A program made the position numbers and the translations under genes. The notes under the pieces are model-generated. The model ran no database searches. It had not been told where the DNA came from and worked only from the letters and a program-made list of their open reading frames with translations. Positions 1 through 39,732 of a stretch of 39,732 nt of DNA are shown here, piece by piece. The stretch is from IMG/VR virus record IMGVR_UViG_3300009068_004212, positions 1-39,732 of that record; one strand, 5' to 3'. Origin of the DNA: a virus (lineage: Duplodnaviria > Caudoviricetes). How positions within the stretch are numbered: position 1 is the stretch's first letter; the number at the start of each line of letters is the position of its first letter.

Positions 1-863
1 ATGTTGTTGAGATGTTGGACAATGTGTTACAATACTTTATTGACAATGCTCCTGATGCTATTCATAGGGCTCGTTTTTCTGCTAGTCGTGAGCGTTCGAT
101 TGGTGTCGGTGCTCTTGGATTCCATGCCTACCTTCAGTCGAAGATGATTCCTTGGGAGTCTGCAATGGCTGTGGGGCAAAATAAAAAAATGTTTAAGCAC
201 ATCAGAGAATCATTGGATGTAGCAAATTTGGAACTTGGTGCAGAAAGAGGTGAAGCTCCAGATGCTACAGGTACTGGTCGTAGATTTTCTCATATGACTG
301 CTATTGCACCAAATGCATCAAGTTCCATTATCATGGGCAATACTTCTCCTTCAGTAGAACCATATAGAGCAAATGCATATCGTCAAGATACTCTTTCTGG
401 TTCTTCTTTTGTGAAGAATAAATTTCTTGATAAGATACTGTGGGAAAAGATAGGAAATCATGATCATAATGAACAAGAAATGGCAGACATTTGGTCTTCA
501 ATTATTGCGAATGATGGTTCGGTTCAGCATCTAGAAAATCTCTCTGAATGGGAAAAAGATGTGTTCAAGACTTCAATGGAAATTGATCAGCGGTGGGTAA
601 TTCAACACGCCGCAGATAGACAAGAGTATATTGACCAAGCTCAGTCACTTAATCTTTTCTTTAGACCAGATGTGAATATTAAATATCTTCATGCAACACA
701 TTTTACTGCTTGGAAACAGGGGCTAAAAACTCTTTATTATTGCCGTTCAGAAAAGATCGGTAAAGCTGATAAAGTGAGTAAGAAAATTGAACGAAATATC
801 ATTCAAGAAATTGATCTAAAATCCATAGCTGATGGTGAAGGTTGTCTTGCATGTGAGGGGTGA
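1..863 (+). CDS. nrdA: ribonucleotide reductase class Ia alpha subunit, C-terminal part (5' truncated by window)
   Basis: RSIGVGALG, AIAPNASSS, SPSVEP, DQAQSLNLF, GLKTLYYCRS motifs and C-terminal CLACEG redox cysteines. Confidence 0.97.
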   Translation, partial: VVEMLDNVLQYFIDNAPDAIHRARFSASRERSIGVGALGFHAYLQSKMIPWESAMAVGQNKKMFKHIRESLDVANLELGAERGEAPDATGTGRRFSHMTAIAPNASSSIIMGNTSPSVEPYRANAYRQDTLSGSSFVKNKFLDKILWEKIGNHDHNEQEMADIWSSIIANDGSVQHLENLSEWEKDVFKTSMEIDQRWVIQHAADRQEYIDQAQSLNLFFRPDVNIKYLHATHFTAWKQGLKTLYYCRSEKIGKADKVSKKIERNIIQEIDLKSIADGEGCLACEG

Positions 864-866
864 ATT

Positions 867-1052
867 ATGCCAAAATATGATTATCAATGTGAATCGTGTC
901 AGTGTGCGTTTGAGATTCGAAAGAAAATGAGTGATCCAGATCCTACAGTATGTTTTCTTTGTTTAGTAGGAAATCTTAAAAAAGTAATCAAAAGCGCACC
1001 TGGTGTAGAGTACAAGGGAAGTGGTTGGTTTAGAAAAGACGGAGAGTATTAA
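867..1052 (+). CDS. FmdB-family zinc ribbon protein
   Basis: MPKYDYQCESC...FE...CFLC...YKGSGW pattern. Confidence 0.85.
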   Translation: MPKYDYQCESCQCAFEIRKKMSDPDPTVCFLCLVGNLKKVIKSAPGVEYKGSGWFRKDGEY

Positions 1053-1095
1053 TAAAAAATTCTTGTAAAAATCTCATGTTTGAGCCATGATATTG

Positions 1096-1103
1096 TATAA
1101 ATA
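1096..1103 (+). promoter_or_regulatory. T4-type late promoter TATAAATA inside a 9-bp inverted repeat (1090-1098/1105-1113)
   Basis: Exact TATAAATA upstream of AGGAGG RBS and the endonuclease ATG. Confidence 0.7.
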
Positions 1104-1131
1104 AATACAATATTCAACTAAGGAGGATTAC

Positions 1132-1818
1132 ATGGGAATTCCTTATATCTATAAAATAAAAAGTAAATTGACAGGAAAATATTATGTCGGTATACAATAT
1201 GGCATAAAATCAAATCCTCTTAATTTTTGGAAAACTTATTTTACATCCAACAAATATGTATTAAAAAATATAGATGAATTTTATGTAATTTATGTCAAGC
1301 CTAAGTCCGATGCTATAGAATATGAAAAAAAATTTTTATCTAGAATACATTCATATTATGGAAAAAATAAATTTTGTGAATTGATGATTAATAGAAATTT
1401 GGCTCCTGGAATCGTATTGGATGATTGTGAAAGACAAAAAATTTCTCAAAGAATGAAAATTAAATGGAAAAATGGAGAAATGTCTGAGGCACACAAAAAA
1501 TCAACTGCTACAAGAAAAAATAGAAAATATAACAAAATAGAAAAGAGCATTGAAGAAAGACTCAGAATTTCTGAAAGAATGAAGAAAAATAATCCTATGT
1601 TCAATGATGGCATTAAACGAAAACATGCTGAATCTATGAATTCCATTGAAAGTAAAAAGAAAAAATCAGAAACATCAAAAGGCAATACTTACGTTAAAGG
1701 AAAATCTTGGTATAATGATGGCATAAAATCAAAAATGTTATTTGAATGTCCTGATGGTTGGAATAAAGGCAGATTAAACCCACATTGGAATCACAAAAGA
1801 AATGGTAAAAAAATATGA
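1132..1818 (+). CDS. free-standing homing endonuclease (GIY-YIG/Seg-like with basic NUMOD-type C-terminal region)
   Basis: N-terminal YIYKI...GKYYVG, Lys-rich helical middle, C-terminal GKSWYNDG...PDGWNKGR; very AT-rich; lies between nrdA and nrdB. Confidence 0.75.
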   Translation: MGIPYIYKIKSKLTGKYYVGIQYGIKSNPLNFWKTYFTSNKYVLKNIDEFYVIYVKPKSDAIEYEKKFLSRIHSYYGKNKFCELMINRNLAPGIVLDDCERQKISQRMKIKWKNGEMSEAHKKSTATRKNRKYNKIEKSIEERLRISERMKKNNPMFNDGIKRKHAESMNSIESKKKKSETSKGNTYVKGKSWYNDGIKSKMLFECPDGWNKGRLNPHWNHKRNGKKI

Positions 1819-2801
1819 AAACCAAAGCATTTAAAGAATTAAAATTAACAGATGAAAGGCTCTATTTTAAACCATTCAAATATCCTCAATTTTATGATGC
1901 TTGGTTGAAACATGAACAGTCGCACTGGATTCATAGCGAAGTCCCTATGATTGAAGATGTTAAAGATTGGAAGAAAAAGCTCACTAAACAAGAGCAAACT
2001 TTTTTAACTAACATCTTTAGATTCTTTACTCAAGGCGATATTGATGTTGCTGGTGGATATGTAAAAAATTATCTGCCGTACTTTCCGCAACCTGAAGTGC
2101 GAATGATGCTCTGTGGTTTTGCTGCTCGCGAAGCACTTCATGTTGCTGCATATTCTCATTTGATTGAGACTCTTGGAATGCCCGAGACAACATATAATGA
2201 ATTCATGCAATATGAAGAAATGCGTTCTAAACATGAATTTTTCGCGCAAATCGCTGGGCAAGACGCAAGTACCATTGCTCAACAGATTGCTGCGTTCTCT
2301 GCATTCACTGAAGGTATGCAGTTGTTCTCATCATTCATCATGCTACTTAACTTTCCTCGACATGGAAAGATGAAAGGTATGGGGCAGATCATTACATGGT
2401 CTATTGTTGATGAAACAATGCACGCTGAATCGATGATTAAACTATTCAGAACTTTTATCGAAGAAAATCGAGACATTTGGAAAAATGAATTGAAGTCTGA
2501 AATTTATAAAATTGCTGAAAAGATGGTAGAGCTAGAAGATAGATTTATTGATCTAGCATTTTCAATTGGACCAATGGAGGGATTAAATGGTGATGATGTT
2601 AAGCGTTATATTCGATATATTGCTGATCGTAGGCTCATTTCTCTTGGGCTTAAAGGTATTTTCAAAGTAAAAAAGAATCCTCTTCCTTGGGTGGAAGAAA
2701 TGGTCAATGCGCCCATTCATACTAATTTTTTCGAGAACCGTGCGACGGATTATGCAAAAGGTGCATTGAGTGGTTCTTGGGAAGATGTGTGGGCTGCATA
2801 A
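1815..2801 (+). CDS. nrdB: ribonucleotide reductase class Ia beta subunit
   Basis: FFTQGD, REALHVAAYS, FTEGMQLFSSF, DETMH di-iron motifs, NFFENRATDY tail. Confidence 0.97.
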   Translation: MKTKAFKELKLTDERLYFKPFKYPQFYDAWLKHEQSHWIHSEVPMIEDVKDWKKKLTKQEQTFLTNIFRFFTQGDIDVAGGYVKNYLPYFPQPEVRMMLCGFAAREALHVAAYSHLIETLGMPETTYNEFMQYEEMRSKHEFFAQIAGQDASTIAQQIAAFSAFTEGMQLFSSFIMLLNFPRHGKMKGMGQIITWSIVDETMHAESMIKLFRTFIEENRDIWKNELKSEIYKIAEKMVELEDRFIDLAFSIGPMEGLNGDDVKRYIRYIADRRLISLGLKGIFKVKKNPLPWVEEMVNAPIHTNFFENRATDYAKGALSGSWEDVWAA

Positions 2802-2834
2802 ATAAATTAACATCTCTATGAAAGGAGAACAAAC

Positions 2835-2906
2835 ATGTGGGCTACACCAACATTCGAAGACTTCCGTTTAGGATTTGAAATTTCACTTTACATCAACACT
2901 CGATAA
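2835..2906 (+). CDS. pqqA: PQQ precursor peptide (23 aa, MWATPTFEDFRLGFEISLYINTR)
   Basis: Below the ORF-track size cut-off; AAAGGAG RBS at 2821-2827; MW-x-x-P...RLGFE-x-x-x-Y with the Glu/Tyr pair of PqqA. Confidence 0.93.
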   Translation: MWATPTFEDFRLGFEISLYINTR

Positions 2907-2931
2907 GTATATAATAAAACACATCAACAAC

Positions 2932-2974
2932 ACCCACGACGCCTCTCTATAGAAGCGCACCAGCGTGGGTTTTT
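2932..2974 (+). promoter_or_regulatory. stem-loop with T-tract in the leader of hxlA (terminator/attenuator-like)
   Basis: ACCCACG 2932-2938 pairs with CGTGGGT 2964-2970, inner hairpin, then TTTT; TATAAT at 2910-2915. Confidence 0.5.
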
Positions 2975-2994
2975 AATTCTGAAGGAAATATATA

Positions 2995-3630
2995 ATGGCA
3001 CTAATCCAAGCCGCACTCGATACACTTGATTTTGAACAAACACTCAAACTAGCAAAGGATATTTCCCCTTATGTTGATATCATTGAGCTTGGCACTCCTT
3101 GTATCAAGTTTAATGGAATTCGTTTACTTAAAGAAGTTAAAGCTGCTGTGCCAAACTGCAAAGTTTTAGCAGATCTTAAGACAATGGATGCTGGCTTATA
3201 TGAAGCATCTCCATTCTACGAAGCTGGTGCTGATATCTGCACCGTTCTTGGTGCAGCTGATGCTGGTACCATTAAAGGTGTAGTTGAAGCAGCTAAGTCT
3301 AAAAATGCTCAAGCACAGGTTGATCTGATTAATGTAAAGAATAAACTAGAAACTTTTGCTATTGCTTATGAACTTGGTGCTCATATTATTGGCGTGCATA
3401 CTGGATTAGATCAGCAAGCAAAAGGTCAGACTCCTTTTGAAGACCTAAAGAAAGTTCAGCAAATGAAAGTCGGTCTAAAGATCTCTGTTGCTGGTGGTAT
3501 TAACAAAGATACCATTCGCCAAGCAATCGATGCTGGTGCCGATATTGTTGTAGTAGGTGCAGCGATCTACGGCGCCGCTGATCCTGTTCGTGCTGCCGCT
3601 GAGATTCGGGAAGCTGTTGAACATGGCTAA
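2995..3630 (+). CDS. hxlA: 3-hexulose-6-phosphate synthase (HPS)
   Basis: QAALD, IIELGTPCIK, ADLKTMDAG, HTGLDQQA, VAGG, VGAAIY motifs of methylotroph HPS. Confidence 0.95.
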   Translation: MALIQAALDTLDFEQTLKLAKDISPYVDIIELGTPCIKFNGIRLLKEVKAAVPNCKVLADLKTMDAGLYEASPFYEAGADICTVLGAADAGTIKGVVEAAKSKNAQAQVDLINVKNKLETFAIAYELGAHIIGVHTGLDQQAKGQTPFEDLKKVQQMKVGLKISVAGGINKDTIRQAIDAGADIVVVGAAIYGAADPVRAAAEIREAVEHG

Positions 3631-4189
3631 TTACTCTGATGTTCTTGATATTCTAAGAGACGAACTGCTCTATACCGAAAAAGAAACCTGTCAGCAACTT
3701 ATTGATGTACTTATTCATACGATAAGTCGGAAAGAACATTATCTTGCCGGAAGAGTGTTTATTGCTGCTGCTGGTAGATCTAAGATGGTTGCTAATATGT
3801 TCGCGATGCGAATGATGCATTGTGGATTAAATGTTCAAGTAGTTGGAGAAACCACTACAACTCAGATAACGAGATTTGATTCGCTTCTTCTCGTTTCTGG
3901 TTCAGGCGAGACTAAGCAGTTGATCAATTTTGCTGAGAAGGCAAAGTCAGTTCGTGCTGAAGTATTGTTAGTTACAGCAAGTTCAACGTCTACTCTTAGG
4001 AATATGGCTGATGAGACTTTTCAGATTGGTCCATCAAGTAGAGTTCTATCTCCTGATAAAAATCTTCCTCTTGGTAGCAGGTTTGAACTCTCTACTATGA
4101 TATTTTTTGAGACTGTGATTCTTAATTTCATGGAACAACTTCAATTAAATGAAGATAATCTAAGAAACTGTCATACTAATTTGGAATAA
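3623..4189 (+). CDS. hxlB: 6-phospho-3-hexuloisomerase (PHI, SIS domain)
   Basis: AGRS...FAMRMMH, VVGETTT, SGSGET, LPLGSRFE, C-terminal HTNLE; ATG 3623 overlaps the end of hxlA. Confidence 0.93.
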   Translation: MANYSDVLDILRDELLYTEKETCQQLIDVLIHTISRKEHYLAGRVFIAAAGRSKMVANMFAMRMMHCGLNVQVVGETTTTQITRFDSLLLVSGSGETKQLINFAEKAKSVRAEVLLVTASSTSTLRNMADETFQIGPSSRVLSPDKNLPLGSRFELSTMIFFETVILNFMEQLQLNEDNLRNCHTNLE

Positions 4190-4234
4190 ATAAATAGAGT
4201 AGGGCAATTTCAATTTTTTTCAAGCAGAAAATCA

Positions 4235-4660
4235 ATGGCAAAAACTTTAGTAGAAGCGTCTTCAGAATATATCAGTAAACAAGCTAACGACCTGAAATAT
4301 GCAGGACAACCTTTAGTCGAAGAAACTGACGGCGAGCCTAATCAAAGACAAAGAGAACATTTGAAGAAAATGAGAGATGAACATGGATATGTAGAACAAC
4401 TTGCAAAAGTAGATGCGGCTCGCGGCCATTGGAATAAACATGTAAATCCAAGTTTTAAGAAGCATGACCTTTCGCCTAAATTTGCTGATGCAGTAAATAA
4501 ACATGTAGCTTTACATGGCGATGAAGAAGTGATTAGAAATCATGGTCAGTATGGTTCTCATCCTGATTGGTTTGACCGTAAAACTCAAAAAGTTAAAAAA
4601 CTTAAAGCGGTATATGTTGTAGACAAAAGCGTCGGTGGGGCGATCAATCCAGATTTTTAA
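4235..4660 (+). CDS. hypothetical phage protein (possibly head-associated, late)
   Basis: Clean ORF after TAAATAAATA; charged, His-rich. Confidence 0.6.
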   Translation: MAKTLVEASSEYISKQANDLKYAGQPLVEETDGEPNQRQREHLKKMRDEHGYVEQLAKVDAARGHWNKHVNPSFKKHDLSPKFADAVNKHVALHGDEEVIRNHGQYGSHPDWFDRKTQKVKKLKAVYVVDKSVGGAINPDF

Positions 4661-4991
4661 GTTGTTGGTATGGTCGTATGAAGTAAAGGGAAGGTATTCT
4701 GGACGGCGGGGCAGTGCCGCCCTCGTCCACCAAAAGCATATTGTAAATATGATGCTGTCGAAACACACTGGTTCAGCAATCAATAAATGTTTCGTAAGTA
4801 TGCTTTTGATGGGCGAGAAACAGATTCGACAGGGTAAGATACTGATACAGACGACTCGGTAGGCGATGACCGTAAATCAAGCAAAAAAATAAATGTCGCA
4901 TCTAATGACGACCATTACGAGATGGCTCTAGCAGCCTGATTGTAATTGGGGTTCTTGATGGTTGTTCCTTATTATCCAATACAACCATCAC
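4661..4991 (+). ncRNA. ssrA: two-piece (circularly permuted) tmRNA; tag ASNDDHYEMALAA
   Basis: T-arm GGCGG-GGCAGTG-CCGCC then CTCGTCC-A-CCA (ends 4732); intervening segment paired 4731-4740/4799-4808; 5' piece GGGCGAG (4811) with G3-U70 pair and GATTCGAC; tag ORF 4898-4939; 3' hairpin to ~4991; outer boundaries approximate. Confidence 0.92.
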
Positions 4992-5022
4992 TTCACACAC
5001 AACACACAGAAAAGGAAAATTT

Positions 5023-5280
5023 ATGTCAAACAAAAATCCATTCGAAATCCGTCTTGAACTGCTCAAAATGTCTCGCGAATATCTTGATCAGCAATGGCAA
5101 ATCAACGTAAATCTTGCACATCAAATTCTTGATAAGGTCGTTGATAAATCCATAAAAGATAGCGAAGAAGTTGCTGCACTATGGAACAAGTACGTTCCAG
5201 CTTTTTATTCTATTGACGACATAACAAAGAAAGCAAATGAGCTATATTCTTTCGTGAGTGGTGGTAATTCTACCAAATGA
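5023..5280 (+). CDS. conserved T4-like phage hypothetical protein
   Basis: NPFEIRLELLKM...ANELYSFVS pattern; AAGGA RBS. Confidence 0.75.
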   Translation: MSNKNPFEIRLELLKMSREYLDQQWQINVNLAHQILDKVVDKSIKDSEEVAALWNKYVPAFYSIDDITKKANELYSFVSGGNSTK

Positions 5281-5287
5281 GTTATTC

Positions 5288-5335
5288 GCCATGAATAAAT
5301 AATTAATCTCTTGAGAAAAAGGATTTATTCATGGC
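5288..5335 (+). promoter_or_regulatory. 13-bp inverted repeat sequestering the start codon, with late-promoter-like AATAAATA in the 5' arm
   Basis: GCCATGAATAAAT 5288-5300 is the exact reverse complement of ATTTATTCATGGC 5323-5335. Confidence 0.65.
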
Positions 5336-6641
5336 ACAATTCAGAACTGATAAAAAAATATACTCTACTGTTCATGATGTAACTCGTCATGAAGTTTTCT
5401 TTTTGAATGACAGATTCACGCCATCAGGCACAGCCACTGATGCATTTGGTCGTTTAAGAACTTCTTTTCCATTTACTCTTTTCGATTCATCTCATCGTTA
5501 TCAAGACAATGGGCTTTGGTCTACATCGAATACTTCAGGCAATTCTTCTTTTGCTCACGTTTCAAATCAGAGTCTAATCGCGCTCAACGTAACCACTCAA
5601 TCTAATGCTGAAGTCGTTCGAGAAACTAATCGCGTATTTGCATATCAGCCTGGTAAATCACTTCTTATCATGTCCACATTTGCAATGGAAACTCCAAAGG
5701 CAAACTTGAGACAGAGATTGGGATATTTTGGTGCAGATAATGGAATCTATTTTGAGAATGATGGCACAACCAATTATTTCGTTATTCGAACGAATACGGC
5801 TTCTACAATTTCAGAAACAAGAGTTGCACAATCAAGTTGGAATATCGATAAATTTGATGGCACGGGATATTCTTCACAAGGAGTTGGTGCAGAACATGGT
5901 TCGCTTGATGTATCCAAAACTAATATTTTTTGGACCGATGTTGAATGGCTTGGTGTGGGTGATGTAAGATGTGGTTTTGTTGTTGATGGTCGTCTTGTTC
6001 CTGCTCATATTTTTCATAATGATAATGTCAATCTACTTCCTTATATGACGACGGCGTGTCTTCCTCTTCGATACGAAATCAAGAATACAGGAATCACAGC
6101 AAGCTCTAGTACACTCAAACAAATATGCTCGACTGTAATTTCTGAAGGTGGATATCAACTCTTCGGAACTCAAAGAACTGCACACACTTTAATAACCGCA
6201 TCTAAAAATGCTCCTACCGCGGGCACTTTTGTTCCTGTAGTTTCAATTAGATTAAAATCCGACAGACTCGATGCAATAGCAATTGTGACTGCGCTTTCTG
6301 TTCTAGGAATAGGAACCAATTCGCGTATTCAATGGAGTTTAATAAGAGGCGCAACACTTACTGGAGCTTCTTGGGTATCTTCTGCTCCAGAATCGTCAGT
6401 TGAATATGATATTTCTGCAACTGCTGTTTCTGGTGGTGTTGAATCAGGAACTGGTTTCGTTTCTGTTTCCAATCAATCGTCTGCTACAGTAGATATTCTA
6501 AAAGAGGCTCTTTTTAGAATTCAGTTGGAGCGTAATTCGCTTGCAGTGCCGCCAACGCGCTCAATCATGACTCTTGCCTTCACTGGCGCGAGCAATGGCG
6601 ATAATTGTCTAGGCTCTATTGACTGGGAGGAAATAGGTTAA
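5331..6641 (+). CDS. putative virion structural protein (T4-like cyanophage-type)
   Basis: DAFGRLR...TLFDSSHRY, YQPGKS, EWLGVG, LKQICSTVISEGG motifs; Ser/Thr-rich. Confidence 0.7.
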   Translation: MAQFRTDKKIYSTVHDVTRHEVFFLNDRFTPSGTATDAFGRLRTSFPFTLFDSSHRYQDNGLWSTSNTSGNSSFAHVSNQSLIALNVTTQSNAEVVRETNRVFAYQPGKSLLIMSTFAMETPKANLRQRLGYFGADNGIYFENDGTTNYFVIRTNTASTISETRVAQSSWNIDKFDGTGYSSQGVGAEHGSLDVSKTNIFWTDVEWLGVGDVRCGFVVDGRLVPAHIFHNDNVNLLPYMTTACLPLRYEIKNTGITASSSTLKQICSTVISEGGYQLFGTQRTAHTLITASKNAPTAGTFVPVVSIRLKSDRLDAIAIVTALSVLGIGTNSRIQWSLIRGATLTGASWVSSAPESSVEYDISATAVSGGVESGTGFVSVSNQSSATVDILKEALFRIQLERNSLAVPPTRSIMTLAFTGASNGDNCLGSIDWEEIG

Positions 6642-6654
6642 ATAAATAATCTTC

Positions 6655-7197
6655 ATGAGAAGATTTATTGGCATTGATTATTCTATGACATCCCCCGCAG
6701 TCTCGGTGATTCATTCTGAGACTGATTTTTTTGAATCGCATTTCATTGCATCCAATAAAAAACAAGTGGGCAATATAAAGCCTCATCTTTTTGGTTATGA
6801 ATCGCTTTCTTTTAGTTCAGATATAGAAAGATTTGATGTTCTGTCGAATTGGATTATGGATTGTTGTAAGCCCACAGAGAATGATGTGATATGCATAGAA
6901 GGCTATTCCATGGGATCTGTTGGGCAAGTATTTACTATTGCAGAAAATACTGCTATTCTCAAGTACAAATTGTATGAAAAATCAATAAAGTACAATATTG
7001 TGCCACCCACAACACTCAAAAAGTATGCTACAGGAAAAGGAAACGCAGATAAACTTATGATGTATGAAGCCTTCGTGAATAAAACTGGAATTGATCCAAG
7101 AAAAATTCTCAATTCAAGCGCAAAATTGAGTTCTCCTTTTACTGATATTGCAGATTCTTTTTGGTTAGCCTCTTATGCACAAAATGCCGTCACCTAA
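6655..7197 (+). CDS. RuvC-like Holliday junction resolvase
   Basis: IGIDYS, IEGYS, PTTLKKYATGKGNADK, DIADS acidic motifs. Confidence 0.75.
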   Translation: MRRFIGIDYSMTSPAVSVIHSETDFFESHFIASNKKQVGNIKPHLFGYESLSFSSDIERFDVLSNWIMDCCKPTENDVICIEGYSMGSVGQVFTIAENTAILKYKLYEKSIKYNIVPPTTLKKYATGKGNADKLMMYEAFVNKTGIDPRKILNSSAKLSSPFTDIADSFWLASYAQNAVT

Positions 7198-7438
7198 AAG
7201 TCAACTTCACTACTATATCTCAATTCCCACTGTAGAGTTGGAGAATGGATGGATGATCAAATCATCCATGTGGAAAGACTCTCACATCTTTTTTTTCATT
7301 TACTCAAAATATACTGGGCAGGTCATCATTCGATACTTCGACGAATCGCGAGAGGATATTGCATATGCATTCATCGAGGATTTAATTAGTCGATCAGCTA
7401 AAAAAATATGGAAATTGAATGACGAAGCATCGGAATAA
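7175..7438 (+). CDS. hypothetical protein
   Basis: ORF coupled to neighbours; start uncertain. Confidence 0.55.
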   Translation: MHKMPSPKSQLHYYISIPTVELENGWMIKSSMWKDSHIFFFIYSKYTGQVIIRYFDESREDIAYAFIEDLISRSAKKIWKLNDEASE

Positions 7439-7515
7439 TGCTTCATTGCATCATAAATAAAATTGCCATTTGGCATTCAACAACACACACAAAATCCTAT
7501 TTGGAGTCTCTTCAC

Positions 7516-7659
7516 ATGAAAAACCTTCTTATTGCACTTGCTCTTGTTTCCCTTTCTTTTTCTCTTCCTTACGCTATCGGTGCTGGTTTTGAATCTGCAC
7601 TCAAGCAGCCACAAAGACTCTCATCTACTGTGGATCCCTCTAATATCGCTTGGTTTTGA
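7516..7659 (+). CDS. small secreted/membrane peptide
   Basis: GGAG RBS, signal-like MKNLLIALALVSLSF. Confidence 0.55.
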   Translation: MKNLLIALALVSLSFSLPYAIGAGFESALKQPQRLSSTVDPSNIAWF

Positions 7660-7683
7660 ACTGAAAAGTGTCTATTAAAAAAC

Positions 7684-7691
7684 TATAAATA
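7684..7691 (+). promoter_or_regulatory. T4-type late promoter TATAAATA
   Basis: Exact consensus upstream of the structural/tail operon. Confidence 0.7.
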
Positions 7692-7730
7692 GATAGTGTT
7701 CAGTCTATTCAATTTATAGGAATTTAATTT

Positions 7731-8174
7731 ATGCCGGTTCAAACAGGAATAAGTCAAACTCATACTCCCGTATCAGGGCTCATCGCAGGTTACACTTCAT
7801 CTAATGTTGCTACATTTTTTGCAGTAAGCAACACGGGATCTCTTTTAACTACTGGTGGCTCAGTAGTTGCAAACGCAAATAATTTGGGAGTATTTACTTC
7901 TGCCACAAAAGGTTCTGTCATTCCATCACCATCAAATGGCAACAAAGCTGTTTCAGCTAAAGTCGTAGGTTCTGGAACAGTTTCTGGTGAAGTTTGGATT
8001 TATGGAACTCATGAGAACTCTAATACGGTTGGCATTTTACTTGGGAAAATAGTTTTATCGGGAACAAGCCCAGTCATGGATGGATTTCCATTTGATGCAA
8101 ATTGGAGTTACTTGTTTGCAAATTGTATTTCAGTTTCTTCGAGTTCAACGCTTACCGTGACAGTGGGAGGTTAA
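7731..8174 (+). CDS. putative tail/virion structural protein
   Basis: Gly/Ser/Thr-rich beta-type composition, after late promoter. Confidence 0.55.
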   Translation: MPVQTGISQTHTPVSGLIAGYTSSNVATFFAVSNTGSLLTTGGSVVANANNLGVFTSATKGSVIPSPSNGNKAVSAKVVGSGTVSGEVWIYGTHENSNTVGILLGKIVLSGTSPVMDGFPFDANWSYLFANCISVSSSSTLTVTVGG

Positions 8175-8175
8175 A

Positions 8176-10260
8176 ATGACAACAACCGTATATCCAGCAG
8201 CGATAACAACCTCAGCAATAACTGTAGTAAAAGATACAACGATAGCCGGAAATTTAAGCGTAACTGGTGCTTCTTTTATACAAGGCGCTTCATTTCCAGC
8301 TACAACAGTTAAAACTATTGGAGATTTTCCTCCTTTATCTAAAACTGATACAAGAGTATTAGTTGATATTGGGACTTCAAATACTGTTTCAACAAATACT
8401 TGGACTTCACTGCCTACTGGTTGGACTCAAACAAATTCTACAGGAACCGCAAATTCAGCAACAGGATTTATTCCTGGCAGTACAGGAGGAAATCAAGCTG
8501 GGCGCATAGATTCTCCCGATAATTGGAATCTTACAACTGGAAATCAAGGAACGATTTATATAGAGCTAGATAGAGCTGGCATATCAATCAATGGAGCCCT
8601 TCAAAGCACATCATCTGGTTGGTATGATTCGATAGGAAATCCTTATTCGGCTTCCGGCGGCGGTTATCCTGCGACAGCATTTTCAATCGCAAATTTGACT
8701 GCAAATAGAGTCCTTTCCTTGACGATGGGTCCAGGCGCCGCAGGTTTTCAAGATTATTATGGTGGGTATAGATACGCGCAGTTTGCAGTTTTAAATCCCA
8801 ATTACCAAAGCCCAAATTTTTCAAATAATGCTAGTTTTGTTTACACTTGGAGCGGGAATACATCCTATATATACGTTGATGGCATATTAGTCACTGCAAA
8901 CGCTAATTCAGCAATTATTCCTACAGGTATTTTTAAAAGAGTTACCATCGGAAATGGCCCCACTGGTCCGAATTCAAGTTGGGGAGGAAATTTAGGTCCA
9001 TATAACATCAAAAGATTTCAAATCAGCACAGCATTTTGCCCTCCATTAGCTTCTCGACTTTTAATAGGTGTTACAGGAGATTCCTACGCAGCTGGTGATG
9101 GTGGATTTGGAGGAGATTCAGGAGATGCTGCTAATGCAACAATTTCTGGAATATATGCAAATAATACAATTGCTACATCAAAATACAATGTTGCAAATTG
9201 TCAAGTCGACCCAGCATCAACAGTTGGATTTATCTCTTGGGGAGGATTGATGCAAGCATATGCAGCAAAGCAATTTGGATCGCGATTAGCGTTTTTTGGT
9301 TCTACAAAATCAGGGCACGCTAATTATTTTACAGGTTATTCATCGAATTCGATTCGCGACAATCCACGAGCAGGATTGACTGTATATACTGATGCATTAA
9401 ATTCTGCTCGCCCTGCTATTGTTCTAGAATTAGATTCTGTAAATAATTTAATTCAAGCATCGATATCAAGTTATACGACCGCCACTGATCCTGTTGGAGA
9501 TTTGAAGTGGAGATTTGATTATATGGCAGATAATAATCCAAATCTTCGTGCAATTATTTTAGTTGAAGCAATGAGTGTAGAAAAAATGCCCGCAGGATCT
9601 TTGGCAGGTTATGGAATCAGCACTCCCGCAAACGCAGCTATTGTTTCAGCATATTTTAGGCAATTAAATCGAGCAGCATTTTATGATACTCGTTACTATG
9701 CAGGAGGCAGAGTTCCCGTCATATATGTTCCTACATATGAACGGGCTGATGGAGCTTCTGATGGAAACTTATTGCATTGGGGTTCTAATCCAAATAATAT
9801 CAAAACTGTCGGCGATTTACAAGGTCCCACAGGAGCAATTCCAGATATTCATTTGACTGTTTATGGAAGAATGAGACTAGCTGATATTGTATGGGAAGCA
9901 TTAAAGCCTGTGGTGCAAGCTCTATTGACAAATATTGATGCAGAAATTCCATTTACTGCACCATATGAACAGTCTGCAATTATTCCAAATTGTTCATTAG
10001 GAGTTACTCAAATTTACACCATTAACAACAATGCGACAATTGCAGCTCCATTAAATCCATATACGATAGGAAGTAAATTGAGATTCAAAATTATTCAAAA
10101 TGCAACTGGAGGATATTCTGTCACATTCAATTTTGCATATAGAAATGCTCCTTCTTTGGGAACTGGAACAGCCAGACAAACTGCTTATGTCGAATTTGAG
10201 TGCATCGATAATATAACAAACACATGGCAGTATGTTGGTGGATCTACAGCATTTGCATAA
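8176..10260 (+). CDS. putative tail fibre/receptor-binding protein with lectin(LamG)-like and SGNH-hydrolase-like domains
   Basis: Thr/Gly/Asn-rich; FVYTW...YIYVDG lectin-like stretch; GVTGDSY (GDS) and DIHL motifs; C-terminal IIQNATGG tail-type domain. Confidence 0.6.
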   Translation: MTTTVYPAAITTSAITVVKDTTIAGNLSVTGASFIQGASFPATTVKTIGDFPPLSKTDTRVLVDIGTSNTVSTNTWTSLPTGWTQTNSTGTANSATGFIPGSTGGNQAGRIDSPDNWNLTTGNQGTIYIELDRAGISINGALQSTSSGWYDSIGNPYSASGGGYPATAFSIANLTANRVLSLTMGPGAAGFQDYYGGYRYAQFAVLNPNYQSPNFSNNASFVYTWSGNTSYIYVDGILVTANANSAIIPTGIFKRVTIGNGPTGPNSSWGGNLGPYNIKRFQISTAFCPPLASRLLIGVTGDSYAAGDGGFGGDSGDAANATISGIYANNTIATSKYNVANCQVDPASTVGFISWGGLMQAYAAKQFGSRLAFFGSTKSGHANYFTGYSSNSIRDNPRAGLTVYTDALNSARPAIVLELDSVNNLIQASISSYTTATDPVGDLKWRFDYMADNNPNLRAIILVEAMSVEKMPAGSLAGYGISTPANAAIVSAYFRQLNRAAFYDTRYYAGGRVPVIYVPTYERADGASDGNLLHWGSNPNNIKTVGDLQGPTGAIPDIHLTVYGRMRLADIVWEALKPVVQALLTNIDAEIPFTAPYEQSAIIPNCSLGVTQIYTINNNATIAAPLNPYTIGSKLRFKIIQNATGGYSVTFNFAYRNAPSLGTGTARQTAYVEFECIDNITNTWQYVGGSTAFA

Positions 10261-10261
10261 A

Positions 10262-10552
10262 ATGATTGACTACTATCTAAAGTTTGATTCCGAAGCGCAG
10301 GCTAAATCACTTCTCTTTCCCAATGCATCAGAAGAGAATGGATTAGGATTTAGCCCGTTCGGTTCAGTGGATTTGATCGGCACTCTCTATGACTATATTA
10401 ATAATGAAGATTCTAATCCTTATGACGATGACATTAATCAAACCTCTATTCCTGTTGCTGGATATCATGTGAATGTTCGCGCAATGAGCGAATTTTCTGA
10501 GCTTGATGCTTATCGAGTTTATCCTGTGACTCCAAGGCGAGTTTGGCTCTAA
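10262..10552 (+). CDS. tail-fibre-associated small protein
   Basis: MIDYYLKF...GYHVNVR...PVTPRRVW, a type often found after fibre genes. Confidence 0.6.
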   Translation: MIDYYLKFDSEAQAKSLLFPNASEENGLGFSPFGSVDLIGTLYDYINNEDSNPYDDDINQTSIPVAGYHVNVRAMSEFSELDAYRVYPVTPRRVWL

Positions 10553-10689
10553 TGCAAACTCAAAAGACGCTGAAACAGTTCAAAAAAGAACAAAAAGCAA
10601 AAACGAATCCGATCAAATCGACAACCACCGAGAAAGAACCCATGATTGATCCTTCAATTCTTGCAACTGGTGTTGTCTCTGCATACTAA
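10552..10689 (+). CDS. small hypothetical protein (KTLKQFKKE N-terminus)
   Basis: 45-aa ORF coupled by TAATG; below track cut-off. Confidence 0.45.
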   Translation: MQTQKTLKQFKKEQKAKTNPIKSTTTEKEPMIDPSILATGVVSAY

Positions 10690-10700
10690 AGGAAAAGAAA

Positions 10701-11003
10701 ATGAAAACATTCAAACAGTTTCAATTAGAATCCGCAGCATGGACCAGAAAAGAAGGGCAGAACCCAGAAGGTGGGCTCAATCGCAAAGGCATTGAGTCTT
10801 ATCGAAAAGAGAATCCAGGTTCAAAATTGTCAATGGCTGTGACGACAAAACCATCCAAACTTGATCCTGATTCTAAAGCAGCAAAGAGAAGAAAGTCCTT
10901 TTGCTCAAGAATGCAAGGAATGAAATCCAAGCTGACTTCATCAGCAACCGCAAATGATCCAGATTCACGCATCAATAAATCATTGAGAAAATGGAATTGT
11001 TAA
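10701..11003 (+). CDS. conserved T4-like basic protein (DUF6321-like) with capsid-targeting-like N-terminus
   Basis: MKTFKQF; AAWTRKEG.NPEGGLN...RRKSFCSRM...SLRKWNC. Confidence 0.8.
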   Translation: MKTFKQFQLESAAWTRKEGQNPEGGLNRKGIESYRKENPGSKLSMAVTTKPSKLDPDSKAAKRRKSFCSRMQGMKSKLTSSATANDPDSRINKSLRKWNC

Positions 11004-11006
11004 TCT

Positions 11007-11234
11007 ATGAAAACATTCAAAGAACTCAGAACTGAACTCGATGAAAATCTTTCACTTTGGAAACACAATTCACGCTCAGGGCTGTGGGATCATCAAAGAA
11101 AAGTCACACCAGAAACAAAAGATGAATGGTTAAGAGTACACAAAGAAGACGAACCAAAAGCACATTTTCAAGTCTCTAAAAATCGACCAATTGCACCACC
11201 AAAAGTCGGTGGGCATTATCTAAGCAATGTTTAA
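11007..11234 (+). CDS. putative internal head protein
   Basis: MKTFKEL...E N-terminus like T4 IP capsid-targeting sequences. Confidence 0.6.
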   Translation: MKTFKELRTELDENLSLWKHNSRSGLWDHQRKVTPETKDEWLRVHKEDEPKAHFQVSKNRPIAPPKVGGHYLSNV

Positions 11235-11249
11235 TGAAAGAATAAGCAT

Positions 11250-11423
11250 ATGATAAACGAAAGAATTGAAACACTTAGAAATCTAGAAAGAATTTGTTGG
11301 GAAATGGCAGGAGTATTTTTAGAAAACAAAGATGCACATGGAATCCATGACATGGGTGTAGAAATACAAGCACTTCAGCGAGCTTTAGCAGAATTGAATA
11401 AGATTGAAGAGTTCGAAAAATGA
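11250..11423 (+). CDS. hypothetical protein (57 aa)
   Basis: Fills gap; ATGA overlap with the next gene. Confidence 0.5.
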   Translation: MINERIETLRNLERICWEMAGVFLENKDAHGIHDMGVEIQALQRALAELNKIEEFEK

Positions 11424-12184
11424 AAACTTTTAAATCTTTTATTGATTCACAAGAAAACGAACCTTTTGTTCCACATGAACCGGTTCATTTTAAGCATGGA
11501 AATTCAAATGAAAGCCCAGACGAACCTTTTGTTCCAAATGAACCGGTTCATTACAAAAATGATTCTCATATTGAAGAAGAGACTCTCACGGAAGCAAAGA
11601 AAGTCAATTGGCTTGATAAGAATGACAACGAGGAACATTATGATAATATAGAGACTCCTAAAAAACTATCAATTTATCTCATGCATCATGGAAAAGAACA
11701 TACACCAAAAGAAACACAAGCTCTCAAAGATCACAGCATTAATAGCAAACCTTTGAATCGTCATCTAGTTGCTCGACATAAAGATCCCACTTTAAAACCA
11801 GATAAATCTCATGCTATGAGAATACAGCATCTAGATAGCGCAACAAGTCACAAACTTAATCATCCTCTTCATGTTTATTCCGGAATTCGCTGGGATCCTA
11901 GAGAACAGATGAAAAAAACAGATAAGGTTCATCTTCCAGCTTATACATCAACCACTCATGATAAAAAAACTGCTAAGAAATTTGCAAGCAACCATATTCT
12001 TCATATTCATCTTAAAAAAGGTGATAAAGCAGCACCTATAGAACATTTATCACATTATCATGGAGAACATGAAACCGTTCTTCCTCGAAACACGACTCTC
12101 AAGGTAAATAAAACTCCAACAAAGGTTGTGCATGGAAAAAAAACGTATCATGTATGGCACGCGACAGTACATTCACAGAAGTAA
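11420..12184 (+). CDS. ADP-ribosyltransferase (VIP2/Alt-like), probably virion-packaged
   Basis: MKTFKSF start; HVYSG, YTSTT, HILHI, EHETVLPRNT (ExE) motifs. Confidence 0.75.
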   Translation: MKTFKSFIDSQENEPFVPHEPVHFKHGNSNESPDEPFVPNEPVHYKNDSHIEEETLTEAKKVNWLDKNDNEEHYDNIETPKKLSIYLMHHGKEHTPKETQALKDHSINSKPLNRHLVARHKDPTLKPDKSHAMRIQHLDSATSHKLNHPLHVYSGIRWDPREQMKKTDKVHLPAYTSTTHDKKTAKKFASNHILHIHLKKGDKAAPIEHLSHYHGEHETVLPRNTTLKVNKTPTKVVHGKKTYHVWHATVHSQK

Positions 12185-12211
12185 AAATAATAGAAAAGAA
12201 AGGGTATTAAA

Positions 12212-12802
12212 ATGAAAACATTTGTTCAGTTTCTTTTCGAGGTTCGCACCGCAACCGATATCACAAAAAAGACGAAAAGTTTCATAAATGCTGTTCTTCC
12301 AAATAATGGTCGAAAATTCAATCCAGAAGATTCTGATGGAGAACACATAGGAACCGTCAAGGGGCATCACATTTATAAATATGTCAGCCCACTCAACAAA
12401 AGAGTAGTAACATATGCAGCGCATAATCCTGAATCTGGCAAATCTACTGTCGCAGTCTCAGGAATACATCATAAAGGAGTTTTATCCGATCTAAAACTAG
12501 CCGCTTCAGAAGACAACAAATTTCCAGCACATGAACTCTATCATCATCTGCTTCATCATGATCATGTTAAAGCTCTTGTGGCCGATCATCAGTCTCCTGG
12601 TGGAAAAAAAGTATGGGAAAGACTAGCTAAAAAGAAGAACATTGGAATTCATGGTTGGAATCCCAAAAAGAACAAGCCAGTCAACATTAAATTTGGTGAA
12701 GATGAAACTCATGAAGAACCGTCCAAGAATAAAAAGAAATATGATGCAATCAATCCAGATCAAGATGTTGTGCATATGCAATTAGTAGCCCACAAGAAAT
12801 GA
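12212..12802 (+). CDS. putative internal head protein
   Basis: MKTFVQFLFE start; ADHQSPGGKKVWERL motif; His-rich. Confidence 0.6.
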   Translation: MKTFVQFLFEVRTATDITKKTKSFINAVLPNNGRKFNPEDSDGEHIGTVKGHHIYKYVSPLNKRVVTYAAHNPESGKSTVAVSGIHHKGVLSDLKLAASEDNKFPAHELYHHLLHHDHVKALVADHQSPGGKKVWERLAKKKNIGIHGWNPKKNKPVNIKFGEDETHEEPSKNKKKYDAINPDQDVVHMQLVAHKK

Positions 12803-13326
12803 AAAATGAATACGATATCATCTATGCCGATCCTCCTTGGAGCTATCAAGACAAAAGTATGAATCGTGGTGGTGCAGAAAGACACTATTCAACGATGAAT
12901 CTAAAAGATATTTGCCAACTCAACATTCCAGCAAAAGAAAATTCTGTTCTTTTCATGTGGGCAACCTATCCTCTTCTTCCTGAAGCTCTCAATGTCATTG
13001 AGGCATGGGGTTTTCAGTATAAGACATGTGCATTTACATGGGTAAAAACAAATAAGATATCCCATGATTCGCTCTATATGGGAATGGGGCACTATACACG
13101 TTCCAATGCAGAAATATGTTTATTAGCGACAAGGGGTAAGACTCTACTTCGATATAGTAAATCAATAAGAAATACACATTTATTTCCAGTGAGAAGACAT
13201 TCCGCTAAACCTCCTGAATTCAGAGATATGATTGTTCAGTTATATGGAGATCAGACTTCTAAGCTAGAAATGTTTGCGAGAGAGAAAGCAGAGGGATGGG
13301 ATTCATGGGGAAATGAAATTGTATAG
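12799..13326 (+). CDS. MT-A70-family adenine methyltransferase
   Basis: IYADPPW, LFMWAT, AWGFQY, FTWVK, HSAKP, LEMFAR, GWDSWGNE. Confidence 0.9.
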   Translation: MKNEYDIIYADPPWSYQDKSMNRGGAERHYSTMNLKDICQLNIPAKENSVLFMWATYPLLPEALNVIEAWGFQYKTCAFTWVKTNKISHDSLYMGMGHYTRSNAEICLLATRGKTLLRYSKSIRNTHLFPVRRHSAKPPEFRDMIVQLYGDQTSKLEMFAREKAEGWDSWGNEIV

Positions 13327-13354
13327 GGGGTAGACCTCGTACTGTCGAGAATCC

Positions 13355-13702
13355 ATGGGAAAATATAGGGAAAAAGTGTGCCCGAGGTGCGGAAATTCGC
13401 ATCGAAAACGCAGGAAATTTTGTTCTCGGTCGTGTGGGAATCAAAGGAACCACACAGAGGAACACAAGGAAGCTCTATCGAGTTCGCTGAAAAATTTTTA
13501 TGATAATACTGAGGAAGGTGCTGCGATTGCCTCTAGAAATTCCTTTAACACCACGCACTACAATAATTATCGCTATGGATATACTTCCGAAAAAGAAGTC
13601 GCATTAAAAGAGAATGATTTTAAGCTAGAAATCCCAGATATAAGAAACCCCCTAAAAGAAAATCAATTCCTTGAAGGGGGAGATATATGGGAGACTGTTT
13701 AA
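13355..13702 (+). CDS. zinc-finger protein (KFCSRSC, endonuclease-associated type)
   Basis: CPRCG...KFCSRSCGN. Confidence 0.6.
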   Translation: MGKYREKVCPRCGNSHRKRRKFCSRSCGNQRNHTEEHKEALSSSLKNFYDNTEEGAAIASRNSFNTTHYNNYRYGYTSEKEVALKENDFKLEIPDIRNPLKENQFLEGGDIWETV

Positions 13703-13899
13703 GAGTCTTTTTCATCCCGTAGCAGATAGACCAGATCAATCAGTTTCTCGACCTCCTTGGCTAGCTTGCCAAAATCAGTTTCAACTCCTTTATATTCCAA
13801 TGCTATTCTTTCAGCTTGTTTTATCACTAATTCCTGTGAGAGTTTAATCCTTCCCTCACGGATCCCTCGTTTCATGCCAATATCAAAGTCACTATACAT
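13699..13899 (-). CDS. hypothetical protein
   Basis: AAGGAG RBS on minus strand, downstream of the vWA gene. Confidence 0.65.
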   Translation of the reverse strand: MYSDFDIGMKRGIREGRIKLSQELVIKQAERIALEYKGVETDFGKLAKEVEKLIDLVYLLRDEKDS

Positions 13900-13917
13900 T
13901 CTCTATTCTCCTTTTGT

Positions 13918-16116
13918 TTAAGCAGCCAGTTCCATAAACTTGGAAGCAAGGATTCGGTTAGCCTTGCGGTCACTATTGTTTTTCTTAAAGGCGCCCTTAA
14001 TCTTGGCCAAGGAAGCGTCCTTGTCTACAGTCACTTCAGCGGTATCACTATTCTTAATCAAAAAGAATCGAGTGTAACCCTTAGCGTAGGATTCGAAAAA
14101 CTTCTTTTCCTTCAGTTCAGTCTTAACGATATCCATGCTGACCGAGAAGCCATTCTTATCTGTTGCCATGGTCTGAATGTTAGCGTAGTCGTGCCCCGAT
14201 AACCGAGCCGGGAGCAAAAAGAAACCAAAGGTATTCACGTTCAATTCCTTCTGAATCAGATTCAAAAACAATTCGGTGTTTTGATAAGAGTTCCCGTATC
14301 GATAGAACTCATTCTTAAACTTCAGCTTAGTATTCACTTTGTTATAAGAACTATCGTATTCGGTTTGCCGCTTCACCATGAGACCGTCCTCGTTCATGGC
14401 GTAGTAAGTATCGATTGCGCTGGTGCAACCACCGTCAGTCACAACCACCAGGTTCATGATATCGACTCGGTTCTTTTTCTGAAACTCAGGAAGCAGTTTC
14501 TGCATCACCAAGAGCGCAGGCTTCAGCGGAGTAGAACTCAGGCCCAGTTCGGGAGCAACCACTTGCCGAAACTTACTCGACCGATATCCATAATAAGCGC
14601 CATAAGAATTCGAATAGCCCAGCGCCAGACACACTTCAAAGGCTCGGGCATACTGGTTGCTGGTCATGCTAGAGGACAGCAAGTCGAGGAGATAAACATT
14701 CTCCACTACCAGCTCACCCAGATTTTTAGAAAAACCAGCTTGAATCCGATCGATTCCAGTCGAATAAGGATCGCGACCAGTGAAGGCGAGCACCTGAAAG
14801 GGAATGCCAATTCGTTTGCAAGCCGAAGCCAGAATCAGAACCTGTTCCATAGACTGCGAGAAGGTATCAGCCATTGAGGATGACCAGTCAAGGAGCAGCA
14901 TCATGCCGTGGTTCTTGCCGTTCGGCACGATAGTGCGTGACTTGAACACTTGGTCGGTCATGGTGTAGTAGGACAGCTTGCTCGGGTTAATGTCACCAGT
15001 ATCAGACTGGCGAGCCTTTTTCCAAGAAGCAGCAGACTTCCGCATCTGGAATTCCTTGACATACAGGTCAATGGCATTCTTATTTTTCGATAAGAATTCC
15101 TTCACCGAATTTTTCATTTTCTGATGGGCGAGAGAGCCAGCATCATTATAGGCTTCAGGATTGTATGCTGCCATGAATTCTCGAATTTTCTCGCTAGAAA
15201 TCACGAGTTTTTCGAGAGAACCCACTTTCGGAAGCTGGACAGTATTGAAGCCCTTTGAGGAAGCCAGAGACTGTTCATTCTTACGAAAGGCAGAATCAGT
15301 AAGGGATTCGGGATCCTCTTCGGATTCCTCATCCTCCTCATCATCGCCTTCCTCGGCATCCTTTTGATTCATTTGAGCATCATCGGCAGGTTCGAAATCA
15401 GAGGATTCCTCGTCATTATCATCCTTGCCTTCGCCCCAGAAATCATCATCTTCGGACTCATCCTCTTCGGACATATCGTCTTCAAAAGAATCATCCTCTT
15501 CAGATTCATCCTGTTTCTGTTGCTCTTTTTGCTCTTTTTTCTCCTGTTGCTCATCCTTGCAGTAGGCAAAAAGTTTTTCGGCAACGGCGACAACCTGTTC
15601 CCAGGTCTCGGTGCCTTCGACTTCAGCCAGAAGGAGTTTTTCCTCAGCAGTGAAGGGAACATTCAGGAGTGAACCCAGCTTGCACTTGAGGTTCACACGG
15701 TCGATCAGAAGGAGTTCAGAAAGGACAGTGCCCTTGATTCCGAAGAAATCCTGTTCAAAAAGCTCCTTGTAGCCTCGCAGGAATGAACCGCGAAGCCCAG
15801 GATACTTACGCTTTTGCTTCTTTTCGATACGAGCATCCTCGCATACATTGAGGAAACCCTTGAATCGAGCGCCACGCTTGTCGATAGCGCCGTGCCAGCC
15901 CTCTTCGGAAGTGAATAGAGCGTGCCCAGTCTCATGCCCGACAAGGAGGTCGGTCACGTCCGAGGAGACACCTTCCCAGTTCGGAAGGTACATGGTGCGT
16001 GACTTGAGGTCGAACGCAGCAGTTTTCATGGTGGGGCTGATGGTGATGTTAATGTTTTCAGCAGCCAAGAGCTTGGCAAGCTGAGATTTGGATTGGGAAA
16101 GCGTTTCGGTTTTCAT
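13918..16116 (-). CDS. metallopeptidase-like/vWA (CobT-like) partner of MoxR AAA+ ATPase
   Basis: HETGH (HExxH), EDARIEK, acidic linker, MIDAS DWSSS, STP, VTDG. Confidence 0.85.
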   Translation of the reverse strand: MKTETLSQSKSQLAKLLAAENINITISPTMKTAAFDLKSRTMYLPNWEGVSSDVTDLLVGHETGHALFTSEEGWHGAIDKRGARFKGFLNVCEDARIEKKQKRKYPGLRGSFLRGYKELFEQDFFGIKGTVLSELLLIDRVNLKCKLGSLLNVPFTAEEKLLLAEVEGTETWEQVVAVAEKLFAYCKDEQQEKKEQKEQQKQDESEEDDSFEDDMSEEDESEDDDFWGEGKDDNDEESSDFEPADDAQMNQKDAEEGDDEEDEESEEDPESLTDSAFRKNEQSLASSKGFNTVQLPKVGSLEKLVISSEKIREFMAAYNPEAYNDAGSLAHQKMKNSVKEFLSKNKNAIDLYVKEFQMRKSAASWKKARQSDTGDINPSKLSYYTMTDQVFKSRTIVPNGKNHGMMLLLDWSSSMADTFSQSMEQVLILASACKRIGIPFQVLAFTGRDPYSTGIDRIQAGFSKNLGELVVENVYLLDLLSSSMTSNQYARAFEVCLALGYSNSYGAYYGYRSSKFRQVVAPELGLSSTPLKPALLVMQKLLPEFQKKNRVDIMNLVVVTDGGCTSAIDTYYAMNEDGLMVKRQTEYDSSYNKVNTKLKFKNEFYRYGNSYQNTELFLNLIQKELNVNTFGFFLLPARLSGHDYANIQTMATDKNGFSVSMDIVKTELKEKKFFESYAKGYTRFFLIKNSDTAEVTVDKDASLAKIKGAFKKNNSDRKANRILASKFMELAA

Positions 16117-16291
16117 GCAGCAAGTGTACTCTCTCGAAATGTTAAATCAAACAAAAAGAATTTAATAAAATCAATCAGTTATTTTAATTATATGTTTTCA
16201 TTATGATTTCTCTACGAAACGCTTCCACACCATTGGAACATTCATAAAATGTATGGACACAAACGAAAGCGCATGGTAAAAACTTCAATAA

Positions 16292-16650
16292 AATCAATAA
16301 CTTAGATGTTGTCATCATTCCGTCACTTAAAAGACAAACTCTAATAAAATCAATGACTTACGAAAAATCTGCCGAATGTAATTCTTCTCGCAAGGTCTAG
16401 AGTCGTGAAACTCAAGGAAATGAGAGTTTTGGTTTGAGTTTCTATCGCCCAGGCTCGGTGTCCATCCCGGAAACTCTCCATCGACTGAGCCACTTAGCGT
16501 CAAACTATTTTTGGATTATAACACTCGGTGTCGGACATGTAAACTTTTTTCTTTTTTGTGCAGAATTCTTAAGAAAAACAATCAGAAGGAGTAAGTAATT
16601 GATTTAACTGAAATCTTTTCTATTTTCTTACGATATCACCCATGTATACT
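16292..16650 (+). repeat. intergenic module A (with ~128-bp insert): tandem IHF-consensus boxes, conserved core, inverted box pair, -10 TATACT
   Basis: Boxes 16292 and 16348; TGCCGAATGTAATT core; box pair 16576/16592; TATACT 16645. Confidence 0.8.
16515..16543 (-). promoter_or_regulatory. sigma70/T4-early-type promoter on the minus strand
   Basis: (G)TTTACA-17 nt-TATAAT on the reverse strand. Confidence 0.7.
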
Positions 16651-16775
16651 GTCACTGTGAAATTCAAAACGAAAGAGAAATTGCCATGATTATTTGTTCG
16701 ATTCTGTTCTTTCTGATTTTTGTTCCCGTGATTGTCTCCATTTGTTCCTGCTCCAAATTTGAGGGTTAAGCCACC

Positions 16776-16940
16776 ATGAGTTACTTTTCCAATCTCCAGA
16801 TTCAAGTCGAGGAAATGCTTTTCGAAGGCAAGTCCGAATGGACTATCGCCTCCGTCCTCGGGATTCCTGTCGAGTGGGTTGAAACCCTCTCCGCCTGCCC
16901 CGAAGCCACTGTCGAAGATCTCGCCGAAGATTTCGGCTAA
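16776..16940 (+). CDS. small hypothetical protein, paralog of 26327-26578
   Basis: VEEMLFEG...IASVLGIPVEWVE vs IQEMLLEG...IAKVLNVPMEWVE. Confidence 0.7.
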   Translation: MSYFSNLQIQVEEMLFEGKSEWTIASVLGIPVEWVETLSACPEATVEDLAEDFG

Positions 16941-17046
16941 TTAAATCAACTGGTTAGAGTAAGTGATTGTTTTCTTAAGAAAATTAAAGTTTGCAATCCT
17001 TCCTCTCACCAGTATACTACTCGCATAGTTCAAAAAGAGAGTAAAA

Positions 17047-18207
17047 ATGAAAGCTGACCGCAAAGCCGTTCTTGATATGCTCACCGCATATCAAGCTGAA
17101 AAGGGAGAGAGTACCATCTCCCGCACCGAACTCCTCAACCTGTGCGCCGCCAAGGGTATCAATGTCCCTCAGTGGTTCACTAACGAACCTCAGTATCGCG
17201 CTGGTCGCGGTGTCTATCAGTTGCCTTCTGCTGGTGCTCCCGCGATGGTTGCCCAGGTGATTCCGATGGCGCCTGCTGCTCCGCAAGTGAAGCAGATGGC
17301 CACGCTCATGAGTGACCTGTCCGCTGAATGCTCCATCCCTGAGGTGTACTTCAATTACATTCCGTTCGGAAACTTTGACAAAATCAAAGCCATTGTGACT
17401 TCCAAGCGGTTTTTCCCGACGTTCATCACCGGTCCTTCTGGCAACGGTAAGACGATGGCAGTAGAACAGGCTTGTGCCCAAGCGGGTCGCGAGTTCGTTC
17501 CCGTGTCCATGACTGACGAGACTGACGAGGGCGACCTGATTGGTAATTACGTCCTGCTGGATGGCTCCATGGTGTGGCGTGATGGTCCTGTGACTGTTGC
17601 CGCTCGTAAGGGCGCGGTGCTGCTGATCGATGAAATCGACTACGGCTCCAAGAACCTGTCCTGTCTCCAGCGTGTCCTTGAGGGCAAGCCCTTCCTTCTG
17701 AAAAAGAAAAACGAAATGGTTGTCCCTGCTGAAGGCTTCAATGTGATTGCCACGGCTAACACCAAGGGTCAGGGTTCTGATTCTGGCAAGTACATGTACA
17801 CCAACATTCTTAACGAAGCCTTCCTTGAGCGATTCCCGATTACGCTGGAACAGCCCTGGGCTCCTAAGGCTATCGAGGTGAAAATTCTCAAGGGTGAATT
17901 GAAGGCTGTTGGTGTGAATGATGATGCCTTCGCTAAGGAACTGGTCGAGTGGGCAGATACGATTCGTAAGACTTACGAGGATGGTGGTATCGAGGAAGTG
18001 GTCTCCACTCGCCGACTCGTCCACATCATCAAGGCTTACGGAATCTTTAACGATAAGGCTTTCGCCGTCGAGAAGTGCCTGAGTCGTTATGATGCTGAAA
18101 CCAAGGCTTCCTTCCTCGACCTTTTCGCGAAGGTGACCTCTGATGCTTCCTTCGGTGGTCAGCCTGAACCCACTGTCGCGAGTGAATCGACGGAGATGCC
18201 TTACTAA
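17047..18207 (+). CDS. cobS: CobS-like MoxR-family AAA+ ATPase
   Basis: Walker A GPSGNGKT, Walker B LLIDEID, TANTKG, AFLERF, STRRL. Confidence 0.88.
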   Translation: MKADRKAVLDMLTAYQAEKGESTISRTELLNLCAAKGINVPQWFTNEPQYRAGRGVYQLPSAGAPAMVAQVIPMAPAAPQVKQMATLMSDLSAECSIPEVYFNYIPFGNFDKIKAIVTSKRFFPTFITGPSGNGKTMAVEQACAQAGREFVPVSMTDETDEGDLIGNYVLLDGSMVWRDGPVTVAARKGAVLLIDEIDYGSKNLSCLQRVLEGKPFLLKKKNEMVVPAEGFNVIATANTKGQGSDSGKYMYTNILNEAFLERFPITLEQPWAPKAIEVKILKGELKAVGVNDDAFAKELVEWADTIRKTYEDGGIEEVVSTRRLVHIIKAYGIFNDKAFAVEKCLSRYDAETKASFLDLFAKVTSDASFGGQPEPTVASESTEMPY

Positions 18208-18219
18208 AAGGAAAAGATG

Positions 18220-18250
18220 AGGGCTGGGTATTGAAAGCCTAGCCCTTTCT
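18220..18250 (+). terminator. putative intrinsic terminator
   Basis: AGGGCTGGG/CCTAGCCCT stem then TTCT after cobS. Confidence 0.5.
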
Positions 18251-18287
18251 CACTACACTAATTCAAATATTAAAAAATGAGTTGAAA

Positions 18288-18638
18288 ATGCCACGTTCGA
18301 AAAAAAGTTCTGCTGTTCAATACGAAAAGGTTCTCCAGATTCTGGTGACCAATCCTCCTGTTGGTCCAGCTGGGCGCATTGTTCCTGTTGCCGAAATTCA
18401 GGAGGTTCTCAGTAATCAGATCCAGCTGGCTCGCATGAGCGTTTACATTTATGAAATCAAAAAGGCTGGAATCCCACTACGCCCCATCCGTGACGGTAAG
18501 AAAGTGATTGCCTACCAGCTGCCCTTTGTGTACATGGGAATTGACTATCTAAGCAAGCGCGGAATGTACATTCACGTTCCGAAGGCTGTTCCAAAAGAAA
18601 TTCTTAAGAATGAGGTGACCGCCGATGAAGTCGAATGA
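18288..18638 (+). CDS. hypothetical protein (possible wHTH, T4-like RDGKKVIAYQL family)
   Basis: Clean ORF; start uncertain. Confidence 0.6.
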   Translation: MPRSKKSSAVQYEKVLQILVTNPPVGPAGRIVPVAEIQEVLSNQIQLARMSVYIYEIKKAGIPLRPIRDGKKVIAYQLPFVYMGIDYLSKRGMYIHVPKAVPKEILKNEVTADEVE

Positions 18639-18711
18639 TGAACTCAAGGAATTGGTTAAAGCCCTTGATGAAATTTTGAATAAAATTCTTTTACGATTAG
18701 AGTCCTTCTGA
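18625..18711 (+). CDS. 28-aa amphipathic peptide whose stop codon lies in the ribozyme core
   Basis: GAGGTG RBS; MKSNDELKELVKALDEILNKILLRLESF. Confidence 0.4.
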   Translation: MKSNDELKELVKALDEILNKILLRLESF

Positions 18712-18785
18712 TGAGCCTTCACTAGGCGAAACTTGGAATTCCTTTGTGAGGCATTCTGGATGCTTCAGGAATTCAAGTCAAGGAC
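18702..18785 (+). ncRNA. type I hammerhead ribozyme
   Basis: Stem I GTCCTT/AAGGAC, CTGATGA core 18708-18714, stem II GCCT/AGGC, GAAA 18728-18731, long stem III, GTC cleavage triplet 18777-18779. Confidence 0.88.
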
Positions 18786-18788
18786 ACG

Positions 18789-19166
18789 CACCGAGACCTT
18801 GTGGTGTATCGGTGACGCGGGAAATGTCCCAGGAAGAATGTAGAAATGAGAGTCTTGTCGGAGTTGATCGCCCGCCCTCTCATAGGAAAAGCATTCTTAA
18901 ACCACACTCATTCATCACCGAACGTGCTGGATAGCATCCAGCTAGTGTGCGCCCGCATGATGAGAAGCCATGTTGCAGTGGCGGGGCCTTACCCTTAGGC
19001 AGCGAAGGGCGGTAGCAACCCGAGAGTTTCCTGTGGCCGGGAAGAGGATGGTAGGGCTGGAAGAAGGTAGGTAAGTTGATGGTATCGAAGGGCAGGGCAC
19101 CCAGACCCGGGAACCAGATGAGGCGAACCTATTGGACAGTCTATAGAACCTCCGCACAGGGAAAGC
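18789..19166 (+). ncRNA. unidentified GC-rich structured non-coding region
   Basis: Many nested helices, no credible ORF, between the ribozyme and module B. Confidence 0.55.
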
Positions 19167-19173
19167 ACTTAAA

Positions 19174-19405
19174 AATCAATGACTTACAAAAACACGCAAT
19201 GTGTTCACTCCAGACGACTTTTCCAATGAAATCAAGCACTTACGGAAAATCTGCCGAATGTAATCCATCGAGCAGGGTGTAGAGTCGCTAGAATTCAAAA
19301 TCCAAGCACTTTTCCTTTTTTCCCTTTCAAATCAATCAGTTTCCATATCTTATTGAATTCTTAAGAATTCTTTTTATAGAAAAGATTCTTTTCTTTTCTT
19401 AAAAT
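19174..19405 (+). repeat. intergenic module B
   Basis: Boxes 19174, 19230, 19330, 19346; core TGCCGAATGTAAT; -10 TAAAAT 19400. Confidence 0.8.
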
Positions 19406-19436
19406 TGCATTGTCGAATTCATAGAGAGAAGCCAAA

Positions 19437-19592
19437 ATGATTTTTGTCCAAAGCCAAGCCAACGGGTTGTTCTGGAACGGTGTTGCCTTTGCTGCTCCGT
19501 TTGCCGAAGCCCTTCCCGTGACGACTAAAATCGGCCAGTACCTTGCCTGGATGAGCAATGCGATTGCCATTCAGATTACCGTTGACGGCTAA
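19437..19592 (+). CDS. hypothetical protein (51 aa)
   Basis: ORF after module B promoter; codon style like neighbours. Confidence 0.55.
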   Translation: MIFVQSQANGLFWNGVAFAAPFAEALPVTTKIGQYLAWMSNAIAIQITVDG

Positions 19593-19638
19593 TCGGAATT
19601 CTTTTACAATTGTTCCGTTGCCTAAAGAGAAATAATTC

Positions 19639-20151
19639 ATGAGCCTTGCCTCTCGAAAGTCCGAAATCGAAGCCAAAGTCAAAGCTCTGGTTTCCAAAAT
19701 CGAATCCCAGTTCGGTATCAAAGTCCCTCCAATCGCCGTCAAGTTCAACTTGCGCGGTGCTGCTGCTGGATGGGCTCGCGTGAGCAGGAGCGGTGAATAC
19801 TCGCTCCGCTTCAATACTGACATGATGATGAACGAAAGCTGGGACCATCTGTTTAACGATACCGTTCCGCATGAGGTTGCCCATCTGATTGGCTATCGCA
19901 TGGGCCACGGGATGAACCATGGTAGAGAGTGGCGCTCCCTTTGCATCCGACTGGGTGGTACTGGAAAGCGGTGCCATAACGAGCAGGTGACCTACGCGAA
20001 GGGCTCGACGTATGAATATAAGACCACAACGGGTCGAGCGGTCATCATCAGCCAGATTCGCCACAACCGAGTCCAGCGCCAAGGTGAAGTCTACCGCTGG
20101 CGCGATGGTTCTAAAATTGATAGCACCTGCGCCTTCAAAAAGGTTGCATAA
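19639..20151 (+). CDS. SprT-like zinc metalloprotease
   Basis: LRGAAAGWA, LRFN, TVPHEVAH, HGREW. Confidence 0.88.
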   Translation: MSLASRKSEIEAKVKALVSKIESQFGIKVPPIAVKFNLRGAAAGWARVSRSGEYSLRFNTDMMMNESWDHLFNDTVPHEVAHLIGYRMGHGMNHGREWRSLCIRLGGTGKRCHNEQVTYAKGSTYEYKTTTGRAVIISQIRHNRVQRQGEVYRWRDGSKIDSTCAFKKVA

Positions 20152-20201
20152 GAATTCCAATTCGACTAAGCTGTCCCTGTCAAAACAAAAAGGAAACGAA
20201 A

Positions 20202-20393
20202 ATGGAAATGATTCCCGCATATGAAGCCGCTCTGAAATCCCACGACTGGTACTACTCCATGTCCGACGATGGTCGCTACTACCGCAAAGGGTTGGCGGAA
20301 TCTGTCGCTATTGCCGAGCTGAAGATCAAGCTCCATGCTGCTGGTCTGGGTGAACTCGCGGACGAGTTGTATCTGAAATACATGCCGAAGTAA
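20202..20393 (+). CDS. conserved phage hypothetical protein
   Basis: LKSHDWYYSMSDD motif; RBS. Confidence 0.7.
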   Translation: MEMIPAYEAALKSHDWYYSMSDDGRYYRKGLAESVAIAELKIKLHAAGLGELADELYLKYMPK

Positions 20394-20456
20394 TAGTTGA
20401 CAGAAAGTTTTCCTTTCTCTAAGATATTCATACTGAAAACGCGAAGGAGATTCCAA

Positions 20457-20807
20457 ATGGCCTATATGAACCAAGAAAAGAAAGCTCTGATTGCCCCCGC
20501 CGTGAAGGCGATTCTTAAGAAATATAAGATGAAGGGGACACTGAGCGTTCACAATTACTCGACGCTCTGCCTGAACATCAAGAGCGGTCCGATTCAGTTC
20601 TCCGAAGACGGCAAGCCGATTGATGTGAATCCGTACTGGTTCCATGAACACTATTCGGGCAAAGCGCTCAAGTTCCTCAAGGAAATTTTTGCCGCGATGA
20701 ATGCCGGGAACCACGACAAGTCCGAATCGCAGTATGATTACTTTGACGTTGGCTGGTACGTTCGCGTGAATGTCGGCCAGTGGAACAAACCCTACGTTAA
20801 GATTTAA
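20457..20807 (+). CDS. conserved phage hypothetical protein
   Basis: MAYMNQEKKA...DYFDVGWY...GQWNKPY; AAGGAG RBS. Confidence 0.75.
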   Translation: MAYMNQEKKALIAPAVKAILKKYKMKGTLSVHNYSTLCLNIKSGPIQFSEDGKPIDVNPYWFHEHYSGKALKFLKEIFAAMNAGNHDKSESQYDYFDVGWYVRVNVGQWNKPYVKI

Positions 20808-20818
20808 GGAGAGACCTA

Positions 20819-21028
20819 ATGAGTTCACCGATTCCCTCACTGGTTGAACAGCTCGATCAAGCTGATTCCTCGGCCTTTGTCGCTATGCTTTTCACTGCGA
20901 CCAAGGAAGGCAAGCTGACCAAAAGGCAGTTCGCCGACCTGATGGAACTATTCGCCACTTATTGCTCCGGGGCTGGTCAATATATTTTTGACTACAAGGT
21001 CCGAGCGATTCTCGCAAAAGTTAAGTAA
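20819..21028 (+). CDS. hypothetical protein
   Basis: AAGGAG RBS. Confidence 0.65.
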   Translation: MSSPIPSLVEQLDQADSSAFVAMLFTATKEGKLTKRQFADLMELFATYCSGAGQYIFDYKVRAILAKVK

Positions 21029-21259
21029 ATCAATCACTTACGACTCTCCGAGGAACATTCACTCGGAGAGTTTTTTTTAATCTTTTCAATCACTTACCGA
21101 AAATCTGCCGCAGGAAACTTTTCTCGCAAGGTCTAGACTCGCGAAACTCTGGATTCCGATGCTTTTTCTCTCTTTTCATTGAAAAACAATCAATTGGAAT
21201 AAGTCATTGAATTCTTAAGAATTCTTTTTATAGAAAAGATTCTTTTCTTTTCTTAAACT
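21028..21259 (+). repeat. intergenic module C
   Basis: Boxes 21028, 21084, 21184, 21200; -10 TAAACT 21254. Confidence 0.8.
21043..21078 (+). terminator. intrinsic terminator inside module C
   Basis: ACTCTCCGAG/CTCGGAGAGT 10-bp stem followed by T-run. Confidence 0.75.
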
Positions 21260-21265
21260 GGCCGC

Positions 21266-21790
21266 ATGAAAAAAGAAATCAAAATTCCTGAAGCCAAGAA
21301 AATCACTTGCACTCGCTGCCGAGGCAAAGGTTATTTGTCGGGTTGCGTAGTAGTCTACTACGGTGCGCCTGGAACCTGCTTTATGTGCGACGGTCGTGGT
21401 GAAATCTGGGCTGACAAATTCCATCGAGTTTACGGAGTCGGTAAGAAATTCTTCGGACTCACTTCGGTGGTGTTTTATAACGAAGGCAATCCGAACAACG
21501 GTGTCTTCAAGAAAATTCTTTCCGAAAAAGAAATCAAAGTGCTTGAGAAGGAAGGTCGCTGGGATACCAAAGTGATTTTCCGCTGGGTTGAAATTACCGA
21601 AGTTCAAGCGCGGCAATTCTTCAAGACTTACAAGGAACAGCATGGCTACGGCGTTCAGGTATCAAAGGATATTCTATCCGATCCGATGGGCCAGCAATTG
21701 CTTGATGAGCGAGCCGCTGAACGCCAGCGCATGAGGGATGAATCTGCTGCTCGGAAAAAAGTGCTTGCAAACCTTTCCGAGCAAGGTTAA
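21266..21790 (+). CDS. protein with DnaJ-type CxxCxGxG zinc finger; likely leaderless
   Basis: CTRCRGKG, CFMCDGRG; ATG 6 nt after TAAACT, no RBS. Confidence 0.7.
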   Translation: MKKEIKIPEAKKITCTRCRGKGYLSGCVVVYYGAPGTCFMCDGRGEIWADKFHRVYGVGKKFFGLTSVVFYNEGNPNNGVFKKILSEKEIKVLEKEGRWDTKVIFRWVEITEVQARQFFKTYKEQHGYGVQVSKDILSDPMGQQLLDERAAERQRMRDESAARKKVLANLSEQG

Positions 21791-21825
21791 ACTAACAGCA
21801 TAGAAAACAGAGAGAGAAAAGCGCG

Positions 21826-22026
21826 ATGATTGTCACTAATGATTATGATTTTACCTACTGCCAGCTTGCTGGTCTTTACAAGCGCATTACCACCTCGGGG
21901 TCTACTCGCGAGGGTTTCAAATCCTACTGGTTAGTTGAAGAAGGTGAGTTCACGACTGAGCAGGTTGAAGAATTCGCTATCGCCTTTTATACCGCTTATA
22001 ACAAAATGTTTCCGGGAACCTTTTAA
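21826..22026 (+). CDS. hypothetical protein
   Basis: ORF after TAAACTAACAGC promoter. Confidence 0.6.
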   Translation: MIVTNDYDFTYCQLAGLYKRITTSGSTREGFKSYWLVEEGEFTTEQVEEFAIAFYTAYNKMFPGTF

Positions 22027-22036
22027 GGAGAACATC

Positions 22037-22243
22037 ATGACTCTTACCAAACGCACCGCTGCCGCTATGAAAAAATACAGTTTGTACACTTGCCTCGAAG
22101 CGTATGAGGAAAGCCTTCGCGGAGAAGGCGCTTACACCATTAGCTGTACGGTGAAGGGAATTCGCGAGGGTTGCACTCGTCAAGCTGATGCCGCGATTAA
22201 TGCGGGCGAGGAAATTTACAAGTTCCTCGAAGCCAAGATATAA
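22037..22243 (+). CDS. hypothetical protein
   Basis: AAGGAG RBS before ATG 22037. Confidence 0.65.
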   Translation: MTLTKRTAAAMKKYSLYTCLEAYEESLRGEGAYTISCTVKGIREGCTRQADAAINAGEEIYKFLEAKI

Positions 22244-22257
22244 AAAGGAGAACTGTC

Positions 22258-22479
22258 GTGCCGCGTGTTTTGAAGCCCATCCATTTGCGAAAGGGCATGA
22301 TCATATCGGGTTACTCGGGTATGCCTGAGGAGCTTGAAGGATTTTCGTTTTATATTCTCGGAGTAGAATTCAGTAGTGACGGCTCGGTGTGGGTTTCGGG
22401 AAACAGAATTGGTTTTGAAGCACCAGCGGACGATGAGCTTTACTTTTACGACTTCACCTACGTTAAAGTCTCTAATTAA
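22258..22479 (+). CDS. hypothetical protein, paralog of 26780-27004
   Basis: AAGGAG + GTG; GM.I...FY...VEF..D...V.GN shared. Confidence 0.65.
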   Translation: MPRVLKPIHLRKGMIISGYSGMPEELEGFSFYILGVEFSSDGSVWVSGNRIGFEAPADDELYFYDFTYVKVSN

Positions 22480-22548
22480 AATTGTTGCAAAACGGAATTT
22501 GTTTCACTACACTAGCAGCATGAAATTTGAAAGCAAAAGGAACTAGCC

Positions 22549-22737
22549 ATGCAGACTCGTATGAAATACATCCGCGAAAAAATTGAGGATGTGATTGTCA
22601 CTGAAGGATTCAGAGAGTGTAGTGCGCTTGTAGAAAAACTTGAGAGGTATTCAAGAATTGATGATGAACTTTCAGCATCTGGCTTTGCGAAATTGCCCGC
22701 TACTCCCGAATGGATTCTTGAAATCGAATCTAAGTAA
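22549..22737 (+). CDS. hypothetical protein
   Basis: AAGGA RBS. Confidence 0.6.
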   Translation: MQTRMKYIREKIEDVIVTEGFRECSALVEKLERYSRIDDELSASGFAKLPATPEWILEIESK

Positions 22738-22753
22738 GAAAGGAATTTAAGAA

Positions 22754-22963
22754 ATGAATGTCAAAATCAAAATCTCGACAGGCGCTCGGCATAATGCTTT
22801 TGTTTTCAATACCACGTTGGATGCGTTTTTTGCCGACAATCCTAATGTGGAGCATAAGCGGGAAAATATCGTGCATGATCTGAAGACTTATGGTGATGCT
22901 CGGATTGATATTCCTGGTGCTGGTTCCTCTGCCCCTTCAGCTTTTCTGGTGTTAATTCCTTAG
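22754..22963 (+). CDS. hypothetical protein, tandem paralog of the next gene
   Basis: FVFNTTLDAFFADNPNV. Confidence 0.65.
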   Translation: MNVKIKISTGARHNAFVFNTTLDAFFADNPNVEHKRENIVHDLKTYGDARIDIPGAGSSAPSAFLVLIP

Positions 22964-22970
22964 GAAAAAA

Positions 22971-23162
22971 ATGATTATCAACGCTAAAGTCTCAGGTTTT
23001 GAATTCCAGACCACGCTCGAAAAGTTTCTTTTTGAGAATCCGAATCTTAAGATTCAGAAGTTTCAGATTGAAAATGATTTGCTGCTCAAGGGAGTTTCGA
23101 TCATTCCCGAGGCAAATCCTTATCGCGGCACTGCATGTTTTCTTACGTTAATTGGAGAATAA
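22971..23162 (+). CDS. hypothetical protein, tandem paralog of the previous gene
   Basis: FEFQTTLEKFLFENPNL. Confidence 0.65.
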   Translation: MIINAKVSGFEFQTTLEKFLFENPNLKIQKFQIENDLLLKGVSIIPEANPYRGTACFLTLIGE

Positions 23163-23165
23163 AAA

Positions 23166-23468
23166 ATGCATAAGAAACACTCACTCTTAAAAGAAAGACT
23201 CCTCAGAGAAATCGCGAGCGACTGGCGTTACCTGGTGGGGGAATATGGATATGATGCAGTCATGAGCAAGGTGAATTCCTTCATGGAAACCTATGCACTC
23301 TATTCGGCGGCTTATGAATGCGAACCAGGTTCAGAGACCGATGAGGATGTAAAGAAGTGGGTGAAGCATATTGCTGAATGCTCGGAGTTTCGAGAGTTGA
23401 AGCGAAAGCGGGATGAGGAAGTCAATAGATTTGTCTGTGAATCGTTAGGAATCAATCACTTACCATAA
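23166..23468 (+). CDS. hypothetical protein
   Basis: GGAG RBS. Confidence 0.6.
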   Translation: MHKKHSLLKERLLREIASDWRYLVGEYGYDAVMSKVNSFMETYALYSAAYECEPGSETDEDVKKWVKHIAECSEFRELKRKRDEEVNRFVCESLGINHLP

Positions 23469-23531
23469 GTCGCTGATTTTTATTGAATTGTTTTTCTTTT
23501 CTTATTTGATTCTTTTTCTTAAACTAACAGC

Positions 23532-23810
23532 ATGAAATTTGAACAGAAAAAGGAAATCCTGATGACCCTTACGCTCACCCACTTTCACAATTCGATTATC
23601 CGCAACTGGAATTACGCCCACACCATGGCGTGCAATGCTTACCGCAATCGCGATATGGAGACCGTGAATGCGATTGTCGAGGCGATGGAGATTCGCGCTT
23701 TTTCGATGGAGAATCTCGACCGGCAAGCCGTTGTGGAAGATGAGCTTAGGCTTTGCATCAAGGTTCGTGATATTCTCATGAACGAACTGGGTTATACTTA
23801 CTGCGCTTAA
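23532..23810 (+). CDS. hypothetical protein (alternative RBS-led start 23562)
   Basis: ATG 6 nt after TAAACT; in-frame second ATG with AAGGA. Confidence 0.6.
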   Translation: MKFEQKKEILMTLTLTHFHNSIIRNWNYAHTMACNAYRNRDMETVNAIVEAMEIRAFSMENLDRQAVVEDELRLCIKVRDILMNELGYTYCA

Positions 23811-23832
23811 AATCTAATTGAGGAAATTCAAA

Positions 23833-24081
23833 ATGGAAAAACTTGATATGATTATGATTGGTGACCGAGTGCGCTACGAGTCTGCTGCTGGCACGATTCG
23901 CGGTGAAGTGAAGAGTATTTACCTCGCAAAAAACCTTGCGAATCAGCTTATCCCGTGGCTGATGATTGAATACGTTTCGCGCTGGGGCGGCCATCTGGAT
24001 ACTGCAACATTCGCTGGCTCTGAGGAGAATCTGGAGATGATGAAATTCCAGGTGAACTTCCGAGACAAAAAAGTCGCTTGA
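23833..24081 (+). CDS. conserved phage hypothetical protein
   Basis: GAGGA RBS; IGDRVRYESAAGTIRGEV. Confidence 0.7.
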   Translation: MEKLDMIMIGDRVRYESAAGTIRGEVKSIYLAKNLANQLIPWLMIEYVSRWGGHLDTATFAGSEENLEMMKFQVNFRDKKVA

Positions 24082-24135
24082 TTTTCTCCTGGAAAGAGAA
24101 TAAGCTACATCCATAGTGAAATTGAGGAGTAAGAA

Positions 24136-24288
24136 ATGAAAAAAGTTTACACCGTGATGATTGAAACCGGCGATTTCCGCTGGGTGTTCGGAAACTTTGA
24201 CAGCCTGGAGGCTGCGACGGAGTGTTCAGAACTCCACAGCGATCAGCCTTATCCTGTCTCGATTAAGATTTCTTACGTTGAAGCCTAA
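24136..24288 (+). CDS. hypothetical protein (50 aa)
   Basis: GAGGAG RBS; below track cut-off. Confidence 0.6.
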   Translation: MKKVYTVMIETGDFRWVFGNFDSLEAATECSELHSDQPYPVSIKISYVEA

Positions 24289-24298
24289 GGAGAATAGA

Positions 24299-24529
24299 AT
24301 GAACTGGAATTTGGAAGGCTCTGTGATTGTGGCGAAATACCTCGGTGAGGTTTCGATTAAGGGTTTGGTTGTCGAAAGCCGCGTCAAATATGGCGGCAAG
24401 GTGCAGCACACGGTTGATCTCGAAACCCCCGTCATTCTCAAGTGGAGAACGGAACCCGTGACTCGGGTGCTCATCGGGGATGAGGAAATTCTTTTCGTTT
24501 TTGACAAGTCGGGCGCGAAAGCGGCGTAA
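24299..24529 (+). CDS. conserved phage hypothetical protein
   Basis: AAGGAG RBS; MNWNLEG...ESRVKYGGKVQHTV. Confidence 0.75.
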   Translation: MNWNLEGSVIVAKYLGEVSIKGLVVESRVKYGGKVQHTVDLETPVILKWRTEPVTRVLIGDEEILFVFDKSGAKAA

Positions 24530-24751
24530 AAGGAGACTAGCATGTACGGAGGCACTGACGATCCTGTATTAAGGGCGCTATGCCTAGTTTGGCTAATTGC
24601 GTTCATTTGCAAAGCATTTGGAATTTTCTAAAAAGAATTTAAGAAAAACAATAATTTACGTTAAGTAATTGATTTCTTTGAATTCTTTTTTCTTTCTTTG
24701 ACGACCGATTCTGTTAATCTATGCTTAATGAAAACGCAAGGGAAAAAACTC

Positions 24752-24988
24752 ATGAACTACCGCTCCGCTGTTATCGATATGGCCGCTCAATGCACCGCCC
24801 AGGAATACAATCTGCCCGCCGACAATGAGTTCCTGGTGCAGGCTGCGGGATACGTGGTTGAGAACTGGTTCGGTGACCTGTATGACTTTAACTGCGAGGC
24901 CGACGCTATGGACGCCCAGGACGAGATCTGCCTCTTGCTCCTCCATGATGTGAAGGAAAAGTATTACACACTGGTCGAACTGGGCTAA
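24752..24988 (+). CDS. hypothetical protein (in-frame upstream ATG 24728)
   Basis: AAGGGA RBS. Confidence 0.6.
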   Translation: MNYRSAVIDMAAQCTAQEYNLPADNEFLVQAAGYVVENWFGDLYDFNCEADAMDAQDEICLLLLHDVKEKYYTLVELG

Positions 24989-25001
24989 AAAAGGAAATAA
25001 C

Positions 25002-25271
25002 ATGACAACCTATGTGATATACGATCCAATGATTCAGTCTTATCTGAAAGGTCCTGGAGGAGGCGATGGCCCTGCAACCAACTGGCGCGAGGCCAAGCAA
25101 TATAAAAGATTGAAGAATGCAATTGATCCATCATGTAGCGCCGGGCTACGCAATAATTTGCGATATAAGCATAATCAGCCTTTTGTGGAGGTTCATGAAT
25201 ACGATACCTCTGGCACATTAGTGCAGACTCATGAGGCGCCGCCTCTATTGATTGAACTTTTTATTATTTGA
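25002..25271 (+). CDS. hypothetical protein
   Basis: AAGGA RBS. Confidence 0.6.
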   Translation: MTTYVIYDPMIQSYLKGPGGGDGPATNWREAKQYKRLKNAIDPSCSAGLRNNLRYKHNQPFVEVHEYDTSGTLVQTHEAPPLLIELFII

Positions 25272-25292
25272 ATTTGATGAGAGGAGAATAGA

Positions 25293-25481
25293 ATGAAATA
25301 TTACATAAACCATCGTTGGGTCGAACCCGTGAATGATCCCCTTCGCGGCAGGTATGAATGGTACGTCACCGATAACATTGGGCGCTGGGTCCACTCTGAA
25401 GCCTTCAACACCGAGGAGAAGGCTCAGAAATTTTTGGCTGGTTTCCTCTTATTGCTACAGGAAATTGAACAAGGATCTTAA
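25293..25481 (+). CDS. hypothetical protein
   Basis: GAGGAG RBS. Confidence 0.6.
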   Translation: MKYYINHRWVEPVNDPLRGRYEWYVTDNIGRWVHSEAFNTEEKAQKFLAGFLLLLQEIEQGS

Positions 25482-25566
25482 GAAAATCAACGACTTACAT
25501 TAAGTGATTGATTTCTTTGAGTTTCTTTTCGTTGTTTTTCTTTTTTGGAATACTTAAACTAACAGC

Positions 25567-26016
25567 ATGAAATTTGAGAACGAAATTCTTTCTGAATCCT
25601 CCAAGGAGATTTCCATGTCTGTTCTTTCCGCTGCTGTTTCTTCTTATTCCTACGATATCCACTCCTTCTCTGACCTCTATAAAGAAGCCAACGGTTGGCG
25701 CCCGGGCGCTCACTACTATGAGTGGTTGGAAGTTGCCAGCCCCGCTGAACTCCAGAAGGAGTGGGATTACCTCTGCAAGTGTGCTGATGCCCGCGAGCGC
25801 GAGCGTCAAGAAGAACAGTCTGTCGCGATGGTTCAATTCGAGGCTCAGTTGTCCAAGACCTGCGCTGACCACAAAGTCGATATCGCGACCGCCATTCGCT
25901 GGATGGATGATGCCTACGGCACTCGCGGTGACTATCAGTTTCTTGATTATTACCTCGGGGTTCCGTACGGCACGATTGAGAAAAAGCTGGGGCTCAAGCC
26001 TCTGAACGTGGGCTAA
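25567..26016 (+). CDS. conserved phage hypothetical protein (RBS-led start 25615)
   Basis: SDLYKEANGWRP...TAIRW...Y.LGVPYG. Confidence 0.7.
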   Translation: MKFENEILSESSKEISMSVLSAAVSSYSYDIHSFSDLYKEANGWRPGAHYYEWLEVASPAELQKEWDYLCKCADARERERQEEQSVAMVQFEAQLSKTCADHKVDIATAIRWMDDAYGTRGDYQFLDYYLGVPYGTIEKKLGLKPLNVG

Positions 26017-26132
26017 GGGGGATACCACAATGTTTACTGCCATCGATTTTGTTGAATTCAATTCCATCGTCACCATCGGGTGCGTCTTTTTTATCATACT
26101 CTATCTCCGTGAATCCAAATAAGGAAACCACT

Positions 26133-26306
26133 ATGAAAGCAAGCAAACTCACCAAGCTCCTGCTCCAAGCGAAAGAGCAAGCGCGAAACCTCGGCGACGA
26201 AAACCTCGTGGCTCTGCTCAGTGAAGCCTGGGAAATCCACAGCAACCTTGATAACAAGGTCACCGAGATGACTCTGGCGTTGGAAGTTTACAATCGTTAT
26301 CGTTAA
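26133..26306 (+). CDS. hypothetical protein
   Basis: AAGGA RBS. Confidence 0.6.
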   Translation: MKASKLTKLLLQAKEQARNLGDENLVALLSEAWEIHSNLDNKVTEMTLALEVYNRYR

Positions 26307-26326
26307 TAAAAGAGAGGAATTTTACT

Positions 26327-26578
26327 ATGTCTAAAATGGCTGACCTTGATATTACTATCCAAGAAATGCTTCTGGAGGGGGCTGAACCGGCGGTTATCGC
26401 CAAGGTTCTGAATGTTCCCATGGAATGGGTTGAGGCAACTATGGTTTCGATGGAGCCGGAATCCGGCGACGAAAGTTTCGATGTTTTTGATCTCGACCTC
26501 GATGTTCACGCCTTAGCTCGGCTGGAGTGGTGCTGGAGCCCGGAAGAGGATTATGGTCACTATGAGGCGGATTTTTAA
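26327..26578 (+). CDS. hypothetical protein, paralog of 16776-16940
   Basis: GAGGA RBS; IQEMLLEG...VPMEWV. Confidence 0.7.
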   Translation: MSKMADLDITIQEMLLEGAEPAVIAKVLNVPMEWVEATMVSMEPESGDESFDVFDLDLDVHALARLEWCWSPEEDYGHYEADF

Positions 26579-26579
26579 T

Positions 26580-26780
26580 ATGAAAGACAATAACGAGGAC
26601 CGCGTGATTGAACTCGAATTTGCCATCCGCGAGATGGTTCATCAGACTTATGGGCTGATTGATGTTCTGAAGGATATGCCAGCCTCGCCGGCTGCCCAAA
26701 AGATTACCATTGGCTTTCTGGAGCAGATCGCGGAGATTGGCGCCAAAGCCCTTTTTGAGGGCGAGGAAGGAGAAATGTAA
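26580..26780 (+). CDS. hypothetical protein
   Basis: Coupled ORF. Confidence 0.6.
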   Translation: MKDNNEDRVIELEFAIREMVHQTYGLIDVLKDMPASPAAQKITIGFLEQIAEIGAKALFEGEEGEM

Positions 26781-27004
26781 TGCCCTATACGCTCAACCAC
26801 TCGCATATCAAGCCTGGAATGGTGATTGAACTCCTCAATCACCCAGGCGATCCTTTTTATGTGACTCGCGTGGAATTCGGGAATGACGACTGCACCTATG
26901 TCTACGGAAATCTGGAGGGATTCCATGATCGCGGACCTTACGCTTGCGTCCAAGTCTTTCATTTTTACGGAAACGACCGAGTTCAAGTCATAAGTGAACC
27001 CTAA
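26780..27004 (+). CDS. hypothetical protein, paralog of 22258-22479
   Basis: AAGGAG RBS, TAATG coupling. Confidence 0.65.
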   Translation: MPYTLNHSHIKPGMVIELLNHPGDPFYVTRVEFGNDDCTYVYGNLEGFHDRGPYACVQVFHFYGNDRVQVISEP

Positions 27005-27021
27005 AAGACAATTTTCTTATA

Positions 27022-27263
27022 AATCAATCACTTGGATACATGTGCATACCTGTCACTCAGAGGCGGTTTTCGTTAAAAATCAATAATTTACGGAAAAAAT
27101 GCCGAAAGAAATCTTTTTCGCACTATCATAGTCGTGCAAATGCTCAAAAATCGGCGTTTTTCGGCTTTTTCGGTCAAAATTTCAGTAAAATCAGTCATTT
27201 ATCGTAAATTATTGATATTTTTAGAGTTTTTTTGCTGTTTTTCGGTTTTCAAATGCGTATACT
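27022..27263 (+). repeat. intergenic module D
   Basis: Boxes 27022, 27078, 27189, 27205; -10 TATACT 27258. Confidence 0.75.
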
Positions 27264-27269
27264 GAAAGC

Positions 27270-27431
27270 ATGAAATTCCAAACGAAAGCAGAGAGCCTTA
27301 TGTCCAAAGCCGAAGTCTTTTTTTCTTATATCGCCTATGCTAATTCGCTGAAATCCTCTTCTTTTGAAGAAGCCTATTTCACGCTTTCCGAGCTGAATGC
27401 GCTTGAAGAATATCTTGAGCGCCAAGGATAA
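27270..27431 (+). CDS. small hypothetical protein
   Basis: ATG 6 nt after TATACT; in-frame ATG 27300. Confidence 0.5.
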   Translation: MKFQTKAESLMSKAEVFFSYIAYANSLKSSSFEEAYFTLSELNALEEYLERQG

Positions 27432-27443
27432 GGAGTGTTTCTT

Positions 27444-27548
27444 ATGAATTCCGAAGAATTTGATTTTTCTGATCTGTCTGAAGCAGAGACTGCTGAGTTG
27501 AACGCTTGGTTAGATTCGATTGAATCTTCACGCGAGGAGGAAAATTAA
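27444..27548 (+). CDS. small acidic peptide
   Basis: AAGGAG RBS; MNSEEFDFSDLSEAETAELNAWLD. Confidence 0.55.
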   Translation: MNSEEFDFSDLSEAETAELNAWLDSIESSREEEN

Positions 27549-27550
27549 AA

Positions 27551-27736
27551 ATGGCGTTTAAGCCGACACCGCCAACGCATTATTGCCAGGCCTGTGGAAA
27601 GGCCCTTTGGAATAATCGTTGGCCCTATGCCCTATGCAGAGAGTGCGGAAAAAAATCTTGTCCTCACGGCAAAAAAATCGGCGCTTGCAACCACTGCGAT
27701 ATCGAATCGGATATCGCCTATGATTCTAAATTTTAG
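27551..27736 (+). CDS. Cys-rich zinc-finger protein
   Basis: CQAC, CREC, CPHG, CNHC. Confidence 0.65.
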   Translation: MAFKPTPPTHYCQACGKALWNNRWPYALCRECGKKSCPHGKKIGACNHCDIESDIAYDSKF

Positions 27737-27744
27737 GAGAAATT

Positions 27745-27918
27745 ATGCGTATTGGTCTTATTGAAGTCGCTACCCTTATTTTGTTTTTATCAATTATTCT
27801 TTTTGCAAATAAATATGCAAACGAAACACTTCGCGAAAAATGCGAAGAATCTGGTGGAACCTTTTTGTTTTCACCATCTTCTTCCAAGAGTCTCTGTGAA
27901 TTGCCTAAAAAGAATTAA
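27745..27918 (+). CDS. small membrane protein
   Basis: AGGAG RBS, N-terminal hydrophobic helix, C...GG...C. Confidence 0.55.
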   Translation: MRIGLIEVATLILFLSIILFANKYANETLREKCEESGGTFLFSPSSSKSLCELPKKN

Positions 27919-27927
27919 GGAAAGAAA

Positions 27928-28182
27928 ATGAATGTTTTTCTTATTAAAGGCGTCCTTGCGGATTATTCCACTGGATGCATTTTGATTAAAGCCGAAAGCA
28001 TCCTGCAGGCTCGCGTTTGCTTTAAAGAGTGGCTGAGCGAGACCTTTGATGAAAAGGATGTTGATGAGGAATTGTATTATTTTGACGAGTCGGTTAAATC
28101 GAATAAGTATATCGAAATGATGATCGACAAAAAAGATTCGAAGCCTGTTGGCGTAATTCATGCTCAATGGGGAGGCTCATAG
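27928..28182 (+). CDS. hypothetical protein
   Basis: AAGGA RBS; VLADYSTG...WGGS. Confidence 0.65.
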   Translation: MNVFLIKGVLADYSTGCILIKAESILQARVCFKEWLSETFDEKDVDEELYYFDESVKSNKYIEMMIDKKDSKPVGVIHAQWGGS

Positions 28183-28188
28183 TTTTCT

Positions 28189-28225
28189 TATAAATAACTC
28201 CTGTATATAAAAGTGCAGGAGTTAT
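28189..28225 (+). promoter_or_regulatory. late promoter TATAAATA overlapping an RBS-sequestering hairpin
   Basis: TATAAATA 28189-28196; ATAACTCCTG 28194-28203 pairs with CAGGAGTTAT 28216-28225. Confidence 0.8.
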
Positions 28226-28226
28226 C

Positions 28227-30458
28227 ATGTCTACATATTCAAGGTTAGGAACGATAGGAACGGTTGGAGATTTTTTAACCTCAGTTCCTACAGGTTCAGT
28301 ATCCGTTGCTCAATTCGGCGCGAAGGGTGATGGGGTAACGGACGATACCGAAGCAATTCAAGCAACAATCGAGTTTGTAAAAAGTTTTGGAAGAGGAGAG
28401 ATTTTCTTTCCCACAGGCACATATATCATCAGCAGCCCGATCATATTTTACTCTAATATGATTATTAGAGGAAATGGAAGAGAAGCGACCAAAATTCATA
28501 GTCAACAATATAGCGCAAATACCGAAGGACAATTTTTTGGCAGCAACAGTGGTGAAAATTACATGTTTACATGTTCGCCAATTAATGACGCAGATTTTGT
28601 CACCTTCAAAGATTTCAGCCTCAGAGGACCTGGACTCAATGCATCGTGGGGTCAGGGAATATATATGGCAAGAACAGGAAACAATAGACACAATACTTTT
28701 GAAAATATTGTTCTTGAGGAATTTGCGGGAAATGCAATCAAGATTGATACGCCAATCTTAACCAATTTTAAAAATGTGAGAGCTAGATATTGTGCTGGAA
28801 CAGGATATTACATGAATGGAGGAACCAGTGCATGTTTTGATAATTGTTTTGCTACCTCATGTTTAGAAGCAGGATTTAGATTTTATGGGCATACCTATGC
28901 ATATATTTCAGGAGGGGGATCTGAAAATAATGGTGTGGCCTATAGATTAGATTTATGCAATAATATGGTTTTTATTGGAACTGGTTGTGAGGGAATGAAA
29001 TATAGATCGACAAAATATCCAGGCGTTGGATATTGGCTTTCGAACGGAAGAAATAATACGATAATATCATCATATGCGTCAAGATTTTCTGAAGATAGTA
29101 CAATATTTAATGCTGGAACGGTTAAAACTGTATCAGCAAATACTCCTTTTTCCGCTGGAGTAACAAATTTAAAACTTAATACGGATTATATAGAAAATTT
29201 TGTTAGTTATAATGAATTGTCTTATTGGAATATTTCCGGTCAAGGTATAGATGTAGGAACATATATTCTAACAGCATCCGCGGTATCGAATACTCAATAT
29301 AATGTGGTATTGTCAACCCCAACTATTGACGATGGGGGAGATATCGAACTAAGTCAGTATTTAACTTTATCCGAGTTTGGTCGTCCAGAAAATACTTTTC
29401 TTAAATTTCAAAATGAGAATAATGACACTGTTATTGGATTTAGAGGAAATATGCCAACAGGAAGAAGTACTGCTCAATCATACAGGGCACGACATAATTA
29501 CAAATTAACTAATGGCGATTTAAATGATAGTCCAGGGAGTGTAGTTACATTTATTAATGTAACTTTCCCATATCAAACATTGAATTGGTTATCTCAAAGC
29601 GGCGCTCCTATATATTCTCCTATTGGACTTCCTGAACCAATAATTAAATCAGTTCCGGTAAGACAAACTGTATTAAGTGGACCTAAAGAATCTTCTGGTA
29701 AACCAAGTTTTTTGAGTTCGACCAGTGCGTCTTTAACAATAACAACAACTGGATTGACAAGTAATTTTCCATTGATTGTAACTGCATCCAATGGTTGGTA
29801 TGCTGCTGATAGTAGCCCAACGACCAGGGCATTTTATACGAATGGAGGATCTAAAGATTTAACGGGATTTACAACAAATAATATTTCTTGGACGCTTCCG
29901 CCTAGTGCAACTAGCTATTTATATGTAACAGTTAATGTTGATGGAAGTCTCACAACAGGAAACACAACTCTCGCTCCAGTATATCAATATCATGGAACGC
30001 CTAATGTTACATCAGAACAATCGACATTCAATATTCAAGAAATGATAATGTATGTGGGTGATGGTACTACAGCAAATCAATCTTATAGAGTTTTTGTGGG
30101 TGAGGCGATTACGAATGCGACAACAGTAACTTCTGCTAATTCATATTCTTATATGGGAAGATATTCGGGAACATCCACAACTCTAACAGCAGCCAGTCCA
30201 TATCAATTCGATCACAACATAGGAACAATACCGTATGTGATTGATGCATCATTGATTAATGAAACAGCCGAACTTGGATATACCAAAGGAGATATTTGCA
30301 AATTCACTGATGGAATGACCGGACCCGGTGTGACGAGAAAATTAATTCGGCTGAGAACTGCCGCTTCAGCGCCAAATATAGTCTCAATGGTCTCCGGAAC
30401 TGGGCAAATCACATATGGCAGCTGGAAAATTAGGGTAGCGGTCGATAGAGGTTGGTGA
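28227..30458 (+). CDS. tailspike/depolymerase-like protein (pectate-lyase-3 type right-handed beta-helix)
   Basis: SVAQFGAKGDGVTDDTEAIQA, IFFPTGTYII, Asn/Gly beta-helix repeats; Thr-rich C-terminal fibre domain. Confidence 0.8.
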   Translation: MSTYSRLGTIGTVGDFLTSVPTGSVSVAQFGAKGDGVTDDTEAIQATIEFVKSFGRGEIFFPTGTYIISSPIIFYSNMIIRGNGREATKIHSQQYSANTEGQFFGSNSGENYMFTCSPINDADFVTFKDFSLRGPGLNASWGQGIYMARTGNNRHNTFENIVLEEFAGNAIKIDTPILTNFKNVRARYCAGTGYYMNGGTSACFDNCFATSCLEAGFRFYGHTYAYISGGGSENNGVAYRLDLCNNMVFIGTGCEGMKYRSTKYPGVGYWLSNGRNNTIISSYASRFSEDSTIFNAGTVKTVSANTPFSAGVTNLKLNTDYIENFVSYNELSYWNISGQGIDVGTYILTASAVSNTQYNVVLSTPTIDDGGDIELSQYLTLSEFGRPENTFLKFQNENNDTVIGFRGNMPTGRSTAQSYRARHNYKLTNGDLNDSPGSVVTFINVTFPYQTLNWLSQSGAPIYSPIGLPEPIIKSVPVRQTVLSGPKESSGKPSFLSSTSASLTITTTGLTSNFPLIVTASNGWYAADSSPTTRAFYTNGGSKDLTGFTTNNISWTLPPSATSYLYVTVNVDGSLTTGNTTLAPVYQYHGTPNVTSEQSTFNIQEMIMYVGDGTTANQSYRVFVGEAITNATTVTSANSYSYMGRYSGTSTTLTAASPYQFDHNIGTIPYVIDASLINETAELGYTKGDICKFTDGMTGPGVTRKLIRLRTAASAPNIVSMVSGTGQITYGSWKIRVAVDRGW

Positions 30459-30471
30459 TTATTTTCAATAA

Positions 30472-30702
30472 AATCAATAACTTACGTTGAATCACATTTA
30501 GTTCACTCCGAATGCTTTTTGTAAGAAAATCAAGCACTTACGGAAAATCTGCCGAATGTAATTAGCCCGAGCAAGGTCAAGACTCACGAAACTTAAAATT
30601 CCGTTATTTTGAGTAAAACTTAAAGAAAAACAATCAGTTATAGCAAGCCATTGAATTTTTTAGTATTCTTTTGATTGCACAATCTTTGGAATTCTCTATA
30701 CT
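30472..30702 (+). repeat. intergenic module E
   Basis: Boxes 30472, 30528, 30628, 30644; -10 TATACT 30697. Confidence 0.8.
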
Positions 30703-30708
30703 GTTCAC

Positions 30709-31011
30709 ATGTTCTTTTTACGGAGTTTTCCAAAAGTGATTTCCTACTACTCCTCTTACGCTGTTCCGCACGCCGCTTTCAACAAAGCGGTAGCTGAAGG
30801 CTACTCCATTTTCGATACCATCGTCCTCGAAAGTCCCGAGGAAGTAAAATTCAAGGTGTTCGCATTCGCCAGTGCCGCCGCACAGGCGTTCCTCGGGGCT
30901 GGATGCAAACTCGTCCTCGACCTTAAATTCACTCCCGCTGAATTCGAAAAGAGCAAAGCCGCTTTGCTCGCGAACTCTATCGAAACCAACATCGAAGGTG
31001 AGCCAATCTAA
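30709..31011 (+). CDS. hypothetical protein
   Basis: ATG 6 nt after TATACT. Confidence 0.6.
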   Translation: MFFLRSFPKVISYYSSYAVPHAAFNKAVAEGYSIFDTIVLESPEEVKFKVFAFASAAAQAFLGAGCKLVLDLKFTPAEFEKSKAALLANSIETNIEGEPI

Positions 31012-31190
31012 TGCAAATCCAAATTTCCTTTTCTAAAGGCTTTTCGATTAAAACCTCTGTCAAAAATATTGGGCAAGTCCTTTCTTACGATGATGCTGAA
31101 ATCGTTCTCAATCTTTTGAATTTCCGAGTCTGTGAATCGATACAGTCGAAACAGAACGGAGTTTCTTATTCCGTAAAGGTGATTCAATAA
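31011..31190 (+). CDS. hypothetical protein (59 aa)
   Basis: TAATG coupling at both ends. Confidence 0.55.
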   Translation: MQIQISFSKGFSIKTSVKNIGQVLSYDDAEIVLNLLNFRVCESIQSKQNGVSYSVKVIQ

Positions 31191-31393
31191 TGGATTTTAT
31201 CCAACTTCAAATTCCTTTTGAGGAACTAAATAATCTGACTCTCCGCGATGTAATGGATTTAGGAATGCTGGGAGTCGCAATTCGAATCGAAGCGGGCACG
31301 TTTCCGCTTTCGATTACAATTTTTGCTGAAACTGAAGAAGCCTTGGAAAAAGGCTGCGAGCATTTTGGTTATGAGAGGAACAAAAATGATTGA
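31190..31393 (+). CDS. hypothetical protein
   Basis: Coupled ORF. Confidence 0.6.
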   Translation: MDFIQLQIPFEELNNLTLRDVMDLGMLGVAIRIEAGTFPLSITIFAETEEALEKGCEHFGYERNKND

Positions 31394-31643
31394 GTATTAC
31401 CAGTATCAATATCGCGGATTTAAGTATCGCCCGAAAGTGACCGAGAAAAAAGGAATTCGGATTATCGAGCATGTCGTTTTGACTTCCGAGAATAAATCGT
31501 CATTTGCAGATTTTAGCCCATACTGCTTCATGAGTCAGGTGGACTTTAAAAACTATATCGATCTCGGTCTTCCCAAAAGAGCGGAAGGCATGATCAATCC
31601 ATATTCTTCAGATACTCTACGCAGGAAGATAAACAAAAAATAA
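31386..31643 (+). CDS. hypothetical protein
   Basis: GAGGA RBS. Confidence 0.6.
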   Translation: MIEYYQYQYRGFKYRPKVTEKKGIRIIEHVVLTSENKSSFADFSPYCFMSQVDFKNYIDLGLPKRAEGMINPYSSDTLRRKINKK

Positions 31644-31727
31644 AAGGAAAAGATTCTTTTGAGTCTTTTCATTCCTATTGACACCAGATATAGTAACTGT
31701 GTTAACAATCATAATGATTTATTGGTT

Positions 31728-31877
31728 ATGAAAACTCAAAAGATTCAAATCAAAGTACCTCACAAAAAACTCAGAGCAATTGAACTCTATGGGCACGGAA
31801 CACCTTTCAAACAGAAAATTGAAAGAAACCGAACTTCCTATACGAGAAAACAGAAACATAAAGGAGATTTTGAATGA
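31728..31877 (+). CDS. small basic protein (YTRKQKHK C-terminus)
   Basis: PFKQK...SYTRKQKHK, loosely ArfA-like phage family. Confidence 0.55.
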   Translation: MKTQKIQIKVPHKKLRAIELYGHGTPFKQKIERNRTSYTRKQKHKGDFE

Positions 31878-32101
31878 AACTGACCATGTGCGATCCACCG
31901 AGTGGTTGGAAGTATGGCTTTCCTAGAGTCATACCCGTGACTGTATTAAATCAAATGGAGAAAGAAAAGAAGGGGCTGCTCGCACCTGAATCTTTTTATC
32001 AATGGCTGAATGATTGCGGATATCCTCAGTCGCTAATTGAATCATACGGCGATCATTTTTATTGCCGTTTCTGGGAGGAAGAAAGAAATGAAATGGTATA
32101 A
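31874..32101 (+). CDS. conserved phage hypothetical protein
   Basis: CDPPSGWKYGFP...GYP. Confidence 0.7.
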   Translation: MKLTMCDPPSGWKYGFPRVIPVTVLNQMEKEKKGLLAPESFYQWLNDCGYPQSLIESYGDHFYCRFWEEERNEMV

Positions 32102-32327
32102 TAAAATTCTATGTTTTGTTTTCGAGCATCAATTAAGAATTCACAAAATCTTTTGGGATAGGACTCGAAAGGTGCAGTGTGACAGATGTAAACTACAATT
32201 CCATACGAATCTCTTTATGGAGCATTTAGAACCTTGGGACAATCATTGCGAAGAAATTTATAAGAATGATGATAGAAATTTCTTTAGTTCTTTAGATGAA
32301 AAAGATGAGGTTGTAAAATGGATCTGA
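32088..32327 (+). CDS. hypothetical protein
   Basis: GGAGG RBS; LC...H...CDRC. Confidence 0.55.
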   Translation: MKWYNKILCFVFEHQLRIHKIFWDRTRKVQCDRCKLQFHTNLFMEHLEPWDNHCEEIYKNDDRNFFSSLDEKDEVVKWI

Positions 32328-32695
32328 AAAAGTATATGGTTGAGACTGTTTCTATTTTTCGTATTCGCTATGTGGTTGAAGCCAAAGAAGCGACTCATGC
32401 TACTGATGAAGTGGTGATGAGGATGGGCGATACTCGCTTTGATGAATTCTCTCAGTATCATGTTGATGAGGTAGTATCGTCTGTTCGCGAAATTTCTGAT
32501 GAAGAATATCTTAAGACTTTTGATGAAGATAACGCTTATCTTAAGAATTGGTCTGATGAAAAGAAATTTGGATTCGTTCATCGAATTGATTATGGTGAAG
32601 AATTTCTGCAAAAATTAACTGATATTCATAAAGAACTAGATCCTCTTTGTGGTGATCCTGATTGTTGTGGAGTGTGCAATGATAATTCAAAATGA
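32318..32695 (+). CDS. conserved T4-like hypothetical protein
   Basis: YMVETVSIFRIRYVVE...EFSQ...FDEDNAYL. Confidence 0.7.
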   Translation: MDLKKYMVETVSIFRIRYVVEAKEATHATDEVVMRMGDTRFDEFSQYHVDEVVSSVREISDEEYLKTFDEDNAYLKNWSDEKKFGFVHRIDYGEEFLQKLTDIHKELDPLCGDPDCCGVCNDNSK

Positions 32696-32999
32696 AGCTC
32701 AGTGTAATAAGTGTAAGGCAATTGTATTCTCTGCTCATAGGCATGATTACAAATCTTGTGAATGTGGAGCCATTGCTGTAGATGGTGGGACAGCCTATCT
32801 AAAGCGTGTAGGCAATCCTGAAGATATTATTGAGCGTTCTATGATTCTAGATGAAAAGATTATAATCGAATGCACTAAAGCTGCTCAGTGGGGCGTTGAT
32901 ACAGGTCGGAATGCTTACGGTATTGCTCTTGCAGTCATCCGTGCTTTGCGCGATAATGACTGTCTAAACCTTGAGAAATTTGGAGCATCAAATGAATAG
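32679..32999 (+). CDS. conserved zinc-ribbon phage protein
   Basis: CNKC...HRHDYKSCECGAIAVDGG. Confidence 0.75.
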   Translation: MIIQNEAQCNKCKAIVFSAHRHDYKSCECGAIAVDGGTAYLKRVGNPEDIIERSMILDEKIIIECTKAAQWGVDTGRNAYGIALAVIRALRDNDCLNLEKFGASNE

Positions 33000-33303
33000 A
33001 GAAGATGTGATTCGGCTGGCGCAGGAGGCGGGGTTCGATGTAGAAATCGTCGGATTTTTCAACTACAAACCTCAGCATATTTTCACTGGGGTTGACGCAG
33101 ACATTCAACGCTTCGCCGCTCTAGTCGCCGCCGCCGAGCGCGAAGCGTGCGCGAACATTCTGGCCGGCAAAATCGCCCGCCACGAACAGTTCGCCAAAGA
33201 CTACGCGCTGCGCGGAGAATACGACCGAGTCAATGCCATCATGAGCACGATGTGGAAACTGTCAGAATGCGCCGATGCAATCCGCGCAAGGGGGTCAAAG
33301 TGA
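32992..33303 (+). CDS. hypothetical protein (AAAEREACA family)
   Basis: MNREDVIRLAQEAG...FAALVAAAEREACA...ADAIRARG. Confidence 0.7.
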   Translation: MNREDVIRLAQEAGFDVEIVGFFNYKPQHIFTGVDADIQRFAALVAAAEREACANILAGKIARHEQFAKDYALRGEYDRVNAIMSTMWKLSECADAIRARGSK

Positions 33304-33659
33304 TTAATTTGTGGTCTTTTGCTGAATGCGTACAAACGATTGTTATTGGTATTTTCTTTTTGTGCTATTTCCTAATAATGACAACAGCTCGGTTAGATCG
33401 AGATTACGATTCATTGCTTGACTTTAGGTGGTATGACTGGTTGTTTGGATTTGTGCTTTCATTTCTTTCAACATTGTTTATACTATGTATACTTTTTCTT
33501 GGCACTATTGCGTATGTATCGATTAACGGTTGCAAGGACTGCGAGCAGAAAGCCCAAGCATTTGAACAAGCATTTGAACAAGAATGCTTTAGTAAAGGTG
33601 GCATATTGAACAAGGCGCTCGATCCAAAACATACCACCTGTACTCTAAAAGGAGATTAA
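33300..33659 (+). CDS. membrane protein
   Basis: GTG start overlapping the previous stop; two hydrophobic helices. Confidence 0.55.
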   Translation: MINLWSFAECVQTIVIGIFFLCYFLIMTTARLDRDYDSLLDFRWYDWLFGFVLSFLSTLFILCILFLGTIAYVSINGCKDCEQKAQAFEQAFEQECFSKGGILNKALDPKHTTCTLKGD

Positions 33660-33660
33660 A

Positions 33661-33906
33661 ATGGAAGTAATGATTAAACTAGATGAAGATCAGGTCGACC
33701 GAATCGTGGTCGATGAAATTAAGAACGCTATTGCCTTGCTTGAGATGGAACTAGATAACCGCAATCGAAATGGCAATTCTTTTGGTATCTTTACCAGCGA
33801 CAAAGAAAAAGATATTGTCGAAATTGAGAATCATCTTCTTGCTATGAAGACGACTCTCAATTGGTTTGAACCTCGTTGGATGCGAGATGAAAACTTTTAT
33901 TTCTAA
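33661..33906 (+). CDS. hypothetical protein
   Basis: AAGGAG RBS. Confidence 0.65.
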   Translation: MEVMIKLDEDQVDRIVVDEIKNAIALLEMELDNRNRNGNSFGIFTSDKEKDIVEIENHLLAMKTTLNWFEPRWMRDENFYF

Positions 33907-33988
33907 TACTCTCATCAAAGCTCTTCGAAATTTATCAGAAGAAGTTCAGTCTATGGCTTTATCATACAATTTTTTGGTGAAAAAATGA
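33887..33988 (+). pseudogene. truncated duplicate of the 5' end of 34653-34838
   Basis: TLIKALRNLSEEVQS vs TLIKALRILSEDVQS; ~45 nt near-identical. Confidence 0.6.
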
Positions 33989-34656
33989 CTACATATGACT
34001 TTCAGGACGGTAATGGACCGGTAGCTGCTCATCAGCACTCCAATGGAGGCGGTTGGGTGGCAGACACAGCTAAGGTAGAAGCCAGTGCCTATGTCGATCC
34101 TACCGCTCAGGTATATGGTAACGCTCAGGTATATGGTAACGCTCGGATATTTGATAACGCTCGGATATCCGGTGACGTTGAGGTATCCGGTAACGCTCGG
34201 ATATTTGATAACGCTCGGATATCCGGTGACGCTTGGGTATATGGTAACGCTCAGGTATCTTGTAACGCTTGTGTAGATGGTAACGCTTGTGTATTTGGTA
34301 ACGCTGAGGTATCCGGTAACGCTTGTGTAGATGGTGACGCTGAGGTATCCGGTAACGCTTGTGTAGATGGTAACGCTTATGTATTTGGTAACGCTTATGT
34401 ATTTGGTAACGCTCAGGTATCCGGTAACGCTTATGTAGATGGTGACGCTCGGGTATATGGAATCAGACGATCTGATGGATACTACTTTGTTTATCTTGAT
34501 TGTTCTGATGGGATTAAACGAATTCAAGCGGGGTGTAGAAATCTTTCTTTAGAAGACGCAAAAAGACATTGGGAAGAAACCAGAGGTGGCACTCCTCTTG
34601 GTGAAGAGACAATGGACATTATTAACCATTTGGTAAAATGGAGTAAGTTAAAATGA
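33985..34656 (+). CDS. hexapeptide-repeat (left-handed beta-helix) protein
   Basis: ~20 (V/I)xGNAx-type hexapeptides encoded by 18-nt tandem repeats; C-terminal IQAGC domain. Confidence 0.85.
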   Translation: MTTYDFQDGNGPVAAHQHSNGGGWVADTAKVEASAYVDPTAQVYGNAQVYGNARIFDNARISGDVEVSGNARIFDNARISGDAWVYGNAQVSCNACVDGNACVFGNAEVSGNACVDGDAEVSGNACVDGNAYVFGNAYVFGNAQVSGNAYVDGDARVYGIRRSDGYYFVYLDCSDGIKRIQAGCRNLSLEDAKRHWEETRGGTPLGEETMDIINHLVKWSKLK

Positions 34657-34838
34657 AGACTAAATCTAAGACTCTCATCAAAGCTCTTCGAATCCTATCA
34701 GAAGATGTTCAGTCTGATGATGGTGTGGCAAATGCTTGTATCGCTGAAGCCGCTAACAGGATTGAAGAACTGGAAGCCAAGGTGTCTGAGTTAAATCAAA
34801 AATTATGTAAAGAAATCTTTAGATTAAGAGGTTCATAA
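34653..34838 (+). CDS. hypothetical protein
   Basis: SDDGVANACIAEAANRIEELE. Confidence 0.65.
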   Translation: MKTKSKTLIKALRILSEDVQSDDGVANACIAEAANRIEELEAKVSELNQKLCKEIFRLRGS

Positions 34839-35059
34839 TGAAAACGCCAACGATCTTACTTTCAAAGTGTGTATATGATGTAGATAACAGATATGTGGAT
34901 CTGTCGATTAGAGATGTTAGGGACGATGGAAAGTTGTTTGTGCTTATTCTAAATGAAAATGCTGACGATGTAGCAGATATTGAAGTTGATATGTATCTAA
35001 CAAGAGAAGATTTACAGTTGGTCATTGATCAGTTAACCGAGGTATTACGCAAAAAATGA
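34838..35059 (+). CDS. hypothetical protein
   Basis: Coupled ORF. Confidence 0.6.
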   Translation: MKTPTILLSKCVYDVDNRYVDLSIRDVRDDGKLFVLILNENADDVADIEVDMYLTREDLQLVIDQLTEVLRKK

Positions 35060-35727
35060 CAAGACAAGAAATCGAAGACCTCGCAATTCAAGCCGGAATC
35101 AAATCCTATGTATTAGGAATGGCTACCGAAGAAGCGTGGCAACAAACTGAACGATTTGTTGAGTTGATCCTTAAAAAAGGCAAAGAATCTATGAAAGAAA
35201 TGAAAGAACTATCCGAAGAAGAAATCCTAGAAGCATTTAAGCGTTTTTCTAACTATCCTGCGTATCGTCTAAGCGAACTCCATATCTTTATGATGGCTGT
35301 TCGCTGGATGGAAGAACAGAATAAAGGCAAAGAATCTATGAAAGAAAATACAGAAATTACTGATTATCCTATGATGAATATCAAGGACTTAGTGGCAGAA
35401 ACTAATACTAACTCCCTTTCTCTTTTTGATTTGAAACCAGATTATAATGTTGTGTTTCACAATGGAGATCACGAAGTTGGAAGACTTGATTTCAATAGTG
35501 GTGTGATGGTATTTGAAGGAGATGCTGAAGAGAGTGCTAAATTATTCTTTGATGCTCTTGCAGAAAAGTTTGCTGATAGACTGAAAGAAGAACGAGAGAA
35601 GGAGCGCGAGGCGTGCGCTCGGATAGCGGATGAGGAGGCGCAGTTATTTGGCATAACTGACGACGTTGTTGCCCATAGAATCCGTGAGAGAGGTGAAGAT
35701 CGATTTGAAATTAAGGAATTACGATGA
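35056..35727 (+). CDS. mosaic hypothetical protein
   Basis: Internal repeat KGKESMKE twice; FEGDAEESAK; EREACA module. Confidence 0.6.
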   Translation: MTRQEIEDLAIQAGIKSYVLGMATEEAWQQTERFVELILKKGKESMKEMKELSEEEILEAFKRFSNYPAYRLSELHIFMMAVRWMEEQNKGKESMKENTEITDYPMMNIKDLVAETNTNSLSLFDLKPDYNVVFHNGDHEVGRLDFNSGVMVFEGDAEESAKLFFDALAEKFADRLKEEREKEREACARIADEEAQLFGITDDVVAHRIRERGEDRFEIKELR

Positions 35728-35930
35728 ACGAACGAATTCGAAAGTTTGCAGAACAGGCAGAAACCAAAGAAGTTGGTTATTATTTCTTTGACAGAGAGAA
35801 ATTCGCTGAGTTGATTATTCAAGACTGCATTGATATCATTACACCATACAGTTGGCGTCTTCCCGGTGAAGAATATCCGCATCCTATTAGTGTGATTAAA
35901 GATCGTTTTGGTATTAAAAAAAATTATTGA
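35724..35930 (+). CDS. MNERI...EKFAELI...FG family small protein
   Basis: Paralog of 38365-38580 and 36196-36438. Confidence 0.7.
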   Translation: MNERIRKFAEQAETKEVGYYFFDREKFAELIIQDCIDIITPYSWRLPGEEYPHPISVIKDRFGIKKNY

Positions 35931-35949
35931 CGTTTTATAAGCTATAGCT

Positions 35950-35972
35950 TATAATTGACTTATAAATTGAAA
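35950..35972 (+). repeat. 23-bp promoter-associated repeat TATAATTGACTTATAAATTGAAA (also 37716-37738, 37991-38013)
   Basis: Three identical copies, each starting with a -10 TATAAT. Confidence 0.75.
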
Positions 35973-35985
35973 CAAGGATTGAAGA

Positions 35986-36438
35986 ATGACCAAACGCAAA
36001 ATTACTACCCGAGTCGTCGTTGATGGTAATGTGGATCATACCTTCACCCAGATGCGACAGGTTTATATTGATGATGATCGAGGCGAATATGTAAATTGCA
36101 ACCGCAATCGGAAATACATTGCGAATGATAGTTTTGACATTGTTTATACTACTGGTAGATCATTAACAGTACAGTGGAGAGAAAGGTGGAACGTAATGAA
36201 TAAACGAATTATTGAACTTGGATTGAAGGCGCATTTGCTGAACTACATAGATAACGAAACACCCCCGAACTACTTTGTTTCGGGGTACGCAGATCAACAA
36301 GAGGTCATAGATTTTGCTCGATTGATTGTGCAGGAATGCGGCATAGTTATTCAAGATTTTATAGATCATAGAATTCCTGCCAGTGAATATCCTAATCTTT
36401 TAAAACAACATTTTGGAATTGAAGGAATTGAAGAATGA
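35986..36438 (+). CDS. hypothetical protein, apparent in-frame fusion with an MNKRI...HFG module (internal start 36196)
   Basis: Internal AAGGTGG + ATG at 36196. Confidence 0.6.
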   Translation: MTKRKITTRVVVDGNVDHTFTQMRQVYIDDDRGEYVNCNRNRKYIANDSFDIVYTTGRSLTVQWRERWNVMNKRIIELGLKAHLLNYIDNETPPNYFVSGYADQQEVIDFARLIVQECGIVIQDFIDHRIPASEYPNLLKQHFGIEGIEE

Positions 36439-36839
36439 GTCCAGAACTAGATGAACGACTGTGCAAAAAGTATCCTGTACTCTTTGCTCAGAGAAACGGT
36501 TCTCCCCAAGAAACTGCTATGTGTTGGGGGTTTGACTGTGGCGATGGATGGTATGATCTTATCAACTTTCTATGCGGTCACATTCAGAATCATATAGTAT
36601 ATGGTCGAGGCGGTGATGCTCCTCAAGTCGTCGTTATGCAAGTCAAAGAAAAGTTTGGTGAGCTTAGGTTCTATATTGACGGTGGAGATGAATATATCCT
36701 CGGACTGATCACAATGGCTGAATCCATGAGTAGGCGTATCTGTGAAATTTGTGGTAACAAAGGCAAGAACAGAAATGATGGTTGGATTACGACTCGATGT
36801 GATTCTTGCCATCGGATGGAGAGTAATAATGACACTTGA
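36435..36839 (+). CDS. conserved phage protein (QVKEKFGELRFY family) with zinc ribbon
   Basis: CWGFDCGDGW, QVKEKFG.LRFY, ICEICG. Confidence 0.75.
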   Translation: MSPELDERLCKKYPVLFAQRNGSPQETAMCWGFDCGDGWYDLINFLCGHIQNHIVYGRGGDAPQVVVMQVKEKFGELRFYIDGGDEYILGLITMAESMSRRICEICGNKGKNRNDGWITTRCDSCHRMESNNDT

Positions 36840-37095
36840 TGAAATATGGGAACGTTTAGCCCAACACCAGTCTTACGCCGACCAGAAGGGTTACGGTGAG
36901 GCGTGGGCCAAGATGTGCGCGGAGAGAACGCAGGACGCAGCGTGGGAGGCGGTTCAGGCGACGGAGGTGTCGGCGGCGGCGGAACAGGCGGCGGACGTGG
37001 CGTGGGCGGCGTTGAGGGCAGCGGAGGAGGTGGAAGAACTGGCGACGAATGCGATAGAGTGGATTGAAAAAGCGGAGGGGAAGAATAATGACTGA
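36829..37095 (+). CDS. hypothetical protein, paralog of 37153-37371
   Basis: WERLAQ...GYG..W.KM..ERTQ...EKAEGKNND. Confidence 0.65.
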   Translation: MTLDEIWERLAQHQSYADQKGYGEAWAKMCAERTQDAAWEAVQATEVSAAAEQAADVAWAALRAAEEVEELATNAIEWIEKAEGKNND

Positions 37096-37152
37096 AAACA
37101 AAACACTGATTGAAACTCTTGATGAACTAAAAGAACATTTTGGAGTTAAAGA

Positions 37153-37371
37153 ATGAACGAACGAATTCTACTTGCAGAAGTAACGTGGGAACGTCTTGCT
37201 CAAGATCAAGCCCGTGCCGCCGAGCGGGGTTATGGTGCCGAGTGGAAGAAAATGTATGTGGAGCGAACGCAAGAGGCATTTTATGCGGCACGGAGAGCGC
37301 AATTGAGGTCGTGCAATTTAGCAGCGGTAATGCATTGGCTTGAAAAGGCGGAGGGGAAGAATAATGACTAA
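37153..37371 (+). CDS. hypothetical protein, paralog of 36829-37095 with an MNERI start
   Basis: Same C-terminus EKAEGKNND. Confidence 0.65.
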   Translation: MNERILLAEVTWERLAQDQARAAERGYGAEWKKMYVERTQEAFYAARRAQLRSCNLAAVMHWLEKAEGKNND

Positions 37372-37659
37372 ATGGAACACCTTATGAATATTCAAATTTT
37401 TGTGTTGAAAAATGGAAAGGCGATTATTGGAGAACATCTTAGTAACCCTGCTGATTTTGATCACTATTGCGTTCGGCGTCCAGTAGAGATCAGGGGTGAC
37501 GGTTCGAACATTGATTTAATTCCTTATCTGGATTTTGCAGAAGAATATGAAGATGGATTGCGACTCAATAAAGTTGGTCACGTTAATCATTTCTTGTCGC
37601 CAAAGATGGAATTGAAACAACGCTATATTTCTCTTTTTCCAGACACCACTTCCGCATAA
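37372..37659 (+). CDS. hypothetical protein (Sm-like T4 family)
   Basis: LKNGKAIIGE...RPVEI...LIPYL. Confidence 0.6.
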   Translation: MEHLMNIQIFVLKNGKAIIGEHLSNPADFDHYCVRRPVEIRGDGSNIDLIPYLDFAEEYEDGLRLNKVGHVNHFLSPKMELKQRYISLFPDTTSA

Positions 37660-37751
37660 CCTAAGTTATTGATTTTACAAGAAAGAAAGTTGTTTACTTT
37701 TTTTAATTTATAGATTATAATTGACTTATAAATTGAAATGAGGATTGAAGA

Positions 37752-37982
37752 ATGAAAATTGAAATCGAGCTTGATGACCGCATCATCAAGGAAATTCTAG
37801 ATCGCATTGATGTGATCTCTGAAAGGGCTCCATGGCCGGAGAAAGAAGCGGTGGAATTCATTGCTCAGGATATAGCCAGTGTCTACGCGGTATGCTACAG
37901 TGAATATCTTGATAGTGCCATCATGGAAGACGATGAATTAGTCAGGAAAAAGCTGGGGAAGGAATGGTTGTCTTCTAAGTGA
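37752..37982 (+). CDS. hypothetical protein
   Basis: GAGGA RBS after promoter repeat. Confidence 0.6.
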   Translation: MKIEIELDDRIIKEILDRIDVISERAPWPEKEAVEFIAQDIASVYAVCYSEYLDSAIMEDDELVRKKLGKEWLSSK

Positions 37983-38027
37983 AAGTATCCTATAATTGAC
38001 TTATAAATTGAAACGAGAATCTTAGAT

Positions 38028-38123
38028 ATGAAAGACGATATTGTAAGCCTTATAGGTTTTCTAGCTACCATAGTAGCTATGGTTTATTTGCTTATTGCAC
38101 TTCGCCCGGATTTATTCCCGTAA
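38028..38123 (+). pseudogene. truncated paralog of 39132-39314
   Basis: Similarity continues past a CAA-to-TAA stop to ~38141. Confidence 0.65.
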
Positions 38124-38167
38124 GCGATAGATGCCCTTAAATTGAAACTTGGCATTAAGGAGGAAGA

Positions 38168-38368
38168 ATGAATGAAGTTCAGTTATATAATCTGCATTCT
38201 AATGCTGCGTCCCATGCCACCAACGCTGCAAAAAGTGCAGAGACATTGGCTTTAAGGCTAATGATCGCCCACCTGCGAGTGGAGCATAATATGGGTTTGT
38301 CTGTTATCGCAAAGCGTTGTGGATTAAAAATGAAACAAGTCAAACTGTTTTTGGAGAACAAAGAATGA
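38168..38368 (+). CDS. small HTH-like protein
   Basis: AGGAGG RBS; GLSVIAKRCGLKMKQV. Confidence 0.6.
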   Translation: MNEVQLYNLHSNAASHATNAAKSAETLALRLMIAHLRVEHNMGLSVIAKRCGLKMKQVKLFLENKE

Positions 38369-38580
38369 ATGAGCGAATTAAAGAACTTGCTGAACAGGCT
38401 TGGGATGCTACTGCGGTAAGTCCAGATTTTGGGCATCCTGTATCGTTTGAAGAGAAGTTCGCTGAGTTGATTTTGCAGGGATGTATTGACCTACTCGATG
38501 ACGACACAAGAGACATTCATCCAAGATCTCATGATTATTGTGTCTCTTTAATTAAAGAACACTTTGGAATTGAAGAATGA
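38365..38580 (+). CDS. MNERI...EKFAELI...HFG family small protein
   Basis: Paralog of 35724-35930. Confidence 0.7.
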   Translation: MNERIKELAEQAWDATAVSPDFGHPVSFEEKFAELILQGCIDLLDDDTRDIHPRSHDYCVSLIKEHFGIEE

Positions 38581-38837
38581 ATAAAAGCGAAGCATTTGAA
38601 CAATACTGGGCGAGTCTTGGTATGCAAGATACCGTATTAGCGGTTACAATGAGGCTTATTGCGGAAGATGTTTGGGCAGCGGCGACGGCGGCTGAGCGTC
38701 AGGCGTGTGCAAACATTCTGACCAGAAAAATCACCTGTTTGGCGGCTGTAGGAATCGAAAATTACACCGAGAGTGAAATTGCGGCATGGGCGTACAAAAT
38801 GGCCGATGCAATGCTGGCAGAAAGGGTCAAAGAATGA
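38577..38837 (+). CDS. mosaic hypothetical protein
   Basis: AAERQACANIL module plus AYKMADAMLAER module. Confidence 0.65.
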   Translation: MNKSEAFEQYWASLGMQDTVLAVTMRLIAEDVWAAATAAERQACANILTRKITCLAAVGIENYTESEIAAWAYKMADAMLAERVKE

Positions 38838-39130
38838 GACCACAAGAAATCAATCGTAACATTAATCTAGCTTTCAAACGGTTTGCTCGTGATAACTATC
38901 TAAGTCATTTTCAGAAGTGTAAGAAGCATTTGCTAAAAAGATTAGAATGGTTTCGTAAGACTGATCCTGAACTAACTGAATCCGGAAAAACCTATAAAAC
39001 CTATGCGTATTATGTAGAAAATACCGAAAATATGGATGATATAAAGGCTGAGTTTTGGTATATCTCTGACCGATGGAATTGCCCCGGTCGCATTAAATTT
39101 ATGCTTGAAGTGATTAATCGAGGAATTTGA
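38834..39130 (+). CDS. hypothetical protein
   Basis: ATGA coupling. Confidence 0.6.
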   Translation: MRPQEINRNINLAFKRFARDNYLSHFQKCKKHLLKRLEWFRKTDPELTESGKTYKTYAYYVENTENMDDIKAEFWYISDRWNCPGRIKFMLEVINRGI

Positions 39131-39131
39131 T

Positions 39132-39314
39132 ATGAAAGAAGATATTGTAAGTCTTATAGGTTTTCTAGGTGGCATAGTAATTACTGTTTGTTTGCTTATT
39201 GCACTTTGCCCGGATTCATTCACGCAAGCAACAGATGCCCTAAAACAATGTGAAAAATCTTTACCTAGAGATCAAAAATGTGTGATAATTGCAGTTCCAG
39301 AGGATAAAAAGTGA
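39132..39314 (+). CDS. small membrane protein (CEKSLPRDQKC family)
   Basis: GAGGA RBS, TM helix, two Cys. Confidence 0.65.
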   Translation: MKEDIVSLIGFLGGIVITVCLLIALCPDSFTQATDALKQCEKSLPRDQKCVIIAVPEDKK

Positions 39315-39625
39315 AAAAGATTAAACCAGAATTGACTATCGAAGAAGCATGGGGTATGAACGGGCTGATGGCGACTTCTGCTTTTCGGTACTGCCTCGGG
39401 CGAATGACTTACATTGTTGGCGAATGCGCTGATTGGCTTATCGCTAACTGGGATAAGTTTCCGCCTAATGTTAGGTCTCTTATTGAACGAGAACTTGAAG
39501 AAGAATTTGGAAATGATGACAGGGAACGAATGCACAATCCGCAAGGCATGTGGAAGCCTCTTGGTCACGACTGCGACCGCAAAGAATGGGAACGAGTGCG
39601 AGCGTTGTGGAATAAACAATCTTAA
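39311..39625 (+). CDS. conserved phage hypothetical protein
   Basis: AFRYCLGRMTYIV...LGHDCDRKEW. Confidence 0.7.
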   Translation: MKKIKPELTIEEAWGMNGLMATSAFRYCLGRMTYIVGECADWLIANWDKFPPNVRSLIERELEEEFGNDDRERMHNPQGMWKPLGHDCDRKEWERVRALWNKQS

Positions 39626-39732
39626 GTATTGATTTATTCATTTGTTCATTATAAACTGAACAAAATAAAATACTGTGGAGAGAAAAATGGATCGTGATGT
39701 GTTGCGTGATAGTCTGTCGAATTCAATCATGA

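Follow-up and report, generated by a model that had tools for sequence, protein, structure and literature searches.

The window analysed here, 39,732 nucleotides of a virus of the class Caudoviricetes (IMG/VR record IMGVR_UViG_3300009068_004212), raises the question of why a phage would carry the gene for the precursor peptide of pyrroloquinoline quinone (PQQ), pqqA, together with both genes of the formaldehyde-fixing core of the ribulose monophosphate (RuMP) cycle, hxlA and hxlB.

Genes of the block and their phage setting

The ribonucleotide reductase genes nrdA (3-863) and nrdB (1815-2801, + strand; small subunit, PF00268 259 bits) lie upstream of the block in the same window, with one zinc-ribbon ORF and one HNH-like ORF between them. 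The nrdB stop is followed after 33 nt by the start of pqqA (2835-2906, +), which encodes a PQQ precursor peptide of 23 aa with an E15-x-x-x-Y19 motif and has its ribosome-binding site, AAAGGAGA, at 2820-2827. Further downstream are hxlA (2995-3630, +), encoding an HPS (3-hexulose-6-phosphate synthase) of 211 aa, and hxlB (3623-4189, +), encoding a 6-phospho-3-hexuloisomerase (PHI) of 188 aa counted from the ATG at 3623. All three genes are open, share one orientation and score above a curated family cut-off, and their coordinates agree with an earlier note on this DNA, which had described an intact hxlA-hxlB pair preceded by pqqA. The same note called hxlA and hxlB translationally coupled; hxlB does overlap the hxlA stop by 8 nt (ATGGCTAA), and the coupling itself is putative, being read from that overlap alone.

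PqqA scores 32 bits against TIGR02107 (cut-off 20) and 30 against PF08042 (cut-off 21.1). The glutamate and tyrosine of its ExxxY motif (E15, Y19) are retained in all eight aligned phage copies, while the window peptide deviates from the common FGFEVTMY core. HxlA scores 248 bits against TIGR03128 (equivalog cut-off 200), covering model positions 1-205 of 205, and the UlaD/KGPDC models score below their own cut-offs. The predicted active-site residues of HxlA are of the HPS type and not of the KGPDC type: P35, G86, D110, L138, A166 and A189 are the residues that Table 1 of PMC5980557 gives for 3ajx, and not those of its KGPDC entries. The protein also retains D9, E31, G33, T34, P35, D60, K62, D65, D110 and H135, and 17 of the 19 HPS positions inspected are invariant across 48 phage and cellular rows. 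The entry 3ajx is both the closest PDB entry by sequence and the top Foldseek match (TM 0.90, rmsd 1.6) of the HxlA structure model (pLDDT 92), in which the (beta/alpha)8 fold of the OMPDC superfamily is predicted. HxlB, a stand-alone SIS domain (PF01380) adjoining hxlA, passes TIGR03127 narrowly (163.7 bits against a cut-off of 160) and matches the PDB entries 1vim, 1m3s and 1jeo. The phage pair thus belongs to the same families as the cellular hxlAB/rmpAB (M. gastri 3ajx; B. subtilis YckF 1m3s), with the same gene order and active-site residues. However, the cellular pairs have spacers of about 25-275 nt between the matches where the phage ORFs overlap, and the phage HxlAB, unlike its cellular counterparts, is diverged (at most 66%/50% identity to sampled cells) and joined to pqqA and a tmRNA.

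The setting of the block is that of a T4-like phage, as the earlier note proposed. The window carries CobS/CobT-type, RuvC-like, virion and Alt-like genes, and gp23 was not found among the 43 window ORFs scanned; a 155-kb relative with a 94% identical NrdB (G161) encodes gp23, a portal and a sheath protein, and polymerase B. The best three DNA-holding samples carry a freshwater label.

Recurrence of the block and its neighbours

IMG/VR yielded five other hxlA loci, and metagenomes yielded at least seven more of 70% identity or above, the latter drawn from the best 80 of 568 matches in 17 of 64 database parts; two of the metagenome loci share an identical HPS. In all 12 of the other loci listed, hxlB directly follows hxlA. 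The search for hxlA-hxlB-pqqA synteny that the earlier note had suggested recovered the trio order in nine of the 12, with pqqA directly upstream of hxlA, and in two more pqqA lies elsewhere in the record. The protein database holds 56 further HPS clusters of 67-95% identity that group with the phage loci and are known from proteins alone. With P0038 as the query, IMG/VR gave no match, and the 12 HPS matches in the GenBank phage collection were set aside, all being below 60% and on bacterial-looking contigs.

The cassette had been described as directly downstream of nrdAB. This is correct for the window, but a wider meaning of the adjacency is not supported. Of the 11 other loci that show an upstream gene, none has nrdB in that place, and in four larger relatives nrdB is found at distances of about 5, 15, 17 and 50 kb. 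The link with nrdAB is therefore positional and particular to this genome. What lies upstream varies from locus to locus and may be nrdB, an ORF like SAM decarboxylase, a sugar island or something else.

On the other side, the conserved downstream neighbour of hxlB is a permuted (two-piece) tmRNA. In the window it occupies 4621-4995 (+) and fits the betaproteobacterial-type model, with 120 bits for RF04321 (gathering score 47) and 95 for RF01850 (gathering score 84); the tRNA-like domain and the tag frame are present. ARAGORN does not call it, and its T-loop is off consensus. A permuted tmRNA follows hxlB in nine of the 11 related loci searched, and the two misses fall at contig edges, one of which shows the tmRNA start. 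The conserved unit is pqqA-hxlA-hxlB-tmRNA. The gap between hxlB and the tmRNA holds an ORF of 141 aa (4235-4660, +) without a match in Pfam, NCBIfam or PHROG; it has a counterpart in contig L099, is absent from the contigs of other runs (joints 4189-4662) and is optional among relatives. Two-piece tmRNAs are already known from aquatic phages (PMC9004378; PMC11915505), and the window tmRNA has no DNA match in the GenBank phage collection.

G161 lacks the hxlAB pair. Of hxlB the last 19 codons are left there, together with pqqA, the leader hairpin and the tmRNA. This remnant indicates that hxlAB was deleted there, cleanly, and therefore that the pair is dispensable.

A recent insertion of host DNA or a chimeric assembly would leave the block without a phage role, and the earlier note had named a chimera as a possible refutation. 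In favour of this, tmRNA genes are common sites of integration (PMC11915505) and one adjoins the block, and hxlAB is missing from one relative. Against this, a single contig of run X1, possibly the source, spans 2309-4884 with no differences and an even depth of 7.7 (flanks 7.0-7.8), and independent contigs bridge the nrdB-pqqA junction in runs X2 (0 differences) and X4 (4 differences), both coded as other studies; the bridging evidence lies outside runs X5-X18, X20 and X22, which hold small shares. The GC3 of hxlA (0.25) and hxlB (0.27) is phage-like, six other window genes lying at 0.21-0.31 and one distant gene at 0.60. The closest cellular gene comes no nearer than 66% (HPS) or 50% (PHI), and the tmRNA is permuted, whereas those that ARAGORN calls in three named candidate hosts are of the standard form. 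Compared with relatives, dN/dS is 0.11-0.22 for hxlA (nine pairs), 0.07-0.22 for hxlB (seven pairs) and 0.09-0.25 for pqqA in five of seven pairs, the other two being saturated. These values, none above 0.25, show that pqqA-hxlA-hxlB is under purifying selection on a phage contig, flanked by phage genes. An insertion or chimera is largely refuted, and we consider it highly improbable. A separate IMG/VR contig (L001) encodes HxlA and HxlB identical to those of the window and may derive from the window's own population. Contigs 80-98% alike to hxlA/hxlB occur in all four RNA libraries; they come from relatives, may reflect DNA carry-over and are suggestive only as a sign of expression.

Cellular relatives and the host

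The closest named cellular relatives of the phage enzymes are overwhelmingly RuMP methylotrophs, at 58-66% identity (31 of 64 GTDB parts scanned), in keeping with a genuine phage-borne C1 cassette. The finer label of the earlier note was an HPS resembling Methylophilaceae-type enzymes. Mean HPS identity is 58.1% to Methylophilaceae, 57.5% to Methylococcales and 58.5% to Methylophaga, and the corresponding values for PHI are 37.5, 39.4 and 38.2%; the best cellular identity among 301 Methylococcales is 66% for HPS and 50% for PHI. Because the identities are equal across the three groups, the label is unsupported. In an HPS tree that omits duplicate loci and P0058-P0120, a branch with SH 100 separates 69 rows from 90 cellular rows. 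The trees place the phage rows on their own long branch, which joins beside Methylophaga and at a distance from Methylophilaceae, although a grouping of phage with Methylophilaceae was not rejected by an AU test (p=0.26) on a tree omitting 18 of 48 rows. A rooted tree omits three loci without a full PHI, and its root was not used because the outgroup branch is very long and the bootstraps are unsettled. Judged from these comparisons, HPS and PHI appear to make up a phage-associated clade at equal distances from the three cellular groups.

The nearest cellular homologues are in line with the earlier proposal that the phage infects a RuMP methylotroph. We infer odds of about 50% for Methylococcales (a gammaproteobacterial methanotroph), about 30% for Methylophilaceae and about 20% for another or unsampled RuMP lineage. 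A gammaproteobacterial host is favoured by several comparisons. PstS of an hxlAB-bearing relative (G158) is 68-71% identical to three gammaproteobacterial methylotrophs and 29-32% to two Methylophilaceae, and the window PqqA gives 55, 50 and 45% against 43 and 38% (Methylovulum 55%, Methylophilaceae 38-43%). Among 46 viral pmoC contigs found with a motif pattern, eight carry pqqA, and the window NrdB is 71% identical to NrdB on three pmoC contigs and at most 66% in GenBank phages. Both pqqA-bearing phages of PMC7674155 were assigned to Methyloparacoccus. The window PqqA also shares 15 of 22 residues, counted by eye, with the PqqA of one pmoC contig (L358). For the commoner form of phage PqqA the two candidates barely differ (61-70% to Methylophilaceae, 64-73% to Methylococcales), and the gp32 of G161 is just 45-56% identical to the gp32 of pmoC contigs. 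The 46 pmoC contigs and the six IMG/VR hxlA loci have no member in common, and no pmoC was found in seven related records, which are 3-81% complete, the window being a 40-kb fragment.

A Methylophilaceae host is also supported, because the three best GTDB hits to the phage enzymes are Methylophilaceae (31 of 64 parts scanned), DNA matches to hxlA are stronger there (best E 7.6e-55 in 86 Methylophilaceae genomes against 3.9e-33 in 156 Methylococcales, to which composition may contribute), the tmRNA tags of relatives end as in Methylophilaceae, and the Lake Baikal phages discussed below set a precedent. Other genes add little: the ferritin-like protein (36-37% to G001, G002 and G005, none in G003 and G004) and NrdB (at most 33%) are uninformative on the host, and the porin gives a weak signal (38/34% against 29%). 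No CRISPR spacer to the window was found in the 156 Methylococcales and 86 Methylophilaceae genomes, with two to three candidates scored per genome; a lone 31-nt, 97% spacer-like match was rejected, as it lies in the Walker B motif of an AAA-ATPase and has no repeats. The tmRNA names no host, because cellular genomes gave no match above the cut-offs: none of five named methylotroph genomes exceeded the permuted or beta cut-offs, nor did any of 151 class-wide genomes (10 candidates scored per genome), and a weak 39-nt DNA match appeared in one of 400 genomes. The tag ending of the window tmRNA resembles that of Methylovulum and was rejected as host evidence, since the tags of relatives differ.

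Proposed role and expression of the block

In RuMP organisms, HPS and PHI convert formaldehyde and ribulose-5-phosphate to fructose-6-phosphate, which enters assimilation or a cyclic oxidative branch yielding NAD(P)H (PMC8879981). This selected phage block, common to freshwater T4-like contigs, likely sustains one-carbon assimilation in an infected RuMP methanotroph or methylotroph, a reading to which we assign a probability of roughly two in three. Running forward, HxlA and HxlB would convert formaldehyde and ribulose-5-phosphate via hexulose-6-phosphate to fructose-6-phosphate while host expression falls, so that formaldehyde would be removed and hexose phosphate supplied for pentose, NADPH and sugar-nucleotide synthesis. 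No enzyme regenerating ribulose-5-phosphate was present among the ORFs scanned, and in engineered hosts this regeneration limits fixation (PMC8879981). PqqA would top up the sole component of the PQQ pathway that is used once per cofactor, while the host would provide methanol dehydrogenase and the catalytic part of the PQQ pathway. Since one PqqA is consumed per PQQ, a lone pqqA would be the cheapest way of maintaining the cofactor with host enzymes. Methylophilaceae have 1-12 pqqA matches per genome (61 of 61 genomes), which suggests that dosage matters. A PQQ-dehydrogenase family match was absent from five related, incomplete records, and PqqB-E from the 261 of 331 listed ORFs of relatives that were scanned (120-1500 aa), consistent with reliance on host enzymes.

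Archaea run HPS and PHI in reverse, and the phage enzymes might likewise turn fructose-6-phosphate into ribulose-5-phosphate and formaldehyde, feeding the adjoining ribonucleotide reductase, whose nrdB lies 33 nt 5' of pqqA in this genome. We consider this use quite improbable. The nrdB adjacency is not conserved (0 of 11 other loci; 5-50 kb off in four relatives), which leaves a reverse flux towards dNTPs without positional support, and the conserved partner is instead pqqA, which serves formaldehyde production. The nearest named homologues are methylotroph enzymes, and the HPS-PHI sequence has been described as irreversible in the fixing direction (PMC8879981). The enzymes may also run forward and mainly detoxify formaldehyde or provide hexose phosphate for phage glycan genes, rather than support overall carbon uptake. 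In six of the nine other trio loci the upstream ORF resembles, on reading, an NAD-dependent epimerase of a sugar island, in G161 this site comes after genes for GDP-mannose dehydratase, an epimerase and DegT, and hxlAB of B. subtilis serves detoxification (PMC8879981). Yet the upstream neighbours vary among loci, G161 has kept the sugar island and lost hxlAB, and pqqA would increase formaldehyde production. Detoxification or glycan supply is therefore a doubtful main role, which keeps some weight because sugar-nucleotide genes are often upstream.

As for precedents, the earlier note knew of no described phage with the full trio. We found no publication of the pqqA-hxlA-hxlB trio, of the module or of the clade, although AMG tables or subscription papers could list it, and the text and five supplement files of PMC10904782 and the texts of PMC9875498 and PMC12397222 report no viral pqqA, hxlA or hxlB. 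However, pqqA and hxlA/hxlB have each been published. Adjacent viral hxlA and hxlB (genes 70 and 71; K08094, K08093) are listed on one freshwater-mesocosm contig in Supplementary Data 2 of PMC12370912, together with K01611 (SAM decarboxylase) and K00980. Genes of the K01611/K00980 type also occur in relatives of the window, so by its description this contig may belong to the same group. In that source the genes are names in an AMG abundance list, with no pqqA among the listed rows and, unlike here, no accompanying analysis of synteny, phylogeny, host or selection.

Phage pqqA has been reported in methylotroph phages of Lake Baikal (PMC7678222). These phages, VP_139 and VP_266, are likewise T4-like, of about 35% GC and carry an auxiliary pqqA, and C1 metabolism was proposed there to feed nucleotide synthesis. 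They differ in carrying methanol dehydrogenase, where the phages here have HxlAB and no dehydrogenase in five related records; their host was given as Methylophilaceae, and "hexulose" is absent from the main text of PMC7678222. The pmoC-phages of freshwater methanotrophs are large and likewise carry a C1 auxiliary gene, and PqqA is encoded by TP6_1 and LM_6 among them (PMC7674155, Table S7). These act at methane oxidation, and neither hexulose nor hxl appears in the text or five supplement files of PMC7674155. In freshwater phages, the C1 auxiliary genes already known (pmoC, methanol dehydrogenase, pqqA) act at oxidation, and the new element here is their extension to the entry point of assimilation. 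HxlAB stands at the branch deciding whether methane or methanol carbon goes to biomass or CO2, and a selected, recurrent phage hxlAB would give viruses of lakes and rivers an influence on this split. A further consequence is that not all hps/phi reads in metagenomes are of cellular origin. The diverged phage HPS/PHI set is a resource for synthetic methylotrophy, and the window and G161 form a natural pair with and without hxlAB, in which the benefit of the genes becomes testable given a host.

Two promoter-like sites may govern expression of the block. A putative T4 late-promoter-like site, CATAAATA, at 2797-2804 (+) overlaps the nrdB stop and resembles the consensus quoted in PMC9004378. The motif ATAAATA occurs 12 times on the + strand of the window and once on the - strand; 5.0 are expected on +, and 12 were reached in none of 100 simulations. 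A predicted sigma-70-like promoter, TTTACA-17-TATAAT, lies at 2887-2915 (+) in the 3' end of pqqA with 11 of 12 consensus matches and would drive hxlAB. Sigma-70-like sites in the region overall are not in excess (5 against 5.5 in shuffles). The -10 TATAAT is retained in nine of 11 aligned loci, the window counted, and the -35 falls within coding sequence. The sigma-70-like site may serve early expression and the late-promoter-like site late expression.

The leader of hxlA, between pqqA and hxlA, holds a predicted abiF-like RNA hairpin of 38 nt (2933-2970, +) followed by a U-run. It scores 24.6 bits against RF03085 (E 0.022), and the hairpins of three relatives score 26.7-31.2, all under the gathering score of 37. 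Two-sided changes occur at two of 13 pairs in 10 sequences, and the leader of hxlA, taken by itself, does not fold significantly (z -0.44). Among 24 IMG/VR loci, the hairpin precedes hxlA in five, the hxlB remnant of G161 in one and an 82-aa ORF in 18; none of these loci showed an AbiF-family gene next to the hairpin, the 82-aa ORF lying outside the family scan. An abiF motif has been reported in cyanophage S-CREM1 (PMC9964418), and those of C. difficile work as terminator-linked antitoxin RNA (PMC12373285). The hairpin resembles abiF RNA, including the RCd22 antitoxin RNA of PMC12373285, in length, sequence, gene-leader position and U-run, and differs in its sub-gathering scores, its single copy and its place before hxlA or an unrelated 82-aa ORF. 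It may act as an attenuator or as a defence decoy. A tentative and rather unlikely extension is that T4-like methanotroph phages of fresh water, as a clade that diverged long ago, possess a formaldehyde-fixing step of their own in the form of a regulated and exchangeable module of pqqA, abiF-like leader, hxlAB and tmRNA. This module would shift methane carbon in infected cells from oxidation into phage biomass, with the hairpin also acting as a decoy for host defence nucleases of the AbiF type. Both the hairpin and the permuted tmRNA are additions to what the earlier note recorded.

Divergence and loss of hxlA and hxlB

Within this phage group, hxlA and hxlB appear, from their sequences, to have recombined or diverged separately, because the PHI proteins of the other hxlA loci L093/L094 and L098 are 45–51% identical to that of the window, yet the adjacent HPS proteins share 73–85% identity. 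In the relative G161 (L224 1408–1610), hxlA and most of hxlB are cleanly deleted, leaving pqqA, the leader hairpin, 19 hxlB codons, and the tmRNA, and this phage thus represents a natural minus-hxlAB control.

RNA elements flanking the genes

The abiF-like hairpin in the window (2933–2970) is not confined to leaders of hxlA: a different phage group has it at 18 loci (among L206–L229), where a conserved 82-aa ORF lies downstream of it. The hairpin is a candidate for a new phage RNA family or a defence decoy. In L093 (5028–5110) and L098 (1957–2040), a short tRNA-like element with a T-loop-like motif is inserted between pqqA and hxlA; ARAGORN made no call of it at either position. Nor did ARAGORN call the permuted tmRNA of the window (4621–4995), which has an atypical T-loop and shows paired changes relative to its relatives in the T-arm and acceptor stem. 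In contrast, the three candidate hosts in which a tmRNA was called carry the standard one-piece form.

Accessory genes and base composition

Among methanotroph phages, pqqA recurs as an accessory gene, given its presence on 8 of the 46 pmoC-carrying IMG/VR contigs (L356–L363). The hxlAB-bearing relative G158 encodes PstS and a phosphate porin (L239 14580–16940; L240 10432–16847; L241 4003–4419), and the same stretches carry CsgF/CsgG, an adenylate-cyclase/CHASE2/FecR set, SOD, and a weak ubiquitin-family match.

Between nrdA and nrdB, the window contains a low-GC HNH/homing-endonuclease-like ORF (1132–1818; phrog_10820, E 6e-06), which is missing from the corresponding position in the relatives G160 and G161. 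An ADP-ribosyltransferase-family ORF (11420–12184) is Alt/Mod-like, of the phage host-takeover type. The GC content rises to as much as 0.53 at 13918–27000, compared with approximately 0.37 in the rest of the window; this region, which includes the CobS/CobT-type genes, is possibly of mosaic origin.
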